Below are positions 1 to 64,000 of a stretch of DNA of 64,000 nucleotides, piece by piece. Under the pieces are notes generated by a model. The model had not been told where the DNA came from and ran no database searches. It worked only from the letters and a program-made list of their open reading frames with translations. Origin of the DNA: Burkholderiales bacterium. Its GTDB lineage: Bacteria; Pseudomonadota; Gammaproteobacteria; Burkholderiales; SG8-41. The position numbers were made by a program, and so were the translations under genes. Position 1 is the stretch's first letter, and each line of letters opens with the position of its first letter. The stretch lies in the NCBI GenBank assembly GCA_022843705.1, contig JALHND010000003.1, positions 8,963 to 72,962 on the forward strand. The letters run 5' to 3'.

Positions 1-1714
1 CGCGATGCCGTTCGGCGACGCGGCTTTCGACATATTTTTCGCCCTGCTTGATGGCGATGACCTGCGCGGTGCCGGTTTTGCCGGCGGCGACGTACGGCGC
101 GTCGGCGAAAACCCGCGCCGAGGTGCCTTCCTTGTTGACGCCGACCATCGCGTCCTTGACGATTTTCAGGTGCTCCGGTTTCAGCTCCAGGTCGCGCAGC
201 GGTTTCGGCGCCACCGGCGTCTTTTCGCGGGTGCGGATGTCCTCGACGTAGTCGACGATGTGCGGCCGGAACATCAGGCCGTCATTGGCCAGCGTCGCGG
301 TGGCCGAGGCCAGCTGCAGCGGCGTATAGCTGTTGTAGCCCTGGCCGATGCCGACACTGATGGTTTCGCCGGCATACCACTTCTGCTTGAAGCGGCGGTA
401 TTTCCATTCGGTCGAGGGCAGCACCCCGGCGGACTCCCCGGCAATGTCGATGCCGGTGCGGCTGCCGAAGCCGAACAGCGCCATGAAACGGGCAATCGGA
501 TCGATGCCGAGTTCGTTGGCGAGGGAGTAGTAGTAGACGTCGGAAGAGACCACGATCGAGCGGTGCATGTCGACCGCGCCCAGCGGCACCGGCCGGCCGT
601 CACGGAAACGGTGGCCGCCGAACATGAAGTAGCCGGGATCACTGATGACCTGCTGCGGCGGGCGTTTGCCGTAGAACAGCGCGGCCAGCGCCATGAAGGG
701 CTTGAAGGTCGAGCCCGGCGGGTAGGTGCCGGAGGCCGCACGGTTCAGCAGCGGTTTGTCGGGGGAGCCGTTGAGTTCGGCCCAGCTCTGCGGATCAATG
801 CCGTCGACGAACAGGTTGGGATCGAAGCCCGGTTTGCTGACCAGCGCCAGCACGCCGCCGGTGCGCGGGTCGATCGCGACCAGCGCGCCGCGGCGGTCGC
901 CGAAGGCGTTGTAGGCGATTTCCTGCAGCCGGGCATCGAGGTGGAGCACCAGGTTGTTGCCGGACACCGGCGGCGTCCGCGACAGCACGCGCACCGCGCG
1001 GCCGCCGGAATCGACCTCGACCTCCTCGACGCCGGTGGTGCCGTGCAGGGCCGCTTCGTAACTCTGCTCCAGGCCGATCTTGCCGATGTAGTCGCTGCCG
1101 CGATAGTTGGCGAGGCGGCCGGATTTTTCAAGCTGCTCTATTTCACGCTGGTTGATGCGGCCGATGTGACCGACGACATGGGAAAAAATTTCGCCCTGCG
1201 GGTATTGCCGGAACAGGCGCGCCTTGGCTTCGACGCCCGGAAAGCGGTAGCGGTTCACCGCGAAGCGGGCAATTTCCTCGTCGGAGAGCCGTGTGCGTAT
1301 CGGCAGGCTTTCGAAACGTTTGCTTTCCTCGAGCAGCTTGCGGAAACGCCGGCGGTCGCGCGGCGTGATTTCGACGATGGTGGCCAGTTCGTCGATGGTG
1401 GTCTCGAGGTTGTCCGTTTTGCTGGGGATGATTTCCAGCGTGTAGGCCGAGTAATTGTGCGCGAGCAGCACGCCGTTGCGGTCGAAGATGACGCCGCGGT
1501 GCGGCGCGATCGGCAGCACCGAGATGCGGTTGGCTTCGGCGAGCGTGCTGTAGTGGCTGTGCCGGACGACCTGCAGATAGGCAAAACGCGTGAACAGCAG
1601 GCCGAAGAGCACGAGGACGAACACGCCGAGCAGCGCGAGCCGTCCGCGGAAACGCTGCAGCTCGCGTTCCGAGTCCCGGATTTCGATGCCGGGATTGATC
1701 GACAGGTCAGACAC
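1..1714 (-). CDS. mrdA: Penicillin-binding protein 2 / peptidoglycan D,D-transpeptidase (3' end runs off the window)
   Basis: Absent from the ORF track because it is open to the window edge. Hand translation of the minus strand from GTG at 1714 gives VSDLSINPGIEIRDSERELQRFRGRLALLGVFVLVLFGLLFTRFAYLQVVRHSHY..., a PBP2-type N-terminus with a TM helix. It follows mreBCD and overlaps the mreD stop by 8 nt. Plus-strand ORF 5..1789 is its antisense shadow. Confidence 0.85.
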   Translation of the reverse strand, partial: MSDLSINPGIEIRDSERELQRFRGRLALLGVFVLVLFGLLFTRFAYLQVVRHSHYSTLAEANRISVLPIAPHRGVIFDRNGVLLAHNYSAYTLEIIPSKTDNLETTIDELATIVEITPRDRRRFRKLLEESKRFESLPIRTRLSDEEIARFAVNRYRFPGVEAKARLFRQYPQGEIFSHVVGHIGRINQREIEQLEKSGRLANYRGSDYIGKIGLEQSYEAALHGTTGVEEVEVDSGGRAVRVLSRTPPVSGNNLVLHLDARLQEIAYNAFGDRRGALVAIDPRTGGVLALVSKPGFDPNLFVDGIDPQSWAELNGSPDKPLLNRAASGTYPPGSTFKPFMALAALFYGKRPPQQVISDPGYFMFGGHRFRDGRPVPLGAVDMHRSIVVSSDVYYYSLANELGIDPIARFMALFGFGSRTGIDIAGESAGVLPSTEWKYRRFKQKWYAGETISVGIGQGYNSYTPLQLASATATLANDGLMFRPHIVDYVEDIRTREKTPVAPKPLRDLELKPEHLKIVKDAMVGVNKEGTSARVFADAPYVAAGKTGTAQVIAIKQGEKYVESRVAERHR

Positions 1715-2228
1715 GGTCGGGATCGGAGCGCGGGCGCTGCGGCAGCTTCAGCAGGTAATACAGGGCGGGCCACAACGCGGCGCCGGTGAGACTGCCGAGG
1801 AAGTAGGCATACCCCGGAAAGTCGGCGCCGGCCAGCACGCGCACCAGCAGCACCACGAGGTCGGTGAACAGCAGCAGCGGGATCACGTGCAGGATCTGCG
1901 GCGCCAGCGAGAAGCGCTGCACGCGGCGGTGCAGGGCGATGCCGGCGTAGGCGAGGATGCTGTAGGCCAGCGCATGCTGTCCGAACAGGCTGCCCTCGGC
2001 GATGTCCATCAGCAGCCCCAGGCTCCACGCGGCGAGGAAGCCGATCTTGCGCGGTTCCTCGATGCACCAGTAGAGCACGACCAGCGCGACGAAGTCCGGC
2101 ACCAGCCACAGGGCCCAGCCCGACCACGGCAGCAGGTTCGCCAGCAGTGCCGCAACGAGGGTCAGGATGATGAAGCCGGGCCTGACCGGCAGCAGCAGTT
2201 CCTGGGGTGTCATCGGGCGCGCGGCCAT
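1707..2228 (-). CDS. mreD: Rod shape-determining protein MreD
   Basis: 173-aa polytopic hydrophobic protein (LLANLLPWSGWALWLVPDFVALVVLYW...) in the conserved mreB-mreC-mreD-mrdA order. 1-nt overlap with the mreC stop. Confidence 0.85.
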   Translation of the reverse strand: MAARPMTPQELLLPVRPGFIILTLVAALLANLLPWSGWALWLVPDFVALVVLYWCIEEPRKIGFLAAWSLGLLMDIAEGSLFGQHALAYSILAYAGIALHRRVQRFSLAPQILHVIPLLLFTDLVVLLVRVLAGADFPGYAYFLGSLTGAALWPALYYLLKLPQRPRSDPDRV

Positions 2229-3127
2229 CAGGTTTTCCCCTTTTTCTTTTTCGGCGCCGGCTCGGCGGGTTTGTCCTGCGGCCGTTCCGGCAGGCCGGGT
2301 TGGGGCCCCAGCACCAGCACCTGGGTGCCGGTGCTGGGTCCGGCGAGGGGTTTGCAGGTGATGCCGGCGAACAGGTAGGCGGTGTTGCGCTCGACCTGCG
2401 TCACTTCAGCCACCGGCAGCCCCGGCGGATAGCTGCCGTCGATGCCGGAGGTCACCAGCCGGTCACCGACCTGGAAATCCGCGGTCAGCGGAATGAATCG
2501 CAGTTCCAGCCGGCCGTCATCGCCGGTGCCGGCGAGGACCGCACGCAGCCCCGTGCGCACATTGAGCACCGGCACCAGCTGGCCCTTGTCGGTGATCAGC
2601 GTGACCTCCGACAGCCAGGGATAGACCCGGGTGACCTGGCCGATGATGCCGACATGGTCGGCCACCGGGCGTCCGGCCTCGATGCCGCCCTGCTGCCCGC
2701 GGTCGATCATCACCTTGCGCGAAAAAGGGTCGCGCGCGGCATAGAGGATTTCCGCGGCGACCGAAGGGACGCCGACATGTACGCGCACGCCGAGCAGGCC
2801 GCGCAGGCGGGTGTTTTCCTCCTGCAGCGCGGCTGTGCGCTGCGCCGCCATCGCCAGCTCAAGATTTTTCGACGACAGCTGCAGGTTGTCGCGGCGCAGG
2901 GCGGCGTGGGTGACGAAAAAATCGGCGATGCGCGCACCCATGGCCGCGGGTGCCGCCGCAATGCGCTGCAGGGGATAAATGATGACGCCGGCCACCTGCC
3001 GCAGCGGCGTCAGGTAGTTGAAACGCGCATCGGCGATCAGCAGCACCGTGGAGATCAGCGCGAAAATCATCAGTCGCGCCAGCGGCGTCAGCCCGGTGCG
3101 GAACAGCGGTGGTGTCGTGTGTTCCAT
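2228..3127 (-). CDS. mreC: Rod shape-determining protein MreC
   Basis: 299 aa with an N-terminal TM (LMIFALISTVLLI), a coiled-coil segment, a beta-rich domain and a Pro/Lys-rich tail. Located between mreB and mreD. Confidence 0.9.
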   Translation of the reverse strand: MEHTTPPLFRTGLTPLARLMIFALISTVLLIADARFNYLTPLRQVAGVIIYPLQRIAAAPAAMGARIADFFVTHAALRRDNLQLSSKNLELAMAAQRTAALQEENTRLRGLLGVRVHVGVPSVAAEILYAARDPFSRKVMIDRGQQGGIEAGRPVADHVGIIGQVTRVYPWLSEVTLITDKGQLVPVLNVRTGLRAVLAGTGDDGRLELRFIPLTADFQVGDRLVTSGIDGSYPPGLPVAEVTQVERNTAYLFAGITCKPLAGPSTGTQVLVLGPQPGLPERPQDKPAEPAPKKKKGKT

Positions 3128-3216
3128 GAGGCGTTACGCGGCAGCCCTAAACGCCGCCGGCCCGCCTTCGCCGCCGTTGAGGGCAGGGGAGCGAAGGCGG
3201 GCCGGCGGGAAATGCA

Positions 3217-6152
<2,936 letters not shown>

Positions 6153-6156
<4 letters not shown>

Positions 6157-6254
6157 GGAGTCAGGTGTGAAGATCAACAACATCAGTCATGTTGTGCGGA
6201 CGCCGAGCAGGCAGGGGACTTGCTTTTGCGCCTCACGCCTCACGCCTCACACCT
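6153..6254. repeat. GTGAGG-type palindromic intergenic element, copy 1
   Basis: gtgaggagtcaggtgtgaag at 6153-6172 (contains the gatA TGA stop). Inverted arm cctcacgcctcacgcctcacacct at 6231-6254. Confidence 0.8.
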
Positions 6255-6270
6255 TGCGGAGCGCCCGCTG

Positions 6271-7755
6271 ATGAAATGGGAAGTGGTCATCGGTCTTGAG
6301 ACCCACGCACAGCTGTCGACGGTGTCGAAGATTTTCTCGGGTGCATCGACGGCTTTCGGTGCCGAGCCCAACACCCAGGCCTGCGGCGTCGACATCGCGC
6401 TGCCGGGGGTGCTGCCGGTGCTCAACACCGGCGCCGTCGAGCGCGCAATCCGTTTCGGGCTCGCGGTCGGTGCAAAAATCAACTCGCCGTCGATTTTCGC
6501 GCGCAAGAATTATTTCTACCCCGACCTGCCCAAGGGTTACCAGATCAGCCAGTACGAGCTGCCGATCGTCGAGGGCGGCACGATCACGATCCAGGTGGGC
6601 GACACCGAAAAGACGGTGCGCCTGACCCGTGCCCACCTCGAGGAGGATGCCGGCAAATCGTTGCACGAGGATTTCCACGGCCGCACCGGCATCGACCTCA
6701 ACCGGGCCGGCACGCCGCTGCTGGAAATCGTTTCCGAGCCGGACATGCGTTCGGCGGAAGAGGCGGTGGCCTATGCCCGGGCGCTGCACACGCTGGTGCG
6801 CTGGATCGACGTCTGCGACGGCAACATGCAGGAAGGGTCATTCCGCTGCGACGCCAATGTGTCGGTGCGGCCCGCAGGCAGCGAAAAACTGGGCACCCGC
6901 CGCGAAATCAAGAACCTGAACAGTTTCCGTTTCCTGCAGCAGGCCATCGAATACGAAGTGCGCTGGCAGATCGGCGAACTCGAGGACGGTCGCGCGATCC
7001 AGCAGGCCACGGTGCTGTTCGATCCGGATACCGGCGAGACGCGGATGATGCGCACCAAGGAAGACGCGCATGACTATCGCTATTTTCCGGATCCCGACCT
7101 GCTGCCGCTGGAGGTGACCGCGGAGCGCATTGCCGTAGTACGCTCCGTGATGCCCGAGCTTCCGCAGGCAATGAAGTCTCGTTTTGTCGATGAGTACAAA
7201 TTGCCTGATTATGATGCTGCACTGCTGACAGCAAGTAAGGAAACGGCCAGTTATTTCGAGGAAACTACCCGAATCACTTTTGATGCCGCCAAGGTCTTGC
7301 TTGGAATAGCAGGCAAGGAGCCTGTTTTATCCGGCGTTGCGAAGCTGGCTGCCAATTGGCTGATTGGAGAAATTGCATCGCGGTTGAATTCCGGTGGTAT
7401 TGAGTTGGCGGATTCCCCGATAAAGCCGGGACAGCTCGCCAAACTGCTGGCGAGAATTTTGGATCAGACTCTAAGCAGCAAGATGGCCAGGGAGGTATTC
7501 GATGCGATGTGGGCCGGCGAGGGCGATGCCGATGCGATCATCGCGGCAAAGGGCCTGAAGCAGATTTCCGACAGCGGCGAGATCGAAAAAATCGTCGATC
7601 AGGTGCTGGCGGCGAATACCCAGCAGGTGGCTGATTTCAGGGCGGGCAAGGAAAAGGCCTTCAATTCGCTGGTCGGACAGGTGATGAAGGCCAGCCGCGG
7701 CAAGGCCAATCCGCAGCAGGTCAACGACATCCTGCGGCGCAGGCTGGCCGGCTGA
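6271..7755 (+). CDS. gatB: Asp/Glu-tRNA amidotransferase subunit B
   Basis: Track ORF 6220..7755 trimmed to [15 protein letters not shown] (ATG 6271). The upstream extension is translated repeat DNA. C-terminal GatB/YqeY tail present ([16 protein letters not shown]). Confidence 0.95.
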
Positions 7756-7767
7756 ACTGGCCAGCGC

Positions 7768-8442
7768 CTATTTTTTGGCGCCGGCCTTGTTGTCCGCCGG
7801 TGCGGCGGCCGGGCCGCCCTTCAGTTCGATGTAGCGCGCCTTCTGCTGCGCGTAACTCGCGGTGATCCGTTCCTTGTCTTTTTCCCTGTCAGCGATGCGC
7901 GCCTGGATGCGTTCCTCTTCCGCCGCGGCATTCTTCAGATCGTCCCTGACATTGTCCGGAACTTTGCCGCGTTTTTCGAAGCTGGCGTAGCGGGTTTTCT
8001 GGGAGCTGTGGGCGTCGCTGGCACTTTTCAGCGAGGCCCTGAGCTGCTGGATCTGCAGATCGACCACCTGCAGCTCGCGGTCGCGCCGCACATCGATTTC
8101 CCTGGCCGCGGTGTAGGTGTTGACGAGGGCGGTGTCCTGCCGGCGCTGTTCGGCGATGCGGCGGTCCTCTTCGGCCTTGAGCGCCGCTTTTTTCTTTTCT
8201 TCCTCTTTCAGCCGGGCGGCTTCCTCGGCGGACACCGTGGTCTGGCGGGTGATGCCGCGGCTGTCCAGTGTCTTCGACTCGTTCTTCTGGAATTCCGGCG
8301 GCACACGGTCGCCGCAGCCGACGACCTTGCCCGACTTGTCTTTCCAGCAGACGATTTTCTGGGCATGGGCGGGCATCGCCAGCAGCATTGCCGCCAGTGC
8401 CGCGGCGAGGGTGGGCAGAGGGGTCAGGCGTTCAGGCATCAC
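7768..8442 (-). CDS. Secreted DUF4124-like coiled-coil protein
   Basis: Signal peptide (LAAALAAMLLAMPAHA-QK). CWKDKSGKVVGCGD motif typical of DUF4124, then a long Lys/Glu/Arg-rich coiled coil. Function unknown. Confidence 0.7.
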   Translation of the reverse strand: MMPERLTPLPTLAAALAAMLLAMPAHAQKIVCWKDKSGKVVGCGDRVPPEFQKNESKTLDSRGITRQTTVSAEEAARLKEEEKKKAALKAEEDRRIAEQRRQDTALVNTYTAAREIDVRRDRELQVVDLQIQQLRASLKSASDAHSSQKTRYASFEKRGKVPDNVRDDLKNAAAEEERIQARIADREKDKERITASYAQQKARYIELKGGPAAAPADNKAGAKK

Positions 8443-9082
8443 GTACTCCGTACTGTTTGCGGTAGGCAGCGACTGCGGCCAGCTGCGGCCCCATGCCCTG
8501 CTCGTTTTCCAGGTATCCGATCAGGTCGTCCAGCGTCGCGATGCTGATGACCGGAATGTCATACAGTTTTCCGACCTCCTGGGTGGCCGACAGTTCCGTG
8601 GCACCGCGCTCCATGCGGTCCAGCGCGATCAGCACGCCGGCGGGCATCGCGCCGGCAGCGCGGATCAGGCCGACCGATTCGCGCACCGAAGTGCCCGCGG
8701 AGATCACGTCGTCGACGATCAGTGCACGCCCTGCGAGTGCCGCACCGACGACGCTGCCGCCTTCGCCGTGGTCCTTGGCTTCCTTGCGGTTGTAGCTGAA
8801 GGGGACATTGCGTCCGGCATCCGCCAGCGCGATCGCCACTGCGGCAACCAGCGGGATGCCCTTGTAGGCGGGGCCGAACAGCATGTCGAAGGGCAGATCC
8901 GCCGCCGAAATCGCTTTCGCGTAAAATCGTGCGAGTTCGCGCAGCGAGTTGCCGTCGCAGAACAGCCCCGCATTGAAAAAATAGGGGGACAGGCGCCCGG
9001 CCTTGGTCTTGAATTCGCCGAACAGCAGTACCCTGGTGTCGATGGCGAAACGGATGAATTCCTGTCGGAAGCTGTCGGCCAT
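8432..9082 (-). CDS. pyrE: Orotate phosphoribosyltransferase
   Basis: Track ORF 8432..9292 trimmed to MADSFRQEFIRFAIDTRVLLFGEFKTKAGRLSPYFFNAG (ATG at 9082). PRPP-binding motif ALIVDDVISAGTS. Confidence 0.95.
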   Translation of the reverse strand: MADSFRQEFIRFAIDTRVLLFGEFKTKAGRLSPYFFNAGLFCDGNSLRELARFYAKAISAADLPFDMLFGPAYKGIPLVAAVAIALADAGRNVPFSYNRKEAKDHGEGGSVVGAALAGRALIVDDVISAGTSVRESVGLIRAAGAMPAGVLIALDRMERGATELSATQEVGKLYDIPVISIATLDDLIGYLENEQGMGPQLAAVAAYRKQYGVRDA

Positions 9083-9164
9083 GGTTGAAGTGTCTGCCGG
9101 CGTGCCCGCGGCGGGGAAATTTCGGAAAAGCAGGCGGCAGCACGATTCCGCCGGATCGAGAACG

Positions 9165-9947
9165 ATGAAAATTATAACCCTGAATCTCAACGGCATAAGG
9201 TCGGCGGCGCGCAAGGGTTTCCTCGAATGGCTGCCGCGCCAGCGCGCGGACGTGGTCTGTGTGCAGGAAATCAAGGCCCAGGCCGCCGACATGACCGCGG
9301 AACTGCTGGCCCCCGCCGGCTACCACGGACATTTCCATTACGCCGAAAAGAAGGGTTACAGCGGGGTCGGCATTTATTCGAAGCAGGCGCCGGATCGTGT
9401 TGCCGCCGGCTTCGGTGTCGCTGAATTCGATGCCGAGGGACGTTATCTGCGCACCGATTTCGGTTCACTGTCGGTGATTTCGCTGTACCTGCCCTCGGGA
9501 TCCAGCGGCGAGCACCGCCAGGCTTCCAAGTTCCGTTTCCTCGACACCTTTTATCCGCACATGAAGCGCCTGCGCAAAGCCGGACGTGAAGTCGTGCTCT
9601 GCGGCGACTGGAACATCGCGCACCGGGAAATCGATCTGAAAAACTGGAAGGGCAACCGCAAGAACTCCGGCTTCCTGCCGGAAGAACGCGACTGGATGAC
9701 GCGGATTTTCGACGAGCTGGGCTGGGTCGATGTCTACCGCCGGCTGCATCCGGAGGCCACCGACGCGTCGTACACCTGGTGGTCGAACCGCGGCCAGGCC
9801 TGGGCGAAGAACGTCGGCTGGCGCATCGACTACCAGATCGCGACGCCGGGCATCGCGGCGCGGGCGAAGCGGGCGGCGATCTACAAGGAAGAGCGTTTTT
9901 CCGACCACGCACCACTGACCATCCACTACGACGGGAACACGGCTTGA
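9165..9947 (+). CDS. xthA: Exodeoxyribonuclease III
   Basis: Track ORF 9003..9947 trimmed to MKIITLNLNGIRSAARKGFLEWL...VCVQEIK (ATG 9165). C-terminal SDHAPL motif of the EEP nuclease family. Confidence 0.9.
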   Translation: MKIITLNLNGIRSAARKGFLEWLPRQRADVVCVQEIKAQAADMTAELLAPAGYHGHFHYAEKKGYSGVGIYSKQAPDRVAAGFGVAEFDAEGRYLRTDFGSLSVISLYLPSGSSGEHRQASKFRFLDTFYPHMKRLRKAGREVVLCGDWNIAHREIDLKNWKGNRKNSGFLPEERDWMTRIFDELGWVDVYRRLHPEATDASYTWWSNRGQAWAKNVGWRIDYQIATPGIAARAKRAAIYKEERFSDHAPLTIHYDGNTA

Positions 9948-11194
9948 GCGGTCTTCGCCCCTCCTGGAGCGAGACACTGCTGGCGGTGTGCAGCGGTCGC
10001 ATGCTGATCGCGCTGCTGATGGGTTTTGCCTCCGGCCTGCCGCTGCTGCTGACCGGCTCGGTGCTTCAGGCCTGGCTCAAGGACGGCGGCGTCGATCTCA
10101 CGCGCATCGGCCTGTTCGCGCTGGTCGGGCTGCCGTACACGCTCAAGTTCCTGTGGTCGCCGCTGTTTGACCGTTATGCACCGCCCCCGGGCAGGCGCCG
10201 CGGCTGGCTGGCGCTGACCCAGTTTGCCGTGGCCGGCGCGCTGCTGCTGCTGGCCGCGACGCAGCCCTCGGCCGACCAACTGGGCCGGGTGATGCTGGCG
10301 AGCCTGCTGGTGGCGCTGTTTTCGGCGTCACAGGACATCGTCGTCGACGCCTATCGCCGCGAAAGCCTGCAGGAGGCGGAACTGGGCCTGGGGTCGGCGA
10401 TGTACGTCAACGGCTACCGGCTGGGCATGCTGCTTGCCGGCGGTGGCGGGCTGATACTCGCCGACTGGCTGTCCTTCGGTACGATGTACCGGATCATGGC
10501 GATGTGCATGATCGCCTGCATCGCGGTGACGCTGCTGGCGCCGGAACCGCCGCTGCCCGAGGGCCGCCCGCGCACGCTGCGCGAGGCGGTGGTGCTGCCC
10601 TTCCGCGATTATTTTTCACGCCAGGGCGCCTGGCTGATCCTCGCCTTCATCCTGCTCTACAAGCTGGGCGACACCATGGCCTCGGCGATGACCACGCCCT
10701 TCTACCTGGACATCGGCTACAGCAAGACCGAGATCGGCACCGTGGTCAAGCTGTTCGGATTCTGGGCGACGATTGCCGGCGGCACCCTGGGCGGGCTGTG
10801 GATACTGCGTGTCGGCACCCATCGCGCGTTGTGGCTGTTCGGTTTCGGCCAGATGCTGTCGACGCTGGGTTTTGTCGTGCTCGCGCTGATGCCGCACCAC
10901 GTCGGCGCGCTGGCCACCGTGGTGGCCGTCGAGAATCTCACGGCGGGCATGGGCACGGCGGCATTTGTCGGGTTCATGGCGGCGCTGACCGACCGTCGTT
11001 TCACCGCGACCCAGTACGCGCTGCTGTCCAGCCTGATGGGGGTGCCGCGGGTGCTGCTGTCGGCACCCACCGGCTGGTTTGCGGAGATTCTCGGCTGGCC
11101 CGGATTTTTCCTGCTCTGCGCACTGATCGCGATTCCCGGGCTGCTGCTGCTGCGCCGGGTCATCGCGCTCGCGGCTGCTCAACCGGAGAAGTGA
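9944..11194 (+). CDS. ampG: AmpG-family muropeptide/MFS permease
   Basis: MGFASGLPLLLTGSVLQAWLKDGGVDLTRIGLFALVGLPYTLKFLWSPLFDRY matches the AmpG N-terminal signature. Start is uncertain: TTG at 9944 (overlapping the xthA stop) or ATG at 10001. Confidence 0.8.
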   Translation: MSGLRPSWSETLLAVCSGRMLIALLMGFASGLPLLLTGSVLQAWLKDGGVDLTRIGLFALVGLPYTLKFLWSPLFDRYAPPPGRRRGWLALTQFAVAGALLLLAATQPSADQLGRVMLASLLVALFSASQDIVVDAYRRESLQEAELGLGSAMYVNGYRLGMLLAGGGGLILADWLSFGTMYRIMAMCMIACIAVTLLAPEPPLPEGRPRTLREAVVLPFRDYFSRQGAWLILAFILLYKLGDTMASAMTTPFYLDIGYSKTEIGTVVKLFGFWATIAGGTLGGLWILRVGTHRALWLFGFGQMLSTLGFVVLALMPHHVGALATVVAVENLTAGMGTAAFVGFMAALTDRRFTATQYALLSSLMGVPRVLLSAPTGWFAEILGWPGFFLLCALIAIPGLLLLRRVIALAAAQPEK

Positions 11195-11775
11195 TAGACG
11201 GCGAGTTCGCCGAGCAGATTGGGCAGCAGGTGCACCGGCCTGCCGCTGCTCAGCACCGCGCGGCTGACGATGCGGATGCCACGTTCCCCGCAGAAACGCT
11301 CGAAATCGGCCACCGTGCAGAGGTGGATGTTCGGCGTGTCGAACCACTCGAAAGGCAGCCGGTCCGAAACCGGCATCCGTCCGCGCAGTATCTGCAGGCG
11401 GTTTTTCCAGTGGCCGAAATTGGGGAAGGTGACGATGCCGGCGCGGCCGACGCGGAGCATTTCGCGGACGATGCGCTCGGTGTTGCGCATTGCCTGCAGC
11501 GTCTGCGACAGCACGACGAAATCGAAGGAGTTGTCGGCGAATTCGGCCAGTCCGCGCTCAAGATCGCCCTGGATGACGTTGACGCCGTTGTTGACGCAGG
11601 CGAGCACGTTGCTGTCGTCGATCTCGACGCCGTAGCCGGTGACACCGCGCGACTGCTGCAGGTATTTCAGCAGCGTGCCGTCGCCGCAGCCGAGGTCGAG
11701 TACATGCGCATCGCGGCTGATGCATTGCGCGATCGCGGCAAAGTCGGGGCGCTGGTTGCCGTTGGCGCCGGTCAT
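11179..11775 (-). CDS. metW: Methionine biosynthesis protein MetW
   Basis: C-terminal part of track ORF 11179..12687 from the ATG at 11775: [39 protein letters not shown]... SAM-MTase-like fold. ATGA overlap with metX. Confidence 0.9.
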
Positions 11776-12923
11776 GGCCGGATCTCCGCGGCAACGCGGT
11801 TGAAATAGGCGGCCACCAGCCGGTGATAACGCGGATCCTCGAGCAGGAAGGCGTCGTGGCCGTGCGGCGCGTCGATTTCCGCATAGGTCACGCGGGCGCG
11901 GTTGTCGAGCAGCGCGCGAACGATCTCGCGTGAGCGCTCGGGCGAGAACCGCCAGTCGGTGGTGAAGGACACCACCAGCATTCCCGCGGAAACGTCCTTC
12001 AGCGCCGCCGACAGGTCGCCGCCGCAGGCGAAGGCGGGATCGAAGTAGTCGAGCGCCTTGGTGATGCGCAGGTAGGTGTTGGCATCGAAATAATCGGCGA
12101 ACTTGTTGCCCTGGTGGCGCAGGTAGGACTCGATCTGGAACTCGGTGTCGAAGCTGTAGCCGAGCTTGCCGTGTTTCAGCTGGCGGCCGAACTTGCTCGC
12201 CATCTCGTCGTCGGACAGGTAGGTGATGTGGCCGACCATGCGCGCGACGCGCAGCCCGCGCTTCGGCGCGGTGTCCTGCAGCTGGTAGGCGCCGCCGTGG
12301 AAGTCCGGATCGGTGATGATTGCCTGGCGGGCGACTTCGTTGAAGGCGATGTTCTGCGCCGAGAGGTTGGGCGCGCAGGCAATCACGATGCCGTGGCGCA
12401 GCCGGTCCGGATAACGGATGGTCCAGGCCAGCGCCTGCATCGCGCCGAGGCTGCCGCCCATCACCGCGGCGAAGCAGCCGATGCCGAGATGGTCGGCGAG
12501 CCGCGCCTGGGCATCGACCCAGTCTTCGACGGTGACCACCGGGAAATCGCCGCCCCAGGGCCTTCCGGTATCGGGGTTGATGCTCGACGGGCCGGTGGAG
12601 CCGTGGCAGCCGCCGAGGTTGTTGACGCCGATGACGAAGAAGCGGTTGGTGTCCAGCGGTTTGCCGGGACCGATCATGTTGTCCCACCAGCCGGTGTTTT
12701 CGGGGTCATCCTCGTAATGGCCGGCGACGTGGTGGGAAGCATTCAGGGCGTGGCAGACCAGCACGGCATTGGAGCGGTCCGCGTTCAGCCGGCCGTAAGT
12801 CTCGTACACCAGTTCGTACCCGCGCAGCACCATTCCGCCGCGCAAGGTCAGCGGTTCGGTGAAACGCGCGGTCTGCGGACGGACGATGCCGACAGAGGCG
12901 GTATGTGTGTCGTTATTGGCCAT
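11772..12923 (-). CDS. metX: Homoserine O-acyltransferase (MetX; acetyl vs succinyl not decidable here)
   Basis: 383 aa. Alpha/beta hydrolase with [12 protein letters not shown] nucleophile elbow and typical MetX blocks ([18 protein letters not shown]). Confidence 0.95.
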
Positions 12924-12954
12924 AAAAAAACCCCGAAGCCTGCGCGCCGGGGTT
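12924..12954 (-). terminator. Intrinsic terminator hairpin inside the metX leader, U-tract abutting the ATG
   Basis: Minus strand reads AACCCCG-gcgcgcaggctt-CGGGGTT followed by TTTTT and then directly ATG of metX. 7-bp GC-rich stem plus U-run. Confidence 0.6.
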
Positions 12955-13029
12955 CCGAGAACTGCTGATCTCTTTAGCCGGATTTATTACGCGCCCGCAA
13001 GCTGATTTCAAATCGGCGCGAAAACTGTG
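12955..13029 (-). promoter_or_regulatory. metX 5' leader: candidate SAM-responsive riboswitch/attenuator aptamer region
   Basis: Minus strand: ...UUUUCGCGCCGAUUUGAAAUCAGCUUGCGGGCGCGUAAUAAAUCCGGCUAAAGAG... The stem CGCGCC/GGCGCG encloses GAUUU...AGCUUGC, followed by GCUAAAG. The 5' arm CGCGCCG can alternatively pair with CGGCGCG inside the downstream terminator. Motifs are reminiscent of SAM-II, but I cannot confirm this by covariance model. Confidence 0.4.
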
Positions 13030-13035
13030 CGGTGA

Positions 13036-13064
13036 AAGTTACCTCCGGTGCGCGGCCTTGTCAA
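13036..13064 (-). promoter_or_regulatory. sigma70-type promoter for metXW
   Basis: Minus strand TTGACA (13064..13059), 17-nt spacer, TAACTT (13041..13036). Lies 11 nt after the ptsI stop. Confidence 0.45.
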
Positions 13065-13074
13065 ATCGGCGGTT

Positions 13075-14802
13075 TCAGGCGTTCAGCCGGTCGAGCATGG
13101 CATGAAGCCGTACCGGATCAGTCGCCCGCAGCATGCGCCGGGCGACTGGCTCGGCGTCGGCGAGGCTGGTTTTCAGCACGCGCTGCTTGACGTCCGGCAG
13201 GTGGGCCGAGTGCATCGAGAACTGCCGCAGACCCAGTCCCAGCAGCAGGCGGGTCAGCGCAACGTCGCCGGCCATCTCGCCGCAGACGGACACCGGGAGG
13301 CCGGCCTTGCCGGCGGTCTTGAAGATGTGCGCCAGCACCGTCAGCACCGCCGGGTGCAGCGGGTCGTAGAGGTGGGCCACGGTGTCGTCGGTGCGGTCGA
13401 TGGCCAGCATGTACTGGATCAGGTCGTTGGTGCCCACCGACAGGAAGTCCAGCCGTTTCGTCAGCAGTCCGAGCGCGAGGGCGGCTGCCGGAATCTCGAC
13501 CATGCCGCCCACCGGCACATTGCGGTCGTAGGCGATGCCCTCATCGTCAAGGCTGCGCTTGGCCTGTTCCAGCAGCTGCAGCGCCTGGTCGACTTCCGAA
13601 GCGTTCATCAGCATCGGGATCAGGATTTTCATCCTGCCGTGACGCGAAGCCCGCAGCATCGCACGCAGCTGGGTGATGAAGCGCTTGGGCTCGGTTAGGC
13701 ACAGCCGGATTGCGCGCAGGCCGAGGGCGGGGTTGGTCGCAAGCCGCGCACTGTCGTCGATCTGCTTGTCGGCGCCGAGGTCGTAGGTGCGGATGGTGAC
13801 CGGCCGCCCGTCCATCTCCTCGAGAACCTGGCGGTAGGCTTCGAACTGCTCGTCTTCGTCCGGCAGGTCCGGACGGTTCAGGAACAGGAACTCGGTGCGG
13901 AAGAGGCCGATGCCGGTGGCGCCGCCGTCCAGCGCCAGCGCAACGTCGCCCGGCAATTCGATGTTGGCATGCAGCTCGACATCGAGGCCGTCGAGTGTGC
14001 GCGCAGGCGTGTCTCGCAGCCGCCGCAGTTTCTGCCGCTCCAGGCCGAACTCGCGCTGCCGCAGCTGGTACTCGGCGAGCACCTGCGGATCGGGATCGAC
14101 GATGACCACGCCCTGGGTGCCGTCGACGATGATGATCTCGTTCTCGCGCACCAGCTGGCGCGCATGATGCAGCGCGACGATGCACGGGATGTTGAGGCTG
14201 CGGGCGACGATCGCGGTGTGCGAAGTGACGCCGCCCAGGTCGGTGACGAAGCTGGCAAAGTGGTGTTGCTTGAACAACACGACATCGGCGGGCGACAGGT
14301 CATGGGCGACCAGCACCAGGTTGCGTTCGGAGTCGCCGGCGGGCGGGGGCGCGTATCCCGGTTGCCCGGACAGCGCCTTCATCACCCGTTGCGCGACCTG
14401 GATGACATCGCTGCGGCGCTCGCGCAGGTAGCTGTCCTCGATTGCATCGAATTGCTGCAGCAGCTCGTCAGTCTGCACCTTCAGCGCCCATTCGGCATTG
14501 CAGAGTTCGTTTCCGATGATCGTGCGCGGCACCTCCGACAGCGTCGAATCGGCGAGGATCATCAGGTGGAGGTCGATGAAGGCGCCGAACTCGGCCGGCG
14601 CGCCGGCCGGGACCGAGCCGCGCAGCAGTCCGAGTTCGTCACGGACCGTTTTGACGGCGGCATCGAAGCGGGCCGATTCATCGGCAACCTGTTCCGCCGG
14701 AATGTCGTAATGCGCGACTTCGAGTTTGGTGTGTGAAACCAGGTGCGCATGGCCGATGGCGATGCCGCCGGAGACGCCGATGCCGTGGATCGTGAAACTC
14801 AT
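13075..14802 (-). CDS. ptsI: Phosphoenolpyruvate-protein phosphotransferase (PTS enzyme I)
   Basis: 575 aa, MSFTIHGIGVSGGIAIGHAHLV... Phospho-His region GGVTSHTAIVARSLNIPCIV and PEP-utilising C-terminal domain (LDFLSVGTNDLIQY). Confidence 0.9.
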   Translation of the reverse strand: MSFTIHGIGVSGGIAIGHAHLVSHTKLEVAHYDIPAEQVADESARFDAAVKTVRDELGLLRGSVPAGAPAEFGAFIDLHLMILADSTLSEVPRTIIGNELCNAEWALKVQTDELLQQFDAIEDSYLRERRSDVIQVAQRVMKALSGQPGYAPPPAGDSERNLVLVAHDLSPADVVLFKQHHFASFVTDLGGVTSHTAIVARSLNIPCIVALHHARQLVRENEIIIVDGTQGVVIVDPDPQVLAEYQLRQREFGLERQKLRRLRDTPARTLDGLDVELHANIELPGDVALALDGGATGIGLFRTEFLFLNRPDLPDEDEQFEAYRQVLEEMDGRPVTIRTYDLGADKQIDDSARLATNPALGLRAIRLCLTEPKRFITQLRAMLRASRHGRMKILIPMLMNASEVDQALQLLEQAKRSLDDEGIAYDRNVPVGGMVEIPAAALALGLLTKRLDFLSVGTNDLIQYMLAIDRTDDTVAHLYDPLHPAVLTVLAHIFKTAGKAGLPVSVCGEMAGDVALTRLLLGLGLRQFSMHSAHLPDVKQRVLKTSLADAEPVARRMLRATDPVRLHAMLDRLNA

Positions 14803-14891
14803 GGGGGGGTAAGCCGGTGGACTCTTGTCGGATACGGTGAATGCCAGTCTGCATTCTGCCCGTTGCCGGCCGGCCTCTCAATGCCGCGGTG

Positions 14892-15161
14892 TCATTCTCC
14901 TTCGCCGAAACGGTCGGCGATCAACTGCTGCAGGGCCTGCAATGCCGCGGCCTCGTCCTTGCCGTCGGTTTCAATCAGGATTTTCGAGCCCTTGGCCGCG
15001 GCCAGCATCATCACGCCCATGATGCTTTTTGCATTGACGCGGCGGCCGTTGCGGCTCAGCCAGATTTCGCTGGAGAAGCCGCCGGCGGTCTGGGTCAGTT
15101 TGGCCGAGGCCCGGGCATGCAGCCCGAGCTTGTTGATGATCTCAGCTTCCTGTTGCAGCAT
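14892..15161 (-). CDS. ptsH: Phosphocarrier protein HPr/NPr
   Basis: 89 aa with His-15 context NKLGLHARASA and Ser-46 context NAKSIMGVMML. Confidence 0.9.
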   Translation of the reverse strand: MLQQEAEIINKLGLHARASAKLTQTAGGFSSEIWLSRNGRRVNAKSIMGVMMLAAAKGSKILIETDGKDEAAALQALQQLIADRFGEGE

Positions 15162-15564
15162 TTTGAACCGTGGTGAATGTCGGGGGAACCCGCAGCACGC
15201 CTTCGCAACCGCCGCTGATGGCCTTGGTCATCATCACCGACAGTGTCCGGTCACGGTAGGTCAGTGCGCGGATCAGCATCGGCAGATTGACCCCCGCGAC
15301 AGCCTCGATCCGGCCGGGAATCACCAGTTTTGCTGCAATGTTGGACGGCGATCCGCCGTACATGTCGGTCAGCAGCAGCACGCCCTTGCCTTCGTCCAGT
15401 TCCTTGATCATCTTGCGGGCCTGGGGCACCAGCAGAACCGGATCATCCTGGGCGGTTACGCCCAGCTGGCGCAAGCGCGCGGGTCGTTTGTTGAGCATGT
15501 GGCTGGCGCAGTGGATCAGGCTTTCGCCCAGGGTGCCGTGGCTGATAATCAATATGCCGATCAT
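15142..15564 (-). CDS. PTS EIIA component, mannose/fructose family
   Basis: 140 aa, MIGILIISHGTLGESL with the EIIA-Man phospho-His (ISHG). 20-nt overlap with the HPr gene. Confidence 0.85.
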   Translation of the reverse strand: MIGILIISHGTLGESLIHCASHMLNKRPARLRQLGVTAQDDPVLLVPQARKMIKELDEGKGVLLLTDMYGGSPSNIAAKLVIPGRIEAVAGVNLPMLIRALTYRDRTLSVMMTKAISGGCEGVLRVPPTFTTVQNAATGS

Positions 15565-15660
15565 GAGGTTGCTGGCCTGCTGTCACGAAAGCGCAATACT
15601 CTACGCCCCATTTTCTTGCACCGCAACATTACTGTCACCGGATCACGACAACAGCCCTGG

Positions 15661-16599
15661 TTAAAGTATTTTTTCCAGTTTATTCAAGAACATGGCGGCT
15701 ACGTTGAAGCCGGTCTGGGCACTGATTTCCTGGAAACAGGTCGGGCTGGTGACATTGACCTCGGTCAGGTTGTCGCCGATGACGTCCAACCCGACCAGCA
15801 GCAGTCCGGCGGCCTGCAGCTGCGGTCCGAGGGTTTCAGCAATGAGGCGGTCGCGGGGGGTCAGTTCGCGGGCCACGCCGGTGCCGCCCGCCGCCAGGTT
15901 GCCGCGGGTTTCGCCCGCCTTGGGGATGCGTGCGAGGCAGAACGGCACCGGCTCGCCGCCGATGACCAGCACACGCTTGTCGCCGTTGACGATGTCCGGA
16001 AGGTAGCGCTGCGCCATGATCGTGCGCGTGCCGTCGCCGGTCAGGGTTTCGATGATGACATTGATGTTCGGATCCCCGGCACGGACGCGGAATATCGAAC
16101 TGCCACCCATGCCGTCCAGCGGCTTGAGGATGATGTCGGCGTGTTCACCGAGGAAACCGTGCAGCAATTCGGTGCGGCGGGTGACCAGCGTCGGCGCCGT
16201 GAATTCGCTGAACCGGGCAATCGCCATTTTTTCATTATGGTCGCGGATGGCCTGCGGCCGGTTGAACACCCGCGCCCCGCGGCCTTCGGCGATTTCCAGC
16301 AGGTAGGTGCTGTAGACATACTCCATGTCGAAGGGCGGATCCTTGCGCATCAGCACCGCGTCGAACTGTTCCAGCGGTGTTTCCCCTGCGGGATCCAGCC
16401 GGTACCAGGCCGGCTGCTCGCCGGTCAGGTGCAGGCGGGCGGCGTTGCCGGTCACGACATGTTTGTGCCAGGCCAGGTCACCCTGCTGCATCGTGTAGAG
16501 GACATGTCCCTGCGCCGCCGCTTCACGCATGATGGCGTAGGTCGTGTCCTTTTCCAGCTTGAATTCGTCGAGGGGATCGACGATGAAGGCCAGTTTCAT
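15661..16599 (-). CDS. gshB: Glutathione synthetase
   Basis: 312 aa, MKLAFIVDPLDEFKLEKDTTYAIMREAA... ATP-grasp GshB blocks (ILKPLDGMGGSSIF, NLAAGG). Confidence 0.95.
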   Translation of the reverse strand: MKLAFIVDPLDEFKLEKDTTYAIMREAAAQGHVLYTMQQGDLAWHKHVVTGNAARLHLTGEQPAWYRLDPAGETPLEQFDAVLMRKDPPFDMEYVYSTYLLEIAEGRGARVFNRPQAIRDHNEKMAIARFSEFTAPTLVTRRTELLHGFLGEHADIILKPLDGMGGSSIFRVRAGDPNINVIIETLTGDGTRTIMAQRYLPDIVNGDKRVLVIGGEPVPFCLARIPKAGETRGNLAAGGTGVARELTPRDRLIAETLGPQLQAAGLLLVGLDVIGDNLTEVNVTSPTCFQEISAQTGFNVAAMFLNKLEKIL

Positions 16600-17909
16600 G
16601 GCGCCGCGCGCAGCAGCACCGGCACCGGGGTTTCCGCGGCTTCCGCCATGCGTTCGAGCTCGATTGCGGCGGCGAGCAGCGCAAGCCGCGCGATCACGCC
16701 GTACGAATAAAACCGGTTGGGCGGGCAGCCGGGGTCGTTCGGATTGGGTGAGGAGCAGGGCTCCGCAAAGGCGAGGGGCGCGAACTGCATGCCCGGCGCA
16801 TTCAGGTTCTGGTCCTTGCCGCGCTCGGTGTGCACCCGGTAGAAGCCGCCGACGACGAAGTGGTCGATCATGTAGACCACCGGCTCCGCCACGGCGTCGC
16901 CGACATTCTCGAAGGTATAGACCCCTTCCTGCACGATCACATCGTGCACTTCGAGGCCTTCCTTGACCACCGCCATCTTGTTGCGCTGCTTGCGGTTGAG
17001 TCCTTTCACCTCCGACGGATCCTTGACCGTCATGATGCCCATGCCGTAGGTGCCGGCATCGGCCTTGACGATGACAAAAGGTTCTTCGGTGATGCCGTAC
17101 TCCGCGTATTTTTTCCGGATGTCGCCGAGGATTTCGGACACGTAACCCTCAAGGCACTCCTCACCCAGGCGTTCGCGGAAATTGATCTTGCCGCATTTCT
17201 CGAAATAGGGATTGATGACCCAGGGGTCGATGCCGATCAGTTTGGCAAAGTCCCGGGTCACGTCGTCATAGGCCGCGAAATGCGCGGACTTGCGGCGCGT
17301 GGCCCAGCCGGCCTGCACCGGCGGCAGCACGGTCTGCTCGAGCCCCTGCAGTATTGCCGGCACGCCGCCGGAGAGGTCGTTGTTCAGCAGCACGACGCAG
17401 GGATCGAAATCGGCGACCTTGAGCCGGTTGCCTTCGCGCTTCAGGGGTTCAAGGCGCAGCGTGGCGCCATCAGGCAGGGCCAGGTCGGTCGGCGCGGTGA
17501 TTTCCGGCAGCAGGCTGCCGATGCGCACCTCGACGCCGGCGTGGCGCAGTATGGCCGCGAGTTTTTCGACGTTCTGCAGGTAGAACTGGTTGCGCGTGTG
17601 GTTTTCGGGCACCAGCACGACGCCATGCGCGTCCGGACAGGCTTTCTCGATGGCGGTCATTGCCGCCTGCACACACAGCGTGTGGAAATCCGGGTTGAGG
17701 TTGTTGAAGCCCCCCGGGAACAGGTTGGTGTCCACCGGTGCCAGCTTGAATCCCGAGTTGCGCAGATCGACCGACGCGTAGAACGGCGCGGCATGTTCCT
17801 GCCACTGGCTGCGCAGCCAGTGCTCGATGTCGGGGGTGGCCTTGAGGATGTGGCTTTCCAGATCCTGCAGCGGCCCGGTCAGTGCGGTGGTGAGGCGGGG
17901 GACGGTCAT
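16596..17909 (-). CDS. gshA: Glutamate-cysteine ligase (proteobacterial short type)
   Basis: Track ORF 16596..18014 trimmed to MTVPRLTTALTGPLQDLESHILKATPDIEHWLRSQWQEHAAPFYASVDLRNSGFKLAPVDTNLFPGGFNNL (ATG 17909). ATGA-type 4-nt overlap with gshB. Confidence 0.9.
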   Translation of the reverse strand: MTVPRLTTALTGPLQDLESHILKATPDIEHWLRSQWQEHAAPFYASVDLRNSGFKLAPVDTNLFPGGFNNLNPDFHTLCVQAAMTAIEKACPDAHGVVLVPENHTRNQFYLQNVEKLAAILRHAGVEVRIGSLLPEITAPTDLALPDGATLRLEPLKREGNRLKVADFDPCVVLLNNDLSGGVPAILQGLEQTVLPPVQAGWATRRKSAHFAAYDDVTRDFAKLIGIDPWVINPYFEKCGKINFRERLGEECLEGYVSEILGDIRKKYAEYGITEEPFVIVKADAGTYGMGIMTVKDPSEVKGLNRKQRNKMAVVKEGLEVHDVIVQEGVYTFENVGDAVAEPVVYMIDHFVVGGFYRVHTERGKDQNLNAPGMQFAPLAFAEPCSSPNPNDPGCPPNRFYSYGVIARLALLAAAIELERMAEAAETPVPVLLRAAP

Positions 17910-17984
17910 GACGGTGGATTGTAGCCCATCCCGGAGCAGCGCCGGACCGGCAGGGACCCGCGGGGAAATAGGCAAAAAATGGGC

Positions 17985-18012
17985 AAAAAAAAGCGGGCGC
18001 CGAAGCGCCCGC
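17985..18012 (-). terminator. Rho-independent terminator of amtB
   Basis: Minus strand GCGGGCGC-uucg-GCGCCCGC followed by TTTTTTTT. Lies 30 nt after the amtB stop. Confidence 0.85.
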
Positions 18013-18042
18013 AAACTCAGGGAGATTACCCCGAAGGGTAGC

Positions 18043-19539
18043 TTACATGTGGTAGGCCTTCTCGCCGTGTTCGTTGATGTCGAGGCCTTCGCGTTCGACT
18101 TCCTCGGTCACCCGCAGCCCGATGATCACGTCGACAACCTTGTAGGCGATCAGCGCGACTATGCCGGACCAGAGGACGGCCACGCCGACACCCCAGAACT
18201 GGGCGGTCAGCTGGGCGACCATGTCGAAGTCGGCAACCTTGTTGGCCACGTAGTCATAGACACCCGTGCCGCCCAGTGCCGGCGAGACGAACACGCCGGT
18301 CAGGATCGAGCCGATGATGCCGCCGACGGCGTGGACGCCAAACACGTCGAGTGCATCATCCGCACCCAGCATGCGCTTGAGGCCGTTGACACCCCACAGG
18401 CAGACCACGCCGGCGATCAGGCCGATGATGATGCCGCCCATCGGGCCGACGAAACCGGCGGCCGGGGTGATGGCAACAAGACCCGCGATCGAACCCGAGG
18501 CCGCGCCGAGCATCGAGGGTTTGCCCTTGAGCATCCACTCGAAGATCATCCACGACATCGTGGCTGCGGCGGTGGCGAGCAGCGTGTTGACCACGGCGAG
18601 GGAGGCGAGGCCGGTTGCTTCCAGGTTGGAGCCGGCGTTGAAGCCGAACCAGCCCACCCACAGCATCGCGGCACCGACCATCGTCAGCGTCAGGTTGTGC
18701 GGGGACATGGCTTCCTTGCCGAAGCCCACGCGCTTGCCGATCAGGTAGGCACCCACCAGGCCGGCGATACCGGCGTTGATGTGCACCACCGTGCCGCCGG
18801 CGAAGTCCAGCGCGCCCTTGGCCCACAGGAAGCCCGCGCCTGCGACAACCTTTTCCAGCGAGGCTGCGTCGGTGATCGCATCCGGGCCATCCCAGTACCA
18901 GACCATGTGCGCCATCGGCAGGTAGGCGAAGGTGAACCAGATCACGACGAAGAGCAGCACTGCGGAGAACTTCATCCGCTCGGCGAATGCGCCGACGATC
19001 AGCGCCGGGGTGATGCCGGCGAAGGTGGCCTGGAAGGCGATGAACGCGAATTCCGGAATGACCACGCCCTTGCTGAAGGTGGCGCCCACCGAATCCGGAG
19101 TCACGCCCGACAGGAACAGCTTGTCGAAACTGCCCCAGAAGGTGCCTGCGCCGCCGAAGGCCACCGTGTAGCCGTAGATTGCCCACAGCACCACGCACAT
19201 CGAGAACACGATGTAGACCTGCATCAGCACCGACAGGGTGTTCTTCGCGCGGACCATGCCGCCGTAGAACAGCGCAAGGCCCGGCACCGTCATCAGGATT
19301 ACCAGGATGGTTGCGATCATCATCCAGGCGGTGTCACCCTTGTTGGGCGTCGGTGCCGGTGCGGCCGCTGCGGCGGCGGCAGGAGCCTCGGCCGCCGGTG
19401 CTGCGGCGGGTGCCGCAGCAGGTGCGGCTGCCGGTGCTGTTGCCGCGGGGGCTTCGGCCGGTTTGTCCTGTGCCATGACGGGTGCTCCGGCAAAGCCGAG
19501 CACGCCGAACAGGGCCAGAGCTGCTATCAGTTTTTTCAT
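18043..19539 (-). CDS. amtB: Ammonium transporter AmtB
   Basis: Track ORF starts at a TTG (19551). The ATG at 19539 gives the signal peptide MKKLIAALALFGVLGFAGAPVMA-QD, then a Pro/Ala-rich linker, then the canonical Amt core (AFIAFQATFAGITPALIVGAFAERMKF, DFAGGTVVHINAG, LDVFGVHAVGG). Confidence 0.95.
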   Translation of the reverse strand: MKKLIAALALFGVLGFAGAPVMAQDKPAEAPAATAPAAAPAAAPAAAPAAEAPAAAAAAAPAPTPNKGDTAWMMIATILVILMTVPGLALFYGGMVRAKNTLSVLMQVYIVFSMCVVLWAIYGYTVAFGGAGTFWGSFDKLFLSGVTPDSVGATFSKGVVIPEFAFIAFQATFAGITPALIVGAFAERMKFSAVLLFVVIWFTFAYLPMAHMVWYWDGPDAITDAASLEKVVAGAGFLWAKGALDFAGGTVVHINAGIAGLVGAYLIGKRVGFGKEAMSPHNLTLTMVGAAMLWVGWFGFNAGSNLEATGLASLAVVNTLLATAAATMSWMIFEWMLKGKPSMLGAASGSIAGLVAITPAAGFVGPMGGIIIGLIAGVVCLWGVNGLKRMLGADDALDVFGVHAVGGIIGSILTGVFVSPALGGTGVYDYVANKVADFDMVAQLTAQFWGVGVAVLWSGIVALIAYKVVDVIIGLRVTEEVEREGLDINEHGEKAYHM

Positions 19540-19551
19540 CTTGTTCTCCAA

Positions 19552-20752
<1,201 letters not shown>

Positions 20753-20807
20753 GTTCTTCCCTTTCAAGAGTGTTGGCACATGTGCAATAAAACTGCGATG
20801 TTCTCTC

Positions 20808-20823
20808 AGCAGGTACCGTGCCA
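20808..20823 (-). promoter_or_regulatory. sigma54 (-24/-12) promoter of the porin-glnK-amtB operon
   Basis: Minus strand CTGGCACGGTACCTGCTG = TGGCAC-N5-CTGC (GG-N10-GC spacing exact), about 55-60 nt upstream of the porin ATG. Confidence 0.65.
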
Positions 20824-20885
20824 GATAAAAAATCTTTATAAAACAAATAGTTATATGCATCTTTAAGGAGGCCTCAGTGGCGCAA

Positions 20886-20920
20886 TGCACCAATTAAGTG
20901 CGGTACACCATGTTGGTGCA
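20886..20920. promoter_or_regulatory. Tandem NtrC-type enhancer sites
   Basis: TGCACCAATTAAGTGCG (20886-20902) and TACACCATGTTGGTGCA (20904-20920) against the consensus TGCACC-N5-GGTGCA. A third partial site overlaps at 20917-20933. Sits about 85-135 nt upstream of the sigma54 promoter. Confidence 0.55.
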
Positions 20921-21024
20921 CCAATCTGGCGGTACGCTTGCCCCAGCGTGATGCGTACAGTGTGGATTCCGGATGATGCGGGGCAATCTTGTTACACTCC
21001 GCCGGACCCCCAAGGCAGAAGACC

Positions 21025-21282
21025 ATGGATCAGAAACTGCTCGACGAAATCAACGAAAAAGTGAAGGCCGCGCTCGCTCAGGGACCGGCGGCCGACATCG
21101 AAAAAAACCTGCGCGCGCTGCTGGGCGGCCTGTTCAGCCGGCTGGATCTGGTGACCCGCGAGGAATTTGATGTGCAGCGGGAGGTCCTGCTGCGGACCCG
21201 CGCCAAACTCGCGGAACTCGAGAAAAAAGTGGCCGAACTGGAGCGGGAAACCTCCGGATCGGCCGGCAGCTCCCGGCCGTAA
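21025..21282 (+). CDS. ubiK: Ubiquinone biosynthesis accessory factor UbiK (YqiC/BMFP family)
   Basis: Trimmed to MDQKLLDEINEKVKAALAQGPAADIEKNLRALLGGLFSRLDLVTREEFDVQREVLLRTRAKLAELEKKVAELE (ATG 21025). Characteristic LDLVTREEFDVQ block and coiled coil. Confidence 0.75.
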   Translation: MDQKLLDEINEKVKAALAQGPAADIEKNLRALLGGLFSRLDLVTREEFDVQREVLLRTRAKLAELEKKVAELERETSGSAGSSRP

Positions 21283-21369
21283 TCGCCGGTGCGTCGCCTG
21301 CGCGGCGTCAGCCGCAGGCCTGTGGCAGGCGTTTAAACGGTTTCACTCCGACGAATGCGCTGATTCCAA

Positions 21370-22866
21370 GTGTCCCTGGCCGTACTGTACAGCCGTGCCC
21401 TGTCGGGCATGGATGCCCCCCTGGTGACGGTCGAAGCGCACCTGGCCAACGGCCTGCCGTCCTTCACCATCGTCGGCCTTCCCGAAACCGAGGTGAAGGA
21501 AGCCAAGGACCGCGTGCGTGCCGCGCTGCTGAACGCGCGTTTCGAGTTTCCCGCACGACGCATCACGATCAACCTCGCGCCGGCCGACCTGCCGAAGGAA
21601 TCCGGTCGTTTTGACCTGCCGATCGCACTGGGCATACTGGCGGCATCCGGACAGATTCCCGGCGAACGCATTGCCGGCAGCGAATTTGCCGGCGAACTGG
21701 CGCTGACCGGTGAATTGCGTCCGGTCAGGGGCGCGCTGGCGATGGCGCTGGCCGTGGCGCGGGACGGAAGGTCATTCGTGCTGCCTGCGGCCAATGCCGC
21801 CGAGGCTGCGCTGGCCGGAGGGGCGGTGGTTCATGCCGCAAAAACTCTGGGCGAGGTTTGTGCGCATCTCGCAGGCCGCGGCGAACTCGTCCGTGCGCAG
21901 CCCTTGGCAGGCGCCGGACATTCCGGGTATCCCGATCTGCTCGATATCAAGGCGCAGGCGCAGGCCCGGCGCGCGCTGGAGATTGCCGCCGCCGGCGGGC
22001 ACAGCCTGCTGATGGTGGGGCCGCCGGGCACCGGCAAAACCATGCTGGCCCAGCGCTTGCCCGGCATCCTGCCGTCGATGACCGAGGCCGAAGCCGTCGA
22101 ATCGGCTGCGGTCCAGTCGCTCGGCAGCAGCGGTTTCGATGTTGCGGCGTGGCGGCGCCGGCCGTACCGGGCACCGCACCACACCGCATCCGCAGTCGCC
22201 CTGGTCGGTGGCGGCGGGAACCCCCGGCCCGGGGAAATTTCGATGGCCATGCACGGCGTGCTGTTCCTCGACGAGTTGCCTGAGTTCGAGCGCCGTGTGC
22301 TGGAAGTGCTGCGCGAGCCCCTGGAGTCCGGCCGCATTACGGTGTCGCGTGCGGCGCGCCAGGCCGATTTTCCGGCGCAGTTCCAGCTGGTCGCGGCGAT
22401 GAATCCCTGCCCCTGCGGCTATCTGGGCCATTACAGCAACCGCTGCCGCTGCACGCCGGACCAGGTCGCGCGTTACCGCTCGCGCATTTCAGGGCCGCTG
22501 CTCGACCGCATCGACCTCCAGATCGAGGTGCCGGCGATGCGGCAGGAGGAACTGATGCGCGGCGGGGACGCGGAGTCCTCGGCAACCGTGCGCGGGCGCA
22601 CGGAAGCGGCGCGTACGCGGGCGCTGGCCCGCCAGGGCAAACCCAATGCCCGTCTCGAGGTGCGCGAGATCGACCGGTATTGCGTGCCGGACGCGCAGGG
22701 CGAAACACTGCTCAAGCAGGCCATCGCAAGGCTGGGGCTGTCGGCGCGTGCCTACCACCGGATACTGCGGGTCGCGCGCAGCATTGCCGATCTCGCGGGC
22801 GCGACCGCGGTCGCAGGCAGCCATGTGGCCGAGGCGATCCAGTACCGCAGGCTCGACCGGACATGA
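21370..22866 (+). CDS. comM: YifB/ComM-family Mg-chelatase-like AAA+ ATPase
   Basis: 498 aa, GTG start. Lon-like N-domain (FTIVGLPETEVKEAKDRV), Walker A GPPGTGKTMLAQRL, and the Cys-rich insert PCPCGYLGHYSNRCRC. Confidence 0.9.
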   Translation: MSLAVLYSRALSGMDAPLVTVEAHLANGLPSFTIVGLPETEVKEAKDRVRAALLNARFEFPARRITINLAPADLPKESGRFDLPIALGILAASGQIPGERIAGSEFAGELALTGELRPVRGALAMALAVARDGRSFVLPAANAAEAALAGGAVVHAAKTLGEVCAHLAGRGELVRAQPLAGAGHSGYPDLLDIKAQAQARRALEIAAAGGHSLLMVGPPGTGKTMLAQRLPGILPSMTEAEAVESAAVQSLGSSGFDVAAWRRRPYRAPHHTASAVALVGGGGNPRPGEISMAMHGVLFLDELPEFERRVLEVLREPLESGRITVSRAARQADFPAQFQLVAAMNPCPCGYLGHYSNRCRCTPDQVARYRSRISGPLLDRIDLQIEVPAMRQEELMRGGDAESSATVRGRTEAARTRALARQGKPNARLEVREIDRYCVPDAQGETLLKQAIARLGLSARAYHRILRVARSIADLAGATAVAGSHVAEAIQYRRLDRT

Positions 22867-24077
22867 GCACAATGCCGCGCCACGCCGCGCCGATCACGCT
22901 GCCGCTGCTGGCGGTGATCCTTGCCGCGCTGGCGATGGTCGGCCCGTTCACGATCGACACCTATCTGCCATCGTTCCCGTACATCGGCAACGATCTGCGG
23001 GCGACGCCGGCACAGCTGCAGCAGACGCTGAGCCTGTACCTGTTCACGGTAGCGTTCATGACGCTGTTCCACGGCACGCTGTCCGATTCCTTCGGGCGCC
23101 GGCCGGTCATTCTGGCCAGCCTGCTGCTTTATGTGATCACCTCCGCGGGCTGCGCGCTGGCCACCAGCCTGCCGCAACTGCTGTTCTGGCGTGCGGTGCA
23201 GGGGCTGGCGGCAGGCGCCGGCATCATCGTCGGGCGCGCCATCATTCGCGACAGCTTTGCCGGTCCCGAGGCGCAGCGCCTGATGTCGCTGGTGACGATG
23301 ATTTTCGGCATTGCGCCGGCGATTGCGCCGGTGATCGGCGGCTGGCTGCAGGGCGCGTTCGGCTGGCGCTCGGTGTTCTGGTTCCTCACCGCATACGGAG
23401 CCCTGCTGTTGGTCGTTTGCGTGCGGCGTTTGCCGGAAACCCATCCGCTGACCGCGCGGCAACCTTTCCGTGCCGCGCCGCTGTTCCGCAATTACCTGAA
23501 ACTCGGTGGTGATGTCAGGCTGTTGCTGCTGTGCCTGACGGTGGCCTTCAATTTTTCCGGATTTTTCCTCTATGTCGTATCCGCACCGGCGGTGATCTAC
23601 GGTCTGCTGGGACTGACCGAACGGCATTTTGCCTGGTTGTTTGTCCCCGGGATCGCCGGAGTCATGATCGGCGCATTCCTGTCCGGGCGCCTAGCGGAAC
23701 GCATGACCCCGCGCCGCACGGTGTTTGCCGGGTACCTGACGATGACTGCTGCGGCGGTCACGAATCTCGGTTACTGCGCCCTGTTTCCACCGGCCCTTCC
23801 GTGGACCGTGCTGCCGGTCATGCTGTACACGATCGGCATGGCGCTCGCGATGCCGAGCGTGACGCTGATTACGCTGGATCGTTTTCCCCGGTTGCGCGGC
23901 ATGACTTCGTCGTTCCAGGGATTTGCGCACAGCTTTTTCGCCGGCATCACCGCCGGTGTGGTGTCGCCTCTGGTCTCCGGCAGTGCCTTGACACTGGCCT
24001 GCGGCATGACCGGCATGCTGCTGCTGGGCGGATTGTCGTGGGCATGGTATCTGCGCCTGAAACAGGAGCAGCCCTGA
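22863..24077 (+). CDS. Bcr/CflA-type MFS efflux transporter
   Basis: Trimmed to MSTMPRHAAPITLPLLAVILAALAMVGPFTIDTYLPSFPYIGNDL (ATG 22863, ATGA overlap with the comM stop). 12-TM MFS pattern and the SDSFGRRPV motif. Confidence 0.85.
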   Translation: MSTMPRHAAPITLPLLAVILAALAMVGPFTIDTYLPSFPYIGNDLRATPAQLQQTLSLYLFTVAFMTLFHGTLSDSFGRRPVILASLLLYVITSAGCALATSLPQLLFWRAVQGLAAGAGIIVGRAIIRDSFAGPEAQRLMSLVTMIFGIAPAIAPVIGGWLQGAFGWRSVFWFLTAYGALLLVVCVRRLPETHPLTARQPFRAAPLFRNYLKLGGDVRLLLLCLTVAFNFSGFFLYVVSAPAVIYGLLGLTERHFAWLFVPGIAGVMIGAFLSGRLAERMTPRRTVFAGYLTMTAAAVTNLGYCALFPPALPWTVLPVMLYTIGMALAMPSVTLITLDRFPRLRGMTSSFQGFAHSFFAGITAGVVSPLVSGSALTLACGMTGMLLLGGLSWAWYLRLKQEQP

Positions 24078-24306
24078 GCAGGACCAGTTCGGATTCTGGA
24101 TGCGCCGCAGCAAAACGGAGTCCGTGGGTGCCTCAATGACGGGAATGGGGGCCGTCGGACTGTCTTTTCGGCGATTCCGGACACCTGCGGGTAATGGTAG
24201 CCTGCCGTTCCGGCGTGCTGTCCGTTTTCCGGTTCGTGCATGATCAATGCGGCGTTTCCCTGCGAGGCGGCGACCCGGACAATGTCAACCGAGGACTGCC
24301 AGAGGC

Positions 24307-27300
24307 ATGACCCGAGCCGGATCTCCCCGCTACGCCGCTGAACTGCTGAGCCTGCTGGCCTGCGCGGTGCTGATTGCAATGGTCGCGGCCGCGGCCTGGT
24401 TGTCCTACCGGGGCCACAGCGAGTCGGAGCAGGAACTTGCCTTGCGCCGTGCGGAAAACATGGCGCTGGTGCTGCGTGCGCTTGCCGGTGACACCCTGCG
24501 CAGCGTCGATGACGCCGTGCGCGGGGTCAAGGGCGCGGTGGAACGCGGCGGCATCAACATCGACCTCGCCAAAATCACCGACGATTACCGCGCGATCGCG
24601 GACTACATCGCCGTCATTTCGGTTGCCGACGCCGAGGGGCGGCTGGTCCGCAGCACGCTGCCGATCCCCGAAGGCGCCATGATCACGGACCTTGCCCATT
24701 TCCGCGCCCACGTCGCCGAGGACAGCGGAGAACCGTTCATCAACCGGCCGGTGCTTGGCCGGGTTTCCGGCAAGTGGTCCTTCCATGTGACCCGGCGCAT
24801 CAACCGGCCCGGGGGCACCTTCGGCGGCGTTGCCATCGTTGCCGTGGATCTTTCCTACTGGGAGCGCCTGCTGCGCGAAGGGCATCTCGGCGAATCCGGT
24901 GCCGTGGCGCTGGTCGGGCTGGACGGGTTTGCGCGCGCGGTGTTTGCTCCCGGAGCGGGCGGGCCGGGCGAAATGATGAAGGCGGATTTCGGATTCCTGG
25001 CCCGCAAGGCCACCGCCGGCGGAGACGCCGGGGGGCGCGTGGCCGTTGCCGGCAGCGGTGGGGGGCTGGACGGCATCTGGGCCTATCGGCGGGTCGAGGG
25101 TTTCCCGCTGCTGGTTGCTGTTGCCGCCGATGACCACGCAACCTCGGCCAGGCTGCAAGCGATGCGCGACCGTTATGTCGGCGGCGCGCTGACCATCATC
25201 GTGCTGATCGTGCTGTTCACGCTGGCCCTGTTGATATTTTTCTCGCGCCAGCGGCTGCATGCGGAGGAGCGGGCGCGGATGGCCGAGTCCTGGCGCCAGA
25301 GCGAGGAACGGTTCCGCTCGGTATTCGACCAGGCGGCTGTCGGCATGGGCCTGCGAGATCTCGGCAGGCGCGACGAGCCGTGGCTGAGGGTGAATCAAAA
25401 GCTGTGTGAATTTCTCGGCTACCCGGAACAGGAGTTGCTGCAGATACCGTCATTGGCCACCAATGTCCCGGAAGACGAGGCCCTGGCGGCGGACATGGAC
25501 CGCCGGCTCGCTGCCGGGGAAATCGCGACCTACAGCCGGGAGAAACAGTACCTGCGCAGGGACGGCAGCCGGATCTGGGGCCACATCACGGTCAACGTTC
25601 TGCGTTATCCCGACGGGCGTCCGGCACAGGCGCTGAGCGTCGTGCAGAACATCAACGACCGCAAGCTGGCCGAGGCGGCCCTGCGCGAAAGCGAAAGCAG
25701 GTTCCGCACGATATTCGAACATGCCGGCATCGGCATCACGCTGCGCCACGCGAATGACCGTTACCGGCCGTGGCTGGCGGTCAACGACAAGTTCTGCGAG
25801 ATGACCGGCTACAGCCGCGAGGAACTGCTCCGCATGAGCACTGCGCAGATCACGCTTGCGGAGGAAAACGCGGATGTGGATGCCAACAACGCCCGCATCG
25901 CGCGCGGCGAAATCACGGGCCATGCCCGCGAGAAGCGGATCGTGCGCAAGGACGGCAGCCTGTTCTGGGTGGCGCTGGTCATCACCGCCCTGCCGGATGC
26001 CGAGGGCCGCCCGTACCGCGTGATCGCGACCTATCAGGACATCAATGCCCGCAAGATCGCCGAGGGGCTCGTGCGCGAAAGCGACGAGCGTTTCCGCGCC
26101 GTGTTCGAGCATGCCGGAGTCGGCATGTCCCTGCGCCCGGCACGCGACCGCCTGTTGCCCTGGACCGCCGTCAACGACAAGTTCTGCGAGATGACCGGCT
26201 ACACCCGCGAGGAATTGCTGCGCCTGAGCACCGCCGACCTGACGCCGCCGGAAGGTCATGGCGAGGCGATCCACGACAACCAGCGCCTGATGCGCGGGGA
26301 AGTCGCCAGTTATGCGCGCGAAAAGCGCCTGCTGTGCAAGGATGACCGGCTGCTGTGGGTCAACCTGTCGGTGGCCTCGTTGCCCGGTTCCGACGGCCGG
26401 CCGCTGCAGATCGTCAGCACCTACCAGGACATCACCGCGCGCAAGCAGGTCGAGGAACTGCTGCGCAAGAGCGAGCAGCAGTTCAAGGCGATATTCGACC
26501 ACGCAGGGATCGGCATCACGCTGCGTCCTGCGAATGACCGCAGCCATCCCTGGCTGGCGGTCAACGACAAGTTCTGCGAGATGACGGGGTACAGCCGCGA
26601 GGAGGCGCTGCGCCTGGGCACCATCGACATCACCGCGCCGGAGCGCACTGAAGGTGCGATCCGCGACAAGGAGCGGTTGCTGTCCGGGGAGACGCGCAGC
26701 TATTCCGTGGAAAAACGCATCCGTCGCAAGGATGGCAGCTGGATATGGATCGCGCTGTCGGTGGCTGCCCTGCCAGATGCGCAGGGCAGGGCCGACATGG
26801 TCATCGCCACCTACCAGGACATCAACGCGCGGCGGCTTACCGAAGAACGCCTGCGCGCGATCATCGCCGCCGAACCCGAATGCGTGGCCATCGTCTCGCC
26901 GGAAGGCATGCTGGTCGACATGAATCCGGCGGGGCTGCGCATGCTGGAGGCCGGCAACCTCGAAGAGATGCGCAATCGTCCGTTCCTGAAGCAGGTGGTG
27001 CCGCGATTCCGCCGCGCCTTCGTGCGGCTGCAGCGGCGGATACTGGCAGGCGGGTCGGGCATGCTCGAGTTCGAGGCCGAGGGCCTCGCCGGCAAGCGGC
27101 GCTGGCTGGAAATCCACGGGGCGCCGCTGCATGATGCCTCCGGCGCGATCACCGCGCTGCTCGGCATAGCGCGGGACGTCACCGAACGTCGCACGGCGAG
27201 GGAGGCGCTGGCCGCCGAACGCAAGCTGCTGCGGACCGTCATCGACAGCATGCCCGACCGCATCCGGGTCAAGGACCAGGGGTTGCGTTACATGCTTGCA

Positions 27301-28794
27301 AACAAGGCCTGGATGGCACTTCGCGCACCCGGTGCGGACGACGTCAAGGGGCTGGGCAACCATGACATCCTGCCGGCGGCGGAGGCTGAAAAGGTCGAGG
27401 CCGAGGATCGCGCAGTGCTGGAGACCGGCCATCCCAGCCGGCCGCGCGAGGTCTCACATGCCACGCCCGACGGCCTGCGCTGGTACATCACCACCAAAAC
27501 CCCCTTGCGGGGGGAGGACGGCGCGGTCACCGGCGTCATATCCATCAGCCGCGATGTCACCGACCTCAAGCTGCGCTCGCTGGAAGTGGAGAAACTGAAT
27601 GCGGTGCTCGAGGCGCGGGTCGCGGAGCGGACCCAGCAGCTGACGACCGCCAACGAGGAGTTGGAGGCATTTGCATCCTCGGTATCGCACGACCTGCGCG
27701 CGCCCCTGCGGCAGATCGATGGTTTTGCGGCTGCGCTGCACGAGGACTACGCTGACCGCCTCGACGCGACCGGCGGCGGTTACCTGTCGCGCATCCGCGC
27801 CGCAGTGTCGCGGATGGGAACGCTGATTGAAGACCTGCTGCGCCTGTCGCGGGTGACCCGCGCGGAACTACGTCTGGCCAGGATTGATCTGAGCGGCCTT
27901 GCCACGGCCATCGCCGCCGAAATGCAGCGGGAGAATCCGCCGCGCAAGGTGGAGTTCCGCATCCATGCCGGCCTGCAGGCCGAGGCTGATCCGGGGCTGC
28001 TGCATGCGGCCCTGGCCAACCTGATCGGCAATGCCTGGAAGTTCACCGGCAAGCAGGCCACCGCGGTCATCGAGTTCGGTGCCGGCATGCACCGGGGTGT
28101 CTACGCCTATTTCGTGCGCGACAACGGCGCCGGTTTCGACATGGCGCACGCGGACCGCCTGTTCGGCACTTTCCAGCGGCTGCATACCGACAGCGAGTTT
28201 CCGGGCACCGGCATCGGCCTCGCGATTGTCCGTCGCGTGGTGCGCCGGCACGGCGGAGAAATCTGGGCCGAGTCGGTGGACGGGCAGGGAGCGACCTTCC
28301 ATTTCACCCTGGGCCAGCCGGCGGCGACGGCACCGGCGGAGGTGGCGGCATCGCCGGGTGCCATGGCGCCGGAATCCGTGCCGATGATCACGGCGAATCC
28401 TGCGGCACCCGCCGTGCTGCTGGTCGATGATGATCCCGATGTGCTGTTGCTCACCCGGCGTGCGTTGCGCGACGACGGTTACGAACTGCTGACGGCGGAA
28501 AGCGCGGAAGCGGCGCTCGAACTGCTGCAGCAGCGCGCATTCAGCGCGGTGGTGTCCGATTTTTCAATGCCGGGTCGCAACGGCGCCGAACTGCTGGCGG
28601 CGGTGGCGCGGCTGCATCCCGGTTCGCTGCGCATCATCGTCAGCGGGCAGGCCCTCAACGATGCGATGAAGGCCGGCATGGACAGGGGTGAAATCCATCA
28701 GTGTTTCCGCAAGCAGGCCGATCATGGCTCCTTGCGCGCCTGCCTCCGTGAGGGTCTTGCCCGGCGCGCCGCAGCCGGCCGGGCTGCACCATAA
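24307..28794 (+). CDS. Hybrid sensor histidine kinase: periplasmic Cache-like domain, six PAS domains, HisKA-HATPase, C-terminal receiver
   Basis: Trimmed to MTRAGSPRY (ATG 24307). Two TM helices flank a ~270-aa periplasmic domain. Four tandem PAS modules sit on a 390-bp period, followed by two more PAS domains. H-box FASSVSHDLRAPL, G-boxes DNGAGFD and GTGIGLAIV, and REC (LLVDDDPDV...VVSDFSMPGRNG). Confidence 0.9.
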   Translation: MTRAGSPRYAAELLSLLACAVLIAMVAAAAWLSYRGHSESEQELALRRAENMALVLRALAGDTLRSVDDAVRGVKGAVERGGINIDLAKITDDYRAIADYIAVISVADAEGRLVRSTLPIPEGAMITDLAHFRAHVAEDSGEPFINRPVLGRVSGKWSFHVTRRINRPGGTFGGVAIVAVDLSYWERLLREGHLGESGAVALVGLDGFARAVFAPGAGGPGEMMKADFGFLARKATAGGDAGGRVAVAGSGGGLDGIWAYRRVEGFPLLVAVAADDHATSARLQAMRDRYVGGALTIIVLIVLFTLALLIFFSRQRLHAEERARMAESWRQSEERFRSVFDQAAVGMGLRDLGRRDEPWLRVNQKLCEFLGYPEQELLQIPSLATNVPEDEALAADMDRRLAAGEIATYSREKQYLRRDGSRIWGHITVNVLRYPDGRPAQALSVVQNINDRKLAEAALRESESRFRTIFEHAGIGITLRHANDRYRPWLAVNDKFCEMTGYSREELLRMSTAQITLAEENADVDANNARIARGEITGHAREKRIVRKDGSLFWVALVITALPDAEGRPYRVIATYQDINARKIAEGLVRESDERFRAVFEHAGVGMSLRPARDRLLPWTAVNDKFCEMTGYTREELLRLSTADLTPPEGHGEAIHDNQRLMRGEVASYAREKRLLCKDDRLLWVNLSVASLPGSDGRPLQIVSTYQDITARKQVEELLRKSEQQFKAIFDHAGIGITLRPANDRSHPWLAVNDKFCEMTGYSREEALRLGTIDITAPERTEGAIRDKERLLSGETRSYSVEKRIRRKDGSWIWIALSVAALPDAQGRADMVIATYQDINARRLTEERLRAIIAAEPECVAIVSPEGMLVDMNPAGLRMLEAGNLEEMRNRPFLKQVVPRFRRAFVRLQRRILAGGSGMLEFEAEGLAGKRRWLEIHGAPLHDASGAITALLGIARDVTERRTAREALAAERKLLRTVIDSMPDRIRVKDQGLRYMLANKAWMALRAPGADDVKGLGNHDILPAAEAEKVEAEDRAVLETGHPSRPREVSHATPDGLRWYITTKTPLRGEDGAVTGVISISRDVTDLKLRSLEVEKLNAVLEARVAERTQQLTTANEELEAFASSVSHDLRAPLRQIDGFAAALHEDYADRLDATGGGYLSRIRAAVSRMGTLIEDLLRLSRVTRAELRLARIDLSGLATAIAAEMQRENPPRKVEFRIHAGLQAEADPGLLHAALANLIGNAWKFTGKQATAVIEFGAGMHRGVYAYFVRDNGAGFDMAHADRLFGTFQRLHTDSEFPGTGIGLAIVRRVVRRHGGEIWAESVDGQGATFHFTLGQPAATAPAEVAASPGAMAPESVPMITANPAAPAVLLVDDDPDVLLLTRRALRDDGYELLTAESAEAALELLQQRAFSAVVSDFSMPGRNGAELLAAVARLHPGSLRIIVSGQALNDAMKAGMDRGEIHQCFRKQADHGSLRACLREGLARRAAAGRAAP
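25291..26850 (+). repeat. Four tandem in-frame PAS-module repeats, period exactly 390 bp
   Basis: The identical 26-mer gtcaacgacaagttctgcgagatgac occurs at 25780, 26170 and 26560. A diverged copy (gtgaatcaaaagctgtgtgaatttct) is at 25390. Protein repeats end in ...YQDINARK/ITARK. Confidence 0.9.
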
Positions 28795-28834
28795 AGTTCC
28801 GGGCGGATTGAGCCGTTACGACGGTTTCACCGCC

Positions 28835-30142
28835 ATGACCCCATCCGCATCCTCCGCAGTCCGCGAAGACCCGCCGCAAGGGACCAATCCCGAGCCCGTG
28901 GATCCGCATTACCTGCGCGACATCACCGCACTGGGGGATACCCTGGAGATCCGCGCGCGCAAGGCGATCTGGTCGAAATCCCGCATCAAGCTGGTCGACA
29001 GGGGGGTACGCATCGACAGCCGGCTGTACGAGCGCCTGATGCAGTTCAAACTGCAGCCGGCGATCGAGGAATGCCTGGAAATCGCCGATGCGGTTTCCGT
29101 CGAAGACTTGCGCCGGGAAACAATCCGGCTTCTCGAGTCCGATTCCGGATATGCCTGTTTGCGTGAACCGGCGGCGAATCCGAAGGCGGTGCTGTCGGTG
29201 ATGGGGCAGGTGCCGATCGACAGCGGGCTCGCGGTGCGCATGACCGTCATGCGCGAGCGCCGTCCCGCCATGTACGCGCACGCCGTCGGCGTGGCCGCGC
29301 TGGCGGTCTGCCTGGCCGGCAAGGCCGGAATTGCCGGTGACCGCCTGCGCCGGGCTGCCGCGGCCGGCATCTATCATGACATCGGCGAGATGCACGTCGA
29401 TCCGCAACTGCTCGAACCCGTCCGCGCCCTGGATGAAAACGAGCGCCGTCATATTTATACCCATCCGTTGACCGCGTACTTCGTGCTGCAGGAACACGAT
29501 TGCTGCAGCGGGGGTGTTGCCGATGCGGTGCTAGAACACCACGAACGCATCGACGGCAGCGGATATCCGCGCGGCATCCGCGGGGACGAACTGGGGAAAC
29601 CCGGACGCCTGCTCGCGCTGGCCGAGATGTCGGCGGCTTTCTTTGCCCCGAAACTGGCGAGCGGCGCACTGCAGCGCATGCGTGTCGTGCTGCGCCTGAA
29701 CCACCGCCGGCTGGACGCCGCACTGACTGACATGCTGATCGATGTCGTGCAGAAGGTCGCGCCGAACCAGGCGGCGCCGGAGCCGGCAGACAGTGCCGCG
29801 GTGATCGCGAAATCGGGCGCAATCCGTGCCGTTGTCGAGGACTGGCGGCAACTGCATGCCGCCGGCGGCGAAGACAGCGCCGCTTTCCACTGGGCGGCGG
29901 AGCGGATGCGTGATCTCGAGCGGGCACTGCATGAGGCGGGCCTCGGCATCCTCGACGCGGACGCGCTGGCCGGCGTCATCGGGCAGGATGCAGTAGCCTG
30001 CCGTGAACTGGCGGCGGCTGTACGGGAATTCGGCTGGCTGCTGCAGGAGGTGGTCAACGGCGTCTACCGCGATCCGGCCGTTGTCCCGGGAGAGCGTCTT
30101 GCCCGCTGGGCGTCAATGACGCGGCAAAAAATCGCGGCCTGA
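28835..30142 (+). CDS. HD-GYP domain protein (probable c-di-GMP phosphodiesterase)
   Basis: Track ORF 28688..30142 trimmed to MTPSASSAVRED (ATG 28835, 40 nt after the kinase stop). HD motif IYHDIGEM and HHERIDGSGYPRG. No receiver domain. N-terminal ~190 aa and C-terminal ~130 aa are unassigned. Confidence 0.85.
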   Translation: MTPSASSAVREDPPQGTNPEPVDPHYLRDITALGDTLEIRARKAIWSKSRIKLVDRGVRIDSRLYERLMQFKLQPAIEECLEIADAVSVEDLRRETIRLLESDSGYACLREPAANPKAVLSVMGQVPIDSGLAVRMTVMRERRPAMYAHAVGVAALAVCLAGKAGIAGDRLRRAAAAGIYHDIGEMHVDPQLLEPVRALDENERRHIYTHPLTAYFVLQEHDCCSGGVADAVLEHHERIDGSGYPRGIRGDELGKPGRLLALAEMSAAFFAPKLASGALQRMRVVLRLNHRRLDAALTDMLIDVVQKVAPNQAAPEPADSAAVIAKSGAIRAVVEDWRQLHAAGGEDSAAFHWAAERMRDLERALHEAGLGILDADALAGVIGQDAVACRELAAAVREFGWLLQEVVNGVYRDPAVVPGERLARWASMTRQKIAA

Positions 30143-30171
30143 ACGACGCGTTCCGCGGGCTGCTGGCCGGC

Positions 30172-30558
30172 TCAGCACTGCTCCCAGGGCAAACCCTCGA
30201 AACGCCAGCCGGTTTTCGAGCCGCGGTGATGGTTCTCGTCGAGCTCGCCCTCGAAGCCGTGCAGTACGTTGTAGACCTGGGTGAAGCCGGCTTCCTCCAG
30301 TGCATGGCCGGCATCGAGCGAGCGGTTGCCGCTGCGGCAGATCACCACGATCGGCCGATCGACGCTGGCGGCCTTTTTGACGTGGGCGACGAAATGCGGG
30401 TTGATGTCCCAGTTCGGGCCGTCGTTCCAGGCCACGTGGATGGCGCCCACCGGATGGCCGACAAAAAGGTATTCCATTTCGCTGCGGCAGTCGATGAACA
30501 CCGTGTTGGGGTTCTGCTTCAGGAATTCAAAAGCCTGTTTGGGTTCCAGATGTTTCAT
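30172..30558 (-). CDS. Single-domain rhodanese (sulfurtransferase)
   Basis: Trimmed to MKHLEPKQAFEFLKQNPNTVFIDCRSEMEYLFVGH (ATG 30558). Active-site loop CRSGNRS. Confidence 0.85.
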   Translation of the reverse strand: MKHLEPKQAFEFLKQNPNTVFIDCRSEMEYLFVGHPVGAIHVAWNDGPNWDINPHFVAHVKKAASVDRPIVVICRSGNRSLDAGHALEEAGFTQVYNVLHGFEGELDENHHRGSKTGWRFEGLPWEQC

Positions 30559-30679
30559 GGCCGGGACGTCTGCAATGATGGAGCGGGCATTATAGGCGGC
30601 CCCGGATGATGACGTAAGCCCATGATAAAATTCGCAATTCGATGAAGCCATTCCGCCGTCCCGGCGCCCGCCCTCAGTC

Positions 30680-34380
<3,701 letters not shown>

Positions 34381-34384
<4 letters not shown>

Positions 34385-35250
34385 ACACGGCCGCAGCGCG
34401 TTTTGACGCGCCTGCCGCGCGTTATCTCGCGCTGGCCGGCGCGGGGCGCAGCGCATGGTGGCGTTACCTGACCGGCATTGCGTTGCTGGTTCCGGTCTGG
34501 ATCGTCGGCGGCGCTTATGCCTACGGTTTGGCGATGCGGCTGCCGCTGGGGGAGGTCACGGAATTTGTCGCGATCAACGCCAGCATCTTGGTGCTGCTGG
34601 CCGGCGTGGTTGTGGTGACCGTGCTGCTGCATCGCCGGTCCTGGCGCACGCTGGTGACGCCCCTGCCCCGGGTGGATCCGCGCCGGATCCTGCAGGGCGC
34701 CGCGGTCTGGGTGGTGCTTGCCGCATTTTTCTGTGCAGCCGAGAGCCTGCTCCATCCCGGCCGTTATGCCTGGAGTTTTGATCTCCAGCGCTGGCTGCCT
34801 TTTGTTGCCGCGGCGCTGCTGCTGACGCCGCTGCAGTGCGCGGCGGAGGAAATGGTCTTCCGCGGCTACCTGATGCAGGCCTTCGGCCGCCTGTGCCGCC
34901 GTCCCGTCGTGCCGGCGATCGCATCCAGTGTCCTGTTCACGCTGCCCCATCTCTACAACCCGGAGGTGGCGGCCTACGGCCTCGCGATCATGGCCGCCAA
35001 CTATTTCGCGATGGGGCTGTTCCTTGCCGTGGTCACGCTGCGCGACGGGAGGCTCGAACTGGCGATCGGGGCGCATGCCGGCAACAACCTGCTGCTGGTG
35101 CTGTTCATCCATTACGAGGATTCGGTGTTCCGGACGCCGTCGGTGTTCACCGCCGGCACCCTTGATCCCGTATATTCACTGGTGACGCTGCTGCTCGGCG
35201 CAATCCTTTTTTACGGCTGGTTTTTCGGCAGAACGCGGGCGGGGGAATGA
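34381..35250 (+). CDS. CPBP-family intramembrane glutamic endopeptidase (CAAX protease-like)
   Basis: Polytopic protein with motifs [14 protein letters not shown] and HAGNN. The TTG start at 34381 overlaps the metH stop and is uncertain. Confidence 0.75.
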
Positions 35251-36008
35251 CAGGGCTTTTTTCGCAGGATGATGTCGCGCAGTTTGCGCGCGATGGTTAC
35301 CGGATTGTGCGCGGCCTGCTGCCGGCCGCCGCAAGGATGCGGATGCGTGCGGTGGCCGAACGTGACCTTGCCGCGGTGGCGCAACCGGTCGAATACGAAG
35401 CCGATACCCGTTATCCCGGGGCGCCGCAATCGCGTGATGCGCCGGGCGGACGCACGGTGCGCAGGCTGCTTCAGGCCTATGCCCGCGATGCGGTGTTCAG
35501 GGAATGGGCGACGGCAGCGCCGGTGGCTGGCCGGCTGCGGCAACTGCTCGGGCCGCGGATCGCGCTGGCGCAGGCCCACCACAACTGCGTGATGACCAAG
35601 GATCCGGCGTACAGCAGCCTGACCAGCTGGCACCGCGATATCCGGTACTGGTCCTATGCCCGCCCGGAACTGGTGTCGGCATGGTTCGCGCTGGGCGAGG
35701 AACGCATCGACAATGGCTGCCTGCTGTTGCTGCCCGGATCACATGCCATGGATTTCGACGCGGCGCGCCTTGATGCGGCACAGTTCCTGCGCACCGATCT
35801 CGCGGAAAATGCGGCGCTGCTGCGCACGCAGGTCGCTGCCGAACTCGAAGCGGGCGACGTGCTGTTTTTCCACTGCCGGCTGTTCCATGCCGCGGGCCAC
35901 AACCGTGGCACGCAGACCAAGTTCTCCGCGGTATTCACCTACCGTGCCCTCGACAATGCGCCGCTGCCCGGCTCGCGTTCTGCGGGTCAGTCCGATGTTG
36001 TTTTATAA
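35247..36008 (+). CDS. Phytanoyl-CoA dioxygenase (PhyH) family Fe(II)/2-oxoglutarate oxygenase
   Basis: 253 aa. WHRDIRYW (HxD), LLLPGSH and HAAGHNRG blocks typical of the PhyH family. ATGA overlap with the CPBP gene. Confidence 0.75.
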   Translation: MTGLFSQDDVAQFARDGYRIVRGLLPAAARMRMRAVAERDLAAVAQPVEYEADTRYPGAPQSRDAPGGRTVRRLLQAYARDAVFREWATAAPVAGRLRQLLGPRIALAQAHHNCVMTKDPAYSSLTSWHRDIRYWSYARPELVSAWFALGEERIDNGCLLLLPGSHAMDFDAARLDAAQFLRTDLAENAALLRTQVAAELEAGDVLFFHCRLFHAAGHNRGTQTKFSAVFTYRALDNAPLPGSRSAGQSDVVL

Positions 36009-36027
36009 GTATTTGATTATAAACAAC
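36003..36027. repeat. AT-rich IHF-consensus motif, copy A
   Basis: The reverse complement reads GTTGTTTATAATCAAATACTTATAA and contains WATCAANNNNTTR. It lies exactly between the convergent stops of the PhyH gene (36008) and ndh (36030). Confidence 0.5.
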
Positions 36028-36029
36028 TT

Positions 36030-37355
36030 TTAGTGCAGTTTCACACGCGGCTCGGTGCGCCGCGTGATCATCCGCGCCAGCGTGTCGAAAAACACCTTGG
36101 CGAAGCCGTGCAGCGCGTAGAGGTGCATGCGGTACAGCGACACGTACATGAAACGCGCGAACAGGCCTTCGATGAACAGGCTGCCGCCGACCAGCGCGCC
36201 CATCAGGCTGCCCACGGTTGAATATTCGCCCAGCGACACCAGTGAACCGAAATCGCGGTAGACGAAGGGCCGCGGCGCTTTGCCGGCAATCCGGCGTTCG
36301 AGGTTGTCGGCAAGGCGCGTTGCCTGCTGGTGCGCCGCCTGCGCCCGCGGCGGCACATTGTGTTCGCGGCCCGGCCAGGCGCAGGCCGTGCAGTCACCCA
36401 GTGCGAAGATGTCGGTGTCGCGGGTGGTCTGCAGCGTTGGTGTCACCACCAGCTGGTTCAGGCGGTTGGTCTCCAGGCCGGCGATGTCCTTCAGGAAATC
36501 CGGCGCCTTGATGCCCGCTGCCCATACCGTCAGTTCGGCGGGGATTTTGCGGCCGTCGGCAAGTTGCACCCCGTCGTGTTCGACCGCGGTGACCCGCGCG
36601 CCGGTCAGCACCTGCACATCGAGCGAAGCCAGCAGTTTTTCGGTGGATTGCGACAGCCGCTCGGGCAGCGCCGGCAGCACGCGCGGCCCGGCCTCGATCA
36701 GCGTGATGCGGATATCGCGGCCGGCGTCGATTTTTTCGAGACCGAAGGCCACCAGTTCGCGCGTCGTGTGGTGCAGCTCGGCGGCGAGTTCGACACCGGT
36801 TGCGCCGGCGCCGATGATCGCGACCTGCAGCTGCTCCGGCCGCAGCGGCTCGGACTGGGCATTGGCGCGGATGCAGGCGTTGATCAGCCGGCTGTGGAAA
36901 CGTTCGGCCTGCGCCGGCGTGTCGAGGCTGATCGCATGTTCCTTCGCGCCCGGCGTGCCGAAATCGTTGGTGCGGCTGCCGGCGGCGATGACCAGCGTGT
37001 CATAGGGAATCTCGCGTTCACCGATCAGCAGGCGGCCGTCCTCGTCATGGGTGGGCGCGATCAGCACCACCCGCCGTTCGCGGTCGAGCCCGCGCATCGC
37101 GCCGAGCTGGAAACGGAAATGGTGCCAGCGCGCCTGCGCCAGGTAGTCGAGCATGTGCTGGTCGACATCCATGCTGCCGGCGGCGACTTCATGCAGCAGG
37201 GGTTTCCACAGGTGGGTGCGCGAGCGGTCGACCAGCGTGATCTGCGCGCGGCCGCGGCGGCCGAGGCGGTCGCCCAGCCGCGTGGCCAGTTCCAGTCCGC
37301 CGGCGCCGCCGCCGACAATGACGATGCGCTGCGGAGTTGCAGTGTGTTCGGACAT
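36030..37355 (-). CDS. ndh: Type II NADH dehydrogenase (NDH-2)
   Basis: Track ORF 36030..37850 trimmed to MSEHTATPQRIVIVGGGAGGLELATRLG (ATG 37355). Two Rossmann GxGxxG motifs (IVGGGAGG, IIGAGATG). Confidence 0.9.
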   Translation of the reverse strand: MSEHTATPQRIVIVGGGAGGLELATRLGDRLGRRGRAQITLVDRSRTHLWKPLLHEVAAGSMDVDQHMLDYLAQARWHHFRFQLGAMRGLDRERRVVLIAPTHDEDGRLLIGEREIPYDTLVIAAGSRTNDFGTPGAKEHAISLDTPAQAERFHSRLINACIRANAQSEPLRPEQLQVAIIGAGATGVELAAELHHTTRELVAFGLEKIDAGRDIRITLIEAGPRVLPALPERLSQSTEKLLASLDVQVLTGARVTAVEHDGVQLADGRKIPAELTVWAAGIKAPDFLKDIAGLETNRLNQLVVTPTLQTTRDTDIFALGDCTACAWPGREHNVPPRAQAAHQQATRLADNLERRIAGKAPRPFVYRDFGSLVSLGEYSTVGSLMGALVGGSLFIEGLFARFMYVSLYRMHLYALHGFAKVFFDTLARMITRRTEPRVKLH

Positions 37356-37403
37356 GCACGGATTCCTGCCCTGATCCCGGAAACAGTATCGCATGGGGTT
37401 AAG

Positions 37404-38042
37404 ATGGCCGGCATGACGCGAGCAAACGGACCGGCCGATTACCGGCGCATCGCCGCAGACTACGACAACAGCGCCCGGCGCACCATGGCATTGCGCCGGC
37501 GCACGATTGAATGCCTCCGGCTGCAGCCGGGCGACACCGTGGTCGATGCCGGTTGCGGCACCGGCCTTGGTTTCGATCTGTTGCTTGCGGCGGTTGGCAG
37601 TTCGGGCCGGGTGATCGGTGTCGAGGCCAGTCCGGAAATGATGGCGCTGGCCCGGCAGCGCGTGGCCGCGGCCCGCTGGGACAACGTGCTGCTGATCGAG
37701 TCGGACATCCAGTCCGCGCGCTGGCCGTTGCCTGCCGATGCCCTGCTGTTCAATTATGTGCACGACATCCTGCGCTCCCCGGAGGCGCTGCAGGCGGTAT
37801 TTGCCCAGTCCCGTCCCGGCGCCCGTGTCGCCGCCGCCGGCATCAGGCACCCGCCGCGCTGGCTCGACCCGCTGCGCCTCTACCGCCGCTTCAAGTCACG
37901 CGGCTGCTACACAAGTTACGAAGGTCTCGACCGGCCCTGGGATCTGCTGCAGCACCGGGTGCCCGGTCTGCGTGTCGAATCGACGCTGTTCGGCACCGGA
38001 TACATCGCCTGGGGGGAGCTTGAGCCGCAGCCCGCGGAATAA
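37404..38042 (+). CDS. Class I SAM-dependent methyltransferase
   Basis: Tail of track ORF 36330..38042 from ATG 37404 (MAGMTRANG...). Motif I VVDAGCGTG. Divergent from ndh. Confidence 0.75.
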   Translation: MAGMTRANGPADYRRIAADYDNSARRTMALRRRTIECLRLQPGDTVVDAGCGTGLGFDLLLAAVGSSGRVIGVEASPEMMALARQRVAAARWDNVLLIESDIQSARWPLPADALLFNYVHDILRSPEALQAVFAQSRPGARVAAAGIRHPPRWLDPLRLYRRFKSRGCYTSYEGLDRPWDLLQHRVPGLRVESTLFGTGYIAWGELEPQPAE

Positions 38043-38115
38043 GCCCACGTCCGTGATTGTTGTAAGGGCAGCGCAAAGGCTCCGACTCAGGTAACAACCG
38101 ACTCCGGAAACATCC

Positions 38116-39423
38116 ATGGCCGTCAAGCGAATACTGGTGCTGTTTCCCAAGGACTGGGATCGCGCGGAACTCGATCATCCGCGTTATCGCGGCCGTTATG
38201 AATTCCTGTTCGAAGGTTTCGACCTGTTCCGTTTTCCCGAGAACGCGCGGCTGCTGTTCTTTGACGTGCGCCGCCACATCGACCGCCTCGTGCGCCGGTA
38301 CCGCGGCCGCATCGACGGCGTGTTCAGCAACAACGAGCATTTCGGCGCCCTGATTGCCGCGGTGCTTGCGCAGCGGCTCGGCCTGCCGGGCACCGATCCG
38401 GCGGTGGTGATTGCCGCGCAGCACAAATATTACGCGCGTTGCCTGCAGCGCCGCATAGTCCCCGGGGCGGTTCCGGATTTCGAGGTCCTGCCGTACTCAA
38501 GCGCACCGGCCGCAGCGCCGCGGCTGGGATTTCCCTGTTTCGTGAAGCCGGTCAAGGCCACGTACTCCGTGCTCGCCCGCCGCATCGACTCGCTCGCGGC
38601 GCTGCGCGAACTGCTCGATTTTTCACCGCTGGAGCGGCTGATCCTGGGCCGCCTGGTGCGGCCCTTCGACGACCTGATGCCGCTGCACACGCCGTTTGAA
38701 ATCGGCGCAAGGTCGATGATCGCGGAAGGCATCATGACGGGGGAGCAGGTCAATATCGACGGTTATGTGCATCACGGCCGTATCACCGTGCTCGGCATCG
38801 TCGACGAGGTGATGTACCCCGGCACCCAGGCCTTCATGCGTTTCGAGTATCCCTCGCGCCTTGATCCGGCCGTGCGCCGGCGCATGGTTGCGCTGTGCGA
38901 AAGATTGCTGGCCGGCATGGACTACAGCCACGGATTCTTCAATATCGAACTGATGCATGATCCGGCCACCGGCGCGATCGGCATCGTCGAGGTCAATCCC
39001 CGCATGGCGACCCAGATCGTCAATCTATACCGCCGGGTCGACGGCTGCGACCCCCATGCGATGCTGTTCGATCTGGCAGTGGGCGAGGCGCCGCAGCCCG
39101 TGTCCGGTCGCGGCGAGTTCCGTACCGCGGCAAGTTTTGTCTTCCGCCGCTTCGACGGCCGCGCGCCGGAGCGGATGCCGGATGCGGCGCAGATCGAAGC
39201 CTTGCGCCAGCGTCATCCCGATGCGCGCCTGATGCTGTATCCAAAACGCGGTGCCGGGCTGGCGCGGGAGATGAAATGGCTGGGCAGTCATCGTTACGCC
39301 GTGCTGAACCTCGGCGGCAGTGACGCCGAGGATCTGCTGGCCCGCTACGAGGCGATCCGCGGCGAGCTTGCGCTCGGCCCGGTGGATGCACCGGCAATCC
39401 GCCTGACCGCCTCGTCGGCCTGA
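38116..39423 (+). CDS. ATP-grasp domain protein of unknown specificity
   Basis: 435 aa with a pre-ATP-grasp N-domain, then FPCFVKPVKATYS, EGIMTGEQVNIDGY and FFNIELMHDPATGAIGIVEVNPRM (ATP-grasp Mg/ATP-binding blocks). Confidence 0.7.
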   Translation: MAVKRILVLFPKDWDRAELDHPRYRGRYEFLFEGFDLFRFPENARLLFFDVRRHIDRLVRRYRGRIDGVFSNNEHFGALIAAVLAQRLGLPGTDPAVVIAAQHKYYARCLQRRIVPGAVPDFEVLPYSSAPAAAPRLGFPCFVKPVKATYSVLARRIDSLAALRELLDFSPLERLILGRLVRPFDDLMPLHTPFEIGARSMIAEGIMTGEQVNIDGYVHHGRITVLGIVDEVMYPGTQAFMRFEYPSRLDPAVRRRMVALCERLLAGMDYSHGFFNIELMHDPATGAIGIVEVNPRMATQIVNLYRRVDGCDPHAMLFDLAVGEAPQPVSGRGEFRTAASFVFRRFDGRAPERMPDAAQIEALRQRHPDARLMLYPKRGAGLAREMKWLGSHRYAVLNLGGSDAEDLLARYEAIRGELALGPVDAPAIRLTASSA

Positions 39424-39929
39424 ACCACCCGCTCGATTCCGGCGGCACGCAGCGCTGCGACGGCTTCCGCGCGCGCGGTCACCACGCAATCGGCCGCGGC
39501 CATCTGGCGCCGCAGCCGTTCAAGCGCGTTTTGCGGCAATGCGGCCAGCCATTGCGGAGACATCGCGCAGATTCTCTGTGCCACCCGGACACCGCGCGCC
39601 AGTTCCGGCTGCGCGAATACGCGCTCCAGTGCATCCGGTTCGGCCATGCCGTCCACGGCCACGACCAGCCACTGCGGACGGGCACGGCGAACGAGCTGCA
39701 CGATCCCGGCATGCAGTGCGACCTGGCCGGTGCAGCAGGCGCAGCCGCTGACGGTTGCGGTTTCAAGTCCCGGCTGCGCGAGCTCAAGTGCGCTGCCGCC
39801 GCCATCGTTGTCGAGCAGCGCCCAGCGGCTGCCCGCAGGCCGTGCCCGCAGCAGCGCGGCGACGAAGCTGCGCTTGTCGGTGCCGGTCAATCCGCTGACC
39901 AGGCAGGCGGGAACGGGCGCGATGGGCAT
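39345..39929 (-). CDS. CobW/HypB/UreG-like (COG0523-type) domain protein with degenerate P-loop
   Basis: 194 aa with a strong GC3 coding signal. VSGLTGTDKRSF replaces GxxGxGKT. The CxCC motif is retained (SGCACCTG) and the ExSG position reads VDGMAEP. No C-terminal CobW domain. The 3' end overlaps the ATP-grasp gene by 79 nt. Confidence 0.5.
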   Translation of the reverse strand: MPIAPVPACLVSGLTGTDKRSFVAALLRARPAGSRWALLDNDGGGSALELAQPGLETATVSGCACCTGQVALHAGIVQLVRRARPQWLVVAVDGMAEPDALERVFAQPELARGVRVAQRICAMSPQWLAALPQNALERLRRQMAAADCVVTARAEAVAALRAAGIERVVQADEAVRRIAGASTGPSASSPRIAS

Positions 39930-40005
39930 TGTCGGATTATAGGCAGCGGCTTTTCAGCTACAATAAAAGAATAAAAAAATACCAATTAAAACAAGTATTT
40001 ACGAC

Positions 40006-40356
40006 ATGACCTCGCTGCCGCCCATGCTGACCACCGTGCTGCTGCTGACTGCGTCGAACGTATTCATGACCTTTGCCTGGTACGGCCACCTGAAACATCT
40101 CAACAGCTCGCCCTGGTGGATCGCCGCTTTCATATCCTGGGGCATCGCGCTGTTCGAATACCTGCTGCAGGTGCCGGCCAACCGGATCGGTTACACGACG
40201 ATGAGCCTCGGGCAACTGAAAATCCTGCAGGAAGTCATCACGCTGACGGTGTTTGTGCCTTTTGCAATTTTTTACATGGGGCAGGGTCTGAAGATGAATT
40301 ACCTGTATGCGGGACTGTGCCTGCTGGGCGCGGTCTATTTCATTTTTAAATCGTGA
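40006..40356 (+). CDS. DMT-superfamily small membrane protein (DUF486)
   Basis: 116 aa, 4 TM, MTFAWYGHLKH and LKILQEVITL blocks typical of DUF486. Confidence 0.8.
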   Translation: MTSLPPMLTTVLLLTASNVFMTFAWYGHLKHLNSSPWWIAAFISWGIALFEYLLQVPANRIGYTTMSLGQLKILQEVITLTVFVPFAIFYMGQGLKMNYLYAGLCLLGAVYFIFKS

Positions 40357-40450
40357 GGTGTGAGGAGTCAGGTGTGAAGTGTGAGGAATAAGGAGAGGGG
40401 CCTTGCCCCTTGTTTTTCACCCCTCACCCCTCACTCCTTACACCTTACTC
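40357..40450. repeat. GTGAGG-type palindromic intergenic element, copy 2
   Basis: Left arm gtgaggtgtgaggagtcaggtgtgaagtgtgagg, core aggggccttgcccct hairpin, right arm cacccctcacccctcactccttacaccttactc. Shares the exact 20-mer gtgaggagtcaggtgtgaag (40360-40379) with copy 1. Confidence 0.8.
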
Positions 40451-40473
40451 ATCTGCTATCCTCGGCCCCCATC

Positions 40474-41820
40474 ATGCACATCCACATCCTCGGCATCTGC
40501 GGCACTTTCATGGGCGGACTGGCGGTGATTGCGCGCGCTGCGGGCCACACCGTCACCGGTTGCGATGCCAATGTTTATCCGCCGATGAGCACACAGCTTG
40601 AGGCGCAGGGCATCCAGCTGATCCAGGGCTACGAGGCCGAGCAGGCCGATCTCAATCCCGACCTGTTCGTGGTCGGCAATGTCATCTCGCGCGGCAATCC
40701 GCTGATGGAGGCCATCCTCAATCGCGGCCTGTCCTATATTTCCGGCCCGCGCTGGCTGCGCGAACATGTGCTGCAGGGGCGCTGGGTGCTGGCCGTCGCC
40801 GGCACCCACGGCAAGACCACCACCAGTTCGATGCTGGCCTGGATTCTCGAGCATGCGGGGCTCAATCCCGGATTCCTGATCGGCGGTGTGCCGCAGAATT
40901 TCGGCGTCTCGGCGCGGCTCACCGAAACGCCGTTTTTCGTGATCGAGGCCGACGAGTACGACACTGCGTTTTTCGACAAGCGTTCGAAGTTCGTGCATTA
41001 CACGCCGCGCACCGTGGTGCTCAACAACCTTGAATACGACCACGCCGACATTTTTCCGGACCTTGCGGCGATCGAAACCCAGTTCCACCACATGCTGCGC
41101 ACGGTGCCCGGCAACGGGTTGATCGTCGCCCACGGCGCGGAGCCGGCGCTGGAGCGCGTGCTCGCGCGCGGCGCCTGGACGCCGGTGCAGCGCTTCGGCG
41201 GCGGCGGCGAATGGCAGGCCGGCGAGCCCGACGACAATGGCGCCTTCGAGGTTTTCCACGAGGGCGCTTCGCGCGGCCGCGTGTTGTGGGACCTGCTCGG
41301 CGCGCACAACCGGATGAACGCGCTGGCGGCGATCGCCGCGGCGCGCCATGCCGGGGTGCCGGCGGCCGGCGCGGTCGATGCGCTGGGCCAGTTCAAGAAT
41401 GTCCGCCGCAGGATGGAAATTCGCGGCACGGTGCGCGGCGTCACGGTCTACGATGATTTTGCCCACCATCCGACGGCGATCGCCACCACCATCGCCGGTC
41501 TGCGGCGCAAGGTCGGCGCAGCACGCATACTCGCGGTGATCGAGCCGCGTTCGAACACGATGAAACTCGGCGTCATGAAGCAGGCGCTGCCGGGAAGCCT
41601 GCAGGATGCGGATCAGGTGTTCTGCTACAGCGGCGGCCTCGGCTGGAATGCCGCCGAGGCGCTGGCGCCGCTGGGCGCAAAAGCCGCGGTGCACGAGGAC
41701 CTTGATGCGATGACGGCCGCGATTGCCTCGGCTGCGCGCAACGGTGACCACGTGCTGGTGATGAGCAACGGCGGTTTTGGCGGCATCCACGGCAAGCTGC
41801 TCGAACAACTCGCGAACTGA
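40474..41820 (+). CDS. mpl: UDP-N-acetylmuramate:L-alanyl-gamma-D-glutamyl-meso-DAP ligase
   Basis: Track ORF 40381..41820 trimmed to MHIHILGICGTFMGGLAVIARAAGHTVTGCDANVYPPMSTQL (ATG 40474). Mur ligase P-loop AGTHGKTTT. Confidence 0.92.
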   Translation: MHIHILGICGTFMGGLAVIARAAGHTVTGCDANVYPPMSTQLEAQGIQLIQGYEAEQADLNPDLFVVGNVISRGNPLMEAILNRGLSYISGPRWLREHVLQGRWVLAVAGTHGKTTTSSMLAWILEHAGLNPGFLIGGVPQNFGVSARLTETPFFVIEADEYDTAFFDKRSKFVHYTPRTVVLNNLEYDHADIFPDLAAIETQFHHMLRTVPGNGLIVAHGAEPALERVLARGAWTPVQRFGGGGEWQAGEPDDNGAFEVFHEGASRGRVLWDLLGAHNRMNALAAIAAARHAGVPAAGAVDALGQFKNVRRRMEIRGTVRGVTVYDDFAHHPTAIATTIAGLRRKVGAARILAVIEPRSNTMKLGVMKQALPGSLQDADQVFCYSGGLGWNAAEALAPLGAKAAVHEDLDAMTAAIASAARNGDHVLVMSNGGFGGIHGKLLEQLAN

Positions 41821-41823
41821 ATC

Positions 41824-43002
41824 ATGGCCAACATACCCGACGACGCACTCGGCGCCTTCTGCCGCCACACCCACGTTGCGCTGAAAGGTTCCGGCAGCGG
41901 CCCGCTCAAGGGGCTCAGCTTCGGCGTCAAGGACATCTATGACATCGCGGGCCACAAGACCGGATTCGGCAGTCCCGACTGGCTGGCGACGCATGAGCCC
42001 GCGACACGCACCGCGCCGGTCGTGGCCGCGCTGCTCGCCGCGGGCGCCGGCATGTCCGGCAAGACCCAGACCGACGAACTGACTTACAGCCTCAACGGCG
42101 AAAACGCGCACTACGGCACGCCGCGGAACGTCAATGCACGGGGGCGCATACCCGGCGGTTCCTCCAGCGGTTCTGCGGCTGCGGTTGCCGGCGGGCTGGT
42201 CGATTTCGCGCTCGGCAGCGACACCGGCGGTTCGGTGCGCGCACCGGCGAGTTTCTGCGGTGTTTACGGCATCCGTCCGACCCACGGCCGCGTGTCGCTG
42301 GAAGGCGCGTGCCCGCTGGCGAAAAGCTTCGACACCGCGGGCTGGTTCGCGCGCGATGCGGCACTGCTCGAACGCGTCGGGCGCGTGCTGCTCGGCGATG
42401 TCCCGGTGCCCGCGCAGGGTCCCGTGCTGCTGGCCGAAGACGCCTTCGCGCTGCTGGATCCTGCGGTGCACGCGGCGTTGCAGCCGGCACTGTCGCGCGC
42501 AACGGCAGTGCTCGGTGCGCCGCGCGCGGTGACGGTCAGCGCGGAAGGCCTGTCGCAGTGGTTCCAGGCCTTCCGCATATTGCAGGGCGCGGAAATCCAT
42601 GCGCAACTGGGCGAGTGGGTCGCGCGGGTGAAGCCGATGCTGGGTCCGGGCGTGAAGGAACGCATCGAGTGGACGGCCACGATCAAACCGGAACAAGTCG
42701 CGCAGGCGCAGGCCATGCGCGATGCGGCACGCGCACGCATGGATATATTGCTCGCGGACAACGCCGTGCTGCTGCTGCCGACCGTGCCCGACATCGCGCC
42801 GCTGCTGAACACTCCGCCAGCGCAACTCGACGATTTCCGCGCGAAGGCGATGAGCCTGCTGTGTATCGCCGGGCTTGCCGGATTGCCGCAGGTGACGTTG
42901 CCGCTGGCGACGCTGAATGGCTGCCCGCTGGGCTTGTCGCTGCTGGCGGGGCGGGGCAACGATGCGCTGTTATTGCATCTGGCGGGCGAAATCACGGCCT
43001 GA
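41824..43002 (+). CDS. Amidase-signature family amidase
   Basis: 392 aa with GGSSSGSAAAVAGGLVDFALGSDTGGSVRAPASFCG. Confidence 0.85.
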   Translation: MANIPDDALGAFCRHTHVALKGSGSGPLKGLSFGVKDIYDIAGHKTGFGSPDWLATHEPATRTAPVVAALLAAGAGMSGKTQTDELTYSLNGENAHYGTPRNVNARGRIPGGSSSGSAAAVAGGLVDFALGSDTGGSVRAPASFCGVYGIRPTHGRVSLEGACPLAKSFDTAGWFARDAALLERVGRVLLGDVPVPAQGPVLLAEDAFALLDPAVHAALQPALSRATAVLGAPRAVTVSAEGLSQWFQAFRILQGAEIHAQLGEWVARVKPMLGPGVKERIEWTATIKPEQVAQAQAMRDAARARMDILLADNAVLLLPTVPDIAPLLNTPPAQLDDFRAKAMSLLCIAGLAGLPQVTLPLATLNGCPLGLSLLAGRGNDALLLHLAGEITA

Positions 43003-43092
43003 TCAGTATGGGGCGGGTTTCCCGGTATTTTGGAGGGATCCCTGCAATCGGTGTCGTCCCGGCGAAAGCCGGAGCCCAAGGTTTTTCGAGGA

Positions 43093-43137
43093 TGGACGAG
43101 CCTGACCTGGTTGGCCATAATGTATTGCTTTTGCAAT
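43093..43137 (+). promoter_or_regulatory. Putative promoter and palindromic operator of the toxin-antitoxin operon
   Basis: TGGACG (43093-43098), 17 nt, CATAAT (43116-43121), then the palindrome ATTGC-tttt-GCAAT (43124-43137). Lies 19 nt upstream of the antitoxin ATG. Confidence 0.4.
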
Positions 43138-43155
43138 GCACCCGGAGACCAAGAC

Positions 43156-43428
43156 ATGAAAAACACCACCTTGCCGCCGCTGCGCGTTTCACCGGAATTG
43201 AGAAAGTCCGCTGAATCGGTGCTGGAAGAAGGCGAGACGCTGTCGGCTTTTTTGCTGGAGGCCGTTACCAACGGCATCGAGCGCCGGCGCCAGCAGCAGG
43301 TCTTTGTTGAGCGCGGCCTCTCCAGCCGGACCAGGGCGCTGAAGACCGGGCGCTATGTTTCCGCTGATGCCGTGGTCCGCAAGCTGCGCAATCGTCTCTC
43401 CAGGGCCAGGACCTCAGCGCCGGAATGA
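43156..43428 (+). CDS. Ribbon-helix-helix (CopG/ParD-like) antitoxin
   Basis: Trimmed to MKNTTLPPLRVSPELRKSAESVLEEGETLSAFLLEAVTNGIERRR (90 aa). RHH pattern and ATGA overlap with the following toxin gene. Confidence 0.7.
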   Translation: MKNTTLPPLRVSPELRKSAESVLEEGETLSAFLLEAVTNGIERRRQQQVFVERGLSSRTRALKTGRYVSADAVVRKLRNRLSRARTSAPE

Positions 43429-43727
43429 AGCCGCATCGTCTGCGCTTCACCCCGGAGGCGGAGGAAGACCTGCTTCGGTTATATGATTTTCTTGTTGCGC
43501 GTGACCCGGCTCTGGCCAAACGGGCCTTGTCCGCCATCGAATCGGGACTCAAGCTGCTTTCGCTGTCACCCTACTCATGCCGGAAGGCGGTGTCGGGCGA
43601 GACGGTGTTGCGTGAACTGCTGATCCCTTTCGGAAATGCGGGATATGTCGCATTGTTCGAGATCGAGCGGTCCGCGACAGTGACCATACTGGCCGTCCGG
43701 CATCAGCGGGAGGATGACTACCATTAA
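43425..43727 (+). CDS. RelE/ParE-family toxin (ParE-like)
   Basis: 100 aa, MKPHRLRFTPEAEEDLLRLYDFL...YVALFEIERSATVTILAVRHQREDDY, a typical ParE layout. Confidence 0.85.
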   Translation: MKPHRLRFTPEAEEDLLRLYDFLVARDPALAKRALSAIESGLKLLSLSPYSCRKAVSGETVLRELLIPFGNAGYVALFEIERSATVTILAVRHQREDDYH

Positions 43728-43779
43728 TGACGCGGCAGCGTTACCGCAAGGCAGGGGCATTTTCCAAAAGGAATCCGGC

Positions 43780-44064
43780 ATGGCCGGCAAAGTGACGAAA
43801 TCGAGCGGCAACATCTTTCGGGACCTCGGATTTCCCCCGCACGAGGCCGAGGTCATGCTGTTGCGCGCACAACTGGCCGAGGCCCTGCGCGGCTGGATGG
43901 AGCGCGAAGGACTGAACCAGGCGCAGGCGGCGAAACGGCCGGGCATCAGCCGGCCGCGGGTCTCGGAAATCACGCGCGGCAAGGTGGAACTGCTGTCGCT
44001 GGATCATCTGGTGGGCTTGTGTGCCAAGGCGGGGATTTCGGTGGGCGTGAAGCTGGCGGCGTGA
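43780..44064 (+). CDS. XRE-family HTH protein of the HigA-type antitoxin class
   Basis: Trimmed to MAGKVTKSSGNIFRDLGFPPHEAEVMLLRAQLAEALRGWMEREGLNQAQAAKRPGISRPRVSEITRGKVELLSLDHLV (ATG 43780, AAGGA upstream). SSGN(I/V)F-DLGF and QPRVS-RGK blocks are typical of antitoxins that follow HigB/Gp49-type toxins. Confidence 0.8.
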   Translation: MAGKVTKSSGNIFRDLGFPPHEAEVMLLRAQLAEALRGWMEREGLNQAQAAKRPGISRPRVSEITRGKVELLSLDHLVGLCAKAGISVGVKLAA

Positions 44065-44126
44065 AGCGGGTTGGATAATGTTGGCTGCCGATACTTGTGT
44101 GACCATTTAATTCCCATCATTCGCAA

Positions 44127-44699
44127 TTGCTGATCTACATCCACGGCTTCAACAGCTCCGCGCTGTCGTACAAGGCCGGCCTGCTGCGCGAACACATGGC
44201 GAAGCTGGACTTGGCCGATCACTACGCCTGTCCCGAACTGTCGCATCGGCCGAACGAGGCGATGGCGCAGCTCGAAACGCTGATTGCGCCGCATGATCCG
44301 CGCGGTGTGACGCTGGTGGGTTCCTCGCTGGGCGGTTTCTACGCGACATCTCTGGTCGAACGTGTCGGTGCACGCGCGGTGCTGGTGAATCCCGCAGTGC
44401 GGCCTTACGAGTTGCTGGCCGGTTATCTGGGTCCGCAGAAAAACCTCTACACCGGCGAGGCCTACGAACTGACGCCGCAGCATATCGCCGAGCTGCGTGC
44501 GCTTGAGGTGGATACCGTCACGCCGTCGCGTTACCTGCTGATCACAGCCACCGGTGACGAGGTGCTCGATTACCGCGCGGGTGTCGAACGTTATGCCGGC
44601 TGCGAGCAGATCGTCGTGCCGGGCGGCGATCACGGATTCCGCGGCTTCTCCGCTTACCTCGAAACCGTCGTCGCGTTCTGGCAGCGCGGGCGCGTATAA
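44127..44699 (+). CDS. yqiA: YqiA/YcfP-family esterase (alpha/beta hydrolase)
   Basis: 190 aa, TTG start, MLIYIHGFNSS..., nucleophile elbow GSSLGG, C-terminal GGDHGF. Confidence 0.8.
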   Translation: MLIYIHGFNSSALSYKAGLLREHMAKLDLADHYACPELSHRPNEAMAQLETLIAPHDPRGVTLVGSSLGGFYATSLVERVGARAVLVNPAVRPYELLAGYLGPQKNLYTGEAYELTPQHIAELRALEVDTVTPSRYLLITATGDEVLDYRAGVERYAGCEQIVVPGGDHGFRGFSAYLETVVAFWQRGRV

Positions 44700-44757
44700 T
44701 TCGCGGCCCTGTTCCGGACTTTTTGAATAGCATTTCCGGCGCCCGTTTTTTAGGTTT

Positions 44758-44796
44758 CCCCCTCACCCCCGACCCCTCTCCCGATGGGAGAGGGGA
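44758..44796. repeat. CCTCAC-type repeat plus perfect 9-bp hairpin
   Basis: ccccctcacccccga followed by CCCCTCTCC-cgatg-GGAGAGGGG. REP-like, between yqiA and the RNB gene. Confidence 0.6.
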
Positions 44797-44845
44797 GATA
44801 TTGGCGGAACGGGTCTGATGACCCGTTCCGAGAAGCTTGGTCGAC

Positions 44846-46699
44846 ATGAACGTTTTTTACGAAGAAGACGGCGAGTTCAGGGTCGGCCTGGTGATGGCCG
44901 ACAACGATACGTCGCTGCAGGTCGAGGCACCGCACGGCAAACGCTCGAAAGTGAAGGCTTCCGCCGTGTTGCTGCGTTTTGCATCGCCGGCACACACCGC
45001 CTTCATGGCCGAGGCGCAGCGCGAGGCCGATGCCATCGACGTCGATTTTCTGTGGCAGTGTTGCGGGGCCGAGGAATTCGGCTATGAAGGCCTGGCGACC
45101 GAGTACTACGGCCACGCGCCGTCCGCTGCCGAATCCGCGGCAGTGCTGATGCGCCTGCACGGCGCGCCGATGTATTTTTACAAGAAGGGCCGCGGCCGTT
45201 ACAAGGCGGCGCCGGAAGAAGCGCTGAAGGCGGCGCTGGCCAGCGTTGAACGCAAGAAGCTGCAGGCCGAAGCGAAGGCGGCTTATGCCGCCGAACTGGC
45301 GCAAAACCGCCTCCCGGAGGCCTTCCGGCCGCTGCTCGACCAGCTGCTCTACAAGCCGGACAAGAACGGCATTGAATGGAAGGCGCTGGACGAGGCCGCC
45401 GCTGCGGCGAAACTGACGCCGGTGCGCCTGCTGGAACGTTGCGGCGCCCTGCCCGACATCCACGCGTACCACCTCAATCGCTTCCTGCACGAACATTTTC
45501 CGAAGGGTGCCGGATTTCCGGAACTGCCGCCGGTGCCTGTGCCGGAGGGATTACCGCTGGCCGACACCGAGGCCTACAGCATCGACGATGCGGCGACGAC
45601 CGAGATCGACGATGCGTTTTCGCTGCAGGCGCTGCCGGGCGGCGCGCGCCGCCTCGGCATCCACATTGCCGCGCCGGCGCTGGGCATCGTGCCGGATTCG
45701 CCGCTGGAGGCGGTGGCGCGTGAACGCCTGTCGACGGTTTATTTTCCCGGCGGCAAGATCACCATGCTGCCCGATGCCGCGGTCGAGGCCTACACGCTGG
45801 CGGCGGGCCGCAATTGCCCGGCGCTGTCGATCTATTTCGATGTCGCGGAGGATTTTTCGATCCTGTCGCATGAAACACGGCTCGAACGCGTGCATATCGC
45901 GGACAACCTGCGCCACGATGCGCTGGAGCCGGTGTTCAATGCCGCCACGCTCGCGGCCGGCGGCGCCATCGACCACCCGCAGGGCGAAGCGCTGGCCTGG
46001 CTGTGGCAGTTCTCGGGCAGCAGGCTGCACACGCGCAAGGGCGATGTGCCGCCGCAGGAGGACCGCCCCGAATTCACCTTCCAGGTGGATGCCGACGGCC
46101 GGGTGACCATCGGCCGCCGTGCCCGCGGCACGCCGATCGACCAGTCGGTGGCCGAACTGATGATCCTCGCCAACAGCACCTGGGCCGGCGAGCTGCATGC
46201 CGCCGGCCAGCCGGCGCTGTACCGCGTGCAGAGTGGCGGCAAGGTGCGCAGCAGCACGGCCGCCGGACCGCATGACGGGCTGGGCGTCGCGCAGTACATG
46301 TGGGCGACTTCGCCGCTGCGCCGTTATGCCGACCTGGTCAACCAGCGCCAGTTGATCGCGCGCGCGCGCGGCGAGCCGCCGGTTTATGCCGGCAAGGACA
46401 CCACTCTGCTGGCGGCGATGCGCGACTTCGAGGCGGCCTACGAAATCTACGGCGAGTACCAGCGGACGATGGAGCGTTACTGGAGCCTGCGCTGGCTGCT
46501 GCAGGAAAACATGGCTGTGGTCACCGGCACGGTGCTGCGCGAGAACCTGGTGCGGCTGGAGGCGGTGCCGATTGTCCAGCGCATACCGTCGCTGGCGAAC
46601 GTGGCACCCGGCGCGCGTGTCGAACTTGCAGTGGGTGACATCGACCTGCTCGACCTGGGCCTCCTGCTCGAATTCAGGACGGTGCTTGATGGCCTCTGA
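44846..46699 (+). CDS. RNB-domain exoribonuclease (RNase II/R family)
   Basis: ATG at 44846 (MNVFYEEDGEFRVG). RNB catalytic blocks IDDAATTEIDDAFS and SPLRRYADLVNQRQL. Confidence 0.85.
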   Translation: MNVFYEEDGEFRVGLVMADNDTSLQVEAPHGKRSKVKASAVLLRFASPAHTAFMAEAQREADAIDVDFLWQCCGAEEFGYEGLATEYYGHAPSAAESAAVLMRLHGAPMYFYKKGRGRYKAAPEEALKAALASVERKKLQAEAKAAYAAELAQNRLPEAFRPLLDQLLYKPDKNGIEWKALDEAAAAAKLTPVRLLERCGALPDIHAYHLNRFLHEHFPKGAGFPELPPVPVPEGLPLADTEAYSIDDAATTEIDDAFSLQALPGGARRLGIHIAAPALGIVPDSPLEAVARERLSTVYFPGGKITMLPDAAVEAYTLAAGRNCPALSIYFDVAEDFSILSHETRLERVHIADNLRHDALEPVFNAATLAAGGAIDHPQGEALAWLWQFSGSRLHTRKGDVPPQEDRPEFTFQVDADGRVTIGRRARGTPIDQSVAELMILANSTWAGELHAAGQPALYRVQSGGKVRSSTAAGPHDGLGVAQYMWATSPLRRYADLVNQRQLIARARGEPPVYAGKDTTLLAAMRDFEAAYEIYGEYQRTMERYWSLRWLLQENMAVVTGTVLRENLVRLEAVPIVQRIPSLANVAPGARVELAVGDIDLLDLGLLLEFRTVLDGL

Positions 46700-46815
46700 T
46701 GTAAGCGAGCACCAACCTCCGGAAAAATACTGGATTCGACTTTAAGCAAAGCACTTAATTACATGATATTTAAGTTTTTATTGCTATTTGCGAGGCCTTG
46801 ACTAGAATACCCGGG

Positions 46816-47829
46816 ATGATGCGCAAACCTGCCGCCCAAGTCGTCCAGCTGCCCCGCCGCGCGAAACATCCGCGTCGCGGTTCCTGGGCGGGCGCGGTGG
46901 ACCGGCTCGATGAGCGTGTCGCCGAACTCGAGCGGCGCATCGCCGATTTCGACCGCCGTTATGCGCAGATGACCGTGCGCACCCGCTTCGGGGCCGCCGG
47001 CGCGGTTTCGCTGCTGTTCCACGCTTTTGTCATTTTCGGGCTGAGCTTCACGGTGCCCGACCTGCGTGAACTGCAGAATTCGGCGCCGCCGCTGGAAGTC
47101 GTGCTGGTCAACACCAAGTCACAGGCGAAACCGGCCAAGGCCGACGCGCTGGCCCAGCACAACCTCGACGGCGGCGGCAATACCGACGCCAAACAGCGCG
47201 CGCAAAGCCCGCTGCCGGCGATCACCAAGGACAGCCAGACCACCGAACTGCAGCTCGCCCAGAAGCGGGTGGCGGAACTGGAGCGGGAAGCCCGCGAACT
47301 GCTGGCCAAAAAGGGCGCGAAGAGCGAAGTCGCCAGCACCCCGGACAAACCGTCGCCGCAGGCGAACGAAACGGCGCCGACGGTGAATGCCACGGACCTG
47401 GTGCAGCGCAGCCTGGCGATCGCGCGGCTGGAAGCGCAGATCAGCAAGGACTGGAATGCCTACCAGGAACGGCCGCGCCGCAAGTTCGTCGGTGCACGCA
47501 CCCAGGAATACCGCTTTGCCCGCTACGTCGAGGACTGGCGGCAGAAGATCGAGCGTATCGGCGAGCTGAATTATCCGCAGGCGGCGCGCGAACAGCGCAT
47601 CTACGGCAGCCTGGTGGCGACGGTGTCGATCAAGTCCAATGGCAGCCTGGAGCGGGTGCAGATCGACCGCTCCTCCGGCAACAAGCTGCTTGATGACGCG
47701 ACGGTGCGCATCGTCACGCTGGCGGCGCCGTATTCGGCTTTCCCCGAAAACATTGCCCGCGACACCGACATCCTGCACATCACCCGCACCTGGACCTTCA
47801 CGCGGGCCGACCAGTTCGTCAGCCAGTGA
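46816..47829 (+). CDS. TonB C-terminal domain protein
   Basis: Cytoplasmic coiled-coil N-terminus, one TM (AVSLLFHAFVIFGLSF), a charged linker, and a TonB_C block YPQAAREQRIYGSLVATVSIKSNGSLERVQIDRSSGNKLLDDA. Start is ATG 46816 or TTG 46798. Confidence 0.7.
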   Translation: MMRKPAAQVVQLPRRAKHPRRGSWAGAVDRLDERVAELERRIADFDRRYAQMTVRTRFGAAGAVSLLFHAFVIFGLSFTVPDLRELQNSAPPLEVVLVNTKSQAKPAKADALAQHNLDGGGNTDAKQRAQSPLPAITKDSQTTELQLAQKRVAELEREARELLAKKGAKSEVASTPDKPSPQANETAPTVNATDLVQRSLAIARLEAQISKDWNAYQERPRRKFVGARTQEYRFARYVEDWRQKIERIGELNYPQAAREQRIYGSLVATVSIKSNGSLERVQIDRSSGNKLLDDATVRIVTLAAPYSAFPENIARDTDILHITRTWTFTRADQFVSQ

Positions 47830-47836
47830 GCGCGCG

Positions 47837-48667
47837 GTGAGTGATCGATACGCGGTGATCGGCAACCCGGTCAGCCACAGCAAGTCGCCGCTGATCCATG
47901 TCGCATTCGCGCGCCAGACCGGCCAGGACATCCGCTACGACCGCCTGCTCGCGCCGCTCGACGGTTTCGAGGACACGGTGCGCCGGTTTTTCCACGAGGG
48001 CGGCCATGGCTTGAACGTGACGTTGCCGTTCAAGCGCGAGGCCTGGGATCTGGTCGATTCCCTGGATGAGAAAGCACTCGAGGCGGAGGCTGTAAACACC
48101 ATCAAAATGGTCAATGCTCAACTGGTCGGTTACAACACGGATGGCGTCGGTCTGGTGACGGATCTTGAGCGCAATCTTGAATTTCCGATTGCAAACAAGA
48201 GAGTGTTGTTGATGGGTGCTGGTGGTGCTGCGCACGGCGTCATGCATTTCTTGCTTGAAAGGCGGCCGTATTCGCTGTTAGTGGCTAACCGCACGACGGA
48301 CAAGGCAATGCGTATGGTGAGCCATTTCATCAACAAATCCAAACACTTGGGTGTCACCGACATTTCGGCACGTCCTTATGGTGAGTTGACCGGCCTGCAG
48401 TTCGACCTGGTGATCAACGCCACCTCGGCCAGTCTCGATGGCGCGATGCCATTGTTACCCGACGGCCTGTTTGCGCCGGGCGCGCTGGCCTACGACATGA
48501 TGTACGGCCGTGAAACCGCTTTCCTCGAATTCGCGCGGGCGCAAGGCGCGGCCTGTGCCGACGGCCTCGGCATGCTGGTCGAACAGGCCGCTGAATCCTT
48601 CCGCATCTGGCGCGGCGTCAGGCCGCTGACCGCGCCGGTGATCGCGCAACTGCGCGGCGACGCCTGA
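47837..48667 (+). CDS. aroE: Shikimate dehydrogenase
   Basis: GTG at 47837: VSDRYAVIGNPVSHSKSPLIHVAFARQTG..., NVTLPFK, YNTDGVG, LLMGAGGAA. Confidence 0.9.
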   Translation: MSDRYAVIGNPVSHSKSPLIHVAFARQTGQDIRYDRLLAPLDGFEDTVRRFFHEGGHGLNVTLPFKREAWDLVDSLDEKALEAEAVNTIKMVNAQLVGYNTDGVGLVTDLERNLEFPIANKRVLLMGAGGAAHGVMHFLLERRPYSLLVANRTTDKAMRMVSHFINKSKHLGVTDISARPYGELTGLQFDLVINATSASLDGAMPLLPDGLFAPGALAYDMMYGRETAFLEFARAQGAACADGLGMLVEQAAESFRIWRGVRPLTAPVIAQLRGDA

Positions 48668-48676
48668 TCGGCATCC

Positions 48677-49372
48677 ATGAGATTCCTGCTGCGCTGGACC
48701 TGGCGCATCATCCTGCTGGCGCTGATCGTGCTGACCGCGCTGCAGTTCTGGTTTTTGGTCCACATCTGGTACTGGAACAGCCACAACCCCGAGTCGACGG
48801 CCTTCATGCGTGCACGCCTCGAAATCCTGCAGGAAGATGATCCGCGGGCGAAGCTGCGTCACCAGTGGGTACCCTACCAGCGCATTTCCGGGCATCTCAA
48901 ACGCGCGGTGGTGGCGGCCGAGGACGCGAAATTTGCGGACCACGGCGGCTTCGACTGGGACGGCATCCAGAAGGCCTACGAAAAAAACCTGCGCGAAGGT
49001 GAAATCGTCGCCGGCGGCTCGACCATCACCCAGCAGCTGGCGAAGAACCTGTTTTTCTCCGGGGAGCGGGCCTGGTGGCGCAAGGCGCAGGAGGCCGTGG
49101 TCGCGGTGATGCTCGAAACCGTGATGAGCAAGCGGCGGATACTCGAAATCTATCTCAACGTCATCGAGTGGGGAGACGGCGTGTTCGGTGCCGAGGCGGC
49201 GGCGCGTTACCACTACGGGACAACCGCGGCCGCGTTGTCCCCGGAGCAGGCGGCACGCCTGGCCGCGGTGGTGCCGAGTCCGCGCCGCTACGGTCCCGGC
49301 AGCAACACCGCTTACCTGCAGCGCCGCACCCAGACCATTCTCGCCCGGATGAACGGCGCCGCGATTCCCTGA
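48677..49372 (+). CDS. mtgA: Monofunctional biosynthetic peptidoglycan transglycosylase
   Basis: 231 aa with an N-terminal TM and GT51 motifs AAEDAKFADHGGFDW and GGSTITQQLAKN. Confidence 0.92.
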   Translation: MRFLLRWTWRIILLALIVLTALQFWFLVHIWYWNSHNPESTAFMRARLEILQEDDPRAKLRHQWVPYQRISGHLKRAVVAAEDAKFADHGGFDWDGIQKAYEKNLREGEIVAGGSTITQQLAKNLFFSGERAWWRKAQEAVVAVMLETVMSKRRILEIYLNVIEWGDGVFGAEAAARYHYGTTAAALSPEQAARLAAVVPSPRRYGPGSNTAYLQRRTQTILARMNGAAIP

Positions 49373-49388
49373 CCTGCTTCCGGCGCGA

Positions 49389-50852
49389 TTACTGACCTTG
49401 GCCCAGCGAGTATCCCGGCACGCCGTCGAAGCTGCACAGGTGCTCGGTCTTGATGAAATCGAAACCCGCCGCCGCCAGGGTGCCGAGCAGAGCCACCACA
49501 TCGGCGTGGCTGATCGTGGCCACGGCATCAGCGGGCATGAAGCGGCAGCGCCAGTGGTCGGTGCACAGGGTTTCGGGCAGACCGTCCGGCCAGACCTTGA
49601 CGCCGCGGTTGGTGATCATCTTCAGTGCGAGCTTGCCGGTGGCGACCATGTTCAGCGCCGCGCCGAGATCGTCGGGCTTGCCCTCGTGCCAGTGCAGGAA
49701 CACATCCACCCCGACCAGGGCCTTGCGTGACGGTGCGCGGATCGGCGCCGGCGCGTGCTTGTCCTGCGCCGCTGCGAATTGCACCGGTTTCAGCTTCTCC
49801 GGGATCCGCCCGAGGCGGGCGATCACCGCCTGCGCGAAGGCGCGGGTGCCGACTTTTTGCACGGTGTGCGGACCGGCGATGTCGGCGGTGTGCACGCCGT
49901 CCTCCATCGTGCGCAGCCAGGCGTTCTGCACACGCGTGGCGATTTCGCCCTGGCCGATGTGGGCGAGCAGCATCGCCGCGGCCTGGATCAGGCCGGAGGG
50001 ATTGGCGATGTCCTGACCGGCGATGTCCGGCGCGCTGCCATGCACTGCCTCGAACATCGCGACGTGGTCGCCGATGTTCGAGGAACCGGCCAGCCCGATC
50101 GAGCCGGCGATCTGCGCCGCGACGTCGGACAGGATGTCGCCATATAGGTTGGGCATCACCACCACATCGAAACGCGTCGGATCGTCGGCGAGCAGCGCCG
50201 CGCCGATGTCGACGATGCGGTGCTCCTTCTCCAGTTCCGGATATTGCACTCCGATTTCGTCAAACACCTTGTGGAAGAGACCGTCGGTCATCTTCATGAT
50301 GTTGTCCTTGGTGAAGCAGGTCACCTTGCGACGGCCGTTGACACGCGCATATTCGAAGGCGTAGCGCACGATACGCTCGCAGCCGGGACGGGAGATCAGC
50401 TTCAGGCACTGGTAGACCTCGTCGGTCTGGCGGTGCTCGATGCCGGCGTAGAGGTCTTCCTCGTTCTCGCGCACGATCACCACATCCATGCCGGGATGGC
50501 GGGTGTCGACGAAGGGGTGGTAGGTCACGCAGGGGCGCACGTTGGCGTAGAGACCCAGCGTCTTGCGGATGGTGACGTTGAGGCTCTTGTAGCCGCCACC
50601 CTGGGGAGTGGTTATTGGCGCCTTCAGCAGCAGCCCGGTCCGGCGCAGAACCTCCCAGGACTGCGGCGCGATCCCCGAACTGATGCCGCTCCGGTAGACC
50701 TTTTCGCCGACCTCGATCGGTTCCCAGTCGATGCGCGCACCTGCGGCGTCAATGACGGCCATCGTGGCGGCGAGTATTTCAGGCCCGATGCCGTCGCCCT
50801 CGGCGACGGCGACGGCGGTGCGGGTCAACTGGCGGGGTTCGGCAAGATCCAT
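49389..50852 (-). CDS. icd: Isocitrate dehydrogenase (isocitrate/isopropylmalate DH family) with ~140-aa C-terminal extra domain
   Basis: 487 aa: AVAEGDGIGPEI, SLNVTIRKTLGLYANVRP, VIVRENEEDLYAG, NLYGDILSD. Cofactor specificity is not decidable from sequence by eye. Confidence 0.88.
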   Translation of the reverse strand: MDLAEPRQLTRTAVAVAEGDGIGPEILAATMAVIDAAGARIDWEPIEVGEKVYRSGISSGIAPQSWEVLRRTGLLLKAPITTPQGGGYKSLNVTIRKTLGLYANVRPCVTYHPFVDTRHPGMDVVIVRENEEDLYAGIEHRQTDEVYQCLKLISRPGCERIVRYAFEYARVNGRRKVTCFTKDNIMKMTDGLFHKVFDEIGVQYPELEKEHRIVDIGAALLADDPTRFDVVVMPNLYGDILSDVAAQIAGSIGLAGSSNIGDHVAMFEAVHGSAPDIAGQDIANPSGLIQAAAMLLAHIGQGEIATRVQNAWLRTMEDGVHTADIAGPHTVQKVGTRAFAQAVIARLGRIPEKLKPVQFAAAQDKHAPAPIRAPSRKALVGVDVFLHWHEGKPDDLGAALNMVATGKLALKMITNRGVKVWPDGLPETLCTDHWRCRFMPADAVATISHADVVALLGTLAAAGFDFIKTEHLCSFDGVPGYSLGQGQ

Positions 50853-50943
50853 GGTCGGGCTCCTGTGGGCGGTTGGTCGGTGAACGCCGTGAATCCTAAG
50901 TGCCGGCAGCCATTGTTAAAAATGATATTTCTGGATAAAACAT

Positions 50944-50959
50944 ATAGACTGCAGTCTAT
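50944..50959. promoter_or_regulatory. Perfect 16-bp palindrome overlapping the LysR start codon
   Basis: ATAGACTGCAGTCTAT. Its last two bases are the AT of the ATG at 50958. Lies in the icd/LysR divergent region. Candidate autoregulatory operator. Confidence 0.35.
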
Positions 50960-51971
50960 GAACAAGCCGAAACGTCCCCCGGTCACCCTGCACCAGCTGC
51001 GCGTGTTCGAAGCGGTGGCGCGCCAGCTGTCGTTCACGCGTGCCGCTGACGAGCTGCATCTGTCACAGCCCACCGTGTCTGTCCAGGTCAGGGAGCTTGC
51101 CGTGGCGGTGGGCTTGCCGCTGTTCGAGCAGCTTGGGCGACGCATCCGGCTTACCGCGGCCGGAACCGAGTTGCTGGCTTCCGCGCGCGCGATGTTCGAG
51201 ACCTGGGACCGCTTCGAAATGCGGGTGGCCGACCTGCAGGGCCTGCGCCGGGGTGCGCTGAGGGTGTCTGCGGTGACCACCGCCACCTATTTCGTGCCGC
51301 GCCTGCTCGGACCTTTTTCCGAGGCCTATCCCGGGATCGAGCTGTCGCTCGAGGTGGCCCGCCGCGATGACATCGTGCAGCGCCTGATCGAAGGGCGCGA
51401 TGACCTCTACATCATGGGTGTGCCGCCGACCGACCTGGAGATCCACGAACTGCCGATACTCGACAATCCGCTGGTGGTCGTCGCGCCGCGCAACCACAGG
51501 CTCGCCGGCCGGAAGGGCCTTCCCCTGAAGGCGCTGGAGGAGCAGCCGTTCCTGGTCCGGGAGCAGGGATCGGGCACCCGCATGGCCAGCGAACGCTATT
51601 TCCAGCGCCATGGTTTCAAGCCGCGCGTGCGCATGGCGCTGGGGAGCAACGAAGCCATCAAGCAGGCGGTCGCCGGCGGCTTCGGGCTGGCGGTGCTGTC
51701 CTTGCACGCACTGGGCATGGATGCAACCGACGGCGGCCTGGTCCTGCTGGACGTCGAGGGATTCCCGATCCGGCGCAAGTGGTATGCGGTGTATCCCAAG
51801 GCGCGGCCGCTGTCGATCGTTGCCACCACGTTTCTGCAATACCTGCGCGGTCAGACCGGCGGGCTGCCGAATGTTGATGCCCTGCTGGCGGATTGGCGCC
51901 GCGGCGCAGCAAATCGCCGCCGGTTTCCGGAACGCGGCAATTCTGTTGACCGCAAACATCCGGCGGCATAA
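50958..51971 (+). CDS. LysR-family transcriptional regulator, CbbR-like
   Basis: Track ORF 50220..51971 trimmed to MNKPKRPPVTLHQLRVFEAVARQLSFTRAADELHLSQPTVSVQVRELAVAVGLPLFEQ (ATG 50958). Overall pattern closely resembles CbbR/RbcR regulators. Confidence 0.85.
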   Translation: MNKPKRPPVTLHQLRVFEAVARQLSFTRAADELHLSQPTVSVQVRELAVAVGLPLFEQLGRRIRLTAAGTELLASARAMFETWDRFEMRVADLQGLRRGALRVSAVTTATYFVPRLLGPFSEAYPGIELSLEVARRDDIVQRLIEGRDDLYIMGVPPTDLEIHELPILDNPLVVVAPRNHRLAGRKGLPLKALEEQPFLVREQGSGTRMASERYFQRHGFKPRVRMALGSNEAIKQAVAGGFGLAVLSLHALGMDATDGGLVLLDVEGFPIRRKWYAVYPKARPLSIVATTFLQYLRGQTGGLPNVDALLADWRRGAANRRRFPERGNSVDRKHPAA

Positions 51972-52113
51972 TCTGCCGTTCGCGCATTCCTTTGCGCGCC
52001 CATGCGGCGTTCGACCGCAGGCCACAAGATTCAACCGGGGAATTCAGCCAGCATCCGCGCGCATTCCGGCGCGGGCCGCAATGCAGTACCCAACAAACCG
52101 CTGAGGAGAAGTC

Positions 52114-52602
52114 ATGGCGCAACTGAACATCAATGGCCGCAATTACGAGGTCAACGTCGAAGCCGACACCCCGCTGCTGTGGGCTATCCGGGAGCAGGTC
52201 GGGCTGACAGGCACCAAGTACGGCTGCGGCGTGGCGCAATGTGGCGCCTGCTCGATCCATCTCAACGGCGAAGTGGTGCGCTCCTGCGCGCTGCCGGTTG
52301 CCGCGATCAAACCCGGCGACCGCATCACCACCATCGAGGGCCTGTCGAAGGACAGCTCGCATCCGGTGCAGAAGGCCTGGGCGGCGATCGACGTGCCGCA
52401 GTGCGGCTACTGCCAGTCGGGCCAGATCATGGCGGCCGTGGCGCTGCTGGCGAAGAAGCCGAAGCCCACGGACAAGGATATCGACGAGGCGATGACCAAC
52501 ATCTGCCGCTGCGGCACCTATCACCGCATCCGCGCAGCGGTCCACATGGCCGCTGGCGGCAAGTTTGCCGCTGCAGTGACCGCCGATCAACAGAACGCCT
52601 GA
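52114..52602 (+). CDS. [2Fe-2S] small subunit of an XDH-family molybdoenzyme (IorA/aldehyde dehydrogenase type)
   Basis: 162 aa with two cluster motifs, [21 protein letters not shown] and [10 protein letters not shown]...CRCGTY. Good RBS (GAGGAGAAG). Confidence 0.9.
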
Positions 52603-52618
52603 GCCGGGGAGAGACGAC

Positions 52619-54826
52619 ATGAACGACCTGATGAATCCCGGACAAGCTCCGAAAATTTCCCGCCGCAAGTTCCTCGTCGGCGGCGCCGCTGCGGGCAGCG
52701 GTCTCGTGCTGGGTTTCCATCTGCCCTTCGGCATCGGCAGCGCTGCAGCCCAGGGTGCCGCGGCGGATGCCGAGGTGAACATCTGGGTGGTGGTGAAGCC
52801 CGACGACACCTGCGTGATCCGCATCGCCCGCGCCGAGATGGGCCAGGGCACGCTGACCGGTCTGGCGCAGCTGGTGGCCGAGGAACTGGAATGCGACTGG
52901 AAAAAAGTCTCCACCGAGCAGATCACGGCCGGCCAGAATCTCGCGCGCAAACGCGCCTGGGGCGTGATGTCGACTGCGGGCAGCCGCGGCATCCGCGAGT
53001 CGCAGGACTACGTGCGCCGCGGTGGTGCGGCGGCACGCATGATGCTGCTGCAGGCGGCGGCCAATGAATGGGGCGTGCCGGTCGGCGAACTGCGCGTCGC
53101 CAATGGCGTGATCACGCACTCCGGTTCCGGCCGCAGCACCAGCTACGGCAAGGTGGCGGGTGCGGCGGCGAAACTGACGCCGCCCGATCCGAAGAGCATC
53201 CAGCTGAAAGCGGTCAAGGACTGGAAAATCGCCGGCAAGGGCCTGCGCCGGCTGGATACCGCGGACAAGCTCAACGGCGCCAAGGTCTATGCCATCGACC
53301 TGAAGATGCCCGGCATGCTGCATGCGACGGTCAAGGACTGCCCGGTCTACGGCGGCAAGCTGCTGAGTTTCGACGAGTCGAAAGTCATCGGCATGCCTGG
53401 CGTCAAGCGTGTGATGAAGATCAACGACAGCACCGTCGCAGTGGTGGCCGACACCTGGTGGCGGGCGAAGAAGGCGCTGGATGCGCTGCCGATCGTGTGG
53501 GACGAAGGCCCCCATGCCAAGGTCAACAGTGCATCGATCGCGAAACACCTGGAATCGGGGCTGACCTCGAGCGACGCCTTTGCCGACATCGACACCGGTG
53601 ATGCACCGAAGGCGATTGCCGCCTCGGCGAAGAAGATCGAGGCCGTCTACAGTGTGCCCTTCACCTCGCACACCACGATGGAGCCGATGAACTGCACGGT
53701 GAAGCTGTCGCCGGACAAGTCGGAAATCTGGATCCCGACCCAGAACGCCGAGGCTTCGCTCGCTGCGCTGTCTTCCTCCTCCGGCCAGCCGCTCGAGAAG
53801 TGCGAGGTGTACGTGATGGACCTCGGCGGCGGTTTCGGCCGGCGCATCGGCAACCAGGACGTGGTACGCCAGGGCGTGGCAATCGCGAAAGCTTTTCCCG
53901 GAATACCGGTGAAAATGGTGTGGAGCCGCGAGGAAGACCAGGCGCACGATTTCTACCGGCCGATTGCCCAGGCGCGCATGGCTGCGGGTGTTGATGACAA
54001 GGGCAACCTGACCGGCCTGCACATCCGCGTGTCCGGCCAGTCGATCAACGCCTTTGCCAACCCGGCGGCGATCAAGGACGGCAAGGACCGGCGCCAGCTG
54101 CAGGGCCTGTGGCCGCAGCCGCATGATGCCCAGTTCGGTTACACGCATGCCAACCTGCGCACCGAGTATGCGATGCGCAACACCCATCTGCCGGTGGGGC
54201 CGTGGCGCGGCGTCAATACCAACCAGAACGGCATATTCAGCGAGTGTTTCATGGATGAAGTGGCGAAACTGGCCGGCAGGGATCCGCTGGAGTTCCGCCG
54301 TGCGCTGATGAGTGAACGTCCGAAACACCTGGGCGTGCTCAACGCCGCCGCCGAGAAGGCGGGCTGGGGCAAGCCGCTGCCGAAAGGCGTGTTCCGCGGT
54401 ATCGCCCAGTTCATGGGTTACGGCAGCTATTCCGCGGCAGTGGCCGAGGTCTCGGTCAGCGCCAAGGGCGAGGTCAAGGTTCACCGCTGCGTGTTTGCGC
54501 TCGACTGCGGCAATGTCGTCAATCCGGACCAGACGGCCGCGCAGATCGAGGGCTCGGTGGCCTACGGCATGACCACGCTGCAGAGCGAGATTTCGGTGGC
54601 CAACGGACGCATCGTGGAAACCAACTTCCACAATTTCCGCGTCATGAAAATCGCCGAAATGCCCAAGGTTGAAGTGATCCTGCCGGTGACCGGTGACTTC
54701 TGGGGTGGCGTGGGCGAGCCGACGATCTGCGTGGTGGTGCCGGCGATCCTCAATGCCATCCATGCCGCGACCGGCAAGCCGGTGCGCAGCCTGCCGTTGT
54801 CGAAGCAGGGGCTGACGCTGGTCTGA
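52619..54826 (+). CDS. Molybdopterin-binding large subunit of an XDH-family oxidoreductase (IorB type), Tat signal
   Basis: 735 aa, SRRKFLVGGAAAGSGLVLG twin-arginine signal, and IorB-type blocks (AEMGQGTLT, GGGFGRR, GVGEPT). Confidence 0.9.
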   Translation: MNDLMNPGQAPKISRRKFLVGGAAAGSGLVLGFHLPFGIGSAAAQGAAADAEVNIWVVVKPDDTCVIRIARAEMGQGTLTGLAQLVAEELECDWKKVSTEQITAGQNLARKRAWGVMSTAGSRGIRESQDYVRRGGAAARMMLLQAAANEWGVPVGELRVANGVITHSGSGRSTSYGKVAGAAAKLTPPDPKSIQLKAVKDWKIAGKGLRRLDTADKLNGAKVYAIDLKMPGMLHATVKDCPVYGGKLLSFDESKVIGMPGVKRVMKINDSTVAVVADTWWRAKKALDALPIVWDEGPHAKVNSASIAKHLESGLTSSDAFADIDTGDAPKAIAASAKKIEAVYSVPFTSHTTMEPMNCTVKLSPDKSEIWIPTQNAEASLAALSSSSGQPLEKCEVYVMDLGGGFGRRIGNQDVVRQGVAIAKAFPGIPVKMVWSREEDQAHDFYRPIAQARMAAGVDDKGNLTGLHIRVSGQSINAFANPAAIKDGKDRRQLQGLWPQPHDAQFGYTHANLRTEYAMRNTHLPVGPWRGVNTNQNGIFSECFMDEVAKLAGRDPLEFRRALMSERPKHLGVLNAAAEKAGWGKPLPKGVFRGIAQFMGYGSYSAAVAEVSVSAKGEVKVHRCVFALDCGNVVNPDQTAAQIEGSVAYGMTTLQSEISVANGRIVETNFHNFRVMKIAEMPKVEVILPVTGDFWGGVGEPTICVVVPAILNAIHAATGKPVRSLPLSKQGLTLV

Positions 54827-54837
54827 GCCGGGGCGCA

Positions 54838-55278
54838 ATGCGCGTTCCGGCCTGGAGCCTGCTGTGTGCCGCGACGGCTGCCTGTGCCGTGGCGGCGCCG
54901 CAGGCTCTTGTTCCGTACCGGATCGACGGTGATGCGATCCCCGCGCCGCTGTCGGCGCAGCCGGGTGATCCGCTGCGGGGCCGCGACATCATCGCCGGGC
55001 GCGACGCCAACTGCCTGCTCTGCCATGCGGTGCCCGAAACCGGGCGGCGTTTCATGGGCAATATCGCGCCGCCGCTGTCCGGCATCGGTGCGCGGCTGTC
55101 GGCGGCCCAGCTGCGGCTGCGCATTGTTGACCAGTCGCGTTTGAACCCGGAGACCGTGATGCCGTCCTACTACAAGCTTGAGGGCCTGAACCGGGTGGCC
55201 GCGGCTTACCGCGGCAAACCGGTGCTCAGTGCCGCACAGATCGAAGACGTGGTCGCTTACCTGCAAACCCTGAAATAA
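54838..55278 (+). CDS. soxX: SoxX-like monohaem c-type cytochrome
   Basis: 146 aa with a signal peptide, the single CLLCH haem site in the context GRDANCLLCHAVPE, MPSYYK, and a C-terminal AAQIEDVVAYLQTLK typical of SoxX. Confidence 0.75.
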   Translation: MRVPAWSLLCAATAACAVAAPQALVPYRIDGDAIPAPLSAQPGDPLRGRDIIAGRDANCLLCHAVPETGRRFMGNIAPPLSGIGARLSAAQLRLRIVDQSRLNPETVMPSYYKLEGLNRVAAAYRGKPVLSAAQIEDVVAYLQTLK

Positions 55279-55285
55279 TCCGCTG

Positions 55286-55735
55286 ATGCCTGACCGCCGC
55301 CGATTCCTGTTGACCAGCACCGCGCTAGCCGGCGGCCTGCTGTGTGCGCGTCTGGCGGCTGCCCAGCAGAATCCGCAGCGTGCAGCGCTGTTGCGTGAAG
55401 TGACCGGCGGTGCGCCGGTCAACGCCGGCCGGGTCACCGTCGATACGCCGCCGCTGGCCGACAACGGCCATTCGGTGGCAGTACGGGTGATGGTCGACAG
55501 CCCGATGACGGCGCAGGATCACGTCCGCCGCATCACGCTGCTCGCCGAGCGCAATCCGCGGCCGGTGGTCGCGAGTTTCACGCTGGGCCCGCACTCCGGC
55601 AAGGCGGAAATCGCCACCCGCATCCGGCTTGCCGACATCCAGGACGTGCTGGCGCTGGCGCAGTTGTCCGACGGCAGTTGGTGGATGGGCGGCGCGCATG
55701 TTGTCGTCACCGAACTGGCCTGCCTGGAGGGTTGA
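55286..55735 (+). CDS. SoxY-related carrier protein with non-canonical C-terminal arm (...VVVTELACLEG)
   Basis: 149 aa, Tat signal DRRRFLLTSTALAGGLL, SoxY-like Ig-fold blocks (PPLADNGHSVAVRV, ITLLAERNPRPVVASF). The C-terminus carries a single Cys in ACLEG instead of GGCGG. Confidence 0.75.
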   Translation: MPDRRRFLLTSTALAGGLLCARLAAAQQNPQRAALLREVTGGAPVNAGRVTVDTPPLADNGHSVAVRVMVDSPMTAQDHVRRITLLAERNPRPVVASFTLGPHSGKAEIATRIRLADIQDVLALAQLSDGSWWMGGAHVVVTELACLEG

Positions 55736-55736
55736 G

Positions 55737-56060
55737 ATGCTGTCCCGCGTACAGGTGCCGGCCAACGCGCGACGCGGCGAGATTGTCCAGGTGCGCATCG
55801 CCATCCAGCATCCGATGGAGACTGGTTACCGGCCCGACAATTTTGGCCGGCGCATTCCGAAAAACGTGATCAATACACTGATCTGCCGCTACAACGGCAG
55901 CGAGGTGTTCAGGGCAGAGATGGGTTCGGGCATTGCCGCGAATCCGCTGCTGCAGTTTCCGGTGCGGGTGCAGGAGAGCGGGGAATTCGTGTTCGAGTGG
56001 CGCGATGATTCGGGCGAACGCGGCGAGTCGCGCGCGGTCATCACCGTGAGCGCGGACTGA
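55737..56060 (+). CDS. soxZ: Thiosulfate-oxidation carrier complex protein SoxZ
   Basis: Track ORF 55629..56060 trimmed to MLSRVQVPANARRGEIVQVRIAIQHPMETGYRPDNFGRRIPKNVINTLICRYNGSEVF (ATG 55737, 1 nt after the soxY-like stop). Confidence 0.8.
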   Translation: MLSRVQVPANARRGEIVQVRIAIQHPMETGYRPDNFGRRIPKNVINTLICRYNGSEVFRAEMGSGIAANPLLQFPVRVQESGEFVFEWRDDSGERGESRAVITVSAD

Positions 56061-56062
56061 AA

Positions 56063-56094
56063 TCAGGCCGGCCGTGTGACGCGGCAGCCGGCCT
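56063..56094. terminator. GC-rich hairpin between convergent soxZ and small ORF
   Basis: CAGGCCGGC-N14-GCCGGCCTG, a 9-bp perfect stem. No clear U-tract on either side, so it may act as a bidirectional terminator or RNA-stability element. Confidence 0.45.
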
Positions 56095-56133
56095 GAAGTT
56101 GCCGGGGATCATTGCAGCCCGGCGCGATGCCGC

Positions 56134-56295
56134 TTACTTCTTGGCCTTGCAGCGCTCGTGATCCGGCGTTTTTTTGCAGTCGACGGGTTTTTCCGCGGAT
56201 TGTTGCTGCGTCACGGCATGGGCCGTACCCATGGCGAACACCAGTGCGGCGGCAACGGGAGCGAGGAATTTGCGGACAGTGTTTTGCATGGACAT
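56134..56295 (-). CDS. Small secreted Lys-rich two-cysteine peptide (hypothetical)
   Basis: Track ORF 56134..56451 trimmed to MSMQNTVRKFLAPVAAALVFAMGTAHA-VTQQQSAEKPVDCKKTPDHERCKAKK (53 aa). AGGAG lies 6 nt upstream of the ATG, the signal peptide is clean, and it has its own sigma54-type promoter. Confidence 0.45.
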   Translation of the reverse strand: MSMQNTVRKFLAPVAAALVFAMGTAHAVTQQQSAEKPVDCKKTPDHERCKAKK

Positions 56296-56351
56296 GTAGT
56301 ACTCCTGTGTAGTCAGAGAAAAACAGGCCGGACGACCTGTGCAGGGAACAA

Positions 56352-56367
56352 TGCGGATTCCGTGCCA
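56352..56367 (-). promoter_or_regulatory. sigma54 (-24/-12)-type promoter upstream of the small peptide gene
   Basis: Minus strand TGGCACGGAATCCGCAT (GG-N10-GC exact), about 60 nt upstream of the ATG at 56295. Confidence 0.5.
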
Positions 56368-56375
56368 CGTCATAT

Positions 56376-56400
56376 TTATCAATAAAATCAAATACTTATG
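56376..56400. promoter_or_regulatory. AT-rich IHF-consensus motif, copy B
   Basis: TTATCAATAAAATCAAATACTTATG contains AATCAAATACTTA = WATCAANNNNTTR. Centre is about 25-30 nt upstream of the -24 element, the classical IHF position in sigma54 promoters. Confidence 0.5.
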
Positions 56401-56474
56401 ATTTATCTGCAAGGGCGATGCTGTCGGCCGGGGGCGACGGAAGGAGAACACATATCGTCAAGCCTTTGAAATTC

Positions 56475-57266
56475 ATGGGAGTTCCCGGGTCGTTGATCCG
56501 CAACACTGCGGCGCTGTGCCTGTTGTTGCTGCCGCTGCAAACCACCGTGTTTGCGCAAACGCCGGCGGCCCCGCCGCGTTCCGGCATCGAATTCGCCGGT
56601 GCCGACGTGCGCGCGCTGCAGGCCGACGATTTCGCCAATCCCGGCATGTTGTGGGTCGCGCGCGGCGAAAAACTCTGGAACACGCCGGCCGGGCGCGGTG
56701 TTCAGTCCTGTGCAAGTTGTCATGGCGATGCGGCTCCCAGCATGAAAGGTGTCGCCGCGCGTTACCCGCGTGTCGATGCGGCGACCTCGAAAGTGGTCAA
56801 TCTCGAAGGACGCATCAACCGCTGCCGCACCGGGCGGCAGCAGGCCGGTCCGCTGCGTTACGAATCGGAAGAACTGCTGGCATTGACTGCCTACGTCGCG
56901 CACCAGTCGCGCGGCCAGCCCTTGCAGCCGGCGGCGAAGGAAGAGCAGGCTGCGCTGCAACGCGGCCGCGAAATCTTTCACCGGCGCCAGGGCCAGATGA
57001 ACCTGGCCTGCATCCACTGCCATGTGCAGAACGCCGGCCGCAAACTGCTGGCCGACACCATCAGCGAAGGCCACGGCAATGCCTATCCGGTTTACCGGCT
57101 GGAATGGCAATCCGTCGGCTCGTTGCAGCGGCGGCTGCGCGCCTGTTATTTCGGCGTGCGCGCCGAACAGCCGGCCTTCGGTACTGACGAGCTGCTCGAT
57201 CTCGAGCTGTATCTGGCGCGCCGTGGCGCAGGGCTGGCGATCGAGACACCGGGCGTCCGGCGCTAG
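56475..57266 (+). CDS. soxA: Dihaem c-type cytochrome SoxA
   Basis: Haem sites CASCH and CIHCH, conserved distal Cys in LQRRLRACYFGVRAEQ, signal peptide MGVPGSLIRNTAALCLLLLPLQTTVFA-QT. An alternative upstream ATG exists at 56418. Confidence 0.85.
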   Translation: MGVPGSLIRNTAALCLLLLPLQTTVFAQTPAAPPRSGIEFAGADVRALQADDFANPGMLWVARGEKLWNTPAGRGVQSCASCHGDAAPSMKGVAARYPRVDAATSKVVNLEGRINRCRTGRQQAGPLRYESEELLALTAYVAHQSRGQPLQPAAKEEQAALQRGREIFHRRQGQMNLACIHCHVQNAGRKLLADTISEGHGNAYPVYRLEWQSVGSLQRRLRACYFGVRAEQPAFGTDELLDLELYLARRGAGLAIETPGVRR

Positions 57267-57368
57267 TGTTTTGCGTCGTCATGACACGCTGAATTTACAG
57301 CCTTGACTCTCCACGGGGTGCGGCGCAACCTGATCCGCGCAGCACAACCAAACTGGGGGAGACAATAA

Positions 57369-57983
57369 ATGAAACGCAGAGCGTTCTGCAGTACGGCAGC
57401 CCTGTTGCTGGTTGCCGCAAGCCTGAGCGGATGTGCGCACAGGGGATCGGACTGGGTCACGCTGATCGACGGTGAAAAGGGGCTCGACAACTTCAACCGC
57501 ATCGGCGACGTCAACTGGCGGGCCGAGGGCGGTGCGATCGTCGGTGACAAGGGCAAGGGCGGGCACCTGGTGACGAAAAACTCGTACACCGATTTCGAGA
57601 TCTACGCCGAGTTCTGGGCTGACACCACCACCAACAGCGGCATTTTTGTCCGCGCCTCGGATCCGAAAAAAATCGGCGCCGACAGCGCCTACGAAGTGAA
57701 CATCTACGACCAGCGTCCCGGCCCGGAGTACGCCACCGGTGCCATCGTCGGTTTCGCGCGGACACCGGTCCCGAGTCCATACAAGGCCGGCGGCAGGTGG
57801 AACAATTTCGAGATCTACGTCAAGGGCACGGAAATCACCGTCAAGTTCAACGGCACGGTGACGGTCCACCTGCAGGACAGCAAGTTCGCCTCGGGGCCGT
57901 TTTCCTTGCAGTTCGGCAACGGGCCCAAGGATGCACCGGGCGGCGCGATCAAGTGGCGCAAGCTGCAGGTTCGCACGCTGTAG
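57369..57983 (+). CDS. DUF1080 (3-keto-disaccharide hydrolase-like) lipoprotein
   Basis: 204 aa, lipobox LSGC. WRAEGGAIVG, NSYTDFEIYAEFW...NSGIFVR and GPFSLQ blocks typical of DUF1080. Confidence 0.8.
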   Translation: MKRRAFCSTAALLLVAASLSGCAHRGSDWVTLIDGEKGLDNFNRIGDVNWRAEGGAIVGDKGKGGHLVTKNSYTDFEIYAEFWADTTTNSGIFVRASDPKKIGADSAYEVNIYDQRPGPEYATGAIVGFARTPVPSPYKAGGRWNNFEIYVKGTEITVKFNGTVTVHLQDSKFASGPFSLQFGNGPKDAPGGAIKWRKLQVRTL

Positions 57984-58003
57984 CGCCGCAACACCCGACA
58001 GTG

Positions 58004-58037
58004 CGCCGGACCGGGTCCTCCCGGTCCGGCGTTTTTT
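58004..58037 (+). terminator. Rho-independent terminator after the DUF1080 gene
   Basis: CGCCGGACCGGG-tcct-CCCGGTCCGGCG (perfect 12-bp stem) followed by TTTTTT. Confidence 0.85.
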
Positions 58038-58051
58038 ATTCCGCTTTCCGC

Positions 58052-59938
58052 TCAGAGCTCGATGCGCGTGCCCAGTTCGATCACGCGGTTCGCCGGCAGG
58101 TGGAAATACTCGACCACGCTGCTGGCGTTGCGTGCCATCGCCGCGAACAGACGCTCGCGCCACAGCGCCATGCCGTCCTCGCCGCCGGCCACCGGCACCA
58201 GCGTTTCGCGGCTGAGGAAAAACGAGGTCTCCATCATCTCGAACTCGAGCCCGTGCTGACGGCACAGCTCCAGCGCCTGCGGCACGTCGGTGCGGTTCTT
58301 GAAGCCGAAATGCAGGCGCACCCGCCAGCAGCCGTTGCCCAGCGACTCGACCGCGACCCGTTCTCCGAAGGGAATCCAGGGCACGTCAGCCACCGTCACT
58401 GTCAGCAGCACCACGCGTTCATGCAGCACCTTGTTGTGCGACAGGTTGTGCAGCAGGGCATGTGGCACTGCATTGCCGTCGGCGACCATGAACACCGCAG
58501 TGCCGGGCACGCGGTGCGGCGGGAACTGCAGCAGTGACTTGAAGAAATCCTCCACCGGAATCGCCGAGGCGCGCAGGCGGTCGGCAAGGATGCGGCGGCC
58601 GCGGCGCCAGGTCAGCATCAGCACCAGCATCATCGAACCCAGCGCCAGCGGGAACCAGCCGCCGCCGGCGACCTTGAGCAGGCTCGACGAGAAGAAGGCG
58701 AGATCGACGACGATGAAAAATCCGGTGGCGGCGATGCACAGCGCGAGGTTGTAACCCCAGTGGTAACGGATCACGAAAAAGGTGAGGAAGGTCGTCGCCA
58801 GCATGGTGCCGGTGACGGCGACGCCGTAGGCCGAGGCGAGCTCCGATGACGAGCCGAAGCCGAGCACCGCGGCGATCACCACCGCAAGCAGGATCCAGTT
58901 GACCGCCGGCATGTAGATCTGGCCGGCTTCCCTGGCCGAAGTCTGCAGCACGCTCATCCGCGGCAGGTAACCGAGCTGGATCGCCTGCCGCGTCAGCGAA
59001 TAGGCGCCGGAGATCGTCGCCTGCGAGGCGATCACGGTGGCCGCGGTGGCGAGCATCACCATCGGGTACAGCGCCCAGTCCGGATAGAGCAGGTAGAAGG
59101 GATTGCTGACTGCCGACGGTTCGGTCAGCAGCAGCGCGCCCTGGCCGAGATAGTTCAGCGCCAGCGCCGGGAACACCAGGCCGAACCAGGCGCTGCGGAT
59201 CGCCTGCTTGCCGAAATGGCCCATGTCCGCGTACAGCGCCTCGGCGCCGGTGAAGGCCAGCAGCACCGCGCCCAGCACGACGAAGGACGCGAAGCCGTGG
59301 CCGGTGACGAAATGGAAGGCGTGGGTCGGGTCCAGCGCCTGCAGGATTTCCGGCGCGCGCGAGATGCCCTGCAGGCCCGCCGCGCCGAGCGCGAGGAACC
59401 AGAGGATCACGATCGGGCCGAACAGCGCGCCGACACGCGCGGTGCCGAAACGCTGGAAGGAAAACAGGCCGATCAGCACGCCGCAGGCGATCGGCAGCAC
59501 ATAGGGTTTGAAGGCGGAGGTGCCGATTTCCAGGCCCTCGACCGCAGACAGCACCGAGATCGCCGGGGTCAGCACCGCGTCGCCGTAGAACAGCGCCGCG
59601 CCGGCCAGTCCGGCGAAGAGGATCGCCGCGTACTGCCGGGGATGGTTTTTGCAGGCCGAGGAGGCCAGCGCCAGCAGCGCCATGATGCCGCCCTCGCCCT
59701 TGTTGTGGGCGCGCATGATGAGGACGACGTACTTGAGCGAGACCACCAGCATCAGCGCCCACAGGATGGCCGAGATGCCGCCGAGGATGGTGCCGGTCTG
59801 CAGGGGGATGGCGTGACCGGGAGCGAAGGTTTCTTTCACCGCGTAGAGCGGGCTGGTGCCGATGTCGCCGTAGACGATGCCGAGGGCGGCGAGGGTCAGT
59901 GCGGCGCGGGATTCCTTGAAACGCGGGTCGGTATCCAT
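58052..59938 (-). CDS. kup: Potassium uptake protein Kup
   Basis: 628 aa, LAALGIVYGDIGTSPLYA N-terminal signature, 12 TM plus a cytoplasmic C-domain. Confidence 0.95.
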   Translation of the reverse strand: MDTDPRFKESRAALTLAALGIVYGDIGTSPLYAVKETFAPGHAIPLQTGTILGGISAILWALMLVVSLKYVVLIMRAHNKGEGGIMALLALASSACKNHPRQYAAILFAGLAGAALFYGDAVLTPAISVLSAVEGLEIGTSAFKPYVLPIACGVLIGLFSFQRFGTARVGALFGPIVILWFLALGAAGLQGISRAPEILQALDPTHAFHFVTGHGFASFVVLGAVLLAFTGAEALYADMGHFGKQAIRSAWFGLVFPALALNYLGQGALLLTEPSAVSNPFYLLYPDWALYPMVMLATAATVIASQATISGAYSLTRQAIQLGYLPRMSVLQTSAREAGQIYMPAVNWILLAVVIAAVLGFGSSSELASAYGVAVTGTMLATTFLTFFVIRYHWGYNLALCIAATGFFIVVDLAFFSSSLLKVAGGGWFPLALGSMMLVLMLTWRRGRRILADRLRASAIPVEDFFKSLLQFPPHRVPGTAVFMVADGNAVPHALLHNLSHNKVLHERVVLLTVTVADVPWIPFGERVAVESLGNGCWRVRLHFGFKNRTDVPQALELCRQHGLEFEMMETSFFLSRETLVPVAGGEDGMALWRERLFAAMARNASSVVEYFHLPANRVIELGTRIEL

Positions 59939-60048
59939 ACCGGCCTCCTTTCCTGTGGTGGAGGAGGCTGGGGATTGTCATGCTGCGCCGCACAAAATAC
60001 AAGTGAGCTAGCGCACACTGACTTTATGAAAAGGGTGAAATCATAAAA

Positions 60049-60073
60049 ATATCAATATAATCAAGTACTTATG
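60049..60073. repeat. AT-rich IHF-consensus motif, copy C
   Basis: ATATCAATATAATCAAGTACTTATG, 22/25 identical to copy B. Lies about 110-135 nt upstream of the kup ATG. Confidence 0.5.
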
Positions 60074-60144
60074 TAAATCCATAGAGTGGCGCTTGCGCCA
60101 CAGCAGCGATCGCCAGCCTGTCCGGGCTTGCAGGTATGTGCGCT

Positions 60145-60702
60145 TCAGGTCGCCGGCGCACCCGGGGCTGCGGAGGCCATGCGCGCGAAGTTTTCGTAGA
60201 GTCCCCAGTCGAGAGGGTGGGCGACCAGCGTTTGCGGATGCCACATCCGCCGCGGCAGCCGGAAGATGTCGCCGCCGTAGACATGCAGGCCGATGGCCGG
60301 CTCGCTGCCGATGCACTCAGCGACATGTGCCGTCTCTTCGCGCATGTTGAGGATGGAACCCCGCGTCAGCGTGACCTCGCTCGCCCGCCGCAGCGCGCCG
60401 CCGTCGGTGCGGTAGAGCGTGTTTTTCTCCCCGCCCGACAGCAGCAGGATCGAGGCCCAGGTGCCGTGGTCATGCGGTGGCGTGCGCCGGCCGGCGGGGA
60501 AACGCACCTTCAGCAGCGTCAGGTCCGGCGCGCGGTAGAACACCTGGTTGGCGTTGCCGCCGGTACCGGGAATGTAGTCCAGCGCCTGCTCGATCTCGTC
60601 CACGCGTTTTCTCAGGCTCTCCAGCAGCTCGCGCATCGCGGCCAGCGGGTCGGCGCTGTCGCGGGCGTTGGCGCAGAGGGTGACTAGATCGTGGGGTTTC
60701 AT
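60145..60702 (-). CDS. Cupin / cysteine-dioxygenase-like double-stranded beta-helix protein
   Basis: 185 aa, metal-site pattern PPHDHGTWASILLLSG...ETAHVAE. Confidence 0.7.
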   Translation of the reverse strand: MKPHDLVTLCANARDSADPLAAMRELLESLRKRVDEIEQALDYIPGTGGNANQVFYRAPDLTLLKVRFPAGRRTPPHDHGTWASILLLSGGEKNTLYRTDGGALRRASEVTLTRGSILNMREETAHVAECIGSEPAIGLHVYGGDIFRLPRRMWHPQTLVAHPLDWGLYENFARMASAAPGAPAT

Positions 60703-60758
60703 CGAGTGCCTTGATTTCGATTATTCACGGAAACCCAGCTTTCACAAAAACCTTGCGT

Positions 60759-60780
60759 TCGCCGGCCCGAAAGCCGGCGA
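60759..60780 (-). terminator. Hairpin after korB
   Basis: TCGCCGGC-N6-GCCGGCGA, 5 nt past the korB stop. The U-run is displaced (GGTTTTTG 9 nt later), so support is weak. Confidence 0.35.
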
Positions 60781-60784
60781 GCGA

Positions 60785-61840
60785 TCAGCGCAAGCCGGCG
60801 TTGATCTTTTCCAGCGCAGCCGAACCCGGGCAGAGATCCCGGGTGCCGAGCTGGTTCAGCGGGGTGGGCACGGTGTTGATGTACTGGTGCAGGTCTGCGG
60901 CTTCGGGCGAGAGGTAGAGCAGGCCGGTGACGATTTCGCCGGCGGCAGCGCGTTCCTGCACGTAGTTCATTGCCTTGATGCGGTCGGTCGGATCGTAGTC
61001 GACGGCGAGTTTGCGCAGCTTGAGAATCGAGCCGTCGTGCTGGGTGATGTTGACCAGTTCGCCCGGTTCGTAGTCGGCGGTGATTTCCTCGCGGCCTTCG
61101 ATGAAGTCGAGGCGGTTGACCGCGGCGTTGTGCTGGCGCACGTATTCGTAGGACTTGGTCGAGCCTTCGTGGTTGTTGAAGGCGACGCAGGGCGAGATGA
61201 CGTCGATGAAGGACGGGCCGGGGTGTTTGATCGCGGCCTTGATCAGCGGCACCAGCTGTTTTTTGTCGCCGGAGAAGGCGCGGGCGACGAAGGTCGCGCG
61301 CAGCAGCAGCGCCATGCCGACCAGGTCCACCGGCTCGTCGGGATTCAGCACGCCGCGCTTGGATTTCGAGCCCTTGGTCGCGGTGGCGGAGAACTGGCCC
61401 TTGGTCAGGCCGTAGACGCCGTTGTTCTCGACGATGTAGACCATGTTGACGCCGCGGCGGATGCAGTGCGCGAACTGGCCGAGTCCGATCGAGGCCGAGT
61501 CGCCGTCGCCGGAAACGCCGAGGTACAGCAGTTCGCGGTTGGCGAGGTTGGCGCCGGTCAGCACCGAGGGCATGCGGCCGTGCACGCTGTTGAAGCCGTG
61601 CGAATTGCCGAGGAAATAGTCCGGGGTTTTCGAGGAGCAGCCGATGCCCGAGAGTTTGGCGACGCGGTGCGGCTGGATGTCGAGTTCCCAGCAGGACTGG
61701 ATGATCGCCGCCGAGATCGAGTCGTGGCCGCAGCCGGCGCAGAGCGTCGAGATCTTGCCCTCGTAGTCGCGGCGGGTGTAGCCGGCGGCATTGGGGGCGA
61801 GCGATGGGTGGTGCAGCTTGGGTTTGGCGATGTAGGTCAT
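60785..61840 (-). CDS. korB: 2-oxoacid (2-oxoglutarate):ferredoxin oxidoreductase beta subunit
   Basis: 351 aa with the Cys motif STLCAGCGHDS and TPP-binding GDGDSASIG...NNGVYGLTKGQ. Confidence 0.9.
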   Translation of the reverse strand: MTYIAKPKLHHPSLAPNAAGYTRRDYEGKISTLCAGCGHDSISAAIIQSCWELDIQPHRVAKLSGIGCSSKTPDYFLGNSHGFNSVHGRMPSVLTGANLANRELLYLGVSGDGDSASIGLGQFAHCIRRGVNMVYIVENNGVYGLTKGQFSATATKGSKSKRGVLNPDEPVDLVGMALLLRATFVARAFSGDKKQLVPLIKAAIKHPGPSFIDVISPCVAFNNHEGSTKSYEYVRQHNAAVNRLDFIEGREEITADYEPGELVNITQHDGSILKLRKLAVDYDPTDRIKAMNYVQERAAAGEIVTGLLYLSPEAADLHQYINTVPTPLNQLGTRDLCPGSAALEKINAGLR

Positions 61841-61854
61841 TTTTTAAACTCGTT

Positions 61855-61886
61855 AGGAGTGAGGGGTGAGAAGTGAGGGGTGAGAA
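61855..61886. repeat. GTGAGG-type repeat, copy 3 (single arm) in the korA-korB spacer
   Basis: aggagtgaggggtgagaagtgaggggtgagaa, two 11-nt units of the same GTGAGG motif. Confidence 0.65.
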
Positions 61887-61931
61887 AACCCGAAGGCCAC
61901 CCAATCTTCATTTCGCAATCCTTTATCCTGA

Positions 61932-63767
61932 TCAAGATGCCTTCTTCAGCGGCACCACGCTGCGCGCGCCGGCATGCTGGGAGATCTGGTCGACGATGAA
62001 ACGCGCGGTGATCGGCGTGCCGTCGTAGTGCAGCACCGAAATCAGCCGCGCCGGGTTGATCTTGCCGTCGTTGACCAGCAGGGTTTTCAGCTGGGCGTCG
62101 CGGTTCTGCTCGATTACGAACACCCAGGGATGCGAGGCGACGAAGTCGGCGACTTCGTCGGCGAAGGGGAAGCCGCGCACCCTGAGCGCGTTGACGTGGA
62201 TGCCCTTCTCCGCCAGCAGGTCGAGCGCTTCTTGCATCGCCGGGCTGGTCGAGCCGTAGAAAATCGCGCCGAAACGCGCCGGCTTGTCGGCCGGGTAGAG
62301 CAGCGGTTTCGGCACCAGCGACTTCGCGGTCTCGAACTTGCGCATCAGGCGCTGCATGTTGTCGACGTAGTCGGGGCCGGCCTCTGAATACTGTGCGTAG
62401 CGGTTCTTGGTGGTGCCGCGGGTGAAATAGCCGCCCTTGGTCGGGTGGGTGCCGGGATAGGTGCGGAAGGGGATGCCGTCGCCGTCGACGTCGAGGTAAC
62501 GCCCGAAGTCGGCGCCGGCTTCCAGCCGTTCGTAGGTCATCACCTTGCCGCGGTCGTATTCCTTCGTGTCGTCCCAGGCGAAGGGGCGGCACAGCCGCGT
62601 GTTCATGCCGATGTCGAGGTCGGTCATCACGAACACCGGCGTCTGCAGGCGTTCGGCGATGTCGAAGGACTGCGCCGTCATCTCGAAACACTCGGTCGGG
62701 TCTTCCGGGAACAGAAGCGGGTGCTTGGTGTCGCCGTGCGAGGCATAGGCACAGGCCAGCACGTCGGACTGCTGGGTGCGCGTCGGCATGCCGGTCGAGG
62801 GGCCGCCGCGCTGCACGTCGACCAGCACCACCGGGATCTCGGCGAAATAGGCGAGACCGATGAACTCGGTCATCAGCGAGATGCCGGGGCCCGAGGTCGC
62901 GGTGAAGGCCCTTGCGCCGTTCCAGCCGGCGCCGATGGCGATGCCGATCGAGGCCAGCTCGTCCTCGCCCTGGATGATCGCGTACTTGTTCTTGCCGCTG
63001 TCGCCGTCCACGCGCAGCTTCTTGCAGTAGGCCATGAAGGCCTCGGCCACCGACGAGGACGGCGTGATCGGATACCAGGCGCAGACCGAGGCGCCGCCGT
63101 AGACGGCACCCAGTGCCACCGCGCTGTTGCCGTCGGCGAAGATGCGTTCGCCGACGTTGTCCGCGGCCTGGATGCGGATGCCCAGCGGGCAGGGCAGGTT
63201 TTTCAGCGCGTAGTCGCGCCCGAGCTGCAGCGCCTTGATGTTCGACTGCAGCAGCGCCTCCTTGCCCTTGTACTGCTCGGAGAACAATTGCTCGATGACC
63301 TTGGGATCGATTTCCAGCATCGCCGACAGCGCGCCGACGTAGATGATGTTCTTGAACAGCTGGCGCTGGCGCGGATCGCTGTAGGTGGTGTTGCAGATTT
63401 CCGTCAGCGGCATGCCGATGCGGGTGATGTCCGGGCGGAACTTGCTTTCGGGCAGCGGCTTGGAATTGTCGTAGAACAGGTAGCCGCCGGTCTCGATTTC
63501 CTTGAGATCGTTGTCCCAGGTCTGCGGGTTCATCGCCACCATCAGGTCGACGCCGCCGCGGCGGCCGAGGTAACCCTTCTCAGTGACCCTAACCTCGTAC
63601 CAGGTCGGCAGGCCCTGGATGTTCGAGGGGAAGATGTTGCGCGGGCTGACCGGCACGCCCATGCGCAGGATCGAGCGCGCGAACAGTTCATTGGCCGAGG
63701 CCGAGCCCGAGCCGTTGACGTTGGCGAACTTGACGACGAAATCGTTGGTGGCGGTGATGGGGGTCAT
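61932..63767 (-). CDS. korA: 2-oxoacid (2-oxoglutarate):ferredoxin oxidoreductase alpha subunit (gamma-alpha fusion)
   Basis: 611 aa. N-terminal gamma-type domain (FANVNGSGSASANELFARS), then an alpha domain (AWYPITPSS, ASIGIAIGAGWNGARAFTATSGPG). Confidence 0.9.
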   Translation of the reverse strand: MTPITATNDFVVKFANVNGSGSASANELFARSILRMGVPVSPRNIFPSNIQGLPTWYEVRVTEKGYLGRRGGVDLMVAMNPQTWDNDLKEIETGGYLFYDNSKPLPESKFRPDITRIGMPLTEICNTTYSDPRQRQLFKNIIYVGALSAMLEIDPKVIEQLFSEQYKGKEALLQSNIKALQLGRDYALKNLPCPLGIRIQAADNVGERIFADGNSAVALGAVYGGASVCAWYPITPSSSVAEAFMAYCKKLRVDGDSGKNKYAIIQGEDELASIGIAIGAGWNGARAFTATSGPGISLMTEFIGLAYFAEIPVVLVDVQRGGPSTGMPTRTQQSDVLACAYASHGDTKHPLLFPEDPTECFEMTAQSFDIAERLQTPVFVMTDLDIGMNTRLCRPFAWDDTKEYDRGKVMTYERLEAGADFGRYLDVDGDGIPFRTYPGTHPTKGGYFTRGTTKNRYAQYSEAGPDYVDNMQRLMRKFETAKSLVPKPLLYPADKPARFGAIFYGSTSPAMQEALDLLAEKGIHVNALRVRGFPFADEVADFVASHPWVFVIEQNRDAQLKTLLVNDGKINPARLISVLHYDGTPITARFIVDQISQHAGARSVVPLKKAS

Positions 63768-63826
63768 GGGTGATGTGTGAAATTCAGAACCTTTGGGTCA
63801 CAGGGGACACAGAGAAAAGCAAACTG

Positions 63827-63898
63827 ACAGGATGGACAGGATTTACAGGATAAAAACAACGCTCGCCTGATTCATCCTGTAAATCCTGTTCATCCTGT
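63827..63898. repeat. 25-bp near-perfect inverted repeat built of ACAGGAT units
   Basis: ACAGGATGGACAGGATTTACAGGAT (63827-63851) against the reverse complement of ATCCTGTAAATCCTGTTCATCCTGT (63874-63898). 24/25 match with a 22-nt loop. Lies upstream of korA. Confidence 0.8.
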
Positions 63899-63931
63899 TA
63901 ATTAATTGTCTTTTGATCCTGATTCAGAAGC

Positions 63932-64000
63932 TCAAGCCGCCTTGCGCTGCGGTTTGCGGCAGCCGGGGCCGGCGTGGGTCATCTCGATCAGGTACTTCTG
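63932..64000 (-). CDS. 3' end of an unidentified gene running off the window
   Basis: The minus strand reads ...QKYLIEMTHAGPGCRKPQRKAA-stop (TGA at 63934..63932). The GC3 pattern looks coding, but 22 codons are too few to name. Confidence 0.3.
   Translation of the reverse strand, partial: QKYLIEMTHAGPGCRKPQRKAA

Follow-up and report, generated by a model that had tools for sequence, protein, structure and literature searches.

Why should a molybdenum hydroxylase of the xanthine-oxidase family be encoded side by side with a SoxY-type carrier and Sox cytochromes? The question is raised by the following features of the window, by which we mean the whole 64-kb stretch of DNA that was analyzed:

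50958..51971, plus strand, LysR-family regulator gene (Pfam HTH_1 and LysR_substrate), directly upstream of the module
52114..52602, plus strand, IorA, small subunit with two [2Fe-2S] clusters (Pfam Fer2 and Fer2_2)
52619..54826, plus strand, IorB, Tat-exported molybdopterin large subunit of the xanthine-oxidase family (Pfam MoCoBD_1/2)
54838..55278, plus strand, SoxX-type monoheme cytochrome c (NCBIfam TIGR04485)
55286..55735, plus strand, SoxY paralogue, a carrier with a Tat signal (best score to NCBIfam TIGR04487, below its cut-off)
55737..56060, plus strand, SoxZ, the carrier partner (NCBIfam TIGR04490; Pfam SoxZ)
about 56063..56096, no strand, GC-rich hairpin (folding energy against shuffles)
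56134-56295, minus strand, small 53-aa ORF, convergent with SoxZ (ORF call)
56418..57266, plus strand, SoxA, diheme cytochrome (NCBIfam TIGR04484)

The five genes from IorA to SoxZ all lie on the plus strand and are separated by gaps of 16, 11, 7, and 1 nt, confirming the ORF coordinates and five-gene packing given in a preliminary description of this DNA. The hairpin that it placed after SoxZ is also real (-24.6 kcal/mol, z = -2.0, with 5 of 200 shuffles folding equally well). Situated between SoxZ and the convergent 53-aa minus-strand ORF, the hairpin has no T-run and is absent from the terminator-like calls. In the lineage of the window, SoxZ and SoxA are parted by this small ORF of opposite orientation; in most related loci, SoxA lies directly 3' of SoxZ. 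The LysR-family gene, which is also called at 50958..51971 in identical contigs and is found upstream in the relatives L010, L022, L027, and L032, is a candidate regulator of the module. Values of dN/dS range from 0.06 to 0.30 across all six window genes, and purifying selection acts on every one of them. Neither soxB nor soxCD was found among the ORFs scanned in the 64-kb window (the large, high-GC3 subset), in keeping with the earlier remark that neither was in view.

IorA lacks a signal peptide, has weak and partial NCBIfam matches to XDH/aldehyde-oxidoreductase Fe-S subunits, and has a dN/dS of 0.08 to 0.16. IorB bears a twin-arginine motif (SRRKFLVGG) and retains the catalytic-Glu motif GVGEP. 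Its best solved relative is the large subunit of the Gluconobacter membrane aldehyde dehydrogenase (8GY3_C, E = 5e-75), although the two align only remotely, at 257 bits across some 720 residues, against 55 to 57% identity to the Sox-linked orthologues, and no NCBIfam equivalog matches IorB at or above its cut-off. Family searches revealed no XdhC/PaoD-like chaperone gene in the cluster.

The product of the gene at 54838 scores 78 bits against TIGR04485 (cut-off, 61) and matches R. sulfidophilum SoxX over its full length (1H31_B, E = 5e-26), which bears out the earlier SoxX assignment and rules out a generic Ior cytochrome subunit; its heme motif is CLLCH, and the Met ligand lies in ETVMPSYY. 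The diheme SoxA reported downstream is upheld by its TIGR04484 score (233 bits; cut-off, 110) and two CxxCH motifs. SoxA aligns over its full length with 1H31_A (E = 1e-46), with CASCH, CIHCH, INRCRTGR, and RLRACYFG conserved and both Cys heme ligands retained, and its true start is probably at 56475, because the signal peptide begins at M20. SoxZ scores 87 bits against TIGR04490 (cut-off, 76) and has no signal peptide.

The SoxY-like protein scores 161.7 bits against TIGR04487 ("SoxY-related AACIE arm protein"; cut-off, 172) and 89.5 bits against the true-SoxY model TIGR04488 (cut-off, 125). It carries the Tat motif DRRRFLL, matches a SoxY of solved structure (PDB 2OX5_Y, E = 2e-16), and has the C terminus VTELACLEG, including Cys146, in place of GGCGG. 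The arm Cys is invariant within VTE[LST]ACL[ED] across 71 loci, GGCGG is missing from the arm of every SoxY found beside this IorB clade, and the window protein is one member of a large superfamily with AAC[ILV][ED] arms. This carrier family is already known: NCBIfam has a curated, named model for it in TIGR04487, with whose named members the window protein shares the fold, the Ala-Cys-aliphatic-acidic arm pattern, and the genomic context, differing in its LACLE rather than AACIE arm and in its score under the curated cut-off. Close relatives of the carrier are labeled simply "SoxY" in public annotation.

IorB adjoins this type of SoxY in 63 of the 65 informative SoxY-anchored genome loci, which come from uncultured Burkholderiales/Betaproteobacteria, extend down to 41% SoxY identity, and have differing flanks; the full six-gene set is present in 44 of these betaproteobacterial loci. 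All six AACIE-arm loci examined from cultured or named Alpha- and Gammaproteobacteria (Azorhizobium, Ancylobacter, Mesorhizobium, Azospirillum, Luteimonas, and a Geminicoccaceae MAG) form an eight-gene operon, IorA-IorB-cytochrome c-FccB-SoxX-SoxY-SoxZ-SoxA, amid unrelated flanks; the two additional members, a small c-type cytochrome and a flavoprotein resembling FccB, come directly after IorB, and SoxX comes later. Within 10 kb of these six loci, soxB and soxCD are absent, and the regulator is an OmpR-type two-component pair, not LysR. All six window proteins are 42 to 67% identical to their Alpha/Gamma counterparts (62 to 67% for IorA and 55 to 57% for the Sox-linked IorB), and in an IorB-anchored neighbor-joining tree the eight-gene form is basal and the six-gene form derived. 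Because IorB is adjacent at these frequencies in both sets, the linkage on which the preliminary description made its reading depend is conserved across genomes. The gene order is shared by Alpha-, Beta-, and Gammaproteobacteria, supporting the view that the six genes constitute a conserved functional unit.

The same type of cluster was reported by Kappler and Nouwens (2013) in Starkeya (Ancylobacter) novella as soxX2Y2Z2A2F2 (Snov_1982-1977), with the xanthine-oxidase-family Mo enzyme at Snov_1975/1976 (PMC3797975). Its transcripts were very low, nearly silent, on thiosulfate, methanol, and glucose; the SoxAX2 and SoxYZ2 proteins were undetected under the tested conditions; and the organism also has a complete canonical sox cluster (PMC3797975). 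The preliminary statement that no characterized example is known holds in that none was found, the S. novella report being the sole earlier one and assigning no function, but the arrangement itself had already been reported there (PMC3797975) and the carrier has its NCBIfam model. The window cluster is an FccAB-less version of this reported type. That it is a split remnant of a canonical sox cluster is unlikely, because S. novella has a canonical cluster besides and the module is equipped with a SoxXA and a SoxYZ of its own.

The reading that we favor, with a probability of about 0.5, is that the betaproteobacterial genes encode an FccAB-less, self-contained periplasmic "second Sox" module, in which IorAB would work with a dedicated variant SoxYZ and the module's own SoxXA and would oxidize an adduct tethered to the carrier. 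Judging from the signals, IorAB (Tat on IorB) and SoxYZ (Tat on SoxY) would be exported folded, and SoxX and SoxA would follow the Sec route. SoxXA would couple a sulfur-containing substrate, probably not thiosulfate alone, oxidatively to Cys146 of the carrier arm; the arm would enter the substrate funnel of IorAB, and the tethered adduct would undergo a two-electron, water-dependent oxidation, putting IorAB in the place held by SoxCD and SoxB in the canonical pathway. We infer this action on a carrier-bound adduct, as we do the substrate and the direction of electron flow, which would run from the two [2Fe-2S] clusters to a c-type heme, whether in SoxX, in SoxA, or in some other cytochrome c of the periplasm. 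The established chemistry of the xanthine-oxidase family is hydroxylation at activated C-H centers, not O transfer to S, and this was counted against the favored reading; to our knowledge, a SoxCD-like reaction by an enzyme of this family would be without precedent.

One lineage has IorA-IorB-SoxY-SoxZ-DoxX, without SoxX and SoxA, and tandem IorA'B'-SoxY'Z' units are without their own SoxX, so that enzyme and carrier form the tightest pair. Seen from the IorB side, the linkage is not absolute: neither sox nor cytochrome genes adjoin IorAB in a stand-alone clade that is sister to that of the window and shares 66 to 73% identity with the window IorB. Essentially no fixed residue differences separate stand-alone from Sox-linked IorB, and IorAB may therefore not strictly need a carrier encoded in cis. 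SoxXYZA of this type occurs with IorAB 7 kb off or not seen in L074, L078, and L055, and the SoxXYZA operon of the L074/L078 subclade also includes genes for a hydrolase and an SDR. Three XoxF-like genes lie right behind the module in L042. Counted for the favored reading were the linkage as seen from SoxY and from IorB, the close pairing of enzyme and carrier, and the signs of functional competence (retained heme ligands in SoxX and SoxA, the catalytic Glu of IorB, and low dN/dS). Stand-alone IorAB, SoxXYZA with IorAB distant or unseen, the split-off SoxA, and the near-silent S. novella cluster were all counted against it.

IorAB might instead be a conventional dehydrogenase of the periplasm that oxidizes free aldehydes or N-heterocycles, with SoxX/SoxA replacing a multiheme third subunit and SoxYZ either serving SoxXA separately or regulating. 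Among solved structures, a membrane aldehyde dehydrogenase with a cytochrome c third subunit comes closest, SoxX stands directly behind IorB, and the stand-alone relatives, with neither a sox neighbor nor fixed sequence differences, are consistent with such an enzyme. However, IorAB-SoxYZ exists without SoxX/SoxA and as tandem units without their own SoxX, and in the eight-gene form IorB is followed by a small cytochrome c other than SoxX and by FccB. The preliminary idea of SoxX in the cytochrome slot as electron exit thus fits the gene order of the window but is not general. This explanation, which we consider unlikely, also leaves unexplained the special arm of every SoxY that adjoins the IorB clade. 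Similarly doubtful is a scheme, by analogy with glutathione-dependent formaldehyde oxidation, in which the carrier thiol would capture aldehydes or C1 units, IorAB would oxidize the Cys thiohemiacetal or thioester on the carrier, and SoxXA and FccAB would maintain the redox state of the thiol. The nearest structure to IorB is an aldehyde dehydrogenase, xanthine-oxidase-family chemistry suits carbon centers, other divergent SoxYZ are tied to PQQ alcohol/methanol dehydrogenases (TIGR04557 match; PMC11237559), and the XoxF-like genes of L042 and the hydrolase and SDR of L074/L078 would accord with it. Yet the PQQ link occurs in one locus only, there was no induction on methanol in S. novella (PMC3797975), and the intact catalytic Cys ligands of SoxXA, together with a sulfide dehydrogenase homologue of the FccB type, speak for sulfur chemistry.

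It is very improbable that SoxYZ, charged with a persulfide by SoxXA or FccAB, serves in the periplasm to put in place or restore the cyanolysable Mo=S ligand of IorAB after export of the enzyme. Xanthine-oxidase-family enzymes require a terminal sulfido ligand, and both the lack of a chaperone gene seen in the cluster and the tight pairing of enzyme and carrier even without SoxXA would agree with such a role; but the proposal is purely inferential, stand-alone IorAB relatives do without a neighboring carrier, and devoting five or six proteins to the repair of a single enzyme is extravagant. We give least weight to redundant or vestigial duplicate sox genes without a function of their own, a possibility raised for S. 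novella, where transcripts are very low, no SoxAX2 or SoxYZ2 protein was detected, and a complete sox cluster is present besides (PMC3797975). Against it, the gene order is kept across three proteobacterial classes despite unrelated flanks, there is no variation in the cofactor ligands or the arm Cys, dN/dS is low (0.06 to 0.30), and dedicated regulators adjoin the cluster.

With the S. novella cluster, the window shares the same families, the order IorA-IorB...SoxX-SoxY-SoxZ-SoxA, and the lack of SoxB/SoxCD, its proteins having been compared through the congener Ancylobacter sp. IITR112 and five other Alpha/Gamma genomes (42 to 67% identity). The S. novella type has a small cytochrome c and FccB/SoxF2 between IorB and SoxX, both of which are missing from the window and from essentially every betaproteobacterial locus; its arm is LAACIE rather than ELACLE/ESACLD, its regulator is a two-component system rather than LysR type, and in the lineage of the window a small ORF of opposite orientation sets SoxA apart. 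Canonical Sox (SoxXA, SoxYZ, SoxB, and SoxCD) has in common with the window a ligand-intact SoxXA, a SoxYZ with a C-terminal Cys arm, and periplasmic parts, but its arm is GGCGG, its SoxB/SoxCD have no counterpart in the scanned window ORFs or within 10 kb at any related locus, and its SoxC is of the sulfite-oxidase rather than the xanthine-oxidase family. Divergent SoxYZ-like carriers are associated with PQQ alcohol/methanol dehydrogenases of the periplasm (SoxYZ-S2/S4; PMC11237559), and TIGR04557, the model for quinoprotein-dehydrogenase-associated SoxYZ-like carriers, was matched in the NCBIfam search. There, too, a SoxYZ-type carrier is recruited to a non-Sox periplasmic dehydrogenase, but as a fused SoxYZ with a PQQ partner and no SoxXA of its own, whereas the window has separate SoxY and SoxZ and a Mo hydroxylase partner. 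The three-subunit enzymes of the IorAB and membrane-bound aldehyde dehydrogenase kind (AldFGH type, PDB 8GY3) likewise lack an FAD subunit and pair a two-[2Fe-2S] small subunit with a large Moco subunit exported by Tat; they have a multiheme cytochrome c third subunit, which the window cluster does not encode, and the partners of the window IorAB are instead SoxX, SoxY, SoxZ, and SoxA.

The five plus-strand open reading frames of the module lie where the preliminary description placed them, with intergenic gaps of 16, 11, 7, and 1 nt, and are followed by SoxA.

Genes of the module and the adjoining regulator
50958-51971, LysR regulator, directly upstream of IorA
52114-52602, plus strand, IorA; Pfam Fer2 and Fer2_2, both cluster motifs present
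52619-54826, plus strand, IorB; Pfam MoCoBD_1/2, twin-arginine leader SRRKFLVGG
54838-55278, plus strand, SoxX, a 146-aa monoheme cytochrome; TIGR04485, 78 bits versus a cut-off of 61
55286-55735, plus strand, SoxY-like carrier; best family TIGR04487, 161.7 bits versus a cut-off of 172
55737-56060, plus strand, SoxZ; curated model, 87 bits versus a cut-off of 76
56418-57266, plus strand, SoxA; TIGR04484, 233 bits versus a cut-off of 110

Profile assignment bears out the earlier identification of the protein encoded at 54838 as SoxX, which passes the curated model. The SoxY-like protein (here, the carrier) fails the true-SoxY model TIGR04488 (89.5 bits; cut-off, 125), and its C terminus reads VTELACLEG, with the GGCGG arm absent. 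TIGR04487 is the NCBIfam "SoxY-related AACIE arm protein," for which the window score falls just under the curated cut-off. The window arm is L-A-C-L-E, and those of its relatives run ESACLD, LAACIE, LAACTEE, and LSACLEE within one continuous superfamily. Contigs identical to the window were recovered from metagenomes of activated carbon and drinking water; its close relatives bear the annotation Burkholderiales MAG.

All parts of the module are periplasmic, their cofactor ligands are intact, and selection on them is purifying. SoxA can be aligned over its whole length with SoxA of R. sulfidophilum (1H31_A) and retains both CxxCH motifs and both cysteine heme ligands, including the catalytic RLRAC; SoxX, aligned with 1H31_B, keeps its CxxCH and its methionine ligand; and IorB, whose best PDB match is 8GY3_C, keeps the catalytic glutamate of GxGEP. 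Pairwise comparisons with four relatives yield dN/dS ratios of 0.06 to 0.30 for all six genes. A vestigial duplicate was among the explanations considered for the module. That it is what remains of a split canonical sox cluster is rejected as unlikely, since it encodes a SoxXA and a SoxYZ of its own and forms a conserved stand-alone operon.

The linkage seen in the window is conserved in its relatives. A SoxY-anchored scan, in which each GTDB species was represented by one genome, recovered 71 loci, all from uncultured Burkholderiales/Betaproteobacteria, and tblastn with the window proteins as queries places IorB beside the carrier in 63 of the 65 informative loci, a count that partly reflects the common synteny of one clade (RNB-TonB-aroE-mtgA ... 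korAB). The flanks differ in distant lineages (L044, L049, and L062-L073), and the linkage persists at SoxY identities as low as 41%. The full six-gene set occurs in 44 loci, nearly always in the order IorA-IorB-SoxX-SoxY-SoxZ-SoxA, with IorAB placed after SoxA in L060 and L065, and the arm cysteine is invariant within VTE[LST]ACL[ED] across the 71 loci. The gap between IorB and SoxX, which is 11 nt in the window and tens to a few hundred nucleotides in the betaproteobacterial genome loci, leaves no room for a small cytochrome c or FccB gene. Additional conserved neighbors were sought, yielding only synteny genes of one clade (korAB, mtgA, TonB, and RNB); methyltransferase/PLD/MFS, PQQ dehydrogenase, and DUF1080 neighbors are lineage-specific.

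Three layout variants indicate that the enzyme-carrier pair is the most constant association. Tandem IorA'-IorB'-SoxY'-SoxZ' units with no SoxX of their own stand immediately upstream of the full module in L036, L038-L040, and L052; a second layout, IorA-IorB-SoxY-SoxZ-DoxX, dispenses with SoxX and SoxA (L071 [539-4848], L073, and L126); and the third, hydrolase-SDR-SoxX-SoxY-SoxZ-SoxA, characterizes an "EAACTDG" subclade whose IorBA pair (48% identical) lies at a distance of 7 kb. The tandem second units, from soil Burkholderiales MAGs, are divergent (arm VVVTLSACLEEGLI; IorB' ~57% identical), and the DoxX lineage, in which a DoxX-family membrane protein comes after SoxZ, consists of low-GC (~48%) lake Burkholderiales. 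The EAACTDG loci (L074 and L078 [8162-11488; 13863-16366]) have the arm EAACTDG[GS], an IorBA pair on the opposite strand, and, as co-operonic partners of SoxX-SoxY-SoxZ-SoxA, an alpha/beta hydrolase and a cytoplasmic-looking SDR; genes for cystathionine beta-synthase, a Cys/Met-metabolism PLP enzyme, and an MTHFR-like protein lie in the vicinity. With the L074-type SoxY as a second query, the matches were close uncultured relatives only. In L042, two full modules precede three genes for XoxF-like PQQ dehydrogenases and genes for a small cytochrome c and a cytochrome b561. Three further loci (L055, L057, and L060) encode a Tat-signal methyltransferase, a PLD/cardiolipin-synthase-like protein, SoxX-SoxY-SoxZ, an MFS transporter, and SoxA, the IorBA pair after SoxA in L060 being inverted.

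SoxA directly succeeds SoxZ in most related loci, which makes the 0.36-kb gap between them in the window, with its small opposing ORF, a peculiarity of the window lineage. This ORF (56134-56295, minus strand), convergent with SoxZ and listed by gene callers in all identical contigs, encodes 53 aa with a signal peptide and two cysteines (MSMQNTVRKFLAPVAAALVFAMGTAHA and VTQQQSAEKPVDCKKTPDHERCKAKK), and an AT-rich stretch (56340-56417) lies between it and SoxA. The hairpin at which the preliminary description ended the gene run, situated between SoxZ and this ORF, is real (-24.6 kcal/mol; z = -2.0) but modest, having no T-run and passing unflagged in a terminator scan. Some 100 nt past SoxA is a gene for a 204-aa DUF1080/3-keto-disaccharide-hydrolase-domain protein (57369-57983, plus strand), after which comes a strong terminator-like hairpin with a T-run (58003-58032). 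Retention of the DUF1080 protein after SoxA is limited to the nearest relatives (L007-L010, ~60% identical), so it is probably no core part of the module. A promoter scan returned no match, and an Rfam scan of 50000-58500 gave a single sub-threshold chance match and nothing else.

As had been noted, neither SoxB nor SoxCD occurs among the large high-GC3 window ORFs scanned; those scanned in the rest of the window are housekeeping genes (mreBCD, gshAB, amtB, metH, aroE, mtgA, icd, kup, and korAB). The window also encodes a hybrid histidine kinase of 1515 aa (24247-28794, plus strand), in which numerous PAS domains accompany a HisKA, a HATPase, and a receiver domain. The beta and alpha subunits of a 2-oxoacid:ferredoxin oxidoreductase (60785-63767 and beyond, minus strand) lie 3' of the module, a synteny conserved in >20 related loci, and in related contigs a Fer4/Pyr_redox_2 protein is encoded after them.

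Beyond the Betaproteobacteria, a representative-protein search (1.84 billion proteins) shows the window carrier to be a member of a large paralogue superfamily with VT[LEI][AS]AC[ILV][ED] arms; of the 150 best clusters, ~100 have arms of this type. Only through this search of the whole library was the AACIE family reached: one cluster corresponds to the Azorhizobium doebereinerae protein that NCBI names as an AACIE arm protein, and cultured Ancylobacter, Mesorhizobium, Xanthobacter, Azospirillum, and Luteimonas encode relatives of it. All six contexts examined contain an eight-gene operon, IorA-IorB-cytochrome-FccB-like-SoxX-SoxY(AACIE)-SoxZ-SoxA, in which the cytochrome is a CxxCH protein of ~105 aa; the Alpha/Gamma loci and many metagenome loci encode both the small cytochrome c and FccB. 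Neither soxB nor soxCD occurs within 10 kb of the operon in the six Alpha/Gamma loci, and an OmpR-type two-component pair adjoins four of the six, the remaining flanks being unrelated. The six window proteins are 42 to 67% identical to their counterparts in Ancylobacter, Azorhizobium, Mesorhizobium, Azospirillum, Luteimonas, and Geminicoccaceae, and far nearer to the Alpha/Gamma counterparts than to canonical SoxA/SoxX structures or Gluconobacter aldehyde dehydrogenase. The co-occurrence of enzyme and carrier is both tight and ancient.

An IorB-anchored metagenome scan retained 80 loci (IorB 57 to 96% identical to that of the window), 29 of them Sox-linked and 26 demonstrably unlinked, that is, with at least 1.5 kb downstream devoid of sox genes. 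In a neighbor-joining tree of IorB, the eight-gene form is basal, the six-gene form, including the window, is derived, and the sister to the window clade comprises stand-alone IorAB pairs that are 66 to 73% identical. These pairs (L092-L119, from metagenomes) form two-gene operons with no adjoining cytochrome c or sox gene. No residue is fixed between Sox-linked and stand-alone IorB, a single weak column (F/Y251) being the nearest to a distinction, and the SoxY beside the window-type IorB clade has a non-GGCGG arm in every case found. The linkage is robust and the finding real; the stand-alone clade and the occasional chromosomal separation of the two halves are the main caveats to reading IorAB as acting on the carrier.

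The arrangement has been observed before, and a curated model of the carrier family exists. The gene order of an Ancylobacter locus (L084) is that of the second sox cluster of Starkeya (Ancylobacter) novella, whose transcripts are very low on glucose, methanol, and thiosulfate and whose SoxAX2 and SoxYZ2 went undetected by proteomics; a complete canonical sox cluster, with soxB and soxCD, lies elsewhere in that genome, and the authors of that work considered that the second cluster may be without functional significance or serve other conditions (PMC3797975). The failure of thiosulfate to induce this cluster speaks against its being the physiological substrate. A study of divergent SoxY proteins admitted only sequences with a GGC motif, thereby excluding the AAC-arm family (PMC11237559). 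A paper on SAR324 mentions both an isoquinoline oxidoreductase and FCSD-SoxYZ and draws no connection, and our literature search found no further paper on the S. novella-type arrangement.

The general idea of the preliminary description, a carrier-linked molybdenum enzyme with no characterized example, stands as a hypothesis. Tentatively, with a probability of about 0.35, IorAB would be the first xanthine-oxidase-family molybdenum hydroxylase to act on a protein-tethered substrate, held on the cysteine arm of a SoxYZ paralogue; it would then define a periplasmic pathway, independent of SoxB and SoxCD, that oxidizes a sulfur or organosulfur compound other than thiosulfate, and this pathway would be common among Proteobacteria of freshwater, soil, and drinking water. 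In the likeliest mechanism, SoxXA would couple a sulfur-bearing substrate oxidatively to the carrier arm cysteine, IorAB would next oxidize the tethered adduct, and electrons would exit through the [2Fe-2S] clusters to a c-type heme; that the Sox partners provide an electron exit only, or take part in Mo=S repair, was also considered. Xanthine-oxidase-family enzymes normally hydroxylate activated carbon centers, and SoxCD-like sulfane oxidation by IorAB would thus be, to our knowledge, unprecedented for the family. A carbon-containing adduct on the carrier, organosulfur or aldehyde-derived, is at least as plausible, and aldehyde capture was weighed as an explanation in itself. SoxF has a sulfide-oxidation or carrier-reactivation type of role in canonical Sox, and the flavocytochrome of the eight-gene form may add either activity to the proposed tethered oxidation by IorAB.

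Sox carriers are the textbook example of protein-tethered inorganic sulfur chemistry, and new roles are increasingly suspected for divergent SoxY paralogues. In the AAC-arm family, a dedicated molybdenum hydroxylase is almost always co-encoded, across three proteobacterial classes and under purifying selection, and metagenomes from lakes, soil, and drinking water contain the module in abundance. Should the carrier arm prove to be where the enzyme acts, the chemistry of the xanthine-oxidase family and that of Sox would each be broadened, and an unrecognized sulfur or organosulfur sink could emerge. Cultured hosts (Ancylobacter novellus, Azorhizobium, Mesorhizobium, and Luteimonas) make direct experiments possible, and a module so widespread, conserved, and tractable is of moderate to high interest.

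The window shares with canonical Sox an intact SoxXA pair with the catalytic Cys-ligated heme but has VTELACLEG where canonical SoxY has the GGCGG arm. It matches the three-subunit IorAB/AldFGH enzymes in its 2x[2Fe-2S] small subunit, its Tat-exported Moco large subunit, and the absence of an FAD subunit, whereas their multiheme cytochrome c third subunit is missing from the window cluster, where monoheme SoxX comes next instead. The carrier best matches the TIGR04487 family, yet at 161.7 bits it scores below the cut-off of 172. The order of the S. novella second sox cluster, with IorA-IorB upstream of SoxX-SoxY-SoxZ-SoxA, is the same in the window, but the SoxF2/FccB-like flavoprotein and small cytochrome c present there are absent. 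The window contains the S. novella-type second sox cluster in a reduced betaproteobacterial form, which lacks FccAB, bears an ELACLE arm, and is linked to a LysR gene.
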